DNA of 63,241 bases, counting the filler, from Stramenopiles sp. TOSAG23-3 (Eukaryota), in assembly GCA_900128585.1 (NCBI GenBank). It is 10 parts of 10 records of this genome, joined end to end, with 100 filler letters (N's around TTAATTAATTAA, not from the genome) between each part and the next. Parts side by side here need not be neighbours in the genome. Positions count along the whole stretch, not along the records: positions 15,231 to 22,740 come from LT643139.1; 9 more parts are not named here. One strand, given 5' to 3'. Positions 1 through 63,241 of the stretch are shown one piece after another (position 1 is the first letter of the stretch; the number at the start of each line of letters is the position of its first letter). Made by a program: the position numbers and the translations under genes. The notes beneath the pieces were generated by a model that saw only the letters and a program-made list of their open reading frames with translations, was not told where the DNA came from and searched no databases.

Positions 1-1425
1 GCAGGCCAGCGGGTGAGCAAGCTGCGCAGCGCCTACCGGCGTGCCCTGTCGAGCCCCGTCGAAAACATGGAAGGCCTCTGGCAAGAGTACGAAGCGTTTG
101 AGAAGGGCGGGGCGAACGAGGTCCTGGCAGTCCGTCTAGTTAAGGAGATTGCGTCCGTTGCGATGGCCAACCGAGACATGGCTCGAGAGCTAGGCCCGCT
201 TTACTCCAAAATCCGCCCCCATCTTTTGGCGGTGCCGGCAGAACACGGCGGGAAAGACATCGAGGATCAGGTACAGGCATGGCGAAAAATCCTGGAATGG
301 GAAATTTCACACAGCAGCGAGGTGAAGGCCGCGCAAAGGAAAGCCCGCGTGAGGTTTGCTTACAAGAGGTGCTTGTGCGTGCTGCGATATTTCCCGACGA
401 TTTGGTACGAGTTCGCGGCGTACGAGCGCTCGTCTGGGGAAATGGACGCCGCAGCTGCTGTCTTGCAGCTCGGCACGAAGGCTTTGCCAGGAAACCTTAT
501 GCTGAACTTTGCGCAGTGTGATTTCTTCGAGCAGGCGAAGCGCGTCGACGAGGCAGAAAAGTTGTACCTCACCCTGCAAAAGGCGTCCAAGAAGCCGTTG
601 GTGTGGATACAGTACCAATGGTTTGCCCTTCGGACAAACGGGATGAAAGGAGCCCGGAAAGCGTTCGCCAAAGCGAGAAAGGCAAAAGACGGTTCGTGCT
701 CGTGGCATGTCTACGCGGCTGCCGCCAATTTAGAATTTTATGCCAACAAAGAACCCACCGTTGCACGAAACATATTTGAACTGGGGCTGAAGCGGTTTGG
801 GACGGAGGTGGATTTTGTCATGACTTACATTGATTTTTTAAGCGCGATAAACGATGATAACCAATTGCGAACGTTGTTCAACCGTGTTATTTCGAACTTT
901 GAGGACAGGGAAAAAGCGCTTCCCCTATGGAGGGCATTTTTGGAAATGGAATTGCGACGTTCTCGGGGAGGGGGCAATTTGCAGGACGTTGCAAAGCTAG
1001 AACGGCGCCGTAGGGACGCGTTTCCAGACGACCCGTCGTTAGTAGGAATAAACGGACAGTCGTGGCGGTACCAAATGTTTGGGCTCTTTGCAGATGAAAG
1101 CAGTCGGGCGTCGGCAGAGGCGACCGCACCAAACGTTGCAGAGCTGATGGCTCTAGCAAGAGCACAGAAAAATGAAGAGGACATGAAAATGGTCGTCCCA
1201 GCGTTCTTGGCGCCGCTGTGCGCCGGGTTGCCTCGAAATGTTTATAGTGTTACGGCGGAGTCCGACGTCGAACATGTCATGGCAACGTTTATATCGATGT
1301 CGATGCCAGCACCACCACCGGGGTACAAGGAAGAAGAGAAAGAAGGGAACAAGGATGGTGGCAACAACGCGGGGGAATCTGAGGAAAGTGATGAGCCCGG
1401 GAAAAAACGAAAGCGGGTGTCCTAA
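1..1425 (+). CDS. CSTF3: Cleavage stimulation factor 77 kDa subunit (CstF-77/Rna14, HAT-repeat Suf domain), 5'-partial
   Basis: Frame open from base 1. HAT-repeat motifs LWQEYEAFE, RVRFAYKRCL..LRYFPTIWYEFA, WHVYAAAANLEFYANKEPTVARNIFELGLKRF and YIDFLSAINDDNQLRTLF are typical of CstF-77. Confidence 0.88.
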   Translation, partial: AGQRVSKLRSAYRRALSSPVENMEGLWQEYEAFEKGGANEVLAVRLVKEIASVAMANRDMARELGPLYSKIRPHLLAVPAEHGGKDIEDQVQAWRKILEWEISHSSEVKAAQRKARVRFAYKRCLCVLRYFPTIWYEFAAYERSSGEMDAAAAVLQLGTKALPGNLMLNFAQCDFFEQAKRVDEAEKLYLTLQKASKKPLVWIQYQWFALRTNGMKGARKAFAKARKAKDGSCSWHVYAAAANLEFYANKEPTVARNIFELGLKRFGTEVDFVMTYIDFLSAINDDNQLRTLFNRVISNFEDREKALPLWRAFLEMELRRSRGGGNLQDVAKLERRRRDAFPDDPSLVGINGQSWRYQMFGLFADESSRASAEATAPNVAELMALARAQKNEEDMKMVVPAFLAPLCAGLPRNVYSVTAESDVEHVMATFISMSMPAPPPGYKEEEKEGNKDGGNNAGESEESDEPGKKRKRVS

Positions 1426-1929
1426 TACAAAATACTTTTTTGGCAATGATGATGATAGTAAAAATCATACTAAAAATCATTCTAGTATGATTATTAGATA
1501 CTGTGTGGATATATATTATAATATGGACACATCATCTCCTTTCTCCTCCCTCCTGTGATGATGAATAATAAATAATAAAAGATACGATGGAGGAGGATGG
1601 AGGATGGAGGATCGATTTGGATCCTCCATCATCTTTCCGCTCTCCTCCGCCGTTCGCCGGCCGCATGCCTCCTCCTGCCTAATTTATTATTATATTTTGT
1701 TTGAGAGATGTCCATCTACTACAAGATTATGCAATTGTACGTTTGATACTCCCTTCGTGTAGTCTAGTGGATGTTTATTAATTACGACGTGTCCGTTTGC
1801 ATATATGAAAAGAAAGAAAAGTAAAACGAAGGGAACGGACAGATGGTTTTTTTTTATTTACATTCTGACTTGTGCTAACGAAAATACCAGACTTCAACTT
1901 TACAAGAATATCAAAACGACAGCACGACA

Positions 1930-2934
1930 ATGGATATGAAGTGGGTCTTTATAACAGGGTGCGATAGCGGGTTTGGGGCAATTATGGTCGAGAAAATAAA
2001 GGCTATGCGTGGCGTCGGGGTGTTTGCAGGGTGCTACTTGGCGGACACGGTCGACACGTACAATGGGCTGGGTAGAAATGATTTGTTCGCGATCCGCATC
2101 GACGTGACAGATGTTGAATCTGTTGAACAGGCATCGAGGACTGTTCAGTCGCTCCTTGGGAAAGGGAAACTTCATGGTATCGTAAACAATGCTGGCATCT
2201 TAATCAACCCTGGACCAACCGAGTGGACTCCAGTGGAGGACTACAAGAAAATGTTTAACGTCAATGTCCTTGGCACTGTCACCGTTACGAAGTCGTTCTT
2301 ACCAATGATCCGTAAATCCCAAGGAAGGATTGTCAACGTCGCGTCCATCGCAGGGCGGATGGGCCTGCCCTCGCAACCCGCTTATTGCGCGTCCAAGTAC
2401 GCAGTTGAGGGGTACAGCGACGTCCTCCGCAGGGATATGCTCCCGTGGGGGGTCACCGTATCTATTATAGAGCCCGGGGTGTTCCCGAACACAGGCCTGT
2501 ACGGAACGTTCCAAAAGGGGCTGGACCAGCTCTGGGAAAAGCTCCCCGCGGAGCGCAAGGAAGAGTATGGGGAGGCGTATTACCAGGAATTTCGGAAGCG
2601 GATCGGAAGGGCACTGACCGGTATCACCTCAAACAAGGATTCATCGATTGTACCAGATGCCATGCTGGAAGCTTTGTTCAGCGATTCTCCCAAGTATCGG
2701 TACCGCGTTGGGAACGACAGTAAGTACTTGGTCACATTTTTGAACTGGTTGCACGAGTCTACACAAGACTGGGTCCTATCGGCAGGAAATACGTCAAACA
2801 AGTCCCTACCTGCTGCTGCACCAGCGAACGGAAGGCAAATTGCGACGTCAAGGTTTGCTTCCAGCTGGACAAGGTCGGTCATGGCCTTGTTGATGGCTGT
2901 CGTTGGGTACCGAGCGTTAAGGCCACGGCTGTGA
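1930..2934 (+). CDS. Short-chain dehydrogenase/reductase (retinol/17-beta-HSD/BDH1-like)
   Basis: ITGCDSGFG cofactor motif, VNNAGI, catalytic YCASK, SIIEPG, C-terminal hydrophobic tail. Confidence 0.9.
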   Translation: MDMKWVFITGCDSGFGAIMVEKIKAMRGVGVFAGCYLADTVDTYNGLGRNDLFAIRIDVTDVESVEQASRTVQSLLGKGKLHGIVNNAGILINPGPTEWTPVEDYKKMFNVNVLGTVTVTKSFLPMIRKSQGRIVNVASIAGRMGLPSQPAYCASKYAVEGYSDVLRRDMLPWGVTVSIIEPGVFPNTGLYGTFQKGLDQLWEKLPAERKEEYGEAYYQEFRKRIGRALTGITSNKDSSIVPDAMLEALFSDSPKYRYRVGNDSKYLVTFLNWLHESTQDWVLSAGNTSNKSLPAAAPANGRQIATSRFASSWTRSVMALLMAVVGYRALRPRL

Positions 2935-3156
2935 AGTTTGAAAAAAATATATATACCATGTATAAAAAAACACTAATTATATAGTATGTTATATAATAGC
3001 ATTACTATAAAAAAAAATTATAAGTTTTTTATATATAATAATAGTACATGTGCTTTAAGACTCTCATTTTATATCAATTACGATTTCAGTTCCAACCCTA
3101 AAAACCTAAATAGGATTTTTTAAATTTGATTTTAATTTTAATTTCGTTTTAGTTGT

Positions 3157-5457
3157 CTACGACATTTTCTTTACCTTCAAAGAATTGGTAAGGGCTTTGA
3201 TTTCTAATTTTCCCGGGATACTCAATGGTCTGCGGGCAACTCTGATTGCACTGGGGACGACATTCCGAGGGTTTGTCTTTTCGTAGCAACGTTTTCCTAT
3301 TTGTGAGTCTTGGGTTGTCTTGTACATATTCTTGGCATTCGCCTTTTTTCCCGCTTTAAACTGTACGTCCCATGGGGGGTCTTTGGCGCTGTAGATACCG
3401 TTGATAACATTAGCGCAAGGTGTTGTTGGGCGGGCCTTTCTCGGATCAAAGTTTCCAATAACTCGAGCCTGTGCTGTTTTCCAGTGATCCAGCTTTTCTT
3501 TCGGGGGCAAATTGTCATATTCGTCTACCGCATACACCATATTGGCTGCGTGTGCATCCCATTTCGCCAGCGCAGGCCCATCTATTTCAAGCATGTACGT
3601 CATGAATTCGTTGTAATCCACTACGCCATCCTTGTTTACGTCACACATTTCAAATACTTTGTCCAACCCCCTTTCATTTAAATGGCCTATTCCCGCTTTT
3701 CTCAGCGCTACCTTCAGTTGTGTCTTTGTGAATCTTCCCAGTCCTGTCCTGTCCATGCTTAGGAAAAACTTCCTTACGTTTCGAAACTTCAAAATGCTCT
3801 GCTCTTGTATACGATGTTTGATTTCATTTGCCTCCTTCTGTAAATCAATTCCTCGTTTCTCGTCCAAAGCACTGACGCTTCCGATCAAAAGCTTGTTTGC
3901 GCCATTGAGTACAAAATCAGGGGGCATTATTGCTTCTATAAACACTGGGTATGAAATATTTCCCGACTTTTCCTTGTCATATTTTTGAAACAGTTGCATA
4001 ATGTCGGTGTCGTTTACTTGTGTAACTTTCAAGTAAGACCTCAGCACGCTTCGAAATTCATTCAAGTCCACCGTCTCGTCATTATTTTTGTCAAACCGAT
4101 TGAACACTCGTCGCAAATCGTTTGGCCCCTTCGCACGTTTTTGGACGGCATCGATGACAATGCCATGCAACTTCGCTACCCCCACCAAAGGCAACGGCTT
4201 TGGCTTCGGTGCTTGTTGGGGTATAACCTTGAATCCCGACTGGAACCCTCTTTCGTTTATCGTCTCTGCGAGTTCGTTGTACGTAATGACCCCATCGCCA
4301 TTTACATCGCATGCTTGAAATAGCAAATCCACTGCGCGTGGGTTTCCGACGGCTATACCGTACTTGTTCATCTGCCGTTGCAATGTGGGTTTGGTAACTT
4401 GCCCCTGACGGTTTTCTTCTGCCATCTGCACAAACAGTCCTCTCATGGTTTTGCTGTACGTATGTATTGCTTTGCCAAAATCCTTCTTCATTTGAGAAAT
4501 AGCGTCTTTGTCCGATAGTTTGCGGTCCGAAAACTCCAGCACCTTTGGACTTTCAAACTCGTGCGGGGTAAATTCGTACACAAAATCCTCAAACCGTATT
4601 GCACCCTCCTTCTTCTTGTCCAGAACGTTTGTGAACAAGCTGTCGATGTCTTCTTGGAGTACACTGTGAAATCCGAGCCCAAGCCGCATTCCTTGGGTGA
4701 ATTCATCGAGGTCTAAAATATTATTCTTGTCCTTGTCGAACTTCGAAAATAATCGTCTTAGCCAAATAACAGGGGATCCCGTAGACCGGCTTCTCTCCAC
4801 CACCCGCCTCTTCACTAGCTTTAACAACGCGTTGTGGCCCATCGGGTACTGTCTGTTGCGGTGTGTGCTCGGGGGTCTGTGCTTCGCATCAGTGTTGTTG
4901 TTCTTATTAGCAGACTTAAGGTTTGCAGCGTTCTCCGATTTTGGCAGCGAAGACTTGGTACTGCGGTTTGCAGACGAGGGGGGGCGAGACGCAGCGCTTC
5001 CAGCCATGGACGATTGCCGCGACACTCGCCCACTCATTCGCCCTGGCGCATTCTTGTTCTGGTGGCTTTTTACAGTTTCTCCGAGCCCGAATTTTCTCTG
5101 CAAGTGTTTTGGGCGTTGCACGACGGGTTTCAACGTCCTGTGTTTGGTCTGGGGACTGTGAGACCGCCCCCAAGTGCTTCGGGGCGGTTTTCCATTTGTG
5201 CCCGGGCGTTTTGGTGAAGTGCCATTTGCTTTCATATGTATATCTTTCAGTTTTTTAACCCGTTTTGACAATGCAAAATTATCAATGATCAAATTATTCT
5301 CATGCAAATGATTTGCGATGTTGTTCACGGCTACACTTAGATCTTCATCATCAAGGTCATTGCCATACCCAACATTGTTTGCAAATCTCGTCAAATCTTC
5401 CTTTAGCGAGAAGGCAAGATCACGATGTTCTTGAGTAACTTTTGATGTTTTTACCAT
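3157..5457 (-). CDS. Multi-EF-hand calcium-binding protein with basic low-complexity N-terminus
   Basis: EF loops DKDKNNILDLDE, DKKKEGAIRFED, DVNGDGVITYNE, DKNNDETVDLNE, DKEKSGNISYPV, DRTGLGRFTKTQ, DVNKDGVVDYNE. Start placed at ATG 5457 (MVKTSK); the ORF track extends to 5583. Confidence 0.8.
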   Translation of the reverse strand: MVKTSKVTQEHRDLAFSLKEDLTRFANNVGYGNDLDDEDLSVAVNNIANHLHENNLIIDNFALSKRVKKLKDIHMKANGTSPKRPGTNGKPPRSTWGRSHSPQTKHRTLKPVVQRPKHLQRKFGLGETVKSHQNKNAPGRMSGRVSRQSSMAGSAASRPPSSANRSTKSSLPKSENAANLKSANKNNNTDAKHRPPSTHRNRQYPMGHNALLKLVKRRVVERSRSTGSPVIWLRRLFSKFDKDKNNILDLDEFTQGMRLGLGFHSVLQEDIDSLFTNVLDKKKEGAIRFEDFVYEFTPHEFESPKVLEFSDRKLSDKDAISQMKKDFGKAIHTYSKTMRGLFVQMAEENRQGQVTKPTLQRQMNKYGIAVGNPRAVDLLFQACDVNGDGVITYNELAETINERGFQSGFKVIPQQAPKPKPLPLVGVAKLHGIVIDAVQKRAKGPNDLRRVFNRFDKNNDETVDLNEFRSVLRSYLKVTQVNDTDIMQLFQKYDKEKSGNISYPVFIEAIMPPDFVLNGANKLLIGSVSALDEKRGIDLQKEANEIKHRIQEQSILKFRNVRKFFLSMDRTGLGRFTKTQLKVALRKAGIGHLNERGLDKVFEMCDVNKDGVVDYNEFMTYMLEIDGPALAKWDAHAANMVYAVDEYDNLPPKEKLDHWKTAQARVIGNFDPRKARPTTPCANVINGIYSAKDPPWDVQFKAGKKANAKNMYKTTQDSQIGKRCYEKTNPRNVVPSAIRVARRPLSIPGKLEIKALTNSLKVKKMS

Positions 5458-6351
5458 TTTGCTGGTTCGTATATATGCACGAACGCAGTCTTTTCCGGTC
5501 AACGTATGATTATCTCTACTTGATCCAATCGTAACAAATGTTTCCTTGATCAAGACCGGAGCAAATTTCATTACAAGAAACAAATCGTAATATATATTAC
5601 CAGTGACGTCTATTAGGATGTAACCAAAATAATAATTATACCTTGCTCCTCATCACCTCTTTCCTCTCACTCCTCTCCCTCATTATTTAAAAAAAAAATG
5701 TATTTGTTTGCTGCTGTTTCCACCTTCTCATTGGACTAACATATCATCGCCGTTGAAACGGACAAAAAAAAAATTATTATAGAAAAAAACTACAAACCCT
5801 AATTTGAACTATCAAATATTGTCTATTAAAATATAGTATAGTTAATCGATCCATTAAGTACATTTATTATATTTAGCATCATAATTTACAATAATAATTA
5901 TAAAATAATAAAAACCTCGAAATTTGAAATTCAAACTGATTCCTCCTATTTGAAAATATGTTTATTGTAGTTAATATAAGTATTACCATACATCCTTGTC
6001 AACATCATCCCGCGGAAAAGTTATTCTTTTGTTGTTGATTATTGAGCTGCTGTGGTGGTATTATTATTATTATTATATTTTAATATTTATACTACTTTTC
6101 TCCATCCTCCCTTCTTCCTTCTTCCTTCTTCTTCTTCTTCCTTCTTCTAAAATTATTTTTATATTTTTTTCTTCTAAAAAACTTTTTTTTTTTTACTAAC
6201 TACCTTGGTACTCCTCTGGACTACCGATTGAGATGTAAATAGAATGCGAAAAATTGGAAATGGAAACGATTTTCTATGCCATCGATGTTGAATTGTTTAA
6301 GCGTTTAGCTTGCATCGTTGATTTATTTTTGTCTAGATAGTTGAGAACATT

Positions 6352-6942
6352 ATGGAGAATTACTACGACGTCGATTCGATTCTTGCATCGGAAGAGCGAG
6401 TCCCGGTGACGTTTAACTGCGATGCTGTTGGTCTTGGGTACTTGGGTGCTGGGTCAGGGAAAGAGGAGGACATAGCAGAAGGGACTCGTATGGAATTGCC
6501 CTTTTGGTTGGCTGATAGGCTCATCAGAAAGAAAATAGTTTCAATTAATTTGCCGAAATACTACACACAGAAGTACAGAAATTATCTTAAAGCAGACCCC
6601 CAGAGCATTGACGTCCGAAGTGCGTGCCCAGTCTATTACACCTTGGGTATGCGCTTGGCACCGTGGCTAGGGCTAGACCAGGAAGGCCAAGAAGCTTTGA
6701 AAAATGATCTGGTGGAAGCTCTGGTGGAGCGTTATTTCAGTGTGTTAGACTGCTCGCAAAATTCAAAGGGGGATGACAATTCTGATTTCATCAAGCCTTT
6801 AACAGAGGAAGAACGATTGTTGTTCGGCCTATCATTTAGCAGCGCTGTGGACTACGACAAGTGGAAGAATAGACTGCATGGAAAGCTACAGGTTAGTCGT
6901 GTCATGGGCAATATCAGGAAAAAAAGAAAGGTAGCCCATTAA
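6352..6942 (+). CDS. GINS3: DNA replication complex GINS subunit Psf3
   Basis: N-terminal YYDVDSILASEERVPVTF, then GTRMELPFWLA, LKADP..D and YYTLG; 196 aa, typical Psf3 size. Confidence 0.88.
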   Translation: MENYYDVDSILASEERVPVTFNCDAVGLGYLGAGSGKEEDIAEGTRMELPFWLADRLIRKKIVSINLPKYYTQKYRNYLKADPQSIDVRSACPVYYTLGMRLAPWLGLDQEGQEALKNDLVEALVERYFSVLDCSQNSKGDDNSDFIKPLTEEERLLFGLSFSSAVDYDKWKNRLHGKLQVSRVMGNIRKKRKVAH

Positions 6943-7159
6943 CTGGCGCTGCCCCAGCTTAACACGTTGTATTTTTGTTACATTTATATGCTTACACAAT
7001 ATATCATTTTAATTCGTACGAGTAAACTGCTTTAAATTGAATTATTGACACACGTATCACACGTAATACTTTTCGATACAGCTGCTGGAAGCAACCAAAT
7101 TACAAAACTGCGAAAGGCACAGGGGCGCCTCCACCAGAAGGCCTCGTGATCATGGTGGC

Positions 7160-7519
7160 CTACTCGTTCAAAATCATATCCCTCAACGTTGTGCGGGGCG
7201 TCTTCGCGGAAGGCAGCGAATCATCCACGTCCCTGGGGTGCTTTTTGGAGGCACTGTTGTCCTCGCGATGGTTAACTCGCTTTGTCAGTTCGGTAGCCAT
7301 CGCAGCGTCAACTCGTGATTGGGGGGCGTTCAAGAGCTCGTGGGCAGCCTGTAAATCGTTTATTGAGTTTGAAATCAGCTCTGGGACATCTTCTGTCAAT
7401 TCCTCCACTACGCTTGAGATCATTGCAACTTTGCGACTCAGCGCATCGTAGATTTGTTTGTTGAAATCGGCAGACATCTCCCTCCCTACATTTTCTTCGT
7501 CTTCGCCATCACTCTCAGC
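7160..7519 (-). CDS. Hypothetical protein, C-terminal fragment (5' end beyond contig edge)
   Basis: Frame is open from the contig edge (AESDGEDEENVGREMSADF...) to the stop at 7160; coding-like GC. Confidence 0.5.
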   Translation of the reverse strand, partial: AESDGEDEENVGREMSADFNKQIYDALSRKVAMISSVVEELTEDVPELISNSINDLQAAHELLNAPQSRVDAAMATELTKRVNHREDNSASKKHPRDVDDSLPSAKTPRTTLRDMILNE

Positions 7520-7520
7520 T

Positions 7521-7620
7521 NNNNNNNNNNNNNNNNNNNNNNNNNNNNNNNNNNNNNNNNNNNNTTAATTAATTAANNNNNNNNNNNNNNNNNNNNNNNN
7601 NNNNNNNNNNNNNNNNNNNN
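7521..7620. other. Artificial contig linker (N run with TTAATTAATTAA)
   Basis: Identical 100-nt linkers also at 15131-15230, 22741-22840, 30342-30441, 37941-38040, 45526-45625, 53111-53210, 60694-60793 and 61968-62067. Plain N gaps at 42146-42236 and 44253-44431. Confidence 0.97.
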
Positions 7621-7810
7621 AAAGAAAAAAAAAGGAGATTTACTGTCTTTTTCTTAGTTATATACCAACGTACGGAAGATTTGTTAAATGTTGCTTTGAA
7701 CGAATTTTAAACAATTAATTTGAAGCAAGGGCCAGAACAATTAACGAAAGAGGAGGGAAAGAGGGACAAAAAGAGAAGGAACGATCAATTTTGCTTCTAA
7801 TCTATACTCT

Positions 7811-10120
7811 ATGTCGCATGATGGTGGTTACACCAAGGTGTACACACGAGCATCTTTTGACGATGACTGTATGGGAGTTTGCGTAGAAATTCCGCGGGTG
7901 ATTGGTTCAGAGGGACAGTGCGTCGGACCTTATCATATAATCGCAAATCTACACGCTGATACCTGCGGAACCATAGCAGAGCAACTTTCAAATATTTACC
8001 CGGCCAAACCGTCTCCAGAGAGCTTCCGTATTATTTGGAAAGGTAGATCAATGAGCTTCCAAAGTCGACTCAGAGATTTAGTATTGTTGGACTATGATTC
8101 AGACGATCGCAAGCAGCATGATTTAAACGAAAAAGAGAATGGCCCATTACGAATAAAGTTGTCTGCAGTATTAAAACGAAAATACAAAGTCGCAGGAGAA
8201 GATTCTAGCGGGGGGGGTCGTGGTTCTGGAAAAGAGGAAGTTTCTGAGGTCGAGTCGGGGAGCAAACCCCCGGTCTCCTCAAAAGCTACCAGCGGCAACG
8301 TTTGCTCAGACGAGGGCGTGCCCAGTCTTGTTTCATACGACTCGGCGAGTCCAGACGACGAAATGCCGACTCTCTTCAGCTGTAGTGGCAGCAGCAGTGA
8401 TAGCAGTAGCAGCAGCAGTAGTAGTAGTAGTAGCGATGGCGAAGGCACCGAGGATTCCGGGGTAGATATTACCGAACTGCACGAGCAAATAGGACGGTTT
8501 GCGAGACGTGACGCCTTCGCACAATTCCACCGACGAGATCGCGAGGATTCGTTAGAGAATGTTCTTTTCGAATCAAGCTTGGCGGCAAATGCTCTAGGCC
8601 GAAGTATTGCCGTTGCATCGAGGAATCCGCATGTTCATGGGCCTACGTTGGCAACCGAGTTGCGGCAATTTTCGGGGTATATGAATTCCTTAGCAAGTGT
8701 TTTGGAAGCCCAGGGAGTTGAGAGTCTTTCGAGAACGGAGGAACGCGTTTGGGTAGATAACAGCGTGCAGCCTTCTCCGGATGCTGAAAACGAATATGGG
8801 GTAAGGACTAGCGGGGAAGCGAATGCCGCCCACGACCGTAGCAGATCAAGAAACGCAAACTCGAGCCAACCCTTTACTAATCTGTTCAATATGGCGTCAC
8901 AAAACATGGGGGCAGAAGCAGCTGAAAGCATTCGAAGCATTATAGGAAGCTTAACAGGCGGAAACAGCAGAAACAGCAATCAGGGCACAGCCGGACCCGT
9001 GGGCCCACTAGCGACTAACCCATACCAAATACCGGGGGGTACCGGTAGTGGGGGCATACAGGGGGTTTGGGACACCTCTCATTCGGACGGAAATTCAGGT
9101 AGGGACCAGTCGGCGCCGGAAACTTCCGAGACGATGCCCACGTCTGTAGATCGAAGTCGTTCTGTGCTTGACGAAGCGAGACTGATCATTCGTCTTGCAA
9201 TTTTGCAGAAATCGCGTTTGCCTCTAACACGCCTGCTTGCCGGTGTCGTGGACTTTTCCGATCCCCGAAGAAGGATTTCAGACATGGCTGCGACAGGAAG
9301 GAGCTTTTCGAAATTGCAGAGCGAAGTGTTTTTTCCATTTCAATCCATACTAATCGAGTTAATGCGAGTTACTTCTGTCAACAATGTGCTGAACCGAAGA
9401 GGATTTCGACTTGCTCATTTGGACACCACGCGTACACAAGGCGCGAGGAATGGTGGAGGAGGGGTAGTGCGTAAAATTGGGAGAATCTTAAAATCCTATC
9501 GCACCTTGCATTCCGTTAACCCAGGACACAGGGGCATGGATGCAGAAAGGTACTGGCCGTCAGTAATTTCTCAGAATTTGGAAAATTCAACCATACCACC
9601 CTTCAGCGTTGACGATGCGGAGTTTTCGTTCACCAACCCGGTTCGATCGTTTTGCACAAATCTTGGGAAATTGATCGTGGATCTGCTTTCATCGTTTTTG
9701 GTTTTTTTTGATAGCGAAGCGACTATCCAGCTGGAAACACCCGATACTGTATTCCGCCTTTCGGAAGAATTGGAAGAAAAACTAATCTCGTGGAGAAATA
9801 TGTTTGTCCACGAGTGCGTGCAAATCTCACGGCTGACCACGGTGACGACTCCTGCGGTTCGAGTGTGCCGATTACTTGTTGCGCATATTTTGGAACATTT
9901 GCCGTGGGGGATAGAATGCTATGAAACGTCGAGCGAACAATTTTACGCACTTGCAGCCCCGCTGACACGGTTCATATGCTCGCCATCAACAAGGCAAGTG
10001 TGGAACAAACGAAGGGACTCGACGGGTACGAATGGGTCGATGCTCCATGCAGCAGCGGCCAGCGGCAACCCTGACTTGCTTGAGCAAGCGCTTGACGAAA
10101 TCTTGCCTGAACTGGATTGA
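7811..10120 (+). CDS. Hypothetical protein with N-terminal ubiquitin-like segment and poly-Ser/low-complexity middle (BAG6-like architecture)
   Basis: 769-aa ORF. DTCGTIAEQLSNIYP...SFRIIWKGRSM...RLRDL resembles a UBL fold; poly-Ser tract at ~8388-8434; helical C-terminal half. The BAG6 relationship is only an inference. Confidence 0.55.
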   Translation: MSHDGGYTKVYTRASFDDDCMGVCVEIPRVIGSEGQCVGPYHIIANLHADTCGTIAEQLSNIYPAKPSPESFRIIWKGRSMSFQSRLRDLVLLDYDSDDRKQHDLNEKENGPLRIKLSAVLKRKYKVAGEDSSGGGRGSGKEEVSEVESGSKPPVSSKATSGNVCSDEGVPSLVSYDSASPDDEMPTLFSCSGSSSDSSSSSSSSSSSDGEGTEDSGVDITELHEQIGRFARRDAFAQFHRRDREDSLENVLFESSLAANALGRSIAVASRNPHVHGPTLATELRQFSGYMNSLASVLEAQGVESLSRTEERVWVDNSVQPSPDAENEYGVRTSGEANAAHDRSRSRNANSSQPFTNLFNMASQNMGAEAAESIRSIIGSLTGGNSRNSNQGTAGPVGPLATNPYQIPGGTGSGGIQGVWDTSHSDGNSGRDQSAPETSETMPTSVDRSRSVLDEARLIIRLAILQKSRLPLTRLLAGVVDFSDPRRRISDMAATGRSFSKLQSEVFFPFQSILIELMRVTSVNNVLNRRGFRLAHLDTTRTQGARNGGGGVVRKIGRILKSYRTLHSVNPGHRGMDAERYWPSVISQNLENSTIPPFSVDDAEFSFTNPVRSFCTNLGKLIVDLLSSFLVFFDSEATIQLETPDTVFRLSEELEEKLISWRNMFVHECVQISRLTTVTTPAVRVCRLLVAHILEHLPWGIECYETSSEQFYALAAPLTRFICSPSTRQVWNKRRDSTGTNGSMLHAAAASGNPDLLEQALDEILPELD

Positions 10121-10374
10121 AGGGGATTGCGCCCACTCGTAAAATTATTCGTACAAGATATATATGTGTCATTACTTGTAATAATTCTTGAACTTATCAA
10201 ACAGTTTATTATTCAGATTCACTTTCGCGGTAAATATAAAGACGATAAATTAATTACCAAGTACTTAATTTAAATGCTCTTAAAAACAGCCAATTTTCTT
10301 GCTTTAAGAATTCGATACTTTTTCTTACAATCAAAGTATCTTGCCACCCGAACACTTCATTCATGTATGCGTGG

Positions 10375-11001
10375 TCAATTTATTTTTTTGTCTGTCTTGA
10401 CTACTACATCTCCATGAGCTGTGTGGCTCAAAAACGTATTCCATCCCAGCGATGTAAAAATCGTTGGCAGCACACGAAGGTGGGACGGCACGAAAAGAAA
10501 GTTTAGCATATTTACAGGCACCCACACGGCAGAGGATGCAACAAAAAGTTTGAAAAGATCTGCTTTACAGCGATGTTCAATTTCTCCAACAACGGCACCT
10601 TTATCGAACGGCGCGCCATCCAGAACAAATGATAGCAAACTCTCGGAAGTAACCGTGTAGGTCAACGCCAACGCATTGAAAGGAATTGCAACTGCGGCAT
10701 GGTTTGCAATCACTTTAATTGTCGCATTACGGACGGAATTCCCAGGAAACCATCTATCTAACCGCCGGAACCAAAACAGAAACGTGGGTGCCATTATCAA
10801 CCCACTAAATGTTCCCATGCAAAATGTTCTCCTGAAATCAAAATCTTCCTCTCCTGTTGAGCTCATACCCTTAATCTTAATCGTCTGCGCTAAAAGATCG
10901 CCAATCACCATCACACCCGCCCCGGTAATGGACGAGGTCAACAACGGCTTCTGTTTTATCAAACGTTGGTACCTTTGCCACATAACACTGAAACTGATCA
11001 A
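10375..11001 (-). CDS. Mpv17/PMP22 family membrane protein
   Basis: KPLLTSSITGAGVMVIGDLLAQ, DFRRTF, W.RRLDRWFPG, VWVPVNMLNFLFVP.HLRV...WNTFLS. ATG of MWQRY at ~10983 is the likely start. Confidence 0.9.
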   Translation of the reverse strand: MISFSVMWQRYQRLIKQKPLLTSSITGAGVMVIGDLLAQTIKIKGMSSTGEEDFDFRRTFCMGTFSGLIMAPTFLFWFRRLDRWFPGNSVRNATIKVIANHAAVAIPFNALALTYTVTSESLLSFVLDGAPFDKGAVVGEIEHRCKADLFKLFVASSAVWVPVNMLNFLFVPSHLRVLPTIFTSLGWNTFLSHTAHGDVVVKTDKKIN

Positions 11002-12378
11002 TACAATGATGCGATCAAGGCCAAAAGACGACCTCTGGTGAACTGTTTAACTCTTACGTTTTATTCTTGGCTATTTTCACACTTCCTCCTTCAGTGTTCT
11101 TCTCCTCGCTCAGCAGAGCTCCTCGCCACCAATTTATAATAATAATAAACACACAAAACACAACTCGCGTTAATAATTATTTTGATAAAAAATATGATGT
11201 GATCTTTTTTTTTCAATTTTATTTTTGAATACATACACACAGTATATAAATCAACACTGTATTCATGTTAACATACTATTATATACACACAGCAAAGGGA
11301 CGAAATATTCGGATTCAAGTATCTTTGGCGCGGAATTGAAAAATGGCAAACGACTTTGTGTTAACTATTTGAGATGAAGAGATCTTTATGAAAAAAAAAT
11401 CGTGATCAAAAATTTAAAGCCCCAAGAGTGGTTTAAGATACACAATATTGTGCCTGTACCCATCATTTAACAGATTTTACAAATGAAGAAGTGTTTGTGT
11501 TGATGGAGTTTGGTCCAAATCGTCCATTTCACAAAAAATTGTCCCTAGGAACCACATTTCCAAGTCAATTGAGGGCAAACAATTTGCAAACGTTCGTTCA
11601 AGACCGAACATCGTGGGCGGAACAATTGCTCGTTCTAAACTTATGCAGTTAGGTGTCCTCTTTGCTTTCATTTGTCATTTTCTGGCGGAACGCTTCCACA
11701 TTTGCAAAATCGAGTCGGATTTTTTTTCGCGCCAAGGACACCGAACACTTTATTGAACAGGTGTCTATCATAAAATTTTACTTACACAAATTTACATCGA
11801 TCGAATAGCATTAGTCTATTATATTATTTTATTATTTTGGAGAATGGGCTAGTAGGACTACGTACGCCTCGTAATATTAATATTACTCGTAAATATCCAA
11901 TCTGTTATTGTGCATTATCATGCTGTTTTCCTTCGATCATCTTCAAGCCGCACAGCCGCACCCGCTAAAAAGCCGCCACAATACATCCCAGAGGCCGAAG
12001 CCCGAAGCTCGAAGCGCTGTTGGATCATGTTTTATGTAATATAATAATACTCGTAGTCGTCGTCTACCTTATCCAAAACATTTAAGTTTATTCTGTTCAA
12101 ATAGTACACTGCACAACATGAAAACAACGATTTTTCAAATCGATCAGAACAACAACAACTACTTATTTTTTGAATTAGAAGATATTACGCCTACTATAAA
12201 TATTAGGATAAAAGCATAGGATATAAAACAACAACTTTTTTGCGTGTCACAGAGAAGCTAACAATTTTGGTGAGTAAACACAGGCAACTTCAGGCAAAAG
12301 AAAGTCTTGAACCCGTCCACCAAACACTATTCTATTGTTTTTTCCACCTGCTATGTTCCAAAGGTAAATTGGTTGTAA

Positions 12379-13344
12379 ATGTTAAGAACGATTTTCTTGC
12401 TCGGTGTGGCCTTCTCAACGTCGCCTTCTGCTACGTTCCAGCCTGTAGAAGTCGGTGCTCGGACGGGCGATATTCTAACAGGGGCGGCTCTGACTTCGTA
12501 CCCGAATATGTCCCGCCCCATATTTGTCTCCTTCTCACCACGGCTCATCTACTACAATAATTTTTTGAGTGACGCCGAAGTTGAATATTTCAAGCACGCA
12601 GCCACGACACTGCGAGGGTGGAACAGTAGCGAGACGGGTTTAGTATCAGTATACTTTGAGAACGATGCGATTCACAATAACCCGATCGTAAATACGGTGG
12701 AAATGCGAATCGCAGCGGTCACCGGTATAGCCCCACACACAGACCAAGAGCCTTTGTGCATCCACAGGATTGTTGCGAGGCCCAACGATCCAAACAGAGT
12801 CGATGAAATCCACCACGACAAAGTTAACAAGCCCTTTACTACAGTGACGGTGTTGGTGTACTTGAGCGACGTCGAGGAGGGGGGAGAGACAATATTTCCC
12901 TGTCACATCGACCCAGAAACCAAAACACTTTGCAAAGACTCGTTCTACGGCGGGGCGCGCTGGCACAATGGCAAGCGGACGGTCGTAGAAGGACAAACAC
13001 ACTGGCAAGGGCAGGACAAGTCTTCTCGGAGACGCTCAAAGGTGGAAAAAGAAATGGCACTGTTGAAGCGAAGGGCCAATGAGTTTTGCGCGCAAGAGGA
13101 CAATAAATCAAGGGTGGAGGAGGCCTCTCTGTACGACAGGCCAAAAGGCATGAAAGTCTCCCCAAAGAAAGGGAGCGCAATTATATTCTGGCATGATATG
13201 CCCGGTCAAAATGGGGTAGGGGTCGGCGACGCCCTGGCGTGGCACACGGGATGCAAAGTAAGCAAGGGCGTGAAATGGACGATGCAGAAATTCTCGGAAG
13301 TGCCTCGAATGTCCCGCGCACGAACGTCTCAAAGGCTCCCGTAA
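12379..13344 (+). CDS. Prolyl 4-hydroxylase-like 2OG-Fe(II) oxygenase, signal peptide
   Basis: Hydrophobic N-terminus; SPRLIYYNNFLSDAE, HxD motif (HHD), TVLVYLSDVEEGGETIFP, PKKGSAIIF, HTGCKVSKGVKW. Confidence 0.88.
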   Translation: MLRTIFLLGVAFSTSPSATFQPVEVGARTGDILTGAALTSYPNMSRPIFVSFSPRLIYYNNFLSDAEVEYFKHAATTLRGWNSSETGLVSVYFENDAIHNNPIVNTVEMRIAAVTGIAPHTDQEPLCIHRIVARPNDPNRVDEIHHDKVNKPFTTVTVLVYLSDVEEGGETIFPCHIDPETKTLCKDSFYGGARWHNGKRTVVEGQTHWQGQDKSSRRRSKVEKEMALLKRRANEFCAQEDNKSRVEEASLYDRPKGMKVSPKKGSAIIFWHDMPGQNGVGVGDALAWHTGCKVSKGVKWTMQKFSEVPRMSRARTSQRLP

Positions 13345-13445
13345 TGGTATTTTTAATTAAAAAAACAAAAAATTGTCTGTTATTTAAGTACTTAAAATTT
13401 ATTATCTTTATAAACTGTGAACTCATCTCTGCTCCTGAGATTTTA

Positions 13446-15128
13446 CTAAAACAACATTCCCAATTTTAAAAAATTTAAAAGAACAAATACATTGAGTCGT
13501 TTTTCTGCCGAAGATTCCTCTTCAATGCCTTTTTCCAAACGCTTCTTTCTCTTCTGTTTTTGTTTGTCCACCCATCGACCCGCATTTATCTCCGTTCCAT
13601 CATCCAATGTGATGGAATAGTTCTGAGGTACATGCCCATCCCATTTCTTGCCAGGATTCTTCCTTTCGTATTCCAATTCATATCTAAAAATCGCATCGAC
13701 GTATTCCTCTAGTTTAATTTGGCGTATTTTTTCCCATAATATTCCAATTTTATTGAGTTGTTTTTCTGCCGGTGATCCCTCTTCAATACGTTTTTCCAAA
13801 CGCTTCCTTCTCATCACTTTTTGATACTTTACCCAATTACCCACGTTTGCCTCCGTTCCATCATCCAATGTGACGGAATAGCTTGTAGGTACATGCCCAT
13901 CCCATTTCTTGCCAGGATTCCCTTTTTCGATTTTCTCTTTGTATCCACGAATTGCAGCAATGTACTCCTCCAATTCAATTTTCCGTGCCATAACAACTTA
14001 CCATTGTATACCTATTTTATTGAGTCGTTTTTCTGCCGAAGATTCCTCTTCAATGCCTTTTTCCAAACGCTTCTTTCTCTTCCGTTTTTGAGTTGAAATC
14101 CAACTACCTACATTTACCAGGATACCATTTTCCAATGTAATGGAATAGTTCTGGGGTACACGTCCATCCCACTCTTTTTCAGGATACTTTGTTTCCTGTT
14201 TCTTTTTGTATTCAAGAATTAAATTAATGTACATGTCTAATCCAATATGTACTCCCCATAATAGACCCATTTCATTGAGCTGCTGTTCCTCAAATGATTC
14301 CTTTTCAATTCCACGTTCAATACGTTTCTTTCTTCTTTGTTTTATATGGCTCACCCAAATCCCCACGTTTGCCTTTGTTCCGTCGTCCAATGTGACGGAA
14401 TATTTATAAGGCACATTCCCATTCCACTTTTTAGCTCCATGCTCCTTTTTATACTCCTTTACAAGTTGAAGCATTTTTTCAGAGGAACATTTGATATTCT
14501 TCTTTCTTGATCTTAAGTTCCATGAAACTCCAATCGTAGTTAATTCCATTTCCACAGGTGATTCCTCTTCAATACCTGCTGCACGTCGTTTCTTTCTTTT
14601 CTGTTTTTGTGTGCCCACCCAAAACCCCACGTTTGCCACGGTCCCGTCGTCCAACGTGGCAGAATAGTTCCCAGGTACACGTCCATCCCATTCTTTTCCA
14701 GGATGATTCCTTTGGTATTCCACTTTATATTTAACAATTTCTTCGATGTGCTCCTTTTCTGTAATGGTGCGTTTCGCAACTTTAAGTTTATTCCATAATA
14801 TTCCAATTTTATTGAGTTGTTTTTCTGCTGGTGATTCCTCTTTAATACCTTTTTCCAAACGTTTCTTTCTCTTCATTTTCTGATTGTGTACCCATGCACC
14901 CACGTTTGCCTCTGTTCCATCTTCCAATGTGACGGAATAGGCCGTAGGCACATGACCATTCCACTCTCCCCCCCCATGCTCCTCCTTGTACTCTTTCACA
15001 AGTTGAAACATTGTCTCCCATTTAATGGCGCGTTTCGCAACTTTAAGTTTATTCCATAATATTCCTATCTCATCGAGTCGTTTTTCTGCTGGTGATTCCT
15101 CTTTAATACCTTTTTCCAAACGTTTCTT
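13446..15128 (-). pseudogene. Tandem helicase-associated (HA, PF03457-like) domain repeat protein; in-frame TAA at 13998-14000; 5'-partial
   Basis: At least 6 full and 1 partial ~80-aa repeats with the pattern L.EYK..HG...W.G.VP..YS.TL.DGT..NVG.WV..QK..RKKR......AEK.L..IGI.W. The two track ORFs are in one frame (TGG TAA GTT GTT ATG). Much more AT-rich than neighbouring genes. Confidence 0.75.
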
Positions 15129-15727
15129 TCNNNNNNNNNNNNNNNNNNNNNNNNNNNNNNNNNNNNNNNNNNNNTTAATTAATTAANNNNNNNNNNNNNN
15201 NNNNNNNNNNNNNNNNNNNNNNNNNNNNNNATTATGCTTGCAAATAATCCTTGCTGTTTACTACGCAGTGCTCACAATAATTTTGACGATGTTTTGTCAT
15301 ATCCTTTCTCGTATCTTGTTTCTTTTTTGAAGGATATTTAATAATAAACAACAGGAAGAACACCACAATAATAGACGAAACTATAGGACTATAATAATAT
15401 TAATAACACGCACAAATAAACGACGAGCCGAAAAAAAAAAAATTTTTGAAATAAAAATAATAAAATTATTTGATTTTTTTTTTTTTTATACTACTATTAT
15501 TACTACCGTACGAGGTACGAACGAACTCATTTCGACATTACCACAAAGACGAAGAGAAGCAAGGACCGACCTGGTTATTATTGAAATGTTTGTTAAATGG
15601 AATAATTTCTTTAATTTAATTTTTAATATATATACAGTTATTCAATAACATATGACGTGTACAGGTTTGTTTTGAAACGATTTTTTTGTATCTATCTATT
15701 GTACTTGATACAAGAACGCATTGATAT

Positions 15728-17266
15728 ATGTCCGTGCCGAATAACCAAGCCCGGCCCCAGCGACGGGACTCACTGGAGGGGTACCATGTCATCAAACGGA
15801 TTGAATTTTTGGGTAGGACGGTGCCGATACTGTGCCAAAATCAGAACGGCCCGTGCCCTCTGCTGGCAATATGCAATGTGCTTTTGCTGCGAGGTCACAT
15901 ACAAGTTCCTGCTGGGTTTGATCGCATCACCATAGAGGATGTGATACAGCTAATTGCAAATAGAATTATAGAGTCCAATACGGGCGACCAGTCCAACGTT
16001 GACCTTCGGAAAAACATAGACGACGTCATGTCGCTGCTTCCACGGCTGCAGAATGGCCTGGACGTAAACGTAAGGTATCGTCACAGCAAAGACTATGAGT
16101 TTACACAAGAAATTGCCATCTTCGACATACTAGGAATAAACCTTGTTCATGGTTGGTTGTACGACCCAGCGAACACGGCGGCGAAGAACGCGCTCGGCGC
16201 AAAGAGCTACAACGAGTTGGTCGAAAAAATAATAAATTTCGACTCGGCGAAATCCGATTACTTGAAGAAGAAGCAGGAGGGGTCCAAGAGCGATGAAGGT
16301 TCCAAAGGCGACGGGGCAGATGAAGAAGGCGGTGCCGGGGCAAAAGTAGGGGAAGAAGGTAGTAAATGCGGCCCAGAGGCTGAAGGGAAAATTGGGGAAG
16401 GCGCCGAGCGGGGCGCGGACAGATCTGGAAAAGAGGAAGAGGCATGTACTGGCACTGTGGGGCTCAGAGAGAAAGTTGCGGACGTGGACCAGGCCTTGCC
16501 TTGTGCGAAAACCGAAGATGGCGAGACTGCCCAGGAAACAGAAAAAGAGGATTTAGACCCAGAATTAATGCAGGCATTGCTGCTTAGCCGAGAGGCCTCG
16601 ATGTTGGAAACGTGGAAAGAGGAGAAAATCACCGTTGAAATAAATGGGGGAGAAGTGCGACTGGCCCAGCTCGCCGAAGATGCGAACACCATCCAAGAAT
16701 TTTTTAAAACAACGGCGAGCCAGTTGACCGTGCACGGGCTTGTAAAGCTGCACGAAGAAGTCAGGCCGCGGGAACTTTGCGTCTTTTTTCGTAACAACCA
16801 TTTCAGCACTTTGTTCAAAAAAGGTCACCAGGTGTACCTGCTGCTTACCGATCTGGGGTACCAGCAGCAGCAGGGCCTGGTGTGGGAGCTCTTGAATGAC
16901 ATCGACGGCAACACCACCTTGGTGGATTCCAGATTCGTGGAATCCTCCGGGCTGGCTTCCACGAGCAACATATACAACGCTGCGGTTGAGTTCGGGAGCT
17001 CATTTGGGCAAAAGGCAGCATCACCGTCGCGCCAAAGCAGCGAAGAGAACGACATGAGGCTGGCGATGCAGCTGCAAGCGCAGGAAGATGAACTGCAAAG
17101 GCAGCAACGCAGCGCGCACGGGGCACGGCAGCCTCCCGAAGCGGGTGGCAACGTCTTGGCACAGCAACAAGCGGAATACGAACGGTTAAAGAAGCAGCAT
17201 ATGGCGCAGCAGGCCGCAAATAACAAACGGGCGGGGAAGAAGAAACCCTCTTGTGTGATAAGCTAA
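15728..17266 (+). CDS. MINDY-1/2 family deubiquitinase (FAM63) with MIU-like motif and CaaX box
   Basis: Catalytic CQNQNGPCPLLAICNVLLL, LVHGWLYDP, FFRNNHFSTL, LLTDLGY...VWELL. DMRLAMQLQAQE is MIU-like; C-terminus is CVIS. Confidence 0.93.
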   Translation: MSVPNNQARPQRRDSLEGYHVIKRIEFLGRTVPILCQNQNGPCPLLAICNVLLLRGHIQVPAGFDRITIEDVIQLIANRIIESNTGDQSNVDLRKNIDDVMSLLPRLQNGLDVNVRYRHSKDYEFTQEIAIFDILGINLVHGWLYDPANTAAKNALGAKSYNELVEKIINFDSAKSDYLKKKQEGSKSDEGSKGDGADEEGGAGAKVGEEGSKCGPEAEGKIGEGAERGADRSGKEEEACTGTVGLREKVADVDQALPCAKTEDGETAQETEKEDLDPELMQALLLSREASMLETWKEEKITVEINGGEVRLAQLAEDANTIQEFFKTTASQLTVHGLVKLHEEVRPRELCVFFRNNHFSTLFKKGHQVYLLLTDLGYQQQQGLVWELLNDIDGNTTLVDSRFVESSGLASTSNIYNAAVEFGSSFGQKAASPSRQSSEENDMRLAMQLQAQEDELQRQQRSAHGARQPPEAGGNVLAQQQAEYERLKKQHMAQQAANNKRAGKKKPSCVIS

Positions 17267-17522
17267 GCTTCGTAAATTTCTTAAATTACTCAGGTTTTAC
17301 GCGTAACTTACTCGTATGCCGAAGAGAACACAACACATTCAGGACACTTTAAAAAAATTAAAAATAAGGAATAAAATATAAAAAAGAACTCGTTCTTTAT
17401 GAAAAAATCAAAATAATGGCGGTCATTTAAGTGTATTTAATTTTTTTTATTAAAAGACAAAGTTATACTGGTAAAAAAACTTGTCATCTCGCAATTTCGC
17501 TCGCTTTACATAAATCAACGTC

Positions 17523-20500
17523 TCACTCACCACGCTTTTCGTTCTCCCAGTCGCGGAGAATGCTCTTAAAGTTGAACGCCCCCGCCTGCTTGTTTTCGAT
17601 GGAAAGGGCGTCGCGCACAACTTCTAAAGCTTTGTTCAGCTGTGGCAAATTGTTCTTCTTATGGTCCGATGGAGAAACCTCGACGGATATGTCGGGGGAC
17701 ACACCGCAGTTTTCGATGCCATACCCTTTCCCGATGCCGTAATAGCCGCAGCTTGGATGCGCCACCTCTGTTCCGTCCACTAGCTTCGACGATTGTGAGA
17801 TCCCCACGACACCCCCCCACGTCCGTGTGCCTACAATGGTGCCGAGCCCGTACGCGCGGAAGGCATGAGCGCACACATCCGCATCGCTGCACGATTCTTC
17901 ATCAACTAGCAGCACTATGACCTGTTTTCGAGACGGAAGGTGAATCGGGAAGGGCTCCGGTCGCCCGTAGCGTGGAACTTCTATTCCGACGCACTTGGTA
18001 TTAAGTTTTTCCAACAGTAAATGGGATATAGAACCACCCCCATTCCCACGAATATCTACGATGATTGCATCCCGCTGCGACTCGACTAGAAAGCAACGGG
18101 ACCATTGGATGTACGCAACCGTGTCCATGTTGGGAACGTGAACGTATCCGCACTTGTTTCTGCTCTTTTCGTGAACGTAATTTGTCAGCTCCGCGACGCT
18201 GTCCTTGTACCGAATGAAGTCATCGACGTCTTTGGACACGCACCGGACACGGAATACTTTAAGCTCAGGACCCAAGCCAGCACCAACAGTTTGCTGTTGC
18301 CCGCCTTCTGTTTCTTTCTTTTGATGGTCTTCTCCACCGTTCCGCTTACCGCCTTTCCCTTTCCTTCGTTTGCCTCCCTTTTTCCCTTTTCCAGGATTCT
18401 CTTCCGCCCATGCGGTTTTGTCCTTTCCCCGCTTGGATTTACCCTTGCCCTTCCCATTCGCCGGAGCCTTTTTTTTTTGCTTCTTCTGGCGCAGTACTCC
18501 AAGGTACACCTCTTTACCGGCCATCCCCCTCAGCGCATAGGGCAACGAATAGTCTGTGGTAAGTTCGCGGTGGTTTACGGAAAATATTACGTCTCCAGGC
18601 TTGATGCCGATCCCAGGCCGGGCCAGGGGACCACAGTTTCTCAACGACCACGAATCGCCTTTGTAAAGTTTAACGATTCTGTTCCCTTTGATAGTTTTTC
18701 CCCCGTCGTTCATCGTGCATTCTTCCACATCGATTCCCAGGAACCCACGGTCGTTGTTCCCCTCTGAGCATTTTGCAAACGCGTCAAAGTCGCCTTTGTT
18801 CTCGTACGCATGCGAGCACCGCAACTCTGACAGCAGTTCGAGGAGAAGGTCTGAAAACTCTTCCCTTGTGTTGATTCTCTCCAGCAAAGGCGCGTACATG
18901 GCATAAATTCCTTTCCAGTCAAGGCCGCCCTTGCCAAATATTTCGGACTTGGTTACCTGCCACGCTTCCGCAAACATTTGCCGCCATTCCTCCCGTGGGA
19001 CAATTTCGACCCGCACACGGTCCTCAATGTTAATTTGCCCACTGACTTTGCGGCCACCCGCCCCCTCGTCCTCGCTGTCATCGTCGCTGCTGTCCCCTGA
19101 GCCGTCCTTGTCAAACATTTTTCGAATCCCGTACGCACTCACGATTCGCTCTCCATCTTCAACCTTGAACACCAACCCAGTGCTGTAGTCCATGGAGTAC
19201 TGGACGCCAACAATGTTTCGCCCACCGAAGAGAGATTCCTTGCACTTGTCTATGTTGTAACACGCCAGGGTGCCGGTTCCGTTCGCCTCCTCTTCTTCAT
19301 CACTATCATAGGCGCAGGATTCTTTGTTCTTTCCATCCATGACCAAGTCTCGGACGTACGTCACTTTGTTCGGCGAAACACACTGCAGCTGTCTAATTTT
19401 AAACCCGCTGGTGTTCAAGTTGGGGAACATTCCAACCCGGGACCCAATGCCGTTGAAGTCAATGACTGGTTGCTTTGTCGAGTAATTGGTCGGGTCATCT
19501 TCGCTGTCCGACCCGGAGCTGCCCTCACCTTCGTCAACCCAGCCGTCTTCCTCGCTGCCGTCGGAACTGCTGCTGTCCTCCTCGGATTCGCTGGACTCGT
19601 CGTCATCGTCGTCTTCCTCTGACGAAGAATCGCCGGCCGCTGGCCGTTCCGGCTTTCGCAGAAACGGCGAAGGGGTGTTGTTCTGCAAGGTTGCAAACAT
19701 GACGGTGTCGGAGGACGGAAACGTAATGTGCCCATCCCACACGTCGTCCTCGACAGGGCAGTATCGTCGGTTTGAGAGGAAGAATAGGTACCGCCCCGAT
19801 GGGTCGAACGCGGGGCTACTGTCCATGTAATACGACGGGGCCGTGACGTTGTGCACTTTTCCCGTCTTTACATTGGCAACCCTAATTATTGACGACATCA
19901 GCGTGTTTTTGTAGCAGTACCCCAAGTAATTCCCGCAAGGGCTGAACGTAAGGTCGTCCAAACCGTCCTCGTACAGGGCTTTGTCAATGTACTTCAAACT
20001 GCACTTCGCCAATTTGGACTGGCTTCCGGAAGCGGGGTACCGAACCAACAGGAGTTCTTCGCGGTTGTTGATCACGGCCAGCGCGTCGTGCTTGGGGGAC
20101 GGCACCATGTGCCAGGGCCTGCCAAGAGGGTCTAATTCGTCTAGCTTCTTGGACAATTTGTGCCCACCGTTGTCAAAGGTCAGCGAGACGGATTTGTTGG
20201 CAACGTTGTATTTGAAAGGCGCTGCCGCGTTCTCCTCGCCCCCCCGGTCGGCCGGTTTCTTTTTCGCCTTCTTTGCATTTTTCTCCTTCATGGCGCGAGC
20301 TTTATCCTTTTCTACATCCTCAACGTATTTTGGAAACTCCCTGCTGTCGTATTCATTGTCCGCTTTTCGGACCGTGGGAGACTCGAACAGCTCGATCACA
20401 GGGGCGTCGAAATCGGCGCGGTAGCTTACAGCAGCGATTCTTCCACACCGCAAGTATGTTGCTTTGCCATAGCGAACGCCTTGAAGGTCGCCAATCTGTA

Positions 20501-21641
20501 TCGCTGGTCCCCCAAACAGGGGCATTTCAAAGAGCCGCCCGCGAACCGTGGCGCAGAGCAAGTGTCCGTCTGGGTGGACCGTTGCCGCCCGGAAAAACTC
20601 GCAGGGTTCATCCAATGTCCGCCGCATAGCCGTTTGGCCAAAACTGTTCCAGGCCATGTCGACTTTTCTCTGCAACGACTGGCTTGAGCCGGACAAGGCG
20701 CCTGGAAGGTTCAACACGTAGAGGTCTCCGCCCGACTGATAAATCAACTGCTTGCTCTCGGAACATATGGCCAACTTTCGCGCGTAAAAGTCCGTGTGGT
20801 CAGTCAACTTTTCTACAACTTCTGCTCCGTCTTTGAGGAACGCTGCCAAATCGAACGCGTACACGTTTCCCGGGGCATTGTCTTCTGGATCTGCTATAAA
20901 GTAAATGCACTGTGTCGCTTCACAAAGTTGGGGCGACCCAACGTTGAACTCCCGGCAGACGCGCACAAAGTCTCGTTCGCCCGCCGCGTTCACCGATAGC
21001 CAAAGTTGCCCGATGTTCCCCCCCTTGTAGTGCTTCCACTCAGCAAGGTGGGGGTCTCGCGTGTGCCGGCCTATAACGACTGCCCCGCTTTTCCCGGGCT
21101 GGTACACCGACGCCTCCCCGTACTCCACGGGCGCAAGGGATCCAGTCGTTATGTCGAGGGCTGACACCGCTACGGTCGACGGGCGAACCCCGGTCGTCTG
21201 TTGCCGCAGCACGTACAGCTTGCGCGGGTCACCCCGGTCGAAATCCAAGACGCGGAGGTGGTCGTCCCCGCAAAATGTTAGCTGCTTGGGCGGTCCCCCG
21301 CAGAAGGGCACTAAATAAACTTCGCTTTCCCCATCTGCCGCAGACGAAAATGCGACAATGTTGCCGTCCCTCGAGATTGCGACGGATTCGCACTCCCCGC
21401 AAGTCGTAAGCCGCCGACAGGCGTTCGGAGCCCCAGACTGAAGCTGGTCGATAACAAACACGTCGTCTTCAGATATAAACCCTACTTTGCCGTTGCGTAT
21501 GGCAGGACATCGGTAGTAGCCTTGGCAACCCGTGCTCAGCCCCTCACTAGAACCTCGCGATAGACTCAGTTGCTGGAGCAACGTCTCCAAGTCCGCTGAT
21601 GCGTCTACGCTGTTCACCGACGTTTTCAACCGATTCAACAT
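17523..21641 (-). CDS. Tricorn protease (peptidase S41B): beta-propellers, C1, PDZ-like and catalytic C2 domains
   Basis: GYYRCPAI...FISEDDVF, WKHYKGG..GQLW, LTDHTDFYAR, DSSPAFDPSGRYLFFLSNR, EWRQMFAEAW, ELRCSHAY (catalytic His), GYVHVPNM, IIVDIRGNGGG, EESCSDADV (catalytic Ser), GTRTWGGVVGI, IENCGVSPDI. Confidence 0.93.
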   Translation of the reverse strand: MLNRLKTSVNSVDASADLETLLQQLSLSRGSSEGLSTGCQGYYRCPAIRNGKVGFISEDDVFVIDQLQSGAPNACRRLTTCGECESVAISRDGNIVAFSSAADGESEVYLVPFCGGPPKQLTFCGDDHLRVLDFDRGDPRKLYVLRQQTTGVRPSTVAVSALDITTGSLAPVEYGEASVYQPGKSGAVVIGRHTRDPHLAEWKHYKGGNIGQLWLSVNAAGERDFVRVCREFNVGSPQLCEATQCIYFIADPEDNAPGNVYAFDLAAFLKDGAEVVEKLTDHTDFYARKLAICSESKQLIYQSGGDLYVLNLPGALSGSSQSLQRKVDMAWNSFGQTAMRRTLDEPCEFFRAATVHPDGHLLCATVRGRLFEMPLFGGPAIQIGDLQGVRYGKATYLRCGRIAAVSYRADFDAPVIELFESPTVRKADNEYDSREFPKYVEDVEKDKARAMKEKNAKKAKKKPADRGGEENAAAPFKYNVANKSVSLTFDNGGHKLSKKLDELDPLGRPWHMVPSPKHDALAVINNREELLLVRYPASGSQSKLAKCSLKYIDKALYEDGLDDLTFSPCGNYLGYCYKNTLMSSIIRVANVKTGKVHNVTAPSYYMDSSPAFDPSGRYLFFLSNRRYCPVEDDVWDGHITFPSSDTVMFATLQNNTPSPFLRKPERPAAGDSSSEEDDDDDESSESEEDSSSSDGSEEDGWVDEGEGSSGSDSEDDPTNYSTKQPVIDFNGIGSRVGMFPNLNTSGFKIRQLQCVSPNKVTYVRDLVMDGKNKESCAYDSDEEEEANGTGTLACYNIDKCKESLFGGRNIVGVQYSMDYSTGLVFKVEDGERIVSAYGIRKMFDKDGSGDSSDDDSEDEGAGGRKVSGQINIEDRVRVEIVPREEWRQMFAEAWQVTKSEIFGKGGLDWKGIYAMYAPLLERINTREEFSDLLLELLSELRCSHAYENKGDFDAFAKCSEGNNDRGFLGIDVEECTMNDGGKTIKGNRIVKLYKGDSWSLRNCGPLARPGIGIKPGDVIFSVNHRELTTDYSLPYALRGMAGKEVYLGVLRQKKQKKKAPANGKGKGKSKRGKDKTAWAEENPGKGKKGGKRRKGKGGKRNGGEDHQKKETEGGQQQTVGAGLGPELKVFRVRCVSKDVDDFIRYKDSVAELTNYVHEKSRNKCGYVHVPNMDTVAYIQWSRCFLVESQRDAIIVDIRGNGGGSISHLLLEKLNTKCVGIEVPRYGRPEPFPIHLPSRKQVIVLLVDEESCSDADVCAHAFRAYGLGTIVGTRTWGGVVGISQSSKLVDGTEVAHPSCGYYGIGKGYGIENCGVSPDISVEVSPSDHKKNNLPQLNKALEVVRDALSIENKQAGAFNFKSILRDWENEKRGE

Positions 21642-22145
21642 GGAAAGAAAAGAAAGAACTACGACGGTAGTAAATATATTATTATTGAAACCAAGGAAGC
21701 AACTAGCACAATAGGCACATCAGAGAAAGATAGAATATATAAAAAAATTCACTCCAATCCCCAAAAGGGAAATGCAACAAACACTAGACGACTATTCTGA
21801 ATATCAATATTTAAATTATAAACAATTTATATATAATCAATCTGTACCAAAGTACCAAAGTATAATTATTTGCTGCTTCAAGACTCAAGACTCCTCTCAC
21901 TTCTTCTTCTTTATTACCTTGGTGGTATTTCAATTTAAAATGATTTCCGTCCCCTCCATCATCCAACCTTATTATTATAGTCATATATAAAACCCTAACT
22001 TGTTATTTTAATTTAATTTTTTATATGATTTTATTTTTTCTCTCCTCTGCTGGTGAATTGGTTGGGTGGACGACGACGAGAAGAGTTATATTATTTAAAC
22101 TTATTATTATAGTAGTGTCTAGTTATTAAAATATAGAGGAAGGAA

Positions 22146-22177
22146 ACTGAGGACTAACTGAGGACTGAGGACTGAGG
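22146..22177 (+). repeat. Short tandem ACTGAGG repeat (4 copies) in the divergent intergenic region
   Basis: actgagg actaactgagg actgagg actgagg read directly. Confidence 0.7.
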
Positions 22178-22325
22178 ATGCCGCAGCAGAAAAGAGAGGT
22201 GGGGGTGGTTAAGCACAATTGATCATGTGAAAGAGAAGAAAGACCTTTCGTAGTGTTTAAATTCAGAGACGTTTTCATTCCTTTTCTTTCTGCCTCAACA
22301 TCAATATACAGACGTATTTTATAGG

Positions 22326-22740
22326 ATGTCGTGCCATCATCATACGTCTGCGTCCGATTTGGCTTCACAGAGCAACGTCGATACGATTCGACAGACCCAT
22401 ATCTCTCTGGACCTAAGGGCGGACTTTGAGAAGGAACAGTTAATAGGGCATGCTGTTATTAAATTTGTAGTTGTTGCGGACAAAGCGACAGAAATATGCC
22501 TGGACACCCACTCCCTGAACGTGAAAAGTGTCCGAATCGTAGACTCGGGGGAGCCTGCTACCTTTCGCCTCTCCGACCCGCACAAGGTCTTCGGTCGCGC
22601 GCTTGTGGTTGAAGTCCCGGGCGCTCTTCAGGGAAAGGGGTCGGAAGTCACCGTAGCCATCGAGTACGAGACGACCAAAGCAGGCGGGGCGATCCAATGG
22701 CTGCCACCGGCCCAAACCGAGGGAAAAAAGCACCCCTTCC
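22326..22740 (+). CDS. LTA4H: Leukotriene A4 hydrolase-like M1 aminopeptidase, 3'-partial
   Basis: D.ASQSN....THISLDLRADF..EQLIG, LDTHSLNVKSV, FGRALVV, IEYETT....AIQWLPPAQTEGKKHPF matches the LTA4H N-domain. Truncated by the contig end. Confidence 0.87.
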
Positions 22741-22842
22741 NNNNNNNNNNNNNNNNNNNNNNNNNNNNNNNNNNNNNNNNNNNNTTAATTAATTAANNNN
22801 NNNNNNNNNNNNNNNNNNNNNNNNNNNNNNNNNNNNNNNNCC

Positions 22843-25407
22843 CAGGCGTCATTTTCATCCACACGACAACGTCCATGTATATCGGTTGCTTCGACCGGAC
22901 GGCTTCTTGCACCTGGCGGCTTCTTTGAAATAAGAAAAGAGTATACGTTCCATTACTACAACAAGCCGAACGTCAAGACAAAGGCCCAAAGTTTTTCGAA
23001 CCAACCGTACCGCTGCCTTGCCAATGGAATTTTTCGGTCCCAGCCAGCGGCGTACCGCTATGCCGAAGTGCACGGCTGCCCAGAGCCCACGAAAAAAGTC
23101 TACGAAGTGTACCAAAATGCCTGCAGGGCCGAAATGGTGAACCTTTTCAACGATGGGAACTGGGTGCCGATGTACGAGCAGCTTCTCGTGTTGGTAAACC
23201 TCGCCGGCTTGAGCTACAACGCCCAAATCTCTCAGATTTTAACATCCATCTGCGGGCAGCTGCGGCAGCTGTCCCTGGAGGCAGCCACCCTTTCCAAGGT
23301 TATGGATCGCATTCTGCACCACCACGGAATAAACCAAAACCTCCTGGAGCTGATGGAGACAAACGTACATTTCCAGTTCAAATCCTTTTACAAACGAAAC
23401 GCCGCCCTGGTCCAAGGGGGTGGATTGGGCCGCAGCAGTACCTTCGCTGCCCTGAAACTACCCATCAGGGCCCTGCTTGACAGTCTGTTTGACATCCGCA
23501 CTAGAGAGCTGATCCTGTCTGACGATTCGGTCCGGTACCTGCGCGACATTGGCCGGATGTATAGAACTGGTGAGCTGTCTTTGGCCGCCGACGCGAAAGA
23601 GCTGTTCGTAACTTTGAACGTTTTGGTCGAAAAATCGGTCGCAAAAGTGACGGACGCAAGGCCAAAGGCAAGCCCCGTCAATGTGCCAAAAACGCCGAGG
23701 CTTGACGTGGACAAGGAGACCAACCACAACATTGAAATCAATCGCTTCCCGGCCAAGATTGCTCGAGAAGCTGTTGTCTGCCAGTACTTTGCAGACTCCC
23801 ACATGGATACGACCATGGCAGAAATCTACAAAAACTTGTTGACTGAGCCGCTGTACCCGAACCCGTTCCCGCACATCACCAGGACCCTGCAAGGGGCGTG
23901 GGCCCGCAACCAACTGTGGATCCAGAGCGACGACAGCATCGAAGAGGAGTTGTTTTCGACCCCGACCACCTGCCTGGAGCGGCATCTGGAAAGCCAGCCG
24001 ACCTGTTACGTGGAAAGCTGCGGGAAAAAAGATGAGATGATATTTGGGGTTCACAATGCCTTGTCCTGCGCAGACCCCCACCTGCTGGACAAGCTGTTCG
24101 ACCATCTGCCGATCTTGCAGAACAGCACCGACGCATCTGTGCACATGAAGAACAACACGGAGCACATCTGCACTGCCCTGACCCGTGACACCGTAATAGA
24201 GTCTAGGATCACGTCCTCCCAGCAAGGCGGCCTGCCGAGCTTCATAGAGTGCCACGAACATTACCCGATTGAAGGGGCAGTCAAGCGCAGTGCCATCCGT
24301 CTGTTCGTGGAGCATATCATGATGTACGTGAAATGGTTCCAGGAGGGCACGGCCAACATCGTGCGGGCCTTGTCTACCGGTGCGTGCGGGGACGAGAGTA
24401 TATTTACAATGAAAAGCAACCGGATGAATTTCAATATCGCCCAGGTCACAAAAAGTGTCGCCACCGTCCGAAGGGAGCTCCTGAAGGCCGCTGCGGACCA
24501 GCATGGTATTTGCATGCATGCTTTTGTGAAGCTTGGACCGCCGTTCCCGAACGATAAGTGGATATATCTCCGCAAATGGTTTATTTTGCATTGGAGAGAC
24601 CCTAAAACGGAATGCATTGAACACCACTCGCAGGACCTTTGTCAGGCAATATACGAAGACGCGTTCTTTGACCAGACTGTCGCGGAGATTGCCATGGAAG
24701 CGCAATTAGACCCGAACAAGTTCGGTCAAGGTTATGAAAACCCAGCCAATCATTCCACGGCCATGTACGAAAAGTATGCGCTCGCAACTCGAACGGAGGT
24801 CGCTCGCTGCTGGAAAGTGGGAAACCTCGTCGGCGCCTACCACGCACTTCTTCCGTATGCCCTGGCGCACGTCGAAGACGAGGAAATTATGCTGGATTTA
24901 GTCCGCATGCTGCGGAGTCCAGCACAAAAGTTGACGCACTTTCAAGTGGAAAATTGCGTTTTGCAGCATTTGATTACTGGCTTTTCCAGCAAAGACAGTG
25001 ACGATTCTGCGAAAGACAAAATTTCGTCCGCAACAATCAAGCGTCAGCTTGTGCAGCACCGCCAAGAAGTCTTGACGGTGTTAGAAGATGTAGGGGACGT
25101 CTTCGTGTCGGGCTCGCTAATCGAAATGAACTCAAAATTGTGCCAAGTGGAAAGGTACATAGGTAGCAACGACGCCACGAAAGTCGCCGACTCGGTAGAA
25201 ATGCTGAAAGAGTGTGTGGCGTATATGAAAGGCATAGCAGCCTGTATTGCGGACGCCGTTCACGCGAACTGTCCGCACATCAATGATGTCATTGAACGTT
25301 GCGTCGACGAGTATGAAGAATCGCTTCATGTTACTGCAAAAGATAGTGGCTTTCACGTGGACGTGGATCATATGGAGAGCCAAATCGATACCTACGACGA
25401 CATTTAA
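22843..25407 (+). CDS. Hypothetical protein, 5'-partial, with internal repeat and a Dpy-30/RIIa-like docking motif
   Basis: Frame open from the contig edge (22843) to 25407. QYFADSHMDTTMAEIYKNLLTEPLYPNPFPHITRTL resembles a dimerization/docking helix pair. Confidence 0.7.
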   Translation, partial: QASFSSTRQRPCISVASTGRLLAPGGFFEIRKEYTFHYYNKPNVKTKAQSFSNQPYRCLANGIFRSQPAAYRYAEVHGCPEPTKKVYEVYQNACRAEMVNLFNDGNWVPMYEQLLVLVNLAGLSYNAQISQILTSICGQLRQLSLEAATLSKVMDRILHHHGINQNLLELMETNVHFQFKSFYKRNAALVQGGGLGRSSTFAALKLPIRALLDSLFDIRTRELILSDDSVRYLRDIGRMYRTGELSLAADAKELFVTLNVLVEKSVAKVTDARPKASPVNVPKTPRLDVDKETNHNIEINRFPAKIAREAVVCQYFADSHMDTTMAEIYKNLLTEPLYPNPFPHITRTLQGAWARNQLWIQSDDSIEEELFSTPTTCLERHLESQPTCYVESCGKKDEMIFGVHNALSCADPHLLDKLFDHLPILQNSTDASVHMKNNTEHICTALTRDTVIESRITSSQQGGLPSFIECHEHYPIEGAVKRSAIRLFVEHIMMYVKWFQEGTANIVRALSTGACGDESIFTMKSNRMNFNIAQVTKSVATVRRELLKAAADQHGICMHAFVKLGPPFPNDKWIYLRKWFILHWRDPKTECIEHHSQDLCQAIYEDAFFDQTVAEIAMEAQLDPNKFGQGYENPANHSTAMYEKYALATRTEVARCWKVGNLVGAYHALLPYALAHVEDEEIMLDLVRMLRSPAQKLTHFQVENCVLQHLITGFSSKDSDDSAKDKISSATIKRQLVQHRQEVLTVLEDVGDVFVSGSLIEMNSKLCQVERYIGSNDATKVADSVEMLKECVAYMKGIAACIADAVHANCPHINDVIERCVDEYEESLHVTAKDSGFHVDVDHMESQIDTYDDI

Positions 25408-25968
25408 AGGGACCAGGGGGGTCAGCCGCTCACCCACCACCACAGCATGAAAAACATTATATTATTCATTGGAAGATTTTTACACTGCACAGCATTGTGT
25501 ATTATTAATTAATTGTTATTTTATATATATTTTTTATTTGTATAACGACGAAAAACCATATTTTTTATTACCTAAAATTATATATCAAGCCTAACATTAT
25601 AATAATAGGACTTGTGTATAATTACTTTTTATTATACTCTATACTATTACGAGGAGTTATATTGTCCAATAGAAGACTTCTCGATTTTACCACCACCACG
25701 AAGAAGCCACGAAGGAAGAAGACAAACAAAATAATATATATCCCAAAAGAGGAGAAAAATATAATATATAGCACAACACCCACATTTTGATGTTCACAAG
25801 ATGCTTAATGACTTTATTAATATAATGGTTCGATCACGGAAAGTGATGGGTTCGTTTTTCTTTTTTAACAAAGCATACACACGCGCAGATACTTGTTGCA
25901 CGGTGGTTCGTTTGTTTTGACGAGTGGGGAAAGGGTGCGGTAAAGTCTATTTTCAAGCCTAAATAATA

Positions 25969-26748
25969 ATGTCGGGACTTGATAACGGAATTATCACTGC
26001 GATAGTTGCGGTGACAGTTAGTGCCGCTCTTTTGCTCTTCTACTACATGATTGAAAGCAAAAAGAAGAAAAGAAAGCTTTTGTGGAAAAGGACGGAGACC
26101 CTAACCGAAGAAGATGTGCTGGAATTGCAAGTAACAACGCACCTGGAAGAGGAAGTGATTCGCGCATTATACTTAAGGTACGACGAGCTGGATTCAGACA
26201 ATTCTGGTACGATTACAGCGGCAGAATTTTGCCGGATGAAAGAGATGGTGGTAAATCCCCTTGGGTTCAGAATATTTGACGCGTTTGATAAAAATGATGA
26301 TGGCCACCTAGATTTTTCTGAATTTATCAATTTGGTCACAGTAATGTCGCACCATGGCACCGCTGCGGACAAGCTGCTGGCATTGTTTTCAATGTATGAC
26401 GTGGATGGGGATGGACGAATCAATAGGACTGATCTGAAGTATATTTTAGAATTGGTCACCCATAGGCCTAAAACAAAGGAGGAACTGAAAGGGATATCAA
26501 AAGAGGCCTCTTATGCGGGCCTTACTGAAGAAGAGCGTGAGGAAAAGGAGGACGAACACGCAGAAGAAGCAAATAAAATATGGGACGGGTTCCTGGACGG
26601 GATCGTTTCGAAGGTAATGTTTGAGTCCTCTTCTCACCCCCACCAAACGAGTCTCAGCGCAGAAGATTTTTCGAAAGCCATTTCAGAGACTAGGGTGGAT
26701 TACCAAGAAAAAATGAACGTGGAAATCGACATTGACGACCACCTCTAA
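25969..26748 (+). CDS. Calcineurin B-like EF-hand protein with N-terminal transmembrane anchor
   Basis: RY.ELDSDNSGTITAAEF, NPLGFRIFDAFDKNDDGHLDFSEF, KLLALFSMYDVDGDGRINRTDL. N-terminal hydrophobic helix followed by KKKKRK. Confidence 0.85.
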   Translation: MSGLDNGIITAIVAVTVSAALLLFYYMIESKKKKRKLLWKRTETLTEEDVLELQVTTHLEEEVIRALYLRYDELDSDNSGTITAAEFCRMKEMVVNPLGFRIFDAFDKNDDGHLDFSEFINLVTVMSHHGTAADKLLALFSMYDVDGDGRINRTDLKYILELVTHRPKTKEELKGISKEASYAGLTEEEREEKEDEHAEEANKIWDGFLDGIVSKVMFESSSHPHQTSLSAEDFSKAISETRVDYQEKMNVEIDIDDHL

Positions 26749-27009
26749 AAATTAACACAAGGCCAAGTCGGGTTGTTCATATAATTGTGACGGTACAAAA
26801 ATCAGTTTTGAAGCTTTCCGGGCATAAATGTGTGTGTGCCCCGGCAGAGATTTTGAAACGTATTTTTAATTTATAAAAGCTTTAAATAAATCTGCTGAAT
26901 TTGTATGTAAATTCTTCCCTTAAATTATTTTGACATCGCATTTTCTCAGACGCTGCTTCAAATAATGTGCAATGCCACTAAAAGATTTCCTCATGCTCAT
27001 TCGGTCCGT

Positions 27010-27585
27010 CTAAGAGAACGATTTGAGCGGTATTTTTGGTACCTTCGAGGAACGTTTGCCAATCTTCCAAGTCAGCCCTCTGCCTGGCCTGTTTTTCTGA
27101 CGTTCCACCCGCCGCGCCTGTTGTGCTTTGTACTTTTTTTCGTACTTCAAAGATCTGTTTCCCAGCCAGCTTACACCTTGCATCAGAATTCCCAGTATCA
27201 CAAAGGCTGCAAAAATGCATTTGGCAAAAGTGGTTTGGTACCACTTGGTATACGCCTTTTGAAGAAGGCCCCGTGATCTCCTTTTTTTCTCTTCCCATAA
27301 CCAGTTCTTCACATTTTGGGTAGTCTGCTGAAGAGGTGTTCTATCATTCAAGGACTTTGGAGGCTCCACATTCGAACGAGGTATGAGATTCTCTTTTCTT
27401 TCAGACGGCTTTTCCGTCATTTTGCGCATTATGTCTTTCATCTCCTCCTGACTCACAGGAATATTCTGTTGGTCCCCACCACTTTTAATTTCAACACCCC
27501 GTACATCGAACTGGTTCTCAATTCCAGCGTCCACAAAAACTACAAAAACTGCCGCAAGAAGGAGGGAGAAAGTCAGGCCGCTCAT
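27010..27585 (-). CDS. Hypothetical protein with signal peptide and one TM helix
   Basis: MSGLTFSLLLAAVFVVFVDA signal; CIFAAFVILGILMQGVSWL TM; basic cytosolic tail. Confidence 0.65.
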   Translation of the reverse strand: MSGLTFSLLLAAVFVVFVDAGIENQFDVRGVEIKSGGDQQNIPVSQEEMKDIMRKMTEKPSERKENLIPRSNVEPPKSLNDRTPLQQTTQNVKNWLWEEKKRRSRGLLQKAYTKWYQTTFAKCIFAAFVILGILMQGVSWLGNRSLKYEKKYKAQQARRVERQKNRPGRGLTWKIGKRSSKVPKIPLKSFS

Positions 27586-28122
27586 CGCACACGGTATCTA
27601 TATTTTCTATTTTGATAAAGCAAGCGTTCCCCTGGGCAATTCTTTGATAAAGAAAAGACTTCTTCGAGAACAGACGAAATACTCTCCCGTTCTTTCCTTC
27701 TTTATTTCGGGAGTGTGATTAATTAATAGAAGAATTAAATAATTGATTTCAGAAAAAAAATTTATTAGACGGTACTGCTGTATTACACAACATACAATAA
27801 TAATAATTTTTTTTTTTAAATCTATGATGAGAGATGCTGCTGTTCTGATGAGAATACGAGGGATGATATTTTTTAATAAAATAAAAAAACAAAAAATTGG
27901 CTGTTATATTTAAAGGTAATTAAAATTTAGAGACTTGAGGCACATCGATCGATGTCAACAAGAAGAACAACAAGGCAACAAAACATCCCTTTTACTGACT
28001 GTGAATAGACAAAATAAACAATTTTTTAAACACTTTGAAATTTATAAAAATTAGTCTATGAATTTAGTTGTGTGATTATTTCTTTGTTGTTGTGTTCGTC
28101 GCATTTTTATACACACTTTTAA

Positions 28123-30339
28123 TTATTTCTGTTTTTTAGCAAATTCATCGTCGCTTTCAGGTAAACCGATGTCTGTAACATTGAATGAAGCGGTGCCCAC
28201 GACACGATTTAACTTTGTATCCCTCATGGTTAAATGCCAGGTACTTGTCTTTGATGGAAAGTTTGGTTTCAAATAATACCACGTCTTTATCCACCCTGGC
28301 TTTAAACGTTGCTTAAACGAATAAATTTCGTTGGACGGGTCGGCAGTCTTATACTCGATGACACGCTCCTCGTCGCAGCTGTGCCAAGTTGATTGAATTG
28401 TTATTTTCGGTAGCATCTTGCTGACACCATTCGGTAATTCTTCAAAGTCTCTGCTCTTAGAGTCGAGCAAGTGGCCTATTCTTACCGATTTTGCAACCGA
28501 AGCGCATGGATCGAACGTTGGAGTTTTCGACGCGGCTTCCACGACCTCCACAGTACCGCTCAACAAACGCGTGCTGGTGGTGGCGTCTTCGGCGGACCAA
28601 ATAATGACTTCCCACTTCCCTGGCTTCAAACCATTGAGATGCTTGACGGGAAACCATGTTGTATGCCACCCTGGCATGACTTTGAATGTACTCAGATAAC
28701 GATCATTTTCCGTAAAGCTGCTATGTTTTGAGACCATGGGCTTGTCTGAGTAATGCTTCAAGCTCTTGTGAAGCTCGACTGGGGCAAAATCAAACACAAC
28801 CTTCGTTGCCTGCTGGTACGGAACCCACTCGTTAAAGACAACAAATGATTTTGCGTCCCTGCTTATGTTCAAAGTTTTCTCGAATTTCGCTTTCGGCGTC
28901 TTGTGGCCAAATACGAGTTTTTTTGGCCCCCGCTGTCTCATTGATGGAGTGCTGTTGAAAAACCTCTCGTCGCACTTACCAGCAGTGTCATAGTTTGCCA
29001 ACTTCGTCGTGAACCAACAATGGACATGTATGTACCAATCCTGCGTTTTCATTTGGTAGACATCAATGATTTTTTTGTATGACGCGTCGTTCGCAAGATT
29101 ATTCTTCTCCTCCGGGTCGACCTCGAGGTCATACAATTCCACGTGCGCTCCAACCTGGTTGGATATCATCTTCAGCTTTCCATCACGCATACCCCACTGT
29201 AGTGGAGAAGCCGTCTTATGAAAAAACTGCATTTGCAGGTGATATTGAGGAGACAGCAAGTTTTGCCCCGGTATTCCCGTGATGGGTTTGCGCTCACTCG
29301 TTTTTCCAAATACGAAAGCGATGGTCGTGGGGAAGTCGTCTCCTACTGAAGCCAATCGCGAAGATACGCAAGGCCCGACTGCTCCACTCCCACGAATATT
29401 TTTGCCTGCAGATGTGCCCTGCACTTTCCTTGCTCTACATTTGGGGGGTTGCACCGAAGGATCGTGCAACATCAAAAAGGAGACAATGTTCTCGTCGTAC
29501 AAAAAGTTTTTGTGCAAAAAATTCCTGGGGTGGTCACCATTTGCACGGCCAAATGCTTCGCCGTGGTCCCCTGTAAGAATGATGACGGTGTCCTTGTACA
29601 AGCCCTGCTTTTTAAGCCCAGCGACGAGAACGCCAAGAGAGTAGTCAGTATAATGCAGCGAATTCTTATACTTGGTAAACCTAGGGTCCCCCCCCTGAAA
29701 TGGGGCTTTGTAGTCCCTGGGAACACTGTACGGGTGGTGCGTTGCGTCCGGGAGGAGGTGGGCAAAAAATGGTTTCTCGCCCCTGCCGGCATCTTTGAAC
29801 CAATCCAAAGCCTCTTCCGCCATTGTGTGGTCGTTCCCTCCCCAGGAATTCAAGTACGCATTTGTTCTGAATTTCTTGCTTGCTATGCCGTAGTGATGGA
29901 ATTTGTCGTACTTCATATTTTTGTAGAAGGCTGCCAAGCCCTCAAAACGAAGGTCGGAAGCCGCGAACAGTCCGGTCTGGTAACCCTGCCGTTGGAACTC
30001 TCTCGTAAGTAGCTTTCCGTTGTAAGGTTTTGTATTTTGGTTCCCAATACTCCCTTGAGTAGAAGTCAACCCACCGGTAGCCATAGGCATATGCGTCCTA
30101 GTTGTGCTCGGAAAAGTGTCGTATATTTTATTAAAGGTCACTGACTCCTGCTGTAATTTTGCAATATTTGGCGTCAGGGCTGGGTCGGCAACCCCGTCCT
30201 TGCCTAACAACTGTTTCGACCCAACGCTTTCGACGATGTAAACGATGACATTTTTTTTCTTTTTCCTGTCCTTCGTTGCCGCGTCGACGCCCATTCTATA
30301 CTTGTTCATCCATGCTGCCTCGGAACTTTTGATTGTCTG
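28123..30339 (-). CDS. Sulfatase/LTA-synthase (alkaline phosphatase superfamily) protein, 5'-partial, with C-terminal Ig-like beta-sandwich repeats
   Basis: NVIVYIVESVG, TPNIAKL, FPSTTRTH, PFFAHL...THHPY, YKNSLHYTD, DTVIILTGDHGEAFG, ELYDLEVDPEEKNNLA. Frame is open to the contig edge. Confidence 0.85.
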   Translation of the reverse strand, partial: QTIKSSEAAWMNKYRMGVDAATKDRKKKKNVIVYIVESVGSKQLLGKDGVADPALTPNIAKLQQESVTFNKIYDTFPSTTRTHMPMATGGLTSTQGSIGNQNTKPYNGKLLTREFQRQGYQTGLFAASDLRFEGLAAFYKNMKYDKFHHYGIASKKFRTNAYLNSWGGNDHTMAEEALDWFKDAGRGEKPFFAHLLPDATHHPYSVPRDYKAPFQGGDPRFTKYKNSLHYTDYSLGVLVAGLKKQGLYKDTVIILTGDHGEAFGRANGDHPRNFLHKNFLYDENIVSFLMLHDPSVQPPKCRARKVQGTSAGKNIRGSGAVGPCVSSRLASVGDDFPTTIAFVFGKTSERKPITGIPGQNLLSPQYHLQMQFFHKTASPLQWGMRDGKLKMISNQVGAHVELYDLEVDPEEKNNLANDASYKKIIDVYQMKTQDWYIHVHCWFTTKLANYDTAGKCDERFFNSTPSMRQRGPKKLVFGHKTPKAKFEKTLNISRDAKSFVVFNEWVPYQQATKVVFDFAPVELHKSLKHYSDKPMVSKHSSFTENDRYLSTFKVMPGWHTTWFPVKHLNGLKPGKWEVIIWSAEDATTSTRLLSGTVEVVEAASKTPTFDPCASVAKSVRIGHLLDSKSRDFEELPNGVSKMLPKITIQSTWHSCDEERVIEYKTADPSNEIYSFKQRLKPGWIKTWYYLKPNFPSKTSTWHLTMRDTKLNRVVGTASFNVTDIGLPESDDEFAKKQK

Positions 30340-31230
30340 CTNNNNNNNNNNNNNNNNNNNNNNNNNNNNNNNNNNNNNNNNNNNNTTAATTAATTAANNN
30401 NNNNNNNNNNNNNNNNNNNNNNNNNNNNNNNNNNNNNNNNNTAATTTTAAAAACAAAAAATTGGGCTGTTGTATTTAAAAGTAAAAAATTAAAATTTATC
30501 TTTTCCGAATATGACAAAGATCCGAAAATTTTGAGTCCATGCCATTGTCACTGCTACAGCCCGTACATCTGCACCACCTCGTGCTTCTTTTGTGGTTATG
30601 GCAAGTGTACAGTTCCATAGTCTAAATATCGTCTGTCTGTCTTGAGAGAGAGAGAGTGAAGAAAGGAACGAACAGGTGATATCAATGCTGGTCAGCTGAC
30701 GTTGTTCTTTAGTTTAGCACCGCACATCGTTAGATGGGTGCTTCTTGTTGTTTAAAACAGACGACTGGGAGGGAGGTAATTTCAGGCGCTGTGTGATATA
30801 TGTATTCGATAACGAATAATAACAACAACAACACCGCTAGAACGCTATAGCTATTCTTATTAAACTTCCACGCAGCAACACAACGACGCACATGTTGTTT
30901 TCCTATTCTACTTAACAGCGTCTTCTAAAAATATATTACCAAGAAGACACCAGCGTTCACAACCAAGAAAGCCCTATTACGACTGTTTAGCATTGCTGGC
31001 ATTCCATTTTTTATACTACTGCTGTTTATGAACGTCGTTGTTTACTCCGATTTTTTGAACGGAGTCTAGTAACAGGAGAGCGCTTCGGTACGATCTATCC
31101 AGTGTTCCCGTCTTAAAAATTAAATGCCTCTATGTTCATAAACGGTAAGAGGTACCTACAGAAACTAACACAATATCTGAGCATAGAAATTCTTTACAGC
31201 AACTAATTACTTTCAGGTTACAAAAATACA

Positions 31231-31734
31231 ATGGCAGGTGTATCGGCGTCTGATATTCAGTTGGACAACAGGGACCCAGAGGCGTTATATATGGCCAAAG
31301 ACAAACTCCTCAACGCGATATATGGTGACGAGAAAAGAATTACTGCTTTGGCAGACGAATTTGGCGAAGAAGCAAGGAATTTGAGGGTTGCAAACCGCAA
31401 ATACCTGAACGCAAAAAAACCAGAGACCATGCGCAAGTTGGCCCAGGAAGCAAGAAAGAGTAAGTGCGAAAAGATCACGGACAGTACTCCTTTGGACTGG
31501 TTCTATTTCACTCTCTTTGGATTTGGGCTTCACGCGATCACCGGCCTTTTATTCCTTCTTGGAGTGACTACTGTCCTGTTAACAGCCGACTCCGACGCAA
31601 TATTGTGGACATGGTTTGCTTGTGAGGGGACCTTTGCTTTGTTCGGCGTGAGCCAGATCATTAAAGCCAACGAGAACCGTGCGAAACGTGAGGCTGCAAA
31701 AGCTGCCGCAATGCTTGAAGAAGGGAATAACTAA
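31231..31734 (+). CDS. Hypothetical membrane protein (two C-terminal TM helices); possible upstream micro-exon from ATG 31132
   Basis: 167-aa ORF with two hydrophobic segments. Candidate intron 31145-31216 (GTAAGA...ACTAAT..TTTCAG) keeps ATG 31132 in frame. Confidence 0.7.
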   Translation: MAGVSASDIQLDNRDPEALYMAKDKLLNAIYGDEKRITALADEFGEEARNLRVANRKYLNAKKPETMRKLAQEARKSKCEKITDSTPLDWFYFTLFGFGLHAITGLLFLLGVTTVLLTADSDAILWTWFACEGTFALFGVSQIIKANENRAKREAAKAAAMLEEGNN

Positions 31735-31771
31735 GGGGGCGTTTTCATTGCAATGGTCACAGGTGCCTGTG

Positions 31772-32049
31772 AAACACAAATACAATTACATAAACGTTAA
31801 GCGCCCAAAGCAGCATTCAAATAGTTCAAATATATTTTAAAATAAAATAATAATTAATGTTTCCACCGAGATACCTCCACAGAAAGCACAGACCAGTTCT
31901 TAAAAAACACAAATACCTAAAACGTTAAGCGCCCAAAGAAGCATTCAAATATTTCAAAATATATTTTAAAAAAAATAAAACAATTAATAATTAATGTGTT
32001 CCACAGAGATATGTTACCTCCACGGAAAGCCCAGACCATTTTTTAAAAA
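31772..32049 (+). repeat. Two imperfect tandem copies of a ~135-bp unit
   Basis: aaacacaaatac...aaacgttaagcgcccaaag.agcattcaaata...acctccac.gaaagc.cagacca occurs at ~31772 and ~31905. Confidence 0.85.
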
Positions 32050-32291
32050 TTTGTACAAAATAAACTGAGCTTCGAACGTAAGATTTAGTTTTTTAATATT
32101 TGTTGATGCGGTATAAATGAAGAAGAGATAAATTTTAATTTTTTACTTTTAAATACAACAGCCCAATTTTTTGTTTTTAAAATTAAGACCAAAAGAGCAA
32201 AGATAAGTTCGCAGTTCATTGAGCTTGAAGGAATGCAAACCTAGGATTAAATCTAAATCTAGATTTCAGTTCGCAGTATACATTAATTAAG

Positions 32292-32349
32292 AACAAGAAA
32301 ATTGGCTGTTATTTAATTACTTAAATACAACAGCCAATTTTCTTTGTTT
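32292..32349. repeat. Palindromic dimer of the dispersed AAAACAAGAAAATTGGCTGTTATTTAA repeat
   Basis: aacaagaaaattggctgttatttaa-ttac-ttaaatacaacagccaattttctttgtt forms an imperfect hairpin. Confidence 0.85.
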
Positions 32350-32632
32350 TAAAAAAAAAGAATTTATATAAGAGTTTAGCATTTCTCAAAAGACGACGCG
32401 GGTAATTAGGAGAGAGGGAGGTGAAAAAACTGAAAAAGCAAAATTTAAAAAATGTAAAAGGGTTGTATCAATATTAAACTATTAATTTTAGCGCGTTAAT
32501 GATTTAAGTTTTAACACACTTACGCACGTTTTTGCTTACCAAAAGCTTAAATTGCACCACTACTGGCGCTGAGTTCATTTCATATTCCCAAACGTGCCCG
32601 TTTGAGTCGTGGAAGTTCTCACGCGAGCTTAT

Positions 32633-34042
32633 TTAATATCGCAGCCAGTATGTGCGCCTTCGCAAGAAGTTGTAATCTGGCATTTCGTGAACTGGGCCAA
32701 TGGCCGCTGCAGCAATATCTTGGTCATTGATGAATGTATCGGCAGCGTTTCGTACGGACGCAGCGTCTACGGCATCAATGCGCGAGAATATCTCTGCGGG
32801 CGACAATCGTCGGCCGTAGGTGAGCATCTGCCGACCGATGTCTTCACAGACATTGGAAGACCCGTCCAGCTGCATCATCAAGTTGGCCTTCAGCTGGGTT
32901 TGGGCACGTGCTACTTCCTCGTCCGTAGTGTTGTGCACCAACCGTACCATCGCTTCCAACGTGTACCACACTAAATCCTGAACCTTGTGGGGCTCGGCAA
33001 CGGAGTATACCCCGAACAGCCCGGTATCGTTATAGCAGGTATTGAAAGACATGACGCTATGCGCAAGCTGAAGCTCTGCGACCGTTTGGCACAGCTTGGA
33101 CGACATGTTCCTACCGGCCCCGCCGGTGCGATCCCAGCAGCCTAGCAAATTGTGCATGACCATAAGTGGAAACGCATGTTCGGACGTCCAAGACCCGCTT
33201 TCCACCGCGAGTGCTACGTGCGCAAGGGGCATGTCGTCCATCTTAATACGAACATCAGAGCCGGTGAAAAAAGCTGGGTCTTCGGGGACAACCAAGCCAG
33301 CCGCTGGTTCTTTCGACAAATTCCCAAAGGTTGATTCTGCTAGAGAAACCAATTGGTTGTGATCTACCGCACCGGCCCCAGCGACTACCATGCGCGGGGC
33401 GGTGTAATGGGTTTTAATGTAGTTTTGCAAGTCGTCCCGGGTCAGACTTTTGATGTTCTCCTCTGGGCCCAGGATAGTACGGCCGAGGCCAGTGCCCTGG
33501 AACGCGGTTTCGTGGAGGCGGTCAAAAATAACTTCTTCTTGCTGTTTTTCGACCTCCTGCATCTCCCGCAATATCACACCACGTTCTTGCTCGATGGCTT
33601 GCTCGTCCAACAACGAGTTTTGTAAAATATCGGACAGAATGTCCATGGCTTGGGGGATATCTTTCTTGAAGACTTGCGCGTAGTACACCGTCTGCTCCCT
33701 GGACGTGTATGCATTCAGATGACCACCTATGTTTTCGATTTCAACTTCCAGCTTTTCCCGTGTCCGTTTGGACGTGCCTTTAAACGCCATGTGCTCCAAA
33801 AAGTGAGCCGACCCGTTGTTTTGGGCGGTTTCATAGCGTGACCCGGCATCAATGAATACGCCTACGGTCGCAGTCTCTCCATGCCCACCTTCCGAGGCGA
33901 CACGGAGACCATTGGCCAATGTACTCACTTCCGTGGCCGGGGCGTTTCTGACAGAGTCAGGGAACGCCAGGGCCGAAGAAGAGCGAGCTTGTTGCCTCAC
34001 TACTTTGGACGCCAGCGAACGTGTGGCTGTTAACAACGACAT
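32633..34042 (-). CDS. PMPCB: Mitochondrial processing peptidase beta subunit
   Basis: Presequence-like N-terminus; LANGLRVASE, inverted zinc motif HFLEHMAFKGT, LNAYTSREQTVYYA, EDIGRQMLTYGRR, C-terminal RRRTYWLRY. Confidence 0.96.
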   Translation of the reverse strand: MSLLTATRSLASKVVRQQARSSSALAFPDSVRNAPATEVSTLANGLRVASEGGHGETATVGVFIDAGSRYETAQNNGSAHFLEHMAFKGTSKRTREKLEVEIENIGGHLNAYTSREQTVYYAQVFKKDIPQAMDILSDILQNSLLDEQAIEQERGVILREMQEVEKQQEEVIFDRLHETAFQGTGLGRTILGPEENIKSLTRDDLQNYIKTHYTAPRMVVAGAGAVDHNQLVSLAESTFGNLSKEPAAGLVVPEDPAFFTGSDVRIKMDDMPLAHVALAVESGSWTSEHAFPLMVMHNLLGCWDRTGGAGRNMSSKLCQTVAELQLAHSVMSFNTCYNDTGLFGVYSVAEPHKVQDLVWYTLEAMVRLVHNTTDEEVARAQTQLKANLMMQLDGSSNVCEDIGRQMLTYGRRLSPAEIFSRIDAVDAASVRNAADTFINDQDIAAAAIGPVHEMPDYNFLRRRTYWLRY

Positions 34043-35043
34043 GCTTCTTTGGTGTATCTGAAAAAATAATTTCTTAAATAGTACGTAAGACTAGATTGTG
34101 TAAAAGAATGGATTCTCCCCTGAATCAAATGCAAGCGTTCGTTTCCTTCTCTTAACAATGGGAAAGACATTTAAACCACATTCATTCGTCTGTTTGTAAT
34201 GCTAACAATTTAATTGTACAAGTAAGTCATCACAAGGTTTTATTATTAATTTTTTTTTATTTATTATTATTATTATATTACACACACGGCGGAGGAGAAG
34301 AAGGGATGAACGGACGACGACGAAGAAAGAGAAAGGAAGAAAGAGAAAGGAAGGAAGAGAAAGGAAGGAAGAGAAAGGAAGGAAAGAAGAAAGACAAAAC
34401 AAAATAACAAGAGGAACGAACACCAAAAGTGATTTCTGACCGGTTGTTTCGTAGTATTTAACTATATTAAGTACAGTATAAAACAAAAAAGCAAGCAAGA
34501 AAGCAAAAATTAAAATAGCAACAACTCTATATATTTTAAATAACAGACGACTAACAACAACTAACAAAAAAATAAAAAAACAAAAACACAATAATAATAA
34601 AACACAATAACACAATACTGAACCAAGTAGCAAAAGCCTTCCTTCCCTCCTATTTAAATACTAGAAGTTCAATATCCTTGATGCTCTTTCCCTGTTAGGA
34701 AGGGATAATTATTTTCCTTTTTCCCCTTTGCTTACTTGTTTATTATTTATTTAGTTCTTAGATTGTATTCCCACCACACAAATCTATTAGCAATGATATT
34801 TATTAGTATTTATTTATTTATTTACATAATAATGTCACTGTACTGTAATAATTTAAATTACAACAAAATGTGTCTCAAATTACTCACTTCGTTCAGAGCT
34901 CATTAAAAAAAAATGATGATTTCTTTAAAACTACAATAATTAAAAGGTACAGAGCAGGTACTAAAATTAATGGTGTGTTGTTATTATTATTTCTAAAATT
35001 AAATATTAATGTTAACAATAGGGTTATTTATTCATCCATTCAA

Positions 35044-36369
35044 TCATCGGTCCATGCCAAACATTTTGTCAAGCGCTCGTCCACAGAAGCCACAGCCACG
35101 GCGATCGCCAATCTTCGGTCGAGTGAGGCCACTCCATCTGTCACGGTTTAAAACCTTCATCCTGCCGTAGTAGTACCAGTCCTCTTCGCCCATTACGGGC
35201 TTCTTGGCACGGTTTTGGTCTTCACCAAGCAGCGCCTCCGAGTCATCGGCATCGTTGAAATCGATCGCCCTTCGGGCGCTGCCGTCACCTCGCGTGACGT
35301 CCTGCCCAGGAACGCGGGCGGGATCGTCAAGGTTGTTGACTAAATCGTTCGTGTACTGGCACGCATTCGCAAACATTCCTAGGGCAATCACTGATAGCCC
35401 AAGGAGAGGGATGGTGGATACTTTCACCGCTTGCCCCGCCACGACCGCTGGGGCAGGGTTCCCGACCGCTGGCAGGGTGTTGGCAAATCGAAAGACGCCG
35501 AACAGGGTCACCGAGGAGCCCACCAGGTACAGAAAAGCTGCAAGCTTTTGCACCCCAGATGTGAACGCGCAAACGCCCCCCCCCTCTCCATTCTTGCCCC
35601 AGCTCGCATTGTTGTACATAACCCACAGAATCTGCAGTACGAAACAGCATAGAACGAACACGAGCGGGGAGAAGGCCAGGCCCCACGAAAGCTTTGGGAA
35701 ATACGTTCCTTCGGCTTTCCCGCACACCAGGACCAGTGTGATGGTAGTGCAGATAAGAAGGATGGCGGAGAGGGTCGACCCTTTCCCTCCCAAAATTTCA
35801 CGAAGGATGCTAAACGCAAACAATGCGAACAGAGGTAGAAGAAGGGAAAAGTGGAATTTCTGCTTCTTCTCGAAGAACGTGTACATGCTCCCTTCCAGCC
35901 ACCAGAGAAACGCGAGGGACAGCAGCGAAGGGAATATACCAAAAAACGAATCGCACGTAGTCCAATAGGCAAGTTCTCTCATGTTCTTGAAGACGGGCGG
36001 AAAGTGCTCCGACGTGTACTTGTTTCTAACAGTGTTCGTAACAAAAATTGCAGTGACCAGCGCACCAATGTGACAGCACACGACCAGGGCGTTGGATATC
36101 CACAGGGGCAAAAACACGAGTTGCCACGATAGTTTAATCTTCTCGTCCAACTTTTCCATAACCATAAACGCAACTGCAAATATCGACAGAAGAAAGCACA
36201 GCAGGCCAACCAGCAAAAATGCGTACGATACGGCTAGGGTTGGCGGCGTTTTCTGCCGCATCTTTCCTGCATCTTCTGAATTCAAATCTTTCCCATCCCA
36301 CTGCGGGGTTGCCGTGACATTTTTTTTCGTATCCGCTGTCACCGTCTCTCCCCTGGGGGTGCCCGACAT
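35044..36369 (-). CDS. Multi-pass membrane protein of TMEM185/TMEM60-like (Fragile-X-F) type
   Basis: Repeated KLD..I..SW..VF.PLW motif (EKLDEKIKLSWQLVFLPLWI; KAEG....LSWGLAFSPL) and many TM helices. Confidence 0.7.
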   Translation of the reverse strand: MSGTPRGETVTADTKKNVTATPQWDGKDLNSEDAGKMRQKTPPTLAVSYAFLLVGLLCFLLSIFAVAFMVMEKLDEKIKLSWQLVFLPLWISNALVVCCHIGALVTAIFVTNTVRNKYTSEHFPPVFKNMRELAYWTTCDSFFGIFPSLLSLAFLWWLEGSMYTFFEKKQKFHFSLLLPLFALFAFSILREILGGKGSTLSAILLICTTITLVLVCGKAEGTYFPKLSWGLAFSPLVFVLCCFVLQILWVMYNNASWGKNGEGGGVCAFTSGVQKLAAFLYLVGSSVTLFGVFRFANTLPAVGNPAPAVVAGQAVKVSTIPLLGLSVIALGMFANACQYTNDLVNNLDDPARVPGQDVTRGDGSARRAIDFNDADDSEALLGEDQNRAKKPVMGEEDWYYYGRMKVLNRDRWSGLTRPKIGDRRGCGFCGRALDKMFGMDR

Positions 36370-37301
36370 GTTTCTACTGTTGAAAGGAAGACCTTACGTA
36401 TACCACTCTCGCGCACAGAAACAAATGTATTCAACTGTAAGATTTTCAATGAGTTTTGCAGACTGACGTTACGATTACAGGTGAAAAAATATTTCTTCCC
36501 TTTCGCATTAATTGCATGCATTGATTGCATTGCAATCGATTAAAAATATGATGATGAAAATTGAATTATTATTATTATTTTGTTTCCCCCTCCTCCTCTC
36601 CAACAACCTCCAAGAAGAAAGAAGACGCAGCAGATATAATTTAAAAAAGTAGAGGTATCGTCAGGGTTTATTTTTTGTTCTGATGGTAATCAATGTAAAT
36701 TCACATAAATATGATATATACCTTAAATACAATCTTGAAGACCTTCATTTCGGGTAGTGAATTGTCTTAATTCACCTAATATTTGGTTGAAGTAAATTAA
36801 ATCACCCTAATCATTACATTTATATAGGTATTTTATTAATGCATTTAGTATAAATAAATATAGTTATGATTAAATTATGTTAATGGACTTTTATTTAAGA
36901 ATGATGAGAAGAAGCAAAGAAAGAAGCCCGCCCAGCCGCCAGCCGCCCTCGTTGGAACGAGAAGAGAGGCGAGGCAGCCTGCAGCCAGGAGACCAGGGAG
37001 AGAGGAGTGGGAGAGGCGAGTCAAATAATAACAACTACTACTACTGCTGAAAACTCAACTTCTATTGTGAACAGCTTTACACATAATGAATGAAAAGCTT
37101 TCGGGAACAAAATACTAATCTGAATACTCACCAACAAATGGAGAGACAAACACACACAGACAATAAAGATTAAACATTCGCGACGATAAATAACCGTTGA
37201 AATACATTTCCCGGTAGTAAATACCAAGCAGTTTTGAAACGCACGTTGCGACCGTAAGTACGACAGCACGGCCTTTATATTTCTGGTTGGTTGGACTCAC
37301 A

Positions 37302-37763
37302 ATGACCAGTTTAAGTAGCTCCAGCACGATTGCCTTCGACAAGAAGCGAACCGTCGAAGTCGTGCCGTCGACTTCTTCTGCAGTTCAACAAGGTGGCAGT
37401 GGTCCCCCAACTGTAAATATTAACCGCTTTAAGACCTCGATTTTGTACGTAAGAAATTTACCGTATGACATGAAAGTCGAAGAGGTAGTAAAGATTTTTC
37501 AGCAATACGGCACTGTTGTCCAACTCCGCATGGGGGATGAGAAAGGATTAACCATGGGCACCGCGTTTGTTGTATATAGCACACCTCAGAGCGCAAAAAA
37601 GGCGATGCATACTCTGAAAGGGTTCAAAGTGCAAGATAGATATTTGGTGATTTCACCGTACGACCCGAAACGAATGAAATCGAAATTGGAACAGCAACTT
37701 CAGGACAACAAAAAAGCGTCCAAGCATTCATCCACTGGCAACAAACGGAAGCGGCAGCAGTGA
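37302..37763 (+). CDS. SF3B6: Splicing factor 3B subunit 6 (p14) RRM protein
   Basis: ILYVRNLPY, IFQQYG.V.QLRMG....TMGTAFVVY....AKKA..TLKGF.V.DRYLV matches p14. First ATG is at 37302. Confidence 0.85.
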   Translation: MTSLSSSSTIAFDKKRTVEVVPSTSSAVQQGGSGPPTVNINRFKTSILYVRNLPYDMKVEEVVKIFQQYGTVVQLRMGDEKGLTMGTAFVVYSTPQSAKKAMHTLKGFKVQDRYLVISPYDPKRMKSKLEQQLQDNKKASKHSSTGNKRKRQQ

Positions 37764-37836
37764 GACACACGAGATCAACGGCACTCTTTGGCGACGTTTT
37801 AAAAAAAAGAATGATAGTGAAACATTTACTTATAAT

Positions 37837-37938
37837 TTAGAGAAACTGAGTTTTTCTTCTTCTTGGGAGCGGGATTTGCAAGACGGAGCCGACGACTGCA
37901 TCCTCTGGAATCTCAAACTCGACGCTCTTCTCTTTGTT
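37837..37938 (-). CDS. C-terminal fragment of a hypothetical protein cut by the contig edge
   Basis: Open frame NKEKSVEFEIPEDAVVGSVLQIPLPRRRKTQFL* from the contig edge, coding-like GC; too short for the ORF track. Confidence 0.4.
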   Translation of the reverse strand, partial: NKEKSVEFEIPEDAVVGSVLQIPLPRRRKTQFL

Positions 37939-38260
37939 CGNNNNNNNNNNNNNNNNNNNNNNNNNNNNNNNNNNNNNNNNNNNNTTAATTAATTAANNNN
38001 NNNNNNNNNNNNNNNNNNNNNNNNNNNNNNNNNNNNNNNNTAGATTCAGATGACACATGACACACATGTGGTCACTGATCAATTTAGTCATTTTATATTT
38101 TTAACAAAGGAAAGGCGTTTATACGAAAATTTTAAATTGCAAAAGAATCATAAACACACAACACGAGTTGCTGAAGGTTTTATTTCCCTGGATTTTCTGC
38201 CTTGTGTTCTTTTGTTGTATTGTGGTGGTGTGCGCTGCTTCGGTCTTTGGTTTTGGAACA

Positions 38261-40786
38261 ATGGAGCGCTTACAGGATAGAAAGTTTCCGTCAGACATTT
38301 TATGCTTGAGCCACTCCCCAACAATGGACTTGATTGCAATATCTACGGAGAGCAACAACGTTGGGTTGTATCGCTCCGTTTCGTCAGATTTTCACAGGTT
38401 GTTTAATGCCGACATCGGAATTAATTTAGGGGTCACCTGCATAGTTTGGGGGGTGAAAGGGAAAGTAATGGCGTTCGGTGGAACAGACGGAAGTGTCGCT
38501 ATTTATTCCGTCGAAACGGGCCAGGCTGTTCACCGACCCCTAGTTAGCCAACCACGCGGTTACAGGATCATTTCTATGCACTGGGTCTTCTCCCGTGAAG
38601 GCGAAAGGGGCGGGGCGGGCGCTGTTCATGCAAGGCGGTATTCGAAAGGGGTGCCCCACTCTGTTTTATCCAAACGTCCGGCGACCTCGGGGTCAGGTCT
38701 GGCGACGTATGGTGGCGACAACGACTCGTTTCGACACTCTCACCTGGTGTTTGAAACTGCCGACACCCTAGGTGTTTACACTGACAAATACAATGTGCTC
38801 GTTTTTGGGGACGCTGCAAGTAACGTTACCTTTAGCGCGTTTGGTTTTTTTCCGGTTGGGTGCGTCGACTTAAGTGGTGCCTTTGAAACAATTACCACGG
38901 ACTCTGGTGCTCCCCTGAAGTTGTCCCTGCCTGAAATCGATCATGTCGCTCTGTCCTCAAATTTCAAGTTCGTCTCGTGCATCATGCGCAGCCGTGTCTT
39001 GCACAATGGCGCCGGCGATGCCGCATCGGACGATGTTCGATACCATTTCCTTGTTGTAGACACCGGGGTGTTGGCGAAGAAACAGCGTGAAATCACGTTC
39101 CTATCGCGGCAGTCTGCAATCGTCGGGGCTCTGCTGTTGCGTGTTGAGGAGGCTCTTCGGAAGATGGAATCCCTATGGCGCCAAGGGGTAAAGCTGTTTC
39201 TCAGCAAAATAAAAGAGCTGCGGGAACTCTTGGTTCGGTACGGTGTATCTGGGACAATTAAATCAGAGCTGTTCATTCTCCTTACGTCTGGGATCTTTAG
39301 CCCAGCGCTTGCCCATTTCTTTTCCAATTCCTTGTCAGCATCAATTGTCAAACGCATGAAACGCGCATTTTCAAGCTCTTGCCTGGAAATCGAGACTATC
39401 TGCAATACGCAGCTCGCTCGGGCCAGCGAGGAAATTGTGTTTTCATTTGGGGAAATATTGTCCGCGTTAAAGTGGCCCGGGGCGTTCTCAGAGCTCGGCA
39501 TTGGTGCGCAAGAAATTTTGAAGCCGTTCGGCATTGCGAAAAGGATGGTTCTGTGCGGGGAGCAATTTTTGTCGGCTGTTCGCCATGCAAAACGGTACGT
39601 GCTCACATTTTACGCTTGGGTTGAGTACATGGTCGAAACTGCAAACACGGAGCAGGACCATGCGGAAACCCGGGGGATCTCGTTGGGGGGCATCGAGTAC
39701 AATATTTTGGCGAAATTATTATCCCCCGTGGGCGCCGAGCTGTCCATGGAGGAGGACGTACGTGGAAGTCGGTCGTCCCAGCTGGAGTCCGTTCTTCACG
39801 GCGATGTCGACTGCCACTTCTCTTCCGAAAAGAAAGCCGACAATGTGGAAAGTGGAGATAATAATTCGTTTATGCCGTGGGCATCCAAGAGTACTCAAGC
39901 AAAAGAAGACAAGCCCGCAGCCAAAGATACCAGTACCCCAACCATGCGCAAAACGTTGGTAGCCCTGCAGACGGAATGGGGCGCATTTGTGAAGAGACCG
40001 TCCGCTTTTGCAAGCAAATTGTTCAGGCCAGTTGTGAACTTGCCATTATGCTGTACCGCCAACCCTCGTTCGGACATCGCGCTACAGTCAAAACGGGGAC
40101 GGCGCAACGTGGGTTTCAAGTGCAAATTTTATAGCTACACCGATGATGAAACCGACCAAAGCTGTTATTTTTTTGCGTTTGCTAACACTGGGGGAGTCGA
40201 CCCAGGCAATAAAATAATGTACATCGCAAAGTACAACGTGACGAAAGTTTTGGATACCCATGCGGTCCATGGAACTCGTAAACGGAGTCGTCAAGACGAG
40301 GATCGCGTACAAGATGGAGATGCTGAAAGCACGTGGGAGTGGCAAATTGTAGGCCTCCAGTTCAGTGAAGCGCTGGTAGACCTCGACTTTTATGACGTAG
40401 GGGCAAAGGGGGACACTGAACAGTCAAGGCTTGCCGTTCTGCTGGAAGAGAACAAAAACCAAAACGAAGGAGGAACGGTCGGCATGGTGGATTTCAACAC
40501 TCTGATGTACACGTCAATAAAATTTCCTTTCGGTACGTCTAATGTCCCGGCAAAAGAGAATATTTTGAAAAAGATCAAACGTGAAAATATAGAGCTTGTG
40601 AACGTGAATGGTGACTCAGAATTCGTAGATCGTTGGTTCCAGGTCTCCTCCTTGACATCAGGGTTTTTGCATGCGTGTGGCAGCAGAGGCACCCTGAGTC
40701 TTACGATAGGTAAGAATCGCTTGCAGGTGTTTGATGCAGAAGACGACGGAGAAGAAGATGACGATTCAATGGACGAAGATGACTGA
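38261..40786 (+). CDS. ANAPC4: Anaphase-promoting complex subunit 4
   Basis: HSPTMDLIAI....V.LYR, W...GK.MAFG..DG.V, FSAFGFFPVG, ELFILLTSG..SPALAHFF helical domain, SRG...VFDAEDD acidic end. Likely start at ATG 38261. Confidence 0.85.
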   Translation: MERLQDRKFPSDILCLSHSPTMDLIAISTESNNVGLYRSVSSDFHRLFNADIGINLGVTCIVWGVKGKVMAFGGTDGSVAIYSVETGQAVHRPLVSQPRGYRIISMHWVFSREGERGGAGAVHARRYSKGVPHSVLSKRPATSGSGLATYGGDNDSFRHSHLVFETADTLGVYTDKYNVLVFGDAASNVTFSAFGFFPVGCVDLSGAFETITTDSGAPLKLSLPEIDHVALSSNFKFVSCIMRSRVLHNGAGDAASDDVRYHFLVVDTGVLAKKQREITFLSRQSAIVGALLLRVEEALRKMESLWRQGVKLFLSKIKELRELLVRYGVSGTIKSELFILLTSGIFSPALAHFFSNSLSASIVKRMKRAFSSSCLEIETICNTQLARASEEIVFSFGEILSALKWPGAFSELGIGAQEILKPFGIAKRMVLCGEQFLSAVRHAKRYVLTFYAWVEYMVETANTEQDHAETRGISLGGIEYNILAKLLSPVGAELSMEEDVRGSRSSQLESVLHGDVDCHFSSEKKADNVESGDNNSFMPWASKSTQAKEDKPAAKDTSTPTMRKTLVALQTEWGAFVKRPSAFASKLFRPVVNLPLCCTANPRSDIALQSKRGRRNVGFKCKFYSYTDDETDQSCYFFAFANTGGVDPGNKIMYIAKYNVTKVLDTHAVHGTRKRSRQDEDRVQDGDAESTWEWQIVGLQFSEALVDLDFYDVGAKGDTEQSRLAVLLEENKNQNEGGTVGMVDFNTLMYTSIKFPFGTSNVPAKENILKKIKRENIELVNVNGDSEFVDRWFQVSSLTSGFLHACGSRGTLSLTIGKNRLQVFDAEDDGEEDDDSMDEDD

Positions 40787-41364
40787 GTGTATATTGGCTT
40801 TATATATATGATTTTAAGAGTTACACACAATTGTTTTTTACAACCCTCTTTAAATAAAAAAGTCCGTTACTGTACGAGTACTCCTTTTCTCTCTCTTTTT
40901 GTGTTTCTCCGTCGTCCCCGATTGCAAAATTGCCGAATCGGTTTAATCGGTAAATTGGTTTTATTATTGAGGGTGTTTGGTTTTGGAGTAATCGACTCCG
41001 TCCTACCTCTAATGAAAAAAACAATCGCGTATCGGTGTGTAGTATTTGAGTATTAGTTGTTGTGTATATGTATTCTATTATTATAATTTTATATTTTTCT
41101 ATTATTATTAGACTGACTACTACCACCAAGAAGGATGATATCTTCTTCTTCTTCTCTTCTTCATCAACAAATTTCAAAAAAATAACTATAACAATTTCTT
41201 TTTCTCTTTTCACAATCATATAAATAAGTATCCTGGGGAGATGTAACAGACGGATGAAAGACGGGATGATAATAGACCATGTTAGAGGTGTGCGAGACAA
41301 AAGACAGGAAACAGACCAGGACGTTTCCACTTTTTATAAGTCTAGCCCATAGAGCACGGTCCCA

Positions 41365-42105
41365 ATGAGTGGTAGTTCAAGTTCTCGGGACGCCCAGAGG
41401 GCAAACTTGGAGACGGTCCAGTCTGATGCACTGCGGCGGAGGAAGGGGGGAATCATCGGTGCCCAGTCCGAAAATTCGACGATAGCTATAGGTTCATGCC
41501 CTGAAATATTAGTCGCCCAACGGCAGAGGGGAAACCCGTTGTTGAGTTGCATTAAGCTGACACCGTGGAAATTTTCGAACGTAAAGCCAGACTTTGTTTT
41601 TGGCGCTCTGTCGTGTGGCCTGTTTCTGAGCCTTCGGTACCACTTGTTGCACGAGGATTATATTTATAGACGGTTTTCGGAGCTTAGGCAGGCGTACAGG
41701 CTCAGAGTTTTATTTCTGCACGTTGACATGGAAGATAACTTGGAGTCTATTGCTGAAATAACGAAATTGTGCCTTAAGCAAGAGTGGACGTTGGTGTGCG
41801 TCTGGTCCTCCGAGGAGGCGGCACGGTATTTGGAAACTTACAAAGCTTATGAAAAGAAGGGGTTGGCAAATATTAAGACCAAGGGTGAGTCCCATCAGTT
41901 TGCAAAGGCAGTAGACTTCTTGACTGTGGTCAAATCAATCAGTAAGACGGATGCATTCACGCTGCTGGCAAACTTTAAAACTGTGAAAGCTGTCTTGTGT
42001 GCTTCTTTGGAGGATCTCTCACTCTGCCCAGGTCTTGGGCCACGCAAAGTGAGGTATTTGTACGAAGCATTCCATGGTCAAATTGCGGCCACCCATAGAC
42101 TTTGA
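41365..42105 (+). CDS. ERCC1: DNA excision repair protein ERCC1
   Basis: ILV..RQRGNPLL, PDFV.G....LFLSLRYH.LH.DYI..R, WS.EEAARYLETYK.YE, HhH motif LSLCPGLGPRKV..LYEAFH. Confidence 0.95.
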   Translation: MSGSSSSRDAQRANLETVQSDALRRRKGGIIGAQSENSTIAIGSCPEILVAQRQRGNPLLSCIKLTPWKFSNVKPDFVFGALSCGLFLSLRYHLLHEDYIYRRFSELRQAYRLRVLFLHVDMEDNLESIAEITKLCLKQEWTLVCVWSSEEAARYLETYKAYEKKGLANIKTKGESHQFAKAVDFLTVVKSISKTDAFTLLANFKTVKAVLCASLEDLSLCPGLGPRKVRYLYEAFHGQIAATHRL

Positions 42106-42271
42106 CAGGTGCGTCAGGTCCCGCGCCATATCTACCTACTGTAAANNNNNNNNNNNNNNNNNNNNNNNNNNNNNNNNNNNNNNNNNNNNNNNNNNNNNNN
42201 NNNNNNNNNNNNNNNNNNNNNNNNNNNNNNNNNNNNATGCCTTGAGGTTTCCACTTCGCCCCATCTCACGT

Positions 42272-42325
42272 AAAGTCTAAAAACAAGAAAATTGGCTGTT
42301 ATTTAAGTAATTAAAAGTCTAAAAA
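42272..42325. mobile_element. 30-bp insertion of the dispersed repeat flanked by a 12-bp direct duplication
   Basis: aaagtctaaaaa (42272-42283) + caagaaaattggctgttatttaagtaatta + aaagtctaaaaa (42314-42325). Confidence 0.65.
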
Positions 42326-43864
42326 TGGGTTTCCAGTATTATTCCGATGACGTGCATTTGGGTTGTTCGAAGGAGGTTTGTTGTCAAATGGCGTAGCGTT
42401 GTGGTTCATAGAGCTTCCCAACATATCATTTGGGTTGCTTCCCCCGGTGTTCTGTCCAAACGGACCAGCGTTACCCTGGCTGGCAGGGGGTGCACTTTGG
42501 AACGGTGAGGCATCATTAGTTGAATTCCCAAACATACCCTCGGGGTTACTAGGGCCGGCACTTTGCTGAAAAGTATTACCACCCCCAAAAAATGCATCAT
42601 CGGAGGCCACAGGTTTTGTTTCAAATGTGGTGGACGCGGGGGCGGGCCAGGAGTCGTTTGCAGTATCCGCCTCTTCGTTGACCCCGAACCAGTCGTTAGA
42701 AATCGGTTGCTCGCTCGGCGTCGTGCTCGATCCTCGGCTGGGTTTCGGGGGTGGCTGCTCGTCGGGCGAACCAAACCCACTGTTGGAATTTCCCCACGGG
42801 TCAAACCCCTCACCGCCTTGCGAAGTTTCGGTGCCCCATTCGTTGCCCCCACTCTTGTTTGCAGCCGGCTCACTGCCCCAAAACTCTGCAGAGTTCGACG
42901 TCGTTCCCCAGTCCAAGTCTGTGCCATTATTGTCCTGGGGTGCGGCCCAGTCGTCTGACGGCGCACTTTCGAAGCCCCCCTCTTGCTTAGCTGGTGGCGG
43001 TGATTCTTGAAACAGTTGCGACCGAGGTTTTGGTTTATTAGGCGGGCGGGCTGGGCGAGTGGCTGGAGGCGCACTTTCTCTGGGAAACGCCGGCGTTGGC
43101 GCTTTGTCAGGCGCGTCGGCTGGCGGGGATTGAGGGCTTGGAGGGCTTGTTGGGCCATTGCTGCCCTCCTTGTGTTGAAGGTCTACCCCATCGGCTATAC
43201 CCTGGAACGATTTGAGAAGTTCGGTATGGTCGAGCAGTCGGGTAACGGTCCCATCAAGCTTTGAGGTAGCGGTGACAAATTCTTTAAACATCTGCGTTTC
43301 GAACTGAATCAATCGAGCAACTATTGCTCTCATCGTTTTGGAATGATCGAGTTTGAACTTTCTCACTTGGCCGAGGACTTTCTGCTCTGCGGCCTGGTAC
43401 AACTTTTTGCTCGATTCTAGTTTCTGCTCATTTCGTTGTAGGTACTCTACCTTCGCTTTCCCTTTTTGGACTTTGTCCTTTATTCCAATAATCTTTTTCT
43501 CGTAATGGTTTTTCTTCTTTTCGATGTCCCCAAACGCTTTCATGTCTTTCCGCCTGGCCTTCACAAGGACGACCCAGCGTTCCAGAGGGGTCAATATAAG
43601 CTCTTGAAATAATTTCGAGACCCTGTCTAATGTTCGGGTCCTCAGGTCAATATGTGCATTGTCCAACCGTTTGGCGTCTTCTACTCCAACGTTTATTATT
43701 TCAAAGCACTGGACCAGCGTGTCCGTGTGGAACTGCAGCCCACAACAGTACGATTTCGTCTGTTCCAAGTAGCTCGTCATTGCCACAAGCGCTTTCTTGG
43801 CGCCTTTTTCGGCACTCTCCATAAACGCAATGCCAGCCTTTATTTCTGCCAAAGGTGTCCCCAT
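42311..43864 (-). CDS. BAR-domain endocytic adaptor-like protein with Pro-rich region and DW/DPW/NPF-type motifs
   Basis: N-terminal coiled-coil helices (K..HYEKKI..IK.K...K..YLQRNEQKLES), PxxP-rich linker, DDW/DPW/SPF motifs, C-terminal NPFLDF. Likely start at ATG 43864; the track ORF extends to 44056. Confidence 0.7.
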   Translation of the reverse strand: MGTPLAEIKAGIAFMESAEKGAKKALVAMTSYLEQTKSYCCGLQFHTDTLVQCFEIINVGVEDAKRLDNAHIDLRTRTLDRVSKLFQELILTPLERWVVLVKARRKDMKAFGDIEKKKNHYEKKIIGIKDKVQKGKAKVEYLQRNEQKLESSKKLYQAAEQKVLGQVRKFKLDHSKTMRAIVARLIQFETQMFKEFVTATSKLDGTVTRLLDHTELLKSFQGIADGVDLQHKEGSNGPTSPPSPQSPPADAPDKAPTPAFPRESAPPATRPARPPNKPKPRSQLFQESPPPAKQEGGFESAPSDDWAAPQDNNGTDLDWGTTSNSAEFWGSEPAANKSGGNEWGTETSQGGEGFDPWGNSNSGFGSPDEQPPPKPSRGSSTTPSEQPISNDWFGVNEEADTANDSWPAPASTTFETKPVASDDAFFGGGNTFQQSAGPSNPEGMFGNSTNDASPFQSAPPASQGNAGPFGQNTGGSNPNDMLGSSMNHNATPFDNKPPSNNPNARHRNNTGNPFLDF

Positions 43865-44749
43865 GCTCCCCGACCCTTTTGGTATTACAAAAAAGTCCCT
43901 GGTATAAAAAGAACAAAAGGGGTATATATAGTGTAGATCCACTAAGAAACGTACTCCTAATGGCACTTTCCTGGTCTGTATACCGATCAAACGATAAAAA
44001 AAATATTCCAATAATAAACCACACGTCGTTGATGCTCCTGTAAAAATATTTTTCATTTCATTTATAATATATTATTAGTTCGTTTTTTTGGATATTTTAT
44101 TATATTATTAATTATTATTAAAAAAAAAAAAAAAAGAAGAGAAGAAGAAGAAGAAGAGAAGAAGAGAAGAAGAGAAGAAGAAAAAAAAAGAAGAAGAACA
44201 ACGAAACAAAGATGTGTGATGTGATGATGACGACGATAATAATACAGTTATANNNNNNNNNNNNNNNNNNNNNNNNNNNNNNNNNNNNNNNNNNNNNNNN
44301 NNNNNNNNNNNNNNNNNNNNNNNNNNNNNNNNNNNNNNNNNNNNNNNNNNNNNNNNNNNNNNNNNNNNNNNNNNNNNNNNNNNNNNNNNNNNNNNNNNNN
44401 NNNNNNNNNNNNNNNNNNNNNNNNNNNNNNNCCTCCTCTATCTACTTTGGTACTACGAATTTGTTGGATTGTATATGGAGAAACAATTTTCAAAATCTAA
44501 TAAATTTAATATAATATTCATCTACCTATATAAAATGATAAAAAGTTGAAATATTAACGCGAGAATTTCAAATACAAAAAGACAGCAGGCTCCTTGTTAT
44601 TGACTGAGGTAAAAGACCAGAGGGACATACCAATAAGTTCATTTGAATTCGGTTGGCATTGTTGGCGGTTGGGTTGCCCGGTATAATCGTACTCTTCGTT
44701 GGGTGTACATACCGACCGTGTACAACGCGTTGTTTTTACGGGCGCCATA

Positions 44750-45496
44750 ATGAACACTCGAAAAAACTTAGAGCAGGACGGGGGCACTCCAAAAAGGAGC
44801 TTGTCGATTCGGCAACGGTGTGGGTTAATGCACGCGTGTTTGTACATGGTCTGCTGCAAATGTATATGTTGCAAAAAGGGTTCGAAAGAGAGCAGCACGG
44901 AGGATGATGGGGCGGTGTTCGAAACTTCCGTGCTGATATTAGGGTGTCACGGTTCTGGAAAGTCAACCCTGCTGCATCAATTTTCCCAACCGCCAGAAAA
45001 CCGGGAAGCGTTGCCTACCGGCATAGTCCCGACGGATGGGTTTAGTATAAAGCAAGTCAAGTACAAAAATAATATGATCTCCTTCTGGGAAGTTGGCGGG
45101 ACCCCGCAGCTGAGAAAGTATTGGCATCGGTATGCCACGACGACATTTTTCCAAGTGCTAGTGTTCGTAGTCGATGTATCGGAGGCAGGAGTAACGGCGA
45201 TTGGTAAGTCCATAAGGGAACTGAAGCGGTTCATTGACGAAGTGAAGGCAAAGGTTTTGCTTAGAAGAAAAACGCTACTAGTACTCTTGAACAAGGCGGA
45301 CGCGGTTTCCACCCCTTCGACGCCCCAGGAATTCAAAACGACACTAGTTTCGTACAAAGCAATGTTTCAGTTCGCCCACGAGCATTTCAACTCCGTCAGG
45401 ATAATGTTGACTTCCTCACAGGCAATAGAATGTGGGCATGTTAAAAATTCTTGCAAGAGCCACAAAGATGTATTAGATAGTATCGTGTTCAAATGA
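44750..45496 (+). CDS. ARF-like small GTPase, ARL15-like
   Basis: Cys cluster CCKCICC before the G domain; GCHGSGKST, PTDGFSIK, WEVGG (E instead of D), RKYWHRY, LNKAD. Confidence 0.8.
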   Translation: MNTRKNLEQDGGTPKRSLSIRQRCGLMHACLYMVCCKCICCKKGSKESSTEDDGAVFETSVLILGCHGSGKSTLLHQFSQPPENREALPTGIVPTDGFSIKQVKYKNNMISFWEVGGTPQLRKYWHRYATTTFFQVLVFVVDVSEAGVTAIGKSIRELKRFIDEVKAKVLLRRKTLLVLLNKADAVSTPSTPQEFKTTLVSYKAMFQFAHEHFNSVRIMLTSSQAIECGHVKNSCKSHKDVLDSIVFK

Positions 45497-46180
45497 ATTA
45501 TTTTTTAAATTTCACATTGTTACAGNNNNNNNNNNNNNNNNNNNNNNNNNNNNNNNNNNNNNNNNNNNNTTAATTAATTAANNNNNNNNNNNNNNNNNNN
45601 NNNNNNNNNNNNNNNNNNNNNNNNNAGCTTTACGGTATTAAATGGCAAATTTGCTTTATTTTTGAGATTTTAAGGTTTTAATTCATTAAAATAAAAAAAA
45701 TTTAATACTCATAGTAATGGGGTGTAAATATGTAAATACTGTAAATATATTATTATACCAAGTAATACAGTAAGAGAATGAAGAAGAAAGAGAACAGAAG
45801 CAAAGAAGAACTTTCTTCATTCTTCTTCTCTCTACATCAGCCTTCTTCTTTTTTCTTCTTCATTCTCTCTCCCCTCTCTTCTTCTTCTTTCTTCATTCTT
45901 CTTTCTTCTTCTTTATTGTTGTTGTTGTTGTTGTTAGTTGTTAGTAGTTGTTGGTCTTCTTTTGGTCTTGGGTCGGCCGCCAGAATAAGTACCGGTAGAA
46001 CAAATAAAAAATAGCTTTGTTCTTCTTTTTTCTTCTATTACAACAAGAGAAGCATTTTGATGTGTAGTGAACACTACGATAAACACTAACATAGATGTTG
46101 TGGTAGACGTATTGTTTGCAAGAAAATATACCCACCAAGATTGGTGGTACTGACAACAGCTTCGTCTACTCCGTTATTAG

Positions 46181-47197
46181 ATGGCAACATTGTTGAAGTA
46201 CGATGAGGGCAACTTGGGCCTGCAGTCATACTGCGTTGGGCAGAAGGTTGTGTACAAATACACAAACCATGTGCAGACTTTCTTGCCTTCTAGCCCAGAG
46301 AGCGTCGCCGATATGGTGAATAAAGCGTTAAAACGAACGGGATTTTTCAAGCTGGCCAATAAGAAAGAGCTGCCAGAGGAGAACAAAGTTACTTCCCTTG
46401 CCGAAGCTGCGTGTGAGATTTTATCAGAAGGGAACCCATACAAAAAAGCAGCCCTTTCATTAAACTATGCTCGGGCCTGGTTTGACGGAAAACTTAAGAT
46501 TCAGCCCGACGAAGATGCATTTTACCCAATACCTCCAGATACCCCTGCTAGAAACGTGGAGACGGTGAACTACCTGAACGTCCCTAAGCGAGGGGGCGGT
46601 GGAAACCTGAAGAACGCAACTGCACTGGTGCACTCGTTGGCACATATTGAGAACGTTGCTATCGATTTGAGCTGGGATATCGTGGTGCGTTACTTGGACG
46701 AAGTTTTTGCAGCAAACCTGTCGACGCTATTCTTTGACGCCTGGGTGCGAGTCGGAGAAGACGAAAGTCGCCACTTTTTAGTTTGGAGTGAGCGGTTGGA
46801 GGAATTAGGTTCGTCGTATGGAGCGCTGCCGACCCACGACATGCTCTGGAATTCCGCAAAACGAACCAGCGATTCTCTGATGGCTCGTTTGGCTGTCGAG
46901 CACATGGCGCTAGAAGCAAGGGGACTCGACGTGTACCTCTCGTCCGTCCAAAAATTTGCAAAGAGTGGCGACCTGAAGTCCAGTGAACTGCTAACGGCCA
47001 TATATTTCGACGAAATCACTCACGTGGAAGCTGGCGTGCGTTGGTACGAGGCGTTGGCAAACCTGAGAGGCATAGAGCCAGTGTCAACCTTTCGGTCATT
47101 GCTGAAGGAACGTTTTCATGGCGAAAAGTTGAAACCACCCTTCAACTGCGAGGCCCGGACCAGGGCTGGCATGAAAAGTGGGTATTACAAGTATTGA
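46181..47197 (+). CDS. Ferritin-like DUF455 family protein
   Basis: PDTPAR, HSLAHIE..AIDLSWD, DESRHF, LG..YG.LP.H..LW, EARGLD, DEITHV..G.RW, PPFN..AR..AG. Confidence 0.88.
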   Translation: MATLLKYDEGNLGLQSYCVGQKVVYKYTNHVQTFLPSSPESVADMVNKALKRTGFFKLANKKELPEENKVTSLAEAACEILSEGNPYKKAALSLNYARAWFDGKLKIQPDEDAFYPIPPDTPARNVETVNYLNVPKRGGGGNLKNATALVHSLAHIENVAIDLSWDIVVRYLDEVFAANLSTLFFDAWVRVGEDESRHFLVWSERLEELGSSYGALPTHDMLWNSAKRTSDSLMARLAVEHMALEARGLDVYLSSVQKFAKSGDLKSSELLTAIYFDEITHVEAGVRWYEALANLRGIEPVSTFRSLLKERFHGEKLKPPFNCEARTRAGMKSGYYKY

Positions 47198-47338
47198 CTT
47201 AATCGATTTAATTAACTATATAATTTGTTTTTAACTTATACTACCAGAACGCCTTGAGGATGGGTTGCTTTCGGGGCGCGGGCGGTGTTCTCGCAGCACT
47301 CGCAGCCAGCGTCGTTCGTTTGCACTTGCACGCTCACA

Positions 47339-49096
47339 TCACTCTGGTCTACTGCGCCCCCCCCCCTCCGGGTTACGCTGCTGCTGTTCTTGAATCGCCC
47401 TCACTTTTTTCCTCCACTTGATTGCGTCGGCGTACGTAGGCTTCATCGCCAAGGACTTGTCGAACCCAGCCAAAGATTTTTCGTATTCCTCCACATAGCT
47501 CATGCAGATCCCAACGTTGTACCACGTGACGTGGTGTTCGCCGCAGTGTATATTGGATTGCTGGAAGTACTCGGCCGCTTCACCATATTTCCGAAGGCCC
47601 ATCATAATTCTTCCTATTTCAAACGCAATGTCCTTTGTTTTATCCAGCGGGTAGTAGCAGTCCCAAACCTGGAGCATGTCCCGGTATACATCGGCCTTCA
47701 TCCTATCCGTAGCGTGCGGGGTCTTGTCGATGATGATTCGCTTGAATTTCAAGAATACGTCCGTGTCCCAATGGGCGAGGCGTGTCGTTGTCAGTGCCGT
47801 CTTCAAAGACGGGTGGGGCGCTTCGTCCCTCACACAGCGCTGGAGCGCCGTAAAGTCTTCGGGGTTAAATTCGTGCATTGTGTTGTGCCACTGAAAACGA
47901 AGCCCGCGCACGTCGGCGTGCTTGCTGCCGACAACGAGCGCGGCACACTTGAATCCTTCCAGCTTGGGCGTAAGCATCGAGCACCCCTTCAGCGTATTTT
48001 CTACGTACAGCTTGCACGCGTGCATGTTAACCATGAAGGAGAAACTCCCGTGGACGGCCACGTGGGGGTCTCGGACCCCACCGATCTGCGACTGTTGCGC
48101 GTAGCCCTTGTCACCCAAAAGCCACAAGACTGGGGCGCCCTGGAGCATGTTCTTCATGTTTCGAAGGCATCGAAGGCCGCCGATGGGGACCACGAAGGAC
48201 GCTTCGTTGTGGTGCTGAAGGTACGTGTCCAGGATACGGTTGAATTCGGCGTCCGCCCCATGGTAGTAGTCCGAATCGCACTTTCTAGACGACCACTTGA
48301 CCTTTACCCGCGGGATCATGGCCCACCCCCCCTTCTGCGCCTCGTCCTCCTCCTCTTCGGAGAAGACCGCGGCAAACGTCTCCTGCAACTCGCCACGTTC
48401 AATCCGGAACGCATCCTGCTTCAAGGTGTCGAACACGTAGTTGGCGATGAATACCACGGGGGCCTGCCCCCCCGGCAGATCGTGGCTTTCCCTAAAATAT
48501 TTTGCATTTAATACCTCCCCCGAGCGTTGCAAGTGTATCTCCGTATCGTTTTCTGCGTCAAACACGGCGTAGTCCATGTACCCCGACAGCAAGAACCGTT
48601 CCAGCCTGGGGTTGCAAGCCCAGTAGTCTACCGTTTCCTGAACAATGTCCGTTAGGACGAACCGGAAGCACATTTCCCAAGGCCAGAATGACCTCAGCTT
48701 CATCAGCTTTACTGCGACTAAAAACCCAAATTTCCCGTGCCCCGCTCCAATTTCTACAATGTTGATCGGCCGCCTGTCCAAGCTCGGCCCCCCGTTCTCC
48801 CCAGCCTTGTGCAAGTCCCTCGCATACGCCAAGATCAAACTTGCGTAGCAGTTGGCAAGGTACGCGTTCGACGACACAAAGTGCGGGACGGTGGTGTCCG
48901 CGCCCGACCAAGCCTGGACGTTCTTCTCTACGTAGAAGCTCCGTTGAGACTTGAACAATATGGAATCGGACAATCGTGTGGGGCCTTCAACAGGGTGAAG
49001 GACCGTCTGCCGGGGTGCGTTTTCCGTTGCAGTGGCCGTAAACCCCGGTGGGGGACCCGCGGGTGGTGGGACGGCTGGCGCGCCTGGTGCCGACAT
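47339..49096 (-). CDS. SAM-dependent methyltransferase (MidA-like) fused to C-terminal TPR repeats
   Basis: IVEIGAGHGKFG SAM motif, FVLTD, IANYVFDTL. TPR-like AFEIGRIMMGLRKYGEAAEYFQQS and TWYNVGICMSYVEEYEKSLAGFDKSLAMKP. Confidence 0.8.
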   Translation of the reverse strand: MSAPGAPAVPPPAGPPPGFTATATENAPRQTVLHPVEGPTRLSDSILFKSQRSFYVEKNVQAWSGADTTVPHFVSSNAYLANCYASLILAYARDLHKAGENGGPSLDRRPINIVEIGAGHGKFGFLVAVKLMKLRSFWPWEMCFRFVLTDIVQETVDYWACNPRLERFLLSGYMDYAVFDAENDTEIHLQRSGEVLNAKYFRESHDLPGGQAPVVFIANYVFDTLKQDAFRIERGELQETFAAVFSEEEEDEAQKGGWAMIPRVKVKWSSRKCDSDYYHGADAEFNRILDTYLQHHNEASFVVPIGGLRCLRNMKNMLQGAPVLWLLGDKGYAQQSQIGGVRDPHVAVHGSFSFMVNMHACKLYVENTLKGCSMLTPKLEGFKCAALVVGSKHADVRGLRFQWHNTMHEFNPEDFTALQRCVRDEAPHPSLKTALTTTRLAHWDTDVFLKFKRIIIDKTPHATDRMKADVYRDMLQVWDCYYPLDKTKDIAFEIGRIMMGLRKYGEAAEYFQQSNIHCGEHHVTWYNVGICMSYVEEYEKSLAGFDKSLAMKPTYADAIKWRKKVRAIQEQQQRNPEGGGRSRPE

Positions 49097-50227
49097 TCCG
49101 AAAGATACGCGTCTCTATAAATAAACACTTCCAAAATACTTCCAAAACGTGCGAAGGTATACTAAACAAGCGCAATCTAGTTGTTCACACGCGTGTGTAT
49201 CTATCTATCTATGGAAATTAAGTGGAATGTGAATACTAGGACAACCAATTCTATTCCTTGTTTGAATTATATTTTGTTCCTTTTTTTACCGACATATAAT
49301 TAATTAAAATATAGTTCCACCTGTACCGGTACCGCCGTACCGGTATAAAATATAATACCGTAGTGTGGAATGTGTAATAATACTACAATAATAGAACTAA
49401 TTTTATAAAAAAAAAAATAACAAAAAACAACAAGCACCACCAGCGCATCATCATTCAAGAAGAAGAAAAAAAAGATAGAAGAAGAAGAAGAAAGATGATT
49501 TTATAAATATTTATAATAATATAATTAATATCGATGATATTAATAGATAGGACGGAGAAGAAGAAGAAGAAGAAGAAGAAAAGGAGGAAGGAGGACGACA
49601 GAAGAAAACAAATTAATTATCTAATAAAAACTAATAAGACCACCTCCTCCCGCCTCCCCCCTTCCTCCTTCCTCCTTGAAAACAAAATAGTAGAAAAAAT
49701 AAATAAAACATAATAAATAAAATGCCACAATATCAAAGAAAGAAAGAAGAAGAAAGAGAAGAAGAAGACAAAGCCACCAAACCAAAAAATAGAATAATTT
49801 TTAAGTTAAGTATTTAAGAACGATTCGTTTTAAGTTTCTATACACATCAGTTTAAACTACAGAGAAGAAGAAGATACAAACAACCCCTTAAAAATCTCGT
49901 TGCTTATTTCTCGTTCGTCGTCCATCTGCTGCTGTGGTGTGTTGAAATGTTTTTTAGAGTTGTTTGTTTGTTTGATTGAAATAGAATAATGAAACAATTG
50001 TCTTACTTCAACAGTAGTTATTGGTAGTAGAACAAAATATATATACGCTACTAAACCACCCAATGAAAAAACGACTGTCTATACATTTCGTTCTTTTATC
50101 ACAGAGCATTATATTGTTCGCGACTGCTGGTATACACTGGTATAGTGTTCGTTATTAAGAAGGGTCGTTCGGTCTTTCTTTCATTTGTGTTTGTTATATA
50201 GAAGGTAAAACCAAGAAACGGTCCAAG

Positions 50228-51568
50228 ATGAAGCGCTCCTCTGCTGGGGCTCAAGACGCGTCCTTTTCTTCGCTGCTGGCAAGCCATAAAAACGCGAAGC
50301 GTAGAAGAAAGCGGCGAAAAGTTGCCGCACAAAACGGAGAGGTGATAAATGATGGTCCAAAAGTCATAGCAATGAACAAACCGTCGGCCGAGGAACTGGC
50401 CGAGGCCGCTAAAGCTGCGGAAGCAAAGTATGGTCCCCAGAGCGCGAAGCCGCCAACGGTTCCCGGAACTGCTGTCAAAAATGTATGCCGGCAGGTTGGC
50501 AGCATGTACCCCACCCCGACCCCGAGCGGGCAGAGGCCATGGCTAAGCGACGACTGGCTGAAATCGTTGGACCCGCCTTCGTGTGGAATGGGCAACAAGT
50601 TTTTCCTCTATTCTATGTACCGTTTGTACGCGAAATTTAATCGGAAACGGTTGTTCTTTTTCAGCAAAGATTGGCTACGGGATAAGTTTTGCCTGGCGAG
50701 GGAGGTTCGGTACGACGTGCAGGGAAACGCAGAAAGCGACGAGTCCGGAATCGACAGCAGTCAAATCACAAGGAACAGCAGGATGCTTCAGTCCGTCTTC
50801 GACAACTGCTCGATGTACCTGCAGTGGTCTCCCGCGGTGCTTGTCCACTCGCGTCTTGTCTATGCGTGGTTTGCAACATTCATCGCAGAATGCATCAAAG
50901 TGTCCCGCGCAAAGTACCCGGAGGTATCGTTCGACGACCACCTAGTAGTCCACCTTCGCACCGGGGATATTTTCGACGAACGGGTTCGGCAGTCGCAGAA
51001 CAAATCCAACAGCGGCTTTATATTTTACACCCAGCCCCCTGCGTGGTTTTACGGATGGCTTGCCCGGAAGAACGCTTACAAAACGGTAAGCATCGTTACC
51101 CAAACTCCGGAATCCACGTATTGCAAAGCTGTGAAGGTAGCCTTGGAAACGGTGTCGTCCATTACCAGCGTGCACTTGCGCACGGGCAAGATGCTGGAGG
51201 ATTTTGGGCTGTTGATGCAGGCCAAACACTTTGTGTCTTCGGTCTCGACGTTTTCGTGGTGGGCAATTTTTCTCGGTAACAAACATTTCGCGGACCACCA
51301 GCGTGGTGGGTTAAAAGCGAAAGGGGAGGATAGTGCTGCCGCGGCAAGGAGGCAAGTCTTTGTCCCGTTGACCGGGTATTGGCATCCTCAAAGCAAGCAT
51401 GGATCGCAATGCAAGTTTGTAATGGACGAAGCTTCAAATCAAGGATGCTGCGATCGCTACGAGTACATATTAGAAAAGGAGGATTATTGGCAAAATACAA
51501 ATGGGCAACGATCAAAACTTTTCGAATTCAATGCTCCAAATTGGTTCCTTGAGAAATACGGCACGTAG
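50228..51568 (+). CDS. Glycosyltransferase family 11-like (alpha-1,2-fucosyltransferase-like) protein
   Basis: GMGNKFF, VVHLRTGD (HxRRGD motif), EDFGLLMQAKHFVSSVSTFSWWAIFLG. Confidence 0.72.
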   Translation: MKRSSAGAQDASFSSLLASHKNAKRRRKRRKVAAQNGEVINDGPKVIAMNKPSAEELAEAAKAAEAKYGPQSAKPPTVPGTAVKNVCRQVGSMYPTPTPSGQRPWLSDDWLKSLDPPSCGMGNKFFLYSMYRLYAKFNRKRLFFFSKDWLRDKFCLAREVRYDVQGNAESDESGIDSSQITRNSRMLQSVFDNCSMYLQWSPAVLVHSRLVYAWFATFIAECIKVSRAKYPEVSFDDHLVVHLRTGDIFDERVRQSQNKSNSGFIFYTQPPAWFYGWLARKNAYKTVSIVTQTPESTYCKAVKVALETVSSITSVHLRTGKMLEDFGLLMQAKHFVSSVSTFSWWAIFLGNKHFADHQRGGLKAKGEDSAAAARRQVFVPLTGYWHPQSKHGSQCKFVMDEASNQGCCDRYEYILEKEDYWQNTNGQRSKLFEFNAPNWFLEKYGT

Positions 51569-51906
51569 TATATATTTTTATAAATATTAAAAGAGCAAAT
51601 AGTATATTATATAAAAAATACATACAAACAACAATTACATCGATCCTTAATATTTGTGTCAATCTGAACCATCCATCCAACCTTTTTCTTAATTGTATTT
51701 GTATTGGATGTTAATAGTCATTAAGTATACAACGAAAACAACAACGCGCAGCGCTCGAGATCCTCAAGAAACACAGCATCACAGCATAGGAAAAAATAAA
51801 GAAACAGAAAAAGAAGAATACAACAACGCATTCTTTCTTCATCATCTTCTCTCAACAAAATATAATAATAATAACAACAACAACAACACAAAAAAAAATT
51901 ATAAAA

Positions 51907-51938
<32 letters not shown>

Positions 51939-52149
51939 GAAGAATAAAATTTTATTATTATTATTAATTATGTTACCGACCTAAAAGAAGAAGTGTTGTG
52001 GTTTGCATGATTAACAGTGCGATTTGAGATAATAATCAAAGAGTAAGTAATTGGTATGTGGAAAGCAGTCGCGTATGTTGGATTAAAGTAGTGGGGGTTG
52101 TATTTGTTAATAAGAGGTACAACGAAAAACGTTTGAGCAGAGAGAAACC

Positions 52150-52596
52150 ATGGAAGACCAGAATCAGCACGAACTGTTTAGGGACGTTTTTCAAGTGGAA
52201 CAGATAGACCCGGATGGAAAGAAATTTGACCGGGTGTCTCGGCTTGTGTGCCGTGGAGATACGTATGGGATGATGCTTACAATTGACGTTCACTCGGAGT
52301 TTTTTCGGTGTAAGAGTCAAGATCGTATTAAATTAGCATTGACGTCAACAATCAATATCAACGGCGAGCCTGGCGCCGACACGTACGAGCCTCCTACCGA
52401 AAGGACGCTGTTGGACGACTATGATTACGGCATGCACGGGCAAGTCTTTCATTTTGAGAACAAAGAAGAAAACAATGTTGCTGTTTATATTTCATATGGT
52501 GGTCTTCTTATGCGCTTAGAGGGTAATCGTCGCCACGTAAACCCATTGATTACCAAGAACATGAAATTGTACTGTTTGATGAAGAAAGAGATTTAA
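52150..52596 (+). CDS. POLR2H: RNA polymerases I/II/III shared subunit RPB8 (RPABC3)
   Basis: LFRDVFQV..IDPDGKKFDRVSR, LLDDYDYGMHG, VYISYGGLLMRLEG. Confidence 0.96.
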   Translation: MEDQNQHELFRDVFQVEQIDPDGKKFDRVSRLVCRGDTYGMMLTIDVHSEFFRCKSQDRIKLALTSTININGEPGADTYEPPTERTLLDDYDYGMHGQVFHFENKEENNVAVYISYGGLLMRLEGNRRHVNPLITKNMKLYCLMKKEI

Positions 52597-53591
52597 ATGC
52601 CAGGCGGACATGCGCTGGTAAGGCAAGGCAATGCGACGGATGGATGGTCCAACCAAACAGTATACAATGCGTATGTGTTTTACCCTGTAATTAATAAGCT
52701 TAAGACGTATATATTTTGAACACTAGAACCAATTGCGCAAGCCTAAACCATCCCTTGCCCATGAAACAAAACCCAAACGTTTTCTCTGTGTGTTTTGAAC
52801 TGGATCCAAATACCCAAAATCCAAAACTGATCGAACGAAAGCATCAAAATCCGTTTCCGAAGAAGAAGCGCGGAAGAAGAAGCAATAGAAGAAGAAATAA
52901 TTTGTGGCTTCTCTGCTTATATTATACTTGTAATTACTATATTAGCTATATAAAAATACAATATATAATTCATAAACATCCATTCAATATAAACTTAATA
53001 TACAAATTCTTATATTAGTATTAATATACATATATACCTATATAAGAATTTATACTTATTAATGCCCCTCCCCTTCCCTCCCCCCCTCGGCCTATGCTTG
53101 TTCAACAACANNNNNNNNNNNNNNNNNNNNNNNNNNNNNNNNNNNNNNNNNNNNTTAATTAATTAANNNNNNNNNNNNNNNNNNNNNNNNNNNNNNNNNN
53201 NNNNNNNNNNCCCCCCCTTCCCGGTCAATAACCGTGCAAAGTACAATAAGGTATTAATACCAAGTAACAAGAAGAAGAGAGATTTGAAATTACGAGTATT
53301 CCTTCATTCTTCTTCTTTTCTTCAACCCAAGAACGAGGAGGAGGGAGGAGGAGAGAGAAGAGGAGATGCAACATATAATTTAATTAATGCAAAAAAAAGA
53401 AGAATCTCCTTCTCCTCCATTTTTTATATTATTATTTATTATATGGAAAGGTCGGTCAGTGGTCAGTCGTTCCATCTATAGGAAGTTGAGTTGGCATTTC
53501 ATACAACAAAAGTTAGATATACTCTATACGATGTATGTATACATTTCAATTTTAAATAATTTGTACATTCACAAGTGTTTGGATTTAGAAC

Positions 53592-54965
53592 ATGTTTGTC
53601 CGTGCCTGCTTTCTTGTTGCTGCCTGGGGCATTGTGGGAAGCTCTGGTTCCTATTGTACCGGCGGGCCTTCCCCCGACGCAAAACCGAATATGCACCCGA
53701 TCACTGCTCCGACCATTGTACATGTTGCGGACTATAATTTTCCCACGGTGGGAGGAGAGGCAAATGCAGGCGGGGGGCGCCTGTTTAATGCAATCCACAA
53801 AGTAGGGAACACGACGTTTCCAATTCTACACTTGTACGGCTCCGGGTACCAAATGGGATACGCGCAAGGCGTCCTCCTGAAAGAACGTGCCAGAAACATG
53901 TGGGACATGTTTTGGGACTATTTGCTTACAACGGTGCCAGGGGGGGAAGAGGCGATAGAAAAAATTCTGCAGCCGATTGAAAAAACAAGCAAACCGTACA
54001 TTCCCGACCACTTCACGGACGAGCTCAAGGGACTGGCCGCTGCAACAGGGTACAATTACACACGGTTGCTTTGGATTCATCTTTTCCCAGAGTCCGCTGT
54101 TGGCCACTGCAGCATGTTTGGGGCGTGGGGAAAAGCAACGTCAAACAGCTACGGCGGCTCGCTGTTGCAGATGCGTGCGCTAGACTACATCACAGCAGAT
54201 TTCTTGTCGGACAACCACGCGTTGGTGGTCTACCATCCCTTGGACGGCCAGGCCTTCGTCAACATTGGCTTTGTCGGGACAATAACCCTAGTGACGGGGG
54301 TGTCCTCGGCCAAAATTTCTCTTTCCCAAATTGGGGTGAGCAATCCCGACGATACATTTGGTCCGCAGCGAAACGGCCAAGGGATCCCCTTTAATTTTTT
54401 GTTAAGGGACGTGCTGCAGTACCAAACAGACCTGAATGATGTGGAGCATGCGCTGGAAAGTGCCACCCGGACCATCGATTTGATTCTTGGGTTTGGCAGC
54501 CCCCAAAGTGCCGACGACCATTCGGGGGGCGCACCGTTTGTAGGTGTCCAATACGCCGCGAACCAAGTCCGGTTTTACGACGATAAAAACATGCTCCCCG
54601 TCAACAGCACTTGGCACCCCCCAATCGAAAACGTCGTGTACCATGGGATGGACTGGGATTGCCCCGCGTGGACAAGCCTGCTGGGGAAACAGATCCGGAA
54701 AGAAGGCCACGGCAATGGCAACATGACAGCCGAAGCCACGATTCGCTACATTAACCCGATCGTTCAGACGGGGAATCTGCACGTTGCGATCTACGAGGTT
54801 GAGAAAGGCATTGTGTACATTTCCCACTCGGTTGGAAGCAAACACAGCGGGCAGAAAAATGCGTACGAACGACCGTACGTGAAGATAGACGTGACCAGCC
54901 TGTTCAATGTTCCCTTGAAGATTTCAACAGGAGTGATCCGTGGAGAAATGGAAGCGGTCCAATAG
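53592..54965 (+). CDS. Secreted/lysosomal Ntn-hydrolase (acid ceramidase/peptidase C45-like, Dictyostelium Dcd1-like)
   Basis: Signal peptide; LHLYGSGYQMGYAQG.L, ELKGLA, nucleophile H-CSMFGAWGKAT, LQMRALD, GIPF..LLRDVLQY, TGNLHVAIYE. Confidence 0.8.
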   Translation: MFVRACFLVAAWGIVGSSGSYCTGGPSPDAKPNMHPITAPTIVHVADYNFPTVGGEANAGGGRLFNAIHKVGNTTFPILHLYGSGYQMGYAQGVLLKERARNMWDMFWDYLLTTVPGGEEAIEKILQPIEKTSKPYIPDHFTDELKGLAAATGYNYTRLLWIHLFPESAVGHCSMFGAWGKATSNSYGGSLLQMRALDYITADFLSDNHALVVYHPLDGQAFVNIGFVGTITLVTGVSSAKISLSQIGVSNPDDTFGPQRNGQGIPFNFLLRDVLQYQTDLNDVEHALESATRTIDLILGFGSPQSADDHSGGAPFVGVQYAANQVRFYDDKNMLPVNSTWHPPIENVVYHGMDWDCPAWTSLLGKQIRKEGHGNGNMTAEATIRYINPIVQTGNLHVAIYEVEKGIVYISHSVGSKHSGQKNAYERPYVKIDVTSLFNVPLKISTGVIRGEMEAVQ

Positions 54966-55115
54966 TAAAATGGCCAAGAACGAAAGAAGAAAAAAATAAA
55001 CTGAAAGTTAAAAAAAAGAAACTGAAGTTACATTTTGTTGATTATCAATGAGATCAGTAAATTCTTAAGAATTACTCGTGCGAGTACTCTTAGTGTTTAC
55101 GATCATACGACAAAT

Positions 55116-56021
55116 TTAGTTTCCAAACTTTAAAATTCGAGTCATTAAATCGACTGCTCCTCCCCTGTACCCTCTTCCAAAGATTTGGTAATGATTCAAA
55201 TGGTGGTGCAACTCGTACAACAGGGCCCTTCGTTCATAACCTTCTTTCTTTGGTAAAACAGAATGGTAAGCTTCAAAGAAAGATTTCCCAAACCCTCCAA
55301 ACATTCTAGCGATTCCCAAGTCTGCTTCGTGATGCCCGTAGTAGACAGCAGGGTCAAACATCGTCGGAATTCCCCCGTGCATACCCCAGTTCCCGCTCCA
55401 AAGATCTCCATGCAAGACGGAAGGCACAATGTCTTCGACGATTAGACCCGAAAATAACTCCGGCAAACGTTTCTGCAGTTGGGCTCCGAGTTCTTGAAGC
55501 TTCACATCGGTGGGAAATTTAGATTTTATGACAGCGAGCTGGTCTCCCAAGCGGTACGTGTTCCAAAAATCCACCCAGTCTTGACACGTCTGGTTGACAT
55601 CGTTTAGCTGTCTTCCAGCCCCACAACAGCCGTCAAAGGGAAATCCAAAGGTATTGTACAGTCTATTGCTTTGGTTTTTGTGCATCTTTGCTAACCCCTT
55701 CCCCAATCTTGCAGCATCAGAAGCGTTTGAACTGGAAAGCTCAAGATGTTCGACGCAGATGAAGCCTTTCCCCCGCTCGTCCGTTCCGTACAATATTGGT
55801 TTCGGTATGTACAATTCGGAACCATTTGCAGACGCCCTAAGGTGACTAAGGCCTTCATATTCGTACTTTAGCATATCTTTATCTACAGTATCATCGCCCC
55901 CTTGCCCAATTTTTACAAAAATTCGTTGGTTTGACTCTTTCACGACAAAGCTTGACCCATCCTTGACGACCGTCTCACCCGAGAACACACTGCTGAGTTG
56001 TGACTGTATAGAAGACGCCAT
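55116..56021 (-). CDS. Fructosamine/ketosamine-3-kinase family protein
   Basis: FVK, E.EGL..L, LG..LA.MH, FGF, W..FW...RL..QL, PSVLHGDLWSGN, FDPAVYYGHHEADL.IARMFGGF, LYELHHHLNH..IFG..Y. Confidence 0.93.
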   Translation of the reverse strand: MASSIQSQLSSVFSGETVVKDGSSFVVKESNQRIFVKIGQGGDDTVDKDMLKYEYEGLSHLRASANGSELYIPKPILYGTDERGKGFICVEHLELSSSNASDAARLGKGLAKMHKNQSNRLYNTFGFPFDGCCGAGRQLNDVNQTCQDWVDFWNTYRLGDQLAVIKSKFPTDVKLQELGAQLQKRLPELFSGLIVEDIVPSVLHGDLWSGNWGMHGGIPTMFDPAVYYGHHEADLGIARMFGGFGKSFFEAYHSVLPKKEGYERRALLYELHHHLNHYQIFGRGYRGGAVDLMTRILKFGN

Positions 56022-56531
56022 TCCAATATTTGCGTGCTTCGTATAACTCTAAAAGTTGTCACGGCAAAACGGAAGGCTCTCAACAATATAACTTACGTTT
56101 TCAATTCAAAGAATGTTTCAAAAATTATGACAGTTTTTTATAGACGACTAATATGACATACTGTATTATACACAATCTTTTATTTTTTTCCCCTAGGGTT
56201 AGAAGATGTCGCGTCTTCTGTCTTCTGGCAAATATCATGTAGTCCTGAAAATGATGATTGATTCTGAAAAAAGGTATAAATATATACGGCTGAAAAATAG
56301 TAGCAGGCAAATAGAAGACCTGAAATGATTCTGAAAGGTGTTGAGAAGAAGAAGAATAAAAAAAAAGAAAAAAAAGAAGAAGTAATTATTAATGTTTACT
56401 ATATAGACACGCCTTTTTTTGTTTGTTTTCCAACCAAATATAAACCGTTCCAATTGTTTTCGATGGTTCGTTCTGCAATATATAAAAAAAGATAAAACGT
56501 TCTCAGCATCGTAAGTTGCGACAACATTAGC

Positions 56532-57266
56532 ATGTCTGAAGCGGAGGAACGGAAGTGCGCGGAGGCCTTGAATTTTTGCCAAGTGTCCAAGTCGGCCGTT
56601 ACAATCTGTCTGTGGCCGTCAGGATCGGGTGAAAATGAGGTTGGTTTTGTACGGGATTGGATTTCAGGGACGTGCGGGGCAAAAATAATTCATGAGCACA
56701 AGCTATATGTAAAACCAAAAGCAGGCCCTTTGATTATGCTTACGTTGTACGACGGGGAACCTTGGCTTGAGACGAACTGTTGGTACAACGAGCAACCCTT
56801 AGAAACTGGAAAACCGACAGGACGTTGGCCGGGCGCCAAATGGAAGCACAGGCTGTGCTTCAAAGAGGACCGCGAAATGCACGTTTTCGTAGTAGACGTC
56901 GCCAATGCGTTTGAAGACGTGTGGTCCGATAAGTACCGTGTCCGTGATCTTCTTGCGGAACGGACCGGGCACTTTGGCAATTCGTGCATGCATTTAAGCG
57001 ATGATCAGAAAAGCGCATTGACTTCGGATGGAAAGCTGTTGAGCGGAATGTCTTGCAACGATAGCTATGCTTACCATTGTTCCCGCGCCTTGCTGAACCC
57101 GTTTGCAGAGAAATATTTAAATGAAATAGCAGACGTGCATGATATTGAAGATCCAAATTTTATGAAAACCTATAGGTTCGATACATTTTTGAAATGGCTG
57201 AAGGATCGCTCAGGCTACAAAGACTGGGACGAAGGTAGTGGCAAGTTTAATCCTCCCAATTTCTAG
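56532..57266 (+). CDS. Hypothetical protein
   Basis: 244-aa ATG-initiated ORF with coding-like composition; motif KYRVRD...GNSCMHLSDD. Confidence 0.7.
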   Translation: MSEAEERKCAEALNFCQVSKSAVTICLWPSGSGENEVGFVRDWISGTCGAKIIHEHKLYVKPKAGPLIMLTLYDGEPWLETNCWYNEQPLETGKPTGRWPGAKWKHRLCFKEDREMHVFVVDVANAFEDVWSDKYRVRDLLAERTGHFGNSCMHLSDDQKSALTSDGKLLSGMSCNDSYAYHCSRALLNPFAEKYLNEIADVHDIEDPNFMKTYRFDTFLKWLKDRSGYKDWDEGSGKFNPPNF

Positions 57267-57626
57267 TAAAAAAAAAACCTAATTCAGTTTTTCTAAAAAA
57301 GAAGAATTAAAAACAACAAACCATCGCGGTCTCCATTTAACAAGCACAACAGAGTCTTAATTTTTCTTGGCCATCTGACATACCAGTCACAGGGTTTGAG
57401 CTCTTAGTTGACCAACTTACGATTACTTATTTAACAGATTTGTGTCTAAGATAGACAGAAGCAAACGTCCTTTGTTTGAAGCAAATGTCCTTTGTTTTCA
57501 TATTTCTAGATGTATATTCAGTTATCAAACGATGAAGCGATTATTGTTATTATTATATATTACTATATAATTAGTAAATTTTAAATATTTGCACTAGTAG
57601 TACAAAAAACTCTTCACGTCGCAATT

Positions 57627-59843
57627 TTACAAGATAAGGTCAGGGAATTCCCCGTCTTCACCCTCGCTATCATCGTCCCCACTACCGGTATCACCTTTCT
57701 GCAAACTCGAATCTACAGCAGGGCGAGATGAGGAAGCAGCAGCTTCTGCTTGTAGAATTTCCTCCACTTTGCGTTTCTTGGGGCTTCTCTGGTTGGGTTT
57801 CCCCCCTTCCAACTGGGCAACATCCCTATTTGTACTTTTGGGGGCCTCGTCGCTGGGGCCCGTTTCCGTGCTACTCTCGCCAACACCACTGACTCCATTG
57901 GAATTTTCCATAGTGTTCGACCCTGTATCGCCGCGAACTAAGTGTCCGGCACTATCCTCCTCTTCTTCCGACGATTCCCCGCTCTCGCTCCCCCTCCCAT
58001 TATTTTCATTATCGTAGAACTTGGTCTGCTGCATTGGGGCGACTGTGCGAGTGTACGCCAGCAAGGGCTGGGCCCTCGGCCTCATCAGGCTCGTGACGGA
58101 CATTATTGCACTGCGACAAAACACACTGATTTCTTCGTCGTTTTTCTGGTCAAGCCCGCACTGAAACGCATGGAGGGAGAAACTATAAATGGAAGGAAGA
58201 CTCGAAGCAGACGGGACGGTGGCGCAAGCAAGGAGCAACGCGTAAAAATCTTTGCAAACATCTTTGTTCCTCAGTACAAGACTTCGCAACTTCCCTGGTG
58301 CCCCAAGAGCAAACGCATCGTACGAGATGTCGTGAATCATGCCACGAACAGTGGCTGACATGTGCGGGCCAGATGAAACAACTAGGGTGCGCAAAATATT
58401 GCAGCAAGCACGGATTCTTTTCTCGCCAAACACCCGAAGGTTTCCCCATGTCCTATGCTCTCTTGAAACCTTGTTACGTTTCTGAGCCCGGCTTGTGTTT
58501 TCATTTTTCTGAACCTGCGCCGTTTCGACGGCGCCGTCGTAGCCTTTCATGTCCCCGATGCAAAGTGATGCAACCGTATCAACAACCGATTGGTTTAAAC
58601 ACGATTTTGCAGCCGACAGAAAAGAGTACAGCGCAAGATAAGTGTCGTAGCGTAGGCTCGGAAATTTTTTCTCGGCCGCCCACCGCAGGACGGCTACTAG
58701 CAAAGTCGACGCCTGGGTGTAAACTTTCAAAACTTGGTCCCCCAGGGATCGGAAAAATGCACAAAATACAGGAGACAGCGCCCGGAAGATCAAGCAGTTC
58801 ATGCATTCCACGTGCACCTCCAACGCTTTCGTCTTTTTCGTGTCCGATCTCATGCAATTCAATATGATCTGGTCTAGCACGGAGAGAACCATCTTGTAAG
58901 GTATCATCACAGGGGTGGACCGCTTACTATGGGCCGGTGCCCCGAGCATCTCCACGAGCGCGCCGCAGAGCCCATGCAGGCGTCGGGGCAGGACCGTGTC
59001 GGATATCTCCCCCTCGTCCGTCTCAACGGGAACGACGAAGGTTTGATTCCTCTTCCCTAAAACGGCCTTGAACTCCCCCGCCTTCATCTCGTTCTCTGTC
59101 CCGCGGTAACGCTCTACGAGCGCGTAAATGTTGGACAGCAGCAAAGTGAACATTTTCGCCCAGGCCGCCGGGTCATTTCTTCCAAACGTGAACGCCGCGA
59201 AGCACTCCGCCGCCTTTTTCTGAACCAGTTCGGAGCTGTGGTCGAGCATTGCATTGATTGTTTTCGGCAACTTTCGAGGAGCGCCTCGAATGCACCCTGG
59301 GCACGCGGTCAAGGACCCACGTATACCTTCAAGCCCTGCTACTACCCCGTCTGCGTTCATGTAATCGTCGCGCGCGTGCTCGATGAGCGTCATGAACAGC
59401 GGCAAGGCCTGGAGGGCGTAGTTCGACCCGCTTTTGCGGACTTCGACTTGCTCCGAGTCAGCCACGTACGCCATTAAGCGGGAAAAAACGACGGCTGCTT
59501 TGGAACGAACGGAAATGTCTTCGCCGGCTCGAAGCAAATGGAGCAAAAGCTCGCAGTACCTGGGCCCCGATTCAAAGTCGCCCATGCGGGACTTTTCTAT
59601 AATAATGGCTTCAAGCACCTGCACCGAAGAACTTCGCGTTTCCGGGATTTTGCTGCGGCACATCTTGTCCAGCGCCGCCAAGACTTGTTTCCCGCTGCCG
59701 CTGCTTCCGTCTCGAAAAACCCCGTGCGCGTTCAAAAGAAATACGGACATGTTGTAATCTACCGGCGACGTAATCGTTCCATCAAAATCTCCACCTACAT
59801 CAAGGAGTGTGTCTACTACATGCTTAGTAACCGCAGCCTGCAT
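57627..59843 (-). CDS. PELP1/Rix1-like pre-rRNA processing protein (helical repeats plus acidic tail)
   Basis: Long HEAT/ARM-like helical region, LMRPRAQPL (cf. conserved HPRxPPL), acidic C-terminus ending DGEFPDLIL. First ATG is at 59843. Confidence 0.65.
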   Translation of the reverse strand: MQAAVTKHVVDTLLDVGGDFDGTITSPVDYNMSVFLLNAHGVFRDGSSGSGKQVLAALDKMCRSKIPETRSSSVQVLEAIIIEKSRMGDFESGPRYCELLLHLLRAGEDISVRSKAAVVFSRLMAYVADSEQVEVRKSGSNYALQALPLFMTLIEHARDDYMNADGVVAGLEGIRGSLTACPGCIRGAPRKLPKTINAMLDHSSELVQKKAAECFAAFTFGRNDPAAWAKMFTLLLSNIYALVERYRGTENEMKAGEFKAVLGKRNQTFVVPVETDEGEISDTVLPRRLHGLCGALVEMLGAPAHSKRSTPVMIPYKMVLSVLDQIILNCMRSDTKKTKALEVHVECMNCLIFRALSPVFCAFFRSLGDQVLKVYTQASTLLVAVLRWAAEKKFPSLRYDTYLALYSFLSAAKSCLNQSVVDTVASLCIGDMKGYDGAVETAQVQKNENTSRAQKRNKVSREHRTWGNLRVFGEKRIRACCNILRTLVVSSGPHMSATVRGMIHDISYDAFALGAPGKLRSLVLRNKDVCKDFYALLLACATVPSASSLPSIYSFSLHAFQCGLDQKNDEEISVFCRSAIMSVTSLMRPRAQPLLAYTRTVAPMQQTKFYDNENNGRGSESGESSEEEEDSAGHLVRGDTGSNTMENSNGVSGVGESSTETGPSDEAPKSTNRDVAQLEGGKPNQRSPKKRKVEEILQAEAAASSSRPAVDSSLQKGDTGSGDDDSEGEDGEFPDLIL

Positions 59844-60619
59844 CGTTACGCACCGTGTCCAGGCCACCGCTTACGCTCCACGAACTCCACGCCTATATTC
59901 AAAAAGTTAGAACTCGCACCACCCTTCTTACGTCGAGCGCCGAAGTAACCGTTCCTAGAAGTGAACAGCAAAACGAAAGAGAATATGTACAAAAAACGTA
60001 TTTGTACGTATCTCCGAGAATGAATAAAATAATAACAAAAAAAGCAGATTCCTACTGAAATTAAACGGAAAGGAAAGTGGTGAATGGTGAATCTTATGAT
60101 AGTCGTCTAGTTATTAAATTATAAAAATTCGGCCGAGTAGAATCAAGTTTTGATGAAGAAAAAAGATTGTGGGCAAAAAAAACCAAACAAATAATAATAA
60201 TATTATAATGAAAAAAAAAAAAAAAAAGAGGAGAAGATGATCGATATTATAGAAGAAGAAGATAGAAAAGATGGATGTACCAACAAAGTACAACAATGGA
60301 AAATACAATAAATGAGATCAACAAGCAAAAGATCTACGATGTCTTCTTCTCGCTAAAATATTATACTAGTATTATACTTCTATATAATATTACAATACAA
60401 TAATTAAATAGGATAATAAATATAGTAATAATAAATATTAATTCAATGGACCAGAATCATTGAGGAAGAAAAAGAAAAAAAAAATATATTACCTCCCTTC
60501 TACCCTCTACCCCTCTATATCTACTACTATTAATACAATAATAGAACAGAGATTATAAGCTGTACTATTATTTCATCTCTTCTTCTCAGAGCCCTAAAAT
60601 AATAATAATAATACTGTAT

Positions 60620-60621
60620 CT

Positions 60622-60693
<72 letters not shown>
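60620..60693 (+). repeat. (TTTC)n microsatellite at contig end
   Basis: Continuous ctttctttc... run ending at the linker. Confidence 0.9.
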
Positions 60694-60851
60694 NNNNNNN
60701 NNNNNNNNNNNNNNNNNNNNNNNNNNNNNNNNNNNNNTTAATTAATTAANNNNNNNNNNNNNNNNNNNNNNNNNNNNNNNNNNNNNNNNNNNNACGCATG
60801 CAAGACACGTTCAAAACAGACAAAAGCAAGCTGGAAAAGACGAAGACATAC

Positions 60852-61966
60852 AAAACGTTTCTCATCGATTTGCACACTATCTTGTTCGCAAGGCTCCCGA
60901 ACTCAATAGTGTACTTGCTCTGCTTCAGCTGGTCTGCCCCGTTGTGCAGCGTGATGATTATGTCCGTCTCTGCGTTCCCGCCCAACGAGCTTTTCAGCAT
61001 GCGGGTCAGGGCACTGTTACGGTACGGTATAAACTTCTCGTTCTTGGACAGAGCAATGACCACGCTCTTCAGGGCGCTGAGGCTCTTGTTTATCGCTTTT
61101 GTTTCTTGCTGTTGCGAATGCCCAAATTTCGTGCTAAAGGACTCGCTGCCCGCCAAGTCGACCAGGTTCATCGTGGAGACGCGGACGACAACGTTGCTGG
61201 CGCCGCTTCCTTGGCCGGCAGGGACTTGCGGGGCCGGCAACGCCGCGGACGGTGACACAGGGGTGCTTTGCTTTTCGTCGGACTTTTCGGCGGCCGCCTG
61301 GCCCCCCTGTGCCACCGAACGCTCGGCCTCTTCCTCTTCTTGGGACTCCATGACCAAGCTAAAGATGGTGTGACTGCGCGAACTATGTTCATTGATATTG
61401 GACACACCCATCTTCTTGGTCTGCGCCCCAATCCTAAGGTACTTTTGCAAGTCTTCAAAAGAGCGGACAAAAACGGCCTTTGAGTTCGTCTCAAAGGACT
61501 CCCCGTCCGCTTTCAATGTGAGCTGCAGTTTTTTTCGGCTATTGAGCAAGTCAAAAACGTTTTCGTTGTATATTTCTACATACCTGCACCGCAACAAGAA
61601 GCTTCGCTTGGACGCCATTTCTTTGGCTACTTTAAAAATGTGCTGGCATGTCAGCGGGAGAAGACCCGGCTCCCCCTCGTCCCCAAGCATGGTGTGCGTC
61701 TTCCCACTCCCGGTTTGGCCGTACATAAAAACCGTGGCGTTATAGCCGTCGGCCAGGCGTCTCACTATTCTGGTACCGATCTTGGTAAACACTTCAACAT
61801 TTTTACAACCTTGATCGTACACGTCGTCGAATGGAAACCCGTTCTGCGTGTTACGCTCCTGTATGATGTGCCTCCCCGGACGCTTGCCTTTCTGGGCTTC
61901 CACGTACTTGAAGCATTCGTCCCCCGCCCGACCGTTCGGCAACGGCCGAAGTCTCGCCGATACCCT
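60852..61966 (-). CDS. Kinesin motor domain, partial at both ends; probable intron starting at 60851 (GTATGT)
   Basis: VSARLRP, FPFDDVY, GYNATVFMYGQTGSGKTHTM, YVEIYNE, NEHSSRSH, LVDLAGSE, INKSL, IPYRNSALTRML..SLGGN. Confidence 0.95.
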
Positions 61967-62398
61967 ANNNNNNNNNNNNNNNNNNNNNNNNNNNNNNNNN
62001 NNNNNNNNNNNTTAATTAATTAANNNNNNNNNNNNNNNNNNNNNNNNNNNNNNNNNNNNNNNNNNNNTTCTTCTTCTTCTTCTTCTATTACGTTCCTTTG
62101 ATGATCAACAACTTGTCTTCTTTTTTGATGATGTTTGTTGTTCTTTTTGGTATTCGATTTGCTTCAATTCTTTTCAATTGTTAGCATCTACACAGCATCA
62201 AACAATCCACCAACTCCAAAGTATTTTAATCGAACACTTTAAAACTGGCAGGTTGCTTTCACATTCTTCAACTTCTATGTGTACAGTACAACTTAAAAAA
62301 TGGTATACGTACAGTTGCTCGACAAGAGAAAAGCAGTCGACATAAGATACAAGCAAAGGTACAAAATAATACTAAAACACCCATAATAGTAAGCAATC

Positions 62399-63082
62399 AT
62401 GAAATTTTCTAGCACAGCAGTTATTGCGACATTTCTTTTTGGTTATGTCGCGACCTCGGACGCTGTGCTCACCAAGTTGGCATCCTTCGACGGCGCCTCT
62501 GGAACGACATGGAAGTGGAGAGACATGAACGATCCAGTGATGGGGGGGCAATCGACGTCCACCTTTCAAGTCGACTCTGGTAACAAAGTTGGCGTATTCA
62601 ACGGAACCTGCGCGATTGTTCCTAAGCTCAATGCCCCAGGCTTTGCAAAAGTATCCACTACGGGCTGGAACAGTTTCCCAGACGTTTCCTCGTACTCTTC
62701 GGGGTTCATGCAGCTTCGCGTTCGTTCTACAACACCTCAATTTTTTGGGTTCCGAATTGCATTTGCCGCGAAAGATGTCCCTCACACATCCATATTTGGT
62801 GGTGGTTCATTCAAATCCGGGTTCAACTTGACCGATACGACAGATTTTCAAATTGTAAAAGTTCCATTTAACTCATTTTCGTATGATTGGAGCCCCTTCA
62901 CCGGAAGGTGTGACACGAAAGACCCAACGGGCCAGCAACATCATTGCTGCTCGAGTGTTGACAACTACAAATACTGTCCAAAACCAAAGTATTTGAGCGC
63001 AATCACGGACATTGAACTTTGGGCAGAAGGGGTGGAAGGGGACTTTCACCTTGAAGTTGACTACATTGGTGCAGATGCGTAA
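62399..63082 (+). CDS. Secreted CIA30/NDUFAF1-like (galactose-binding-like fold) protein
   Basis: Signal peptide; W..MNDPVMGGQS, F.G....VPKL.APGF, V.VPF.SF, EG.EGDFHLEVDYIGA. Confidence 0.8.
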   Translation: MKFSSTAVIATFLFGYVATSDAVLTKLASFDGASGTTWKWRDMNDPVMGGQSTSTFQVDSGNKVGVFNGTCAIVPKLNAPGFAKVSTTGWNSFPDVSSYSSGFMQLRVRSTTPQFFGFRIAFAAKDVPHTSIFGGGSFKSGFNLTDTTDFQIVKVPFNSFSYDWSPFTGRCDTKDPTGQQHHCCSSVDNYKYCPKPKYLSAITDIELWAEGVEGDFHLEVDYIGADA

Positions 63083-63112
63083 ATGCTAAAAAATAATTAA
63101 GCAAAAATAATA

Positions 63113-63200
63113 TAAGCTAACATAAAACAAGAAAATTGGCTGTTATTTAAGCTAACATTTAATAAAACAAGAAAATTGGCTGTTATTTAAGTAATTAAAT
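63113..63200 (+). repeat. Two tandem copies of the dispersed repeat; the first is flanked by an 11-bp direct duplication
   Basis: taagctaacat-aaaacaagaaaattggctgttatt-taagctaacat-ttaat-aaaacaagaaaattggctgttatttaagtaattaaat. Confidence 0.85.
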
Positions 63201-63241
63201 TTAGCTTCGTCGTACCCTAATCCTAACTTGATTCTGTAATT

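Follow-up and report, generated by a model that had tools for sequence, protein, structure and literature searches.

Three genes for proteolytic enzymes stand side by side on one contig of a marine protist that has not been cultured and that, by its nearest named relatives, looks stramenopile-like. The question that this locus raises is whether the three work together. The window, the whole 63,241-nucleotide stretch of DNA that was analyzed, consists of separate contigs, about 7.5 kb long, strung together with N44-TTAATTAATTAA-N44 spacers (N runs around a spacer sequence); one of these contigs carries a MINDY-type deubiquitinase gene, a tricorn protease gene, and the start of an M1 aminopeptidase gene (Table 1). 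An earlier note on this DNA had proposed that the eukaryote paired an acquired tricorn with its own M1 peptidase under a bidirectional promoter, rebuilding a pathway like that of Thermoplasma tricorn with factors F2 and F3. The description of the locus on which this proposal was built held up: the expected domains were found in all three gene products, and the tricorn and M1 genes are divergent at the measured ATG-to-ATG distance, within a base pair of the roughly 685 bp first given. The proposal itself fared less well, and our results suggest that the locus probably holds three independent nuclear genes, adjacent by chance or as leftover synteny, and no selected, co-regulated module.

Table 1. 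Features of the contig carrying the three proteolysis genes (positions along the window)
Feature	Position	Strand	Description
Contig carrying all three genes	15231..22740		7,510 bp; artificial N/TTAATTAATTAA spacers either side
MINDY-type deubiquitinase gene	15728..17266	+	512 aa, single ORF; PF04424, E 1.7e-86
MINDY-tricorn convergent intergenic spacer	17267..17522		256 bp
Tricorn protease gene	17523..21641	-	1372 aa, single ORF; Peptidase_S41, Tricorn_C1, PDZ_Tricorn; prokaryotic-type, with low-complexity inserts
Tricorn-M1 divergent intergenic spacer, AT-rich	21642..22325		684 bp, ATG to ATG
LTA4H-type M1 aminopeptidase gene, first 138 codons	22326..22740	+	Peptidase_M1_N, E 3.3e-06

The identity of the tricorn is supported by its domains, its alignment, and its active site. 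PF14684, PF14685, and PF03572 occur in the order required of the tricorn type, together with a weak PD40 match, and the record of an identical protein lists precomputed matches to PF26549 and PF26550. The matched regions follow the order seen in the tricorn of Thermoplasma acidophilum (PDB 1K32 and 1N6D; MEROPS S41), namely, N-terminal propeller region, C1, PDZ, and S41 catalytic domain. The alignment with 1K32 (E 2.2e-67) consists of four stretches spanning residues 47 to 1347, in which S1252, H944, S943, and E1310 align with the active-site positions; in Thermoplasma numbering we take these to be the catalytic Ser965 and His746 and the supporting Ser745 and Glu1023. H944, S1252, and E1310 were invariant across 18 homologs, and S943 was invariant in alignments of 5 and 6 sequences; at the level of sequence, the catalytic residues are kept. 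The likeness extends to one of the two Thermoplasma arginines that presumably hold the substrate C terminus, which aligns with R130 of the window protein, whereas the second is replaced by V131. The window tricorn also differs in its eukaryotic host and in its length (1372 aa versus 1045 to 1071 aa); low-complexity inserts, acidic or Lys/Gly-rich, make it about 300 residues longer.

In two trees, containing 6 and 4 protist rows, the protist tricorns formed a single clade supported at 100% and set on a long stem (about 1.1), and this clade was nested inside a strongly supported prokaryotic group of bacterial and archaeal tricorns. It is this nesting that supports the term acquired, which the earlier note had applied to the tricorn. 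Beyond protists, the next best matches to the window tricorn were bacterial, at 28 to 40% identity. An intact tricorn clade of prokaryotic origin occurs among a small number of marine protist lineages and is represented in RNA libraries. A literature search, which rested partly on the best 15 matches and was partly swamped by the diatom name "tricornutum," found no paper on tricorn in protists or algae.

The M1 open reading frame stops at residue 138 because the contig ends there and not for any biological reason; the open reading frame at 23068 to 25407, past the spacer, belongs to a different contig and had no Pfam match. The gene is completed by L001, an environmental contig of 17,206 bp that is near-identical to the window contig and in which the N terminus of a 629-aa M1 protein is identical to the window fragment (residues 1 to 138). 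The L001 protein carries Peptidase_M1_N, Peptidase_M1, and Leuk-A4-hydro_C, the three-domain architecture of the LTA4H subfamily (about 610 to 630 aa), and the label LTA4H-like given to the fragment is therefore correct. In the L001 translation beyond the window part, the zinc motif HEXXH-X18-E (HEITH-X18-E) and the exopeptidase motif GXMEN (GGMEN) are both intact. Compared along its whole length with the LTA4H of fungi, animals, and green algae, the M1 protein shows identities of 45 to 50%, which bear out the view that the peptidase is the eukaryote's own. The full-length match, the three Pfam domains, and both motifs are shared with LTA4H and the yeast leucyl aminopeptidase yscIV, from which nothing notable differs in the M1 protein; only its genomic position beside a tricorn is unusual. 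By its sequence, it is an ordinary eukaryotic LTA4H ortholog.

A place among the F2/F3-type peptidases was considered for the M1 protein and rejected. Factors F2 and F3 of Thermoplasma (PDB 1Z1W and 3Q7J) are likewise M1 zinc aminopeptidases, with a common catalytic-domain fold and motifs. However, the M1 protein matched human LTA4H at E 7e-168 over residues 4 to 626 and factor F3 at E 1.2e-15 over residues 119 to 470, the catalytic region only, and it had none of the features that mark the F2/F3 type (about 780 aa, an ERAP1_C-type C-terminal domain, and F3 or PSA as the closest relative). Factor F3 has 780 aa, whereas the window-species M1 protein ends, at 629 aa, in a Leuk-A4-hydro_C tail. 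In the part of PMC10343166 available to us, the puromycin-sensitive aminopeptidase (PSA) has the overall architecture of F3, which served as the search model for solving it, and LTA4H is termed "smaller" beside PSA and F3. F2 and F3 are tricorn-interacting factors; what joins this M1 peptidase to tricorn here is gene position. The type of the M1 peptidase thus lends no support to a rebuilt tricorn/F2-F3-like pathway.

The third gene encodes a predicted deubiquitinase of MINDY-1/2 type with a full-length MINDY_DUB domain, matching PF04424 profile positions 3 to 264 of 264, and its closest named relatives are from brown algae, at 34 to 37% identity.

That the tricorn gene is an artifact, stemming from contaminating bacterial DNA or from a chimeric join made while a fragmented genome was assembled, would be consistent with its bacterial relatives outside the protists and with an assembly broken into contigs of about 7.5 kb, but we regard this as scarcely credible. 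The gene order LTA4H-tricorn-MINDY is identical in L001, an independent record of 17.2 kb whose tricorn is 99.9% identical to that of the window over all 1372 residues. Of the sampled words of the contig, 67 to 88% occur in each of ten metagenome runs, which come from seven studies and of which none was flagged as a possible source of this DNA; the eukaryote-style low-complexity inserts of the tricorn are common to the sister clusters; and in a second lineage the tricorn shares contigs with a eukaryote-type MINDY gene. Together, these four observations effectively refute an origin by contamination or chimera. RNA-library contigs, which record presence and do not rank or correlate genes, covered all of the genes, and those from four studies covered parts of both tricorn and M1.

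Whether the neighborhood is conserved was examined in relatives. In a sister lineage with tricorns 54 to 57% identical to the window tricorn, each protein was represented by its longest contig only, and co-location was judged by equal contig size in base pairs, not by reading the DNA. As a positive control, the window species' own tricorn and M1 both fell on the 17,206-bp contig. The M1 set comprised 11 clusters, including all 7 at at least 61% identity; two of the 11 were listed in part, one with 15 of its 18 members and the other with 15 of 29. Among the members listed (70 of 87), no M1 protein lay on any of the 11 tricorn contig sizes. Tricorn proteins P0043 and P0044 and MINDY proteins P0358 and P0363, on the other hand, share contig sizes of 18,124 and 43,572 bp, and the tricorn-MINDY neighborhood is an older synteny common to the sister lineage. 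In a more distant tricorn-bearing relative (L002 to L004), the 775 bp upstream of tricorn in L002 had no M1 start and held only a 75-aa open reading frame with no Pfam match; downstream of tricorn in L003 and L004 was a 230-aa open reading frame that had no Pfam match and was not MINDY, and tblastn found neither M1 nor MINDY in L002 to L004. Conserved synteny of tricorn and M1, the check put forward with the original proposal, was therefore not seen in these relatives, as far as indirect evidence allows. Among prokaryotes, 86 tricorn loci included 2 flanked by an M1 gene (L020 and L031); in the betaproteobacterial L020 it is divergent from tricorn and 78 bp away, and the closest relatives of L020 had no M1 gene beside tricorn.

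The arrangement of the genes is also that of the surrounding genome. Spacers of the other divergent pairs in the window measured 510, 1131, and 1395 bp (n = 3), and convergent neighbors were 141 to 1374 bp apart (n = 8); the tricorn-M1 spacer is ordinary for the window, where divergent neighbors at 0.5 to 1.4 kb are the norm. All six genes of L001 alternate strictly in strand. The head-to-head position of tricorn and M1 can be put down to a compact genome, in which neighbors commonly alternate in orientation and spacers are short. By a rough estimate, three proteolysis genes out of three neighbors would be unusual for a single locus but not for a scan of such size.

Chance or leftover synteny has points against it. 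From gene-family sizes, we roughly estimate that an aminopeptidase directly beside any single tricorn is improbable, at well under 1%, and the biochemistry fits well: tricorn yields 2- to 4-mers, and LTA4H-type enzymes favor tripeptides. A lineage-specific, co-regulated pair, in which the 684-bp spacer serves as a shared bidirectional promoter so that an endopeptidase and its finishing aminopeptidase are made together, would accord with the divergent starts, with the apparent intactness of both genes, with the lack of a visible N-terminal hydrophobic stretch in either protein when read by eye, with the partial coverage of both by RNA-library contigs of four studies, with the stability of the arrangement in an independent contig of the same species, and with the M1 gene of L020, likewise divergent from tricorn. 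Nevertheless, we consider it unlikely: spacer size and orientation are the genome default, the pairing was seen neither on sister-lineage tricorn contigs nor upstream of the distant relative's tricorn, the M1 peptidase falls in the LTA4H subfamily and not the F2/F3 or PSA type, and the prokaryotic adjacency is sporadic. The claim of a pair under a bidirectional promoter is for these reasons not upheld.

Selection might instead hold LTA4H, tricorn, MINDY, and calpain, all within 15 kb, in one chromatin or expression domain with tricorn and MINDY as the conserved core. Four of the six L001 genes, including calpain, are proteolysis-related, which also weighs against chance, and the exact contig-size matches in the sister lineage agree with such a core. 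Yet tricorn and MINDY lie tail to tail and share no promoter, their link is absent in the distant relative, SPX and CRAL/TRIO genes are interleaved among the proteolysis genes, and synteny kept between sister species requires no functional reason; we judge this explanation improbable. It is equally doubtful that a captured prokaryotic tricorn, set head to head in this species with the host's tripeptide aminopeptidase of LTA4H type, the two sharing a single bidirectional promoter beside a K48-trimming MINDY, amounts to a eukaryotic re-invention of the archaeal post-proteasome finishing line, possibly replacing TPPII.

With three independent genes as the preferred reading, the history of the locus may be outlined as follows. 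The tricorn serine peptidase passed from a prokaryote into the ancestor of several related protist lineages, few in number, and the protein was later "eukaryotized" by acidic and lysine/glycine-rich inserts totaling about 300 residues. Judging by its sequence, it most probably continues to cut oligopeptides, proteasome products for example, to very short peptides. The M1 protein is a vertically inherited LTA4H/leucyl-aminopeptidase ortholog that would trim short peptides to amino acids, and MINDY would trim ubiquitin chains. All three enzymes are probably cytosolic and would serve protein turnover in a broad sense, presumably without dedicated coupling. TPPII is subtilisin-type; its fold and family are unrelated to those of tricorn, and the window tricorn is presumed to share its role, that of a large peptidase in the cytosol working downstream of the proteasome. 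Should the pairing prove functional, it would offer a rare example among eukaryotes of a gene brought in by transfer and joined to a host pathway via gene order, and the need of tricorn for a finishing aminopeptidase would be shown to be general. The modestly interesting part is the protist tricorn clade and its presence in RNA libraries, and the case illustrates that three "related" neighbors in a compact genome can be a coincidence.

The two records of the locus differ in their intergenic DNA. The tricorn-M1 spacer and M1 start are 96% identical between the window and L001, with insertions and deletions clustering in the spacer. In the alignment with the window, the MINDY-tricorn spacer of L001 has an additional 183-bp repeat copy flanked by a 12-bp direct duplication, and at this spot the RNA-library contigs show high depth and joints to a second copy.

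The window consists of separate contigs of ~7.5 kb each with artificial joints (N44-TTAATTAATTAA-N44), so it does not represent one molecule; the contig at 15231-22740 holds three genes, and the open reading frame at 23068-25407, past the joint, lies on another contig and is unrelated to it. Tricorn and the M1 aminopeptidase are divergent, with 684 bp between their start codons (21642-22325), and MINDY and tricorn stand tail to tail across 256 bp; what the earlier note had observed of this arrangement was right in every particular. A scan of metagenome contigs yielded L001, an environmental contig of 17,206 bp whose tricorn is 99.9% identical to that of the window over all 1372 residues. Because the two are also 96% identical over the intergenic region and the M1 start, we assign L001 to the same species. 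It extends the locus to six genes, the strand alternating across all of them; the calpain gene is three genes away from tricorn, and 4 of the 6 genes are thus proteolysis related.

Features of the contig under study, its neighbor, and the same-species contig L001
Sequence	Feature	Coordinates	Strand	Details
Contig under study	MINDY deubiquitinase	15728-17266	+	512 aa; PF04424, E 1.7e-86
Contig under study	Tricorn protease	17523-21641	-	1372 aa; Peptidase_S41, Tricorn_C1, PDZ_Tricorn
Contig under study	M1 aminopeptidase	22326-22740	+	First 138 codons; truncated at contig end
Contig under study	GAGGACT-like heptamers, short run (ctgaggactaactgaggactgaggactgagga)	22100-22200		~150 bp upstream of M1 start codon; copy number differs between window and L001
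Neighboring contig	Two adjoining ORFs	13446-15119	-	373 aa, clear helicase-associated (HA) domain; 181 aa, weak HA match only, under Pfam cutoff
L001, gene 1	SPX-domain protein		+	
L001, gene 2	LTA4H-type M1 aminopeptidase		-	629 aa
L001, gene 3	Tricorn		+	
L001, gene 4	MINDY		-	
L001, gene 5	CRAL/TRIO protein		+	
L001, gene 6	Calpain-domain protein	13320-16940	-	1206 aa; sole recognized Pfam domain, calpain cysteine protease (residues 702-992)

The full M1 protein, taken from L001, contains the Peptidase_M1_N, Peptidase_M1, and Leuk-A4-hydro_C domains, and direct reading of its translation revealed the motifs HEITH-X18-E and GGMEN. Its match to human LTA4H runs from end to end (E 7e-168), whereas that to Thermoplasma factor F3 is confined to the catalytic region (E 1.2e-15); identity to LTA4H orthologs of fungi, animals, amoebae, and green algae is 45 to 50%. 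On these sequence features, the enzyme is the cell's own housekeeping LTA4H/leucyl aminopeptidase, which bears out the proposal that the M1 peptidase is native. The tricorn-interacting factors F2 and F3 of Thermoplasma belong to a different M1 subfamily. One source (PMC10343166) describes puromycin-sensitive aminopeptidase as having its overall architecture in common with F3, which served as the search model in solving its structure.

The earlier note had gone on to propose that tricorn and M1 may share a bidirectional promoter and so recreate a module like that of tricorn with F2/F3, a proposal that our results do not support. Four lines of evidence, namely an ordinary layout, the sister lineage, a more distant relative, and prokaryotes, indicate that the pairing is probably not a unit. 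Divergent pairs of open reading frames of 200 aa or more occur three more times in the window, with spacers of 510, 1131, and 1395 bp, and the eight convergent pairs have spacers of 141 to 1374 bp; in this genome, any genes standing head to head have a "bidirectional promoter" like the 684-bp one. For the sister lineage, we compared the sizes in bp recorded for the contigs of each protein (the longest contig only) rather than the DNA itself; as a positive control, tricorn and M1 of the window's own species both fall on the 17,206-bp contig. Sister-lineage tricorns lie on contigs of 43,572, 25,077, 22,790, 18,124, 16,078, and 15,700 bp and on smaller ones of 11,947, 10,122, 5,335, 1,410, and 874 bp. 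In the closest MINDY cluster (47% identical), some members have contigs that match two of these sizes exactly (18,124 and 43,572 bp) and come from the same sources; therefore tricorn and MINDY still share contigs in this lineage. None of the M1 clusters, comprising all 7 at 61 to 100% identity and 4 at 49 to 57%, had a size match to a sister-lineage tricorn contig among the 70 of 87 members listed, two of the clusters being represented by only some of their members. In the closest M1 cluster (70% identical), no listed member has a contig larger than 11,602 bp, and hence none is on the five longer contigs with whole or near-whole tricorns (1355 to 1406 aa); the 43,572-bp contig carries only the C-terminal 910 residues of tricorn, and the upstream side of the gene may be missing from it. 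M1 and MINDY were both absent from L002, L003, and L004, the contigs of the more distant relative: on L002, the 775 bp that precede the tricorn start codon hold a single 75-aa open reading frame with neither a Pfam match nor M1 similarity, and downstream of tricorn L003 and L004 have a 230-aa frame lacking a Pfam match, followed on L004 by an RCC1-repeat gene. In prokaryotes, an M1 gene was found near tricorn in 2 of 86 loci with flanks. One, in a betaproteobacterial MAG (L020), is divergent, with an 884-aa PepN/ERAP1_C-type M1 gene (3118-5772, -) and tricorn (5851-9228, +) separated by 78 bp between starts, and its nearest tricorn relatives (L051, L059, L022, and L046) had no M1 neighbor; in the other, a Thermoplasmatales MAG (L031), the M1 gene is 3 kb downstream of tricorn beyond three unrelated genes.

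What speaks for a genuine association is the company that these genes keep. Peptidases and deubiquitinases typically make up ~3 to 4% of genes; with that share assumed, a rough estimate, not computed from this genome, gives a chance of ~4e-5 for three of three proteolysis neighbors and ~2e-5 for four of six. Such company is striking for one locus, but many occurrences are expected over a quarter of a million windows, each of which holds many gene triplets. The specific coincidence of tricorn with an aminopeptidase is rarer, and for this reason we leave a small chance to a real, lineage-specific pairing, which we nonetheless consider unlikely.

Our results support the view that the tricorn itself was acquired. 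Its close relatives form only three protein clusters, all of them drawn from marine metagenomes or a set of protist proteins: its own (100% identity, 1372 aa), the sister cluster (P0005; 54 to 57%, 1355 to 1406 aa), and a more distant one (P0006; 41%, about 1372 aa); the next matches are bacterial, at 28 to 40% identity. In trees built from 80 named prokaryotic loci and further metagenome proteins (FastTree, 107 rows; IQ-TREE, 52 rows) and rooted by assumption, at the midpoint or on a Bacteroidota-type outgroup, the protist tricorns are a single clade with 100% support and a stem of ~1.1 changes per site, nested within a strongly supported prokaryotic group. Neither tree settled its position among Bacteroidota/Cloacimonadota, Ignavibacteriota, Thermoplasmatota, and others. 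The simplest reading of these sequences would be one acquisition from a prokaryote; bacterial contamination or a chimera was weighed and rejected. A language-model atlas contains a tricorn-like cluster labeled green algal (1603 aa, 99 members), and therefore tricorn-like genes occur in other eukaryotes, too. Genome contigs scanned with protist-only patterns gave no relatives, and viral contigs gave no match. Searches of the open-access literature turned up no account of a tricorn from protists or algae, which is not proof of absence; an Aspergillus "tricorn N-terminal domain" protein (PMC12502532) was set aside since it is a propeller-domain annotation only and not a tricorn protease.

The window's tricorn aligns with that of Thermoplasma (1K32) in four stretches spanning residues 47 to 1347 (E 2.2e-67), placing S1252, H944, S943, and E1310 opposite Ser965, His746, Ser745, and Glu1023, which we take to be the catalytic positions of the Thermoplasma enzyme. 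H944, S1252, and E1310 are invariant in 18 homologs. Prokaryotic tricorns are ~300 residues shorter, and the excess length consists of acidic Ser/Asp/Glu runs and Lys/Gly-rich runs, also found in both related protist clusters. Direct reading of the sequences detected no N-terminal hydrophobic stretch in tricorn or the M1 enzyme, and we infer that both are cytosolic.

In Thermoplasma, tricorn reportedly acts in a pathway with factors F1, F2, and F3; we know of no tricorn surface for F2/F3. The protist tricorn is most likely a cytosolic oligopeptidase acting on proteasome products or other oligopeptides, its fragments would be finished by LTA4H-type and other aminopeptidases, and MINDY would recycle ubiquitin chains; the three enzymes would meet in the same broad pathway irrespective of gene position. 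We found no indication of a dedicated coupling of tricorn, LTA4H, and MINDY. Of lasting interest are the clade of eukaryotic tricorns and the neighborhood with MINDY that it has kept.

Parts of five genes (LTA4H, tricorn, MINDY, CRAL/TRIO, and calpain) are represented among RNA-library contigs from four studies, which fits with expression; these are assembled contigs with possible DNA carryover, whose depth is no measure for ranking or correlating genes. Cover of the tricorn-M1 spacer (L001 3635-4299) is thin, and neither an absence of transcription nor a promoter boundary can be read from it.

The convergent MINDY/tricorn spacer (window 17267-17522; L001 8419-8857) carries in L001, and not in the window contig, a 183-bp insertion with a 12-bp direct duplication (GAACACAACACA) at its borders. 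The insertion is a high-copy repeat, contig depth being 25 to 500 over it versus ~1 to 10 elsewhere, and joints link it to a second copy in the convergent spacer between SPX and LTA4H (L001 ~1470-1560). It resembles a presence/absence polymorphism, produced by a short mobile element whose landing sites are past the ends of genes. Within the LTA4H gene, at L001 2838-3016 and outside the window's M1 copy, contigs of two RNA libraries (X16 and X19) have 9 other letters in place of 177 coding nucleotides, so that 56 codons are lost in frame close to where the catalytic domain begins. Since further base differences are present, this variant probably stems from a diverged allele or strain and not from splicing.

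Follow-up and report, generated by a model that had tools for sequence, protein, structure and literature searches.

An open reading frame (ORF) of 1372 codons in the Stramenopiles sp. TOSAG23-3 assembly is quite likely a genuine nuclear gene of a marine protist, whose product would be a catalytically competent tricorn (S41B-type) peptidase from a eukaryote-specific branch of that family. The ORF lies on the minus strand at positions 17523-21641 of the window, by which is meant the whole 63,241-nucleotide stretch of DNA that was analysed. It is intronless, as a sequence-only reading of this DNA had reported, and runs from ATG to stop without an internal stop.

The tricorn contig and its neighbours

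Twenty runs of N, 1062 letters in all, interrupt the window; 18 of them are paired as N44-TTAATTAATTAA-N44 six-frame-stop linkers, and the window is a chain of separate contigs of ~7.5 kb each that these linkers join, so there is no physical linkage across the whole window and most of the neighbour ‘context’ within it is not linkage. The sequence-only reading had placed tricorn on a gap-free contig with MINDY and LTA4H-like genes; this fails for the window. The true contig carries MINDY in full, tricorn, and a 138-codon N-terminal stub of the LTA4H-type gene. The features of this contig are listed below, where L001 is an independent 17.2-kb metagenome contig.

15131-15230, unstranded: artificial six-frame-stop linker at the left boundary, joining unrelated contigs (N runs and flanks)
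15231-22740 (7510 bp), unstranded: true tricorn-bearing contig, with linkers of the above type on both sides (N runs and flanks)
15728-17266, plus strand: MINDY-family deubiquitinase gene, 512 aa, complete, tail-to-tail with tricorn (Pfam MINDY_DUB, 1.7e-86)
17267-17522, unstranded: convergent AT-rich intergenic spacer (GC 0.285), with the 3' ends of MINDY and tricorn inside
17523-21641, minus strand: intronless tricorn-type protease ORF, 1372 aa
21642-22325, unstranded: divergent AT-rich spacer (GC 0.329) between tricorn and the LTA4H-type gene, in a head-to-head order also found in L001
22326-22740, plus strand: start of an LTA4H-type M1 aminopeptidase gene, 138 N-terminal codons (Peptidase_M1_N, 3.3e-06), cut by the contig end
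22741-22840, unstranded: artificial six-frame-stop linker at the right boundary, with a separate contig beyond (the L001 match ends exactly at 22740)

MINDY is a eukaryote-type marker on tricorn's own contig; its nearest Atlas clusters carry MINDY_DUB in 30 of 30 cases, with 100% Eukaryota for each of the three listed. The LTA4H-type gene is complete in L001 (629 aa, with Peptidase_M1_N, Peptidase_M1 and Leuk-A4-hydro_C) and is of the ordinary eukaryotic type, its nearest relatives being eukaryotic LTA4H-like proteins. The divergent spacer presumably holds the promoters of this gene and of tricorn. A large ORF at 23068-25407, which gave no Pfam match, sits on a different contig. The GC3 of tricorn, 0.647, falls within the range of its physically linked neighbours (0.573-0.705), in keeping with the earlier remark on a common GC pattern. 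Elsewhere, an HA-domain gene block has a GC3 of 0.361, unlike the rest of the window.

Independent assemblies also show tricorn on one contig with eukaryote-type genes. L001 matches 22740-17326 at 98.86% and 17337-15335 at 98.51%, and its gene row consists of SPX, the LTA4H-type peptidase, tricorn, MINDY, CRAL/TRIO and calpain. In addition, other metagenome contigs bridge the MINDY-tricorn junction, among them a 2364-nt contig from run X2 that covers 15508-17758, and run X4 gave depth in 30 of 30 bins. Of the MINDY-tricorn-LTA4H junctions that the sequence-only reading had wanted checked, the first is thus bridged by the X2 contig, and both recur in the gene order of L001. As for the transcript support that it had also looked to, RNA-library contigs lie on the ORF, from which neither strand nor level is readable and which come from libraries that can contain DNA: metatranscriptome contigs of X16 lie piecewise along 17443-20628 and pass the tricorn stop codon by 80 nt, and a 666-nt contig of the oligo-dT library X19, at 17474-18140, covers the 3' end and passes the stop codon by 49 nt.

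Domain order and catalytic residues

Pfam models for Tricorn_C1 (7.8e-15, residues 882-937), PDZ_Tricorn (5.6e-14, 985-1058) and Peptidase_S41 (2.8e-21, 1163-1320) match the ORF. A profile of the eukaryotic clade described below matches Thermoplasma acidophilum tricorn, which belongs to MEROPS S41B (PDB 1k32, 1n6d-f; 1045-residue chain 1k32_A), with an E-value of 2.2e-170, and is collinear with chain residues 19-323, 376-534, 538-805 and 827-1036. Therefore, both propellers, C1, PDZ and C2 are present in the same order in the two proteins, as the sequence-only reading had it. The following features are on the minus strand, and ‘six-bladed’ and ‘seven-bladed’ denote a match to 1k32_A, not a count of blades.

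20637-21518: first beta-propeller (six-bladed type), ~residues 42-335 (1k32_A chain 19-323, E 1.3e-44)
19032-20606: second beta-propeller (seven-bladed type), ~residues 346-870 (1k32_A chain 376-534, 538-805)
19494-19640: acidic Ser/Asp/Glu-rich insert, residues 668-716, past the second propeller's last conserved strands (pLDDT < 50)
18831-18998: C1 domain, residues 882-937, with the His motif after it (Pfam Tricorn_C1)
18813-18815 and 18810-18812: codons of S943 and H944, after C1
18468-18689: PDZ domain, residues 985-1058 (Pfam PDZ_Tricorn)
18267-18494: Lys/Gly/Arg-rich basic PDZ-C2 linker, residues 1050-1125 (charge and length)
17682-18155: C2 / Peptidase_S41 catalytic domain, residues 1163-1320 (Pfam; 1k32_A chain 827-1034, E 7.1e-48)
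18033-18035, 17979-17981 and 17886-17888: C2 codons of G1203, E1221 and S1252 (predicted nucleophile)
17883-17885 and 17712-17714: C2 codons of D1253 and E1310

Thermoplasma tricorn is the best PDB match of the ORF by fold as well as by sequence. An AlphaFold model covering residues 1-880 only is all-beta (mean pLDDT 75.5, pTM 0.54, 152 of 880 residues below 50), and 1k32_A heads its PDB matches (E 4.1e-31 over 861 columns; runner-up 5.8e-13), with a low global TM of 0.37 and an identity of 17% for this modelled N-terminal part. The first propeller is modelled as all-beta with block pLDDT mostly 80-95, and the second is broken by low-confidence inserts at ~426-498 and ~669-715. The ORF is ~300 residues longer than Thermoplasma tricorn, and the extra length comprises an N-terminal extension of ~40 residues, the second-propeller insert, the acidic insert (interval 662-727: 64 residues, net charge -22) and the basic PDZ-C2 linker (interval between anchors 1047 and 1132: 84 residues, net charge +19, 32% K+R).

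The motifs singled out in the sequence-only reading, ELRCSHAY with H944 and SCSDAD with S1252, are intact. The catalytic set of Thermoplasma tricorn consists of Ser965 and His746, with Ser745 and Glu1023 in support, and its oxyanion-hole positions are Gly918 and Asp966; these are matched by S1252, H944, S943 and E1310 (H944 being aligned with His746 in the 1k32_A alignment) and by G1203 and D1253. Across the 15 eukaryotic-clade and 46 prokaryotic rows compared, H944, S1252, E1310 and G1203 are conserved in all 15 and all 46 (His thus occupies its column in 61 of 61 rows), D1253 in 15 and 42, and S943 in 14 and 41. No clade row of the 15 departs from the ORF in the Ser, His, Glu or oxyanion-hole columns, although pairwise identities to the ORF are just 27-56%, and this argues for selection on catalysis.

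The positions that set specificity in Thermoplasma tricorn, with Asp936 in S1 and Arg131/Arg132 anchoring the substrate C-terminus, differ in the ORF: the D936 equivalent is Glu (E1221), R130 is kept, and V131 replaces the second Arg (the R132 equivalent). These residues also vary among the prokaryotic rows, which have the Asp in 27 of 46 cases and Arg at the first anchor position in 8 of 46, so they are typical of the Thermoplasma enzyme and not of the family.

A residue scan found no hydrophobic run longer than 2 in residues 1-60 of the ORF, and no transmembrane-like window was found in the whole protein (best 19-residue Kyte-Doolittle mean, 0.97), which agrees with the earlier claim that a signal peptide is absent.

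The eukaryotic tricorn clade

The tricorn family has 5751 representatives at E <= 0.001, which are overwhelmingly prokaryotic and mostly ~1050-1150 aa long, as the bacterial rows are. A FastTree analysis of 87 rows, including all 26 best-scoring rows not pre-labelled eukaryotic, placed the ORF in a 16-row clade with support of 99; two rows not pre-labelled eukaryotic, P0199 and P0215, fell inside it, one of the two being Telonema. A 15-row group was fixed after this result (P0205 moved out; P0199 and Telonema moved in), and in an unrooted IQ-TREE LG+C20 tree of these 15 and 46 prokaryotic rows (61 rows, 1068 columns) it is split from the rest by a branch with an SH-aLRT of 100, a value to be read as branch support and not as an independent test, since the group was fixed after the first tree. 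The same branch was recovered from the propeller half (98) and the C-terminal half (99) of the alignment.

Seven of the 15 clade rows are eukaryote-labelled (choanoflagellate, dinoflagellate, labyrinthulomycete, Telonema), under names that include Salpingoeca, Polykrikos, Effrenium, Hondaea and Telonema, and eight are unlabelled metagenome proteins; three of the labelled rows come from transcriptomes, in which prey or contaminant eukaryotes are possible. Among the members, Hondaea fermentalgiana GBG27183.1 (‘Tricorn protease-like’) and unnamed Effrenium voratum proteins, CAJ1389700.1 being one of several, are encoded on genomic contigs 460 kb and 1.02 Mb long, and they have the inserts and catalytic residues of the ORF at 27-28% identity to it. 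Eukaryotic tricorn homologs have therefore already been deposited and auto-annotated, and a literature search found no paper that discusses the Hondaea or Effrenium proteins.

Because the insert columns were left out of the trees, the inserts that the clade members have in common are separate evidence for the clade. Every one of the 15 clade rows carries a net negative charge in the acidic interval (-6 to -23) and a net charge of +6 to +23 over the 42-149 residues of its PDZ-C2 interval, whereas 42 of the 46 prokaryotic rows have a PDZ-C2 interval of 8-28 residues and the other four one of 41, 42, 56 and 67. The N-termini of 12 of the 15 reach the conserved propeller start within ~70 residues; the remaining three start later and look truncated.

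The top-scoring non-eukaryotic relatives are bacterial homologs (for instance the Chloroflexota, Streptomyces and Terriglobia rows) annotated as ‘S41 family peptidase’ or ‘PDZ domain-containing protein’, which are collinear with the ORF over the 1068 columns and identical to it in the catalytic columns, but which are only 35-41% identical overall and lie on the opposite side of the SH-aLRT 100 branch. No close prokaryotic donor was found: among 1.84 billion representatives, the best one outside the clade reaches 41% identity. The sequence-only reading of an old, acquired tricorn thus stands as regards age, but a broad eukaryotic clade, which it had said would, if vertically inherited, make the gene unremarkable, is largely what the trees and labels recover, and the position of the ORF within it indicates no special acquisition by the TOSAG23-3 genome.

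Alternatives, origin and proposed role

That the TOSAG23-3 protist lineage alone received the gene recently, by horizontal transfer from a bacterium or an archaeon, is very improbable; this is the narrow sense of what the sequence-only reading inferred. The prokaryotic weight of the family and the lack of an intron in the tricorn gene would fit such a transfer, but the adjoining eukaryote-type genes are also single ORFs, so intron absence is not peculiar to tricorn, and the distance to the best prokaryotic representative, the nesting among labelled eukaryotes from several major groups, the clade-wide inserts and the neighbour-like GC3 all speak against it. An artefact of assembly or binning, in which a eukaryotic assembly took in a bacterial contig or was joined chimerically, is barely credible: the window does concatenate unlinked contigs, one gene block in it (HA-domain) is compositionally apart, and contigs of other runs diverge from it near the contig ends (15244-15284 and 22551), yet MINDY and tricorn occupy one 7.5-kb contig, the X2 contig bridges their junction, and L001 repeats the gene order with four further eukaryote-type genes.

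Loss of peptidase function, which would leave an expressed propeller/PDZ scaffold with its fold kept, might be proposed from the long disordered inserts and the one lost substrate-anchoring Arg, but the invariance of the catalytic and oxyanion-hole columns across a divergent clade makes it a very slight prospect. A real eukaryotic gene with another job, as a digestive or organellar peptidase or as a nuclear enzyme directed by the linker, is a more serious candidate, though still unlikely. It would suit the labelled holders, for the most part marine phagotrophs, mixotrophs or osmotrophs, the Lys/Arg-rich linker, which may resemble a nuclear-localisation or nucleic-acid-binding stretch, and specificity residues unlike those of Thermoplasma; the hydrophilic N-terminus, the missing transmembrane-like window and the short N-termini of most clade members count against it.

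The best reading of the origin is a single ancient event behind the whole eukaryotic clade. In its somewhat favoured form, the gene would have passed early from a prokaryote to a eukaryote and then been lost or spread between eukaryotes; descent from the last eukaryotic common ancestor, with many subsequent losses, is possible but less likely, and several transfers seem doubtful. The trees are unrooted and their archaeal sampling is thin (one row, labelled Nitrosotalea, with Thermoplasma and Asgard sequences missing), so a closer archaeal relative may exist and transfer may have run in either direction.

In PMC12502532, Thermoplasma tricorn is described as a protein of 121 kDa which assembles into a 720-kDa homohexamer and cleaves peptides of 7-9 residues released by the proteasome. 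The ORF differs in having a eukaryotic host; by homology with the Thermoplasma enzyme, its product would probably form a ring-shaped oligomer. Oligopeptides may enter through the propeller channel and reach the C1/C2 active site, where S1252 would attack with H944 as the base, S943 and E1310 would orient H944, and the oxyanion hole would come from the G1203 and D1253 backbone; the short products would then be finished by aminopeptidases. Tricorn works with aminopeptidase factors, namely F1 and, from family M1, F2/F3. The gene head-to-head with tricorn is itself that of an M1 aminopeptidase, of the LTA4H type, and the flanks of L002, L003 and L005 are too short to show this adjacency elsewhere.

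Because both a signal peptide and a hydrophobic segment are absent, the site of action is most likely the cytosol, or the cytosol and nucleus, where the enzyme would act on proteasome products, a post-proteasomal role that is proposed purely by analogy. Its proposed functional analogue, TPPII, is a large self-compartmentalising cytosolic post-proteasome peptidase of eukaryotes, as characterised in PMC2933905 and PMC1586193, the second of which assigns it a subtilisin-type catalytic domain, a fold unrelated to tricorn.

The TOSAG23-3 ORF is thus best read as encoding an old, putatively catalytically competent, non-secreted peptidase of eukaryotic tricorn type. Within an otherwise prokaryotic family, these comparisons place it in a wider eukaryotic branch that has drawn little notice.

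The tricorn gene and its physical contig

The tricorn gene is a single open frame that runs uninterrupted from ATG to stop over 1372 codons (17523..21641, minus strand), as the sequence-only reading had described it. The three Pfam families by which that reading proposed to check the assignment are all present, in tricorn order, and the catalytic His and Ser motifs that it quoted are both found exactly as written.

Pfam families in the tricorn protein
Residues 882-937: Tricorn_C1, E 7.8e-15
Residues 985-1058: PDZ_Tricorn, E 5.6e-14
Residues 1163-1320: Peptidase_S41, E 2.8e-21

The top solved structure by sequence was the Thermoplasma tricorn protease (chain 1k32_A, E 2.2e-67). A profile built from the 15 closest eukaryote-type sequences matched this chain at E 2.2e-170 in four collinear stretches (chain positions 19-323, 376-534, 538-805 and 827-1036 of 1045), and therefore both propellers are present too. 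An AlphaFold model of residues 1-880, made from a 44-row alignment, was all-beta (mean pLDDT 75.5, pTM 0.54), with 1k32_A as its best match in the Protein Data Bank (E 4.1e-31 over 861 columns; second-best match 5.8e-13); its global TM-score to 1k32_A was just 0.37, so the mutual placement of the two propellers is poorly modelled. When catalytic residues were placed from the 1k32_A sequence alignment and their codons checked, S1252, H944, S943 and E1310 fell at what we take to be Ser965, His746, Ser745 and Glu1023 of the Thermoplasma enzyme, and G1203 and D1253 at what we presume to be its oxyanion-hole residues Gly918 and Asp966. By every criterion testable here from sequence, the gene is a member of the tricorn family.

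The window contains 1062 N in 20 runs, 18 of which form nine identical linker units, each made of TTAATTAATTAA (twelve bases) between two stretches of 44 N. TTAATTAATTAA contains a stop in each of the six reading frames; the unit is a spacer for concatenating separate contigs.

N runs in the window
7521-7620, 15131-15230, 22741-22840: linkers 1-3
30342-30441, 37941-38040, 45526-45625: linkers 4-6
53111-53210, 60694-60793, 61968-62067: linkers 7-9
42146-42236 and 44253-44431: ordinary scaffold gaps within one block

The blocks between linkers measure 7510, 7510, 7501, 7499, 7485, 7485 and 7483 bp and then 1174 bp, a series that fits listed contigs and not a chromosome. The nine linkers and the block sizes therefore make the window a concatenation of separate contigs, and the practical warning is that, in such a linker-joined pseudomolecule, neighbourhood across linkers is meaningless and any argument built on it void. 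The gap-free contig claimed for the gene does not describe the window, with its N runs and linker-joined blocks, but it does hold for the 7.5-kb piece that carries tricorn, since linkers at both sides delimit its physical contig as 15231..22740.

Genes beside tricorn on its contig
15728..17266 (+): MINDY deubiquitinase gene, Pfam 1.7e-86
22326..22740 (+): N-terminus of an M1 peptidase gene, 415 bases, Peptidase_M1_N 3.3e-06

A large ORF at 23068..25407 (+, 779 aa) sits on a contig other than that of tricorn and has no Pfam match at E <= 0.01; another at 7811-10120 (+, 769 aa) has none at E <= 0.001. Also on block 7621-15130 is the gene for a 373-aa helicase-associated (HA) domain protein (13998-15119, minus strand; Pfam 3.7e-19). 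Its GC3 is 0.361, vs 0.48-0.70 for the 15 other ORFs measured, and the block may stem from another genomic compartment or a second organism in the assembly. An Rfam search of the window gave no match, and a tRNA search found none.

Residence among eukaryotic genes

An independent metagenome contig of 17,206 bp (L001), found via the protein, matches the window at 98.86% from 22740 to 17326 and at 98.51% from 17337 to 15335, and extends past the tricorn contig on both sides.

Gene order on L001
Gene 1: SPX-domain protein
Gene 2: complete 629-aa LTA4H-type M1 peptidase (Peptidase_M1_N, Peptidase_M1, Leuk-A4-hydro_C), head-to-head with tricorn
Gene 3: tricorn
Gene 4: MINDY, tail-to-tail with tricorn
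Gene 5: CRAL/TRIO protein
Gene 6: 1206-aa calpain-type protein

The setting among eukaryotic genes claimed from sequence is thus repeated independently, with the SPX, LTA4H-type, MINDY, CRAL/TRIO and calpain genes in linkage. The organism-named relatives of the LTA4H-type protein are eukaryotic, and all 30 of the nearest Atlas clusters of MINDY carry MINDY_DUB, the three listed being 100% Eukaryota. On the MINDY side, the junction that had been singled out for checking is crossed by a 2364-nt contig from metagenome run X2 (15508-17758); a 3710-nt contig covers 17769-21478, and run X4 has depth in all 30 bins. In composition the gene resembles its neighbours, as had been claimed: its GC3 of 0.647 lies within the range of the five linked genes (0.573-0.705), and the spacers flanking it have a GC of 0.28-0.33. 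A bacterial contaminant or a chimeric join is very unlikely given L001, the identity of the neighbours, the other runs and this composition, and tricorn is a resident, compositionally integrated eukaryotic gene.

Transcript support, also proposed as a check, came from RNA libraries kept as contigs, which show presence in those libraries and neither strand nor level: metatranscriptome run X16 has contigs, in pieces, on 17443-20628, and in the oligo-dT library X19 a 666-nt contig covers 17474-18140, where the gene has its 3' end. Stretches of the tricorn contig bare of X16 or X19 contigs carry no weight, as such data say nothing on absence. The gene is probably expressed. The claimed absence of a signal peptide also stood, since hydrophobic runs in the N-terminal 60 residues do not exceed a length of 2, and the highest Kyte-Doolittle mean of any 19-residue window in the whole protein is 0.97.

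Several features of the contig and its surroundings are worth recording. Four of the six genes on L001 (175-16940) concern proteolysis or ubiquitin (LTA4H-type M1 aminopeptidase, tricorn, MINDY and calpain-type protease). Archaeal tricorn has M1-family aminopeptidase factors as partners; the M1 gene beside tricorn here is an ordinary eukaryotic LTA4H-type enzyme. Among proteins with a name, the nearest to it are those of a cluster containing a fragment from Bicosta minor (57%) and one from Stephanoeca diplocostata (54%), which would suggest an acanthoecid-choanoflagellate-like host, by a small margin over the many other eukaryotes at about 50%; uninterrupted long ORFs are not known to be typical of choanoflagellate genomes.

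In the tricorn-MINDY spacer, L001 has about 170 extra bases (8616-8786) relative to the window, parts of which match other blocks at 63164-63241, 42279-42315, 32289-32355 and 13361-13399 (90-100% over 37-78 bases), so that the insert looks like a short interspersed intergenic repeat common to these contigs. On the left, the outermost ~100 bases of the tricorn contig (15231-15334) are unmatched in L001 and contigs of three other runs diverge from the window at 15244-15284; towards the right end, short high-depth contigs start at 22551, and the sequence that precedes them is unlike the window (22551-22740). Both ends look repeat-bounded or common to related species. Near the 5' end of tricorn, contigs of X2, X16 and X19 fit the window only over the 50 bases 21449-21498, with unlike sequence on both sides, and their source is probably a paralogue or a related tricorn in another organism.

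A eukaryote-type clade and its possible origins

A word-indexed search gave 198 matches among 7999 scored candidates, and an exhaustive HMMER search (query residues 173-1372, 1.84 billion representatives, E <= 0.001) gave 5751. The majority of the latter are about 1050-1150 residues long, like the bacterial rows, the best of these being 41% identical, and a minority are longer. A homolog search seeded with an alignment was swamped by low-complexity words (40 matches, the Salpingoeca sequence missed) and was excluded from the conclusions.

Eukaryote-type relatives and their sources
P0044: Salpingoeca infusionum, transcriptome
P0201: Polykrikos kofoidii, transcriptome
P0240 and paralogues: Effrenium voratum, genome contig of 1.02 Mb
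P0206: Hondaea fermentalgiana, deposited as 'Tricorn protease-like', genome contig of 460 kb
P0215 / P0513: Telonema subtile, transcriptome
P0337 (cluster of P0188): EukProt entry without a name

The protein studied here is also in EukProt, and an identical protein is called 'tricorn protease' by JGI. A further candidate lead is a cluster in the ESM Atlas, of 1603-aa proteins with the label Eukaryota/Chlorophyta.

Only columns occupied in 70% of rows or more entered the trees, which kept the clade-specific inserts out of them. The FastTree phylogeny (87 rows, 1075 columns) combined 14 rows pre-labelled as eukaryote-type by length or name, 26 other representatives of P0190-P0215, 9 further proteins and 38 loci, of which 33 come from genomes titled with an organism name. 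It contained a 16-row clade (support 99) made up of 13 of the 14 pre-labelled rows, P0199, P0215 (later found to be from Telonema) and L005, a copy of P0004; the remaining pre-labelled row, P0205, was placed among bacteria and carries a soil-metagenome label. The row set was then revised: P0205 was moved to the prokaryotic rows and P0199 to the eukaryote group, P0215 was replaced by its longer isoform P0513, L005 was left out, and 25 prokaryotic rows were removed for computing time. With IQ-TREE (LG+C20 PMSF, quick search, 61 rows, 1068 columns), the phylogeny with protist homologs that had been proposed as a check gave a single eukaryote-type clade, in that the 15 rows are split from all others by a branch with SH-aLRT 100 in an unrooted tree with one archaeal row; as the eukaryote group was fixed after the first tree had been seen, this value is a branch support and no independent test. 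When the alignment was split, support was 98 for the propeller half (510 columns) and 99 for the C1-PDZ-C2 half (393 columns).

Eight of the 15 clade rows carry no label, and the labelled members span opisthokonts (a choanoflagellate), alveolates, stramenopiles and Telonemia. Within the clade, this protein groups with P0003 (56-57% identical; 61% over the columns kept for the tree) and P0004 (41%), both of them marine metagenome proteins without a label. The trio joins Hondaea with support 95, a placement that is unsure because Hondaea has a long branch, and the two dinoflagellates pair with support 100. The P0004-type relative (L002 3-3809, L003 330-4448, L005 776-4039) belongs to a very AT-rich organism and has long Asn runs at the same insert positions as this protein; downstream of it on L002 lie a 230-aa ORF of unknown kind and then an RCC1-repeat gene.

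With regard to origin, no prokaryotic group is the specific sister of the clade in these trees, where archaea are represented by one row, labelled Nitrosotalea, without Thermoplasma or Asgard. An endosymbiotic source was considered and rejected: the cyanobacterial/melainabacterial rows (L050 and L019, with L020 and L026 in the FastTree phylogeny) group with other bacteria, away from the clade, and no alphaproteobacterial sister was seen in the trees. Transfer by a giant virus was also considered, and viral contigs scanned with the clade alignment gave 21 pattern matches, none of which encodes a relative; this is weak negative evidence. It is possible, though we think it improbable, that the eukaryote-type tricorn is old (early eukaryote, possibly last common ancestor), with its acidic insert and basic NLS-like linker, and survives in scattered marine protists as a post-proteasomal giant peptidase that replaces TPPII or works alongside it.

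Conserved catalysis, charged inserts and implications

Across the clade, identities to this protein are just 27-56%. Even so, all 15 rows keep the His, the nucleophilic Ser, the Glu and both oxyanion-hole residues (Gly and Asp), and 14 keep the helper Ser, a pattern that speaks for selection on catalysis. Conservation does not extend to residues that tune the Thermoplasma enzyme. This protein has Glu in place of the S1 Asp, a position with Asp or Glu in 8 of 15 clade rows, and Val in place of the second anchoring Arg; the S1 and anchoring positions are variable among prokaryotic rows too.

The PDZ-to-C2 interval (anchors 1047-1132) is 42-149 residues long with a net charge of +6 to +23 in the 15 clade rows; it is 8-28 residues long in 42 of 46 prokaryotic rows, the exceptions being 41, 42, 56 and 67. 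The interval 662-727, after the second propeller, has a net charge of -6 to -23 in 15/15 clade rows.

Charged inserts in this protein
Residues 668-716: acidic insert, Ser/Asp/Glu-rich, modelled at pLDDT <50
Residues 1050-1125: basic insert, Lys/Gly/Arg-rich

One may speculate that the basic linker has a role in nuclear localisation, or that the acidic and basic inserts make electrostatic contact.

By homology, the protein would form a ring-shaped oligomer in which peptides thread via the propeller channel to a Ser-His site between C1 and C2, with the PDZ domain and a C-terminal anchor helping to position the substrate. Thermoplasma tricorn is described, in a passage of one paper, as a 121-kDa subunit that forms a 720-kDa hexamer and cuts proteasome products of 7-9 residues (PMC12502532). 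Chances seem about even that the eukaryotic protein has the same general role, in the cytosol or in the cytosol and nucleus, a location suggested by the lack of a targeting signal together with the conserved catalytic set.

Public databases already contain and automatically annotate such proteins (Hondaea, Effrenium and this one), and the gene itself is therefore no discovery; the novelty lies in recognising one eukaryote-type clade with inserts of its own. In the literature since 2008 on 'tricorn protease', at the level of abstract openings and a full-text search, no full-length eukaryotic tricorn is described, and supplementary protease tables of protist genomes may list such genes. A fungal 'tricorn N-terminal domain' protein mentioned in one paper is only a 42-kDa propeller protein (PMC12502532). 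Another paper states that the ancestral eukaryote lost its tricorn peptidases and that only eukaryotes have TPP peptidases (PMC1586193). Against that stated loss stands the tricorn described here, intact, with its catalytic residues conserved and amid eukaryote-type genes. If the early origin were true, tricorn would not simply have been lost when eukaryotes arose, and the LTA4H-type M1, MINDY and calpain genes would be a hint of co-regulated protein turnover at this locus, reminiscent of how tricorn and M1-type factors pair in archaea. The clade makes it testable whether eukaryotes have more than one solution for the post-proteasome step, whether tricorn and TPPII are mutually exclusive, and what job the clade-specific charged inserts perform.
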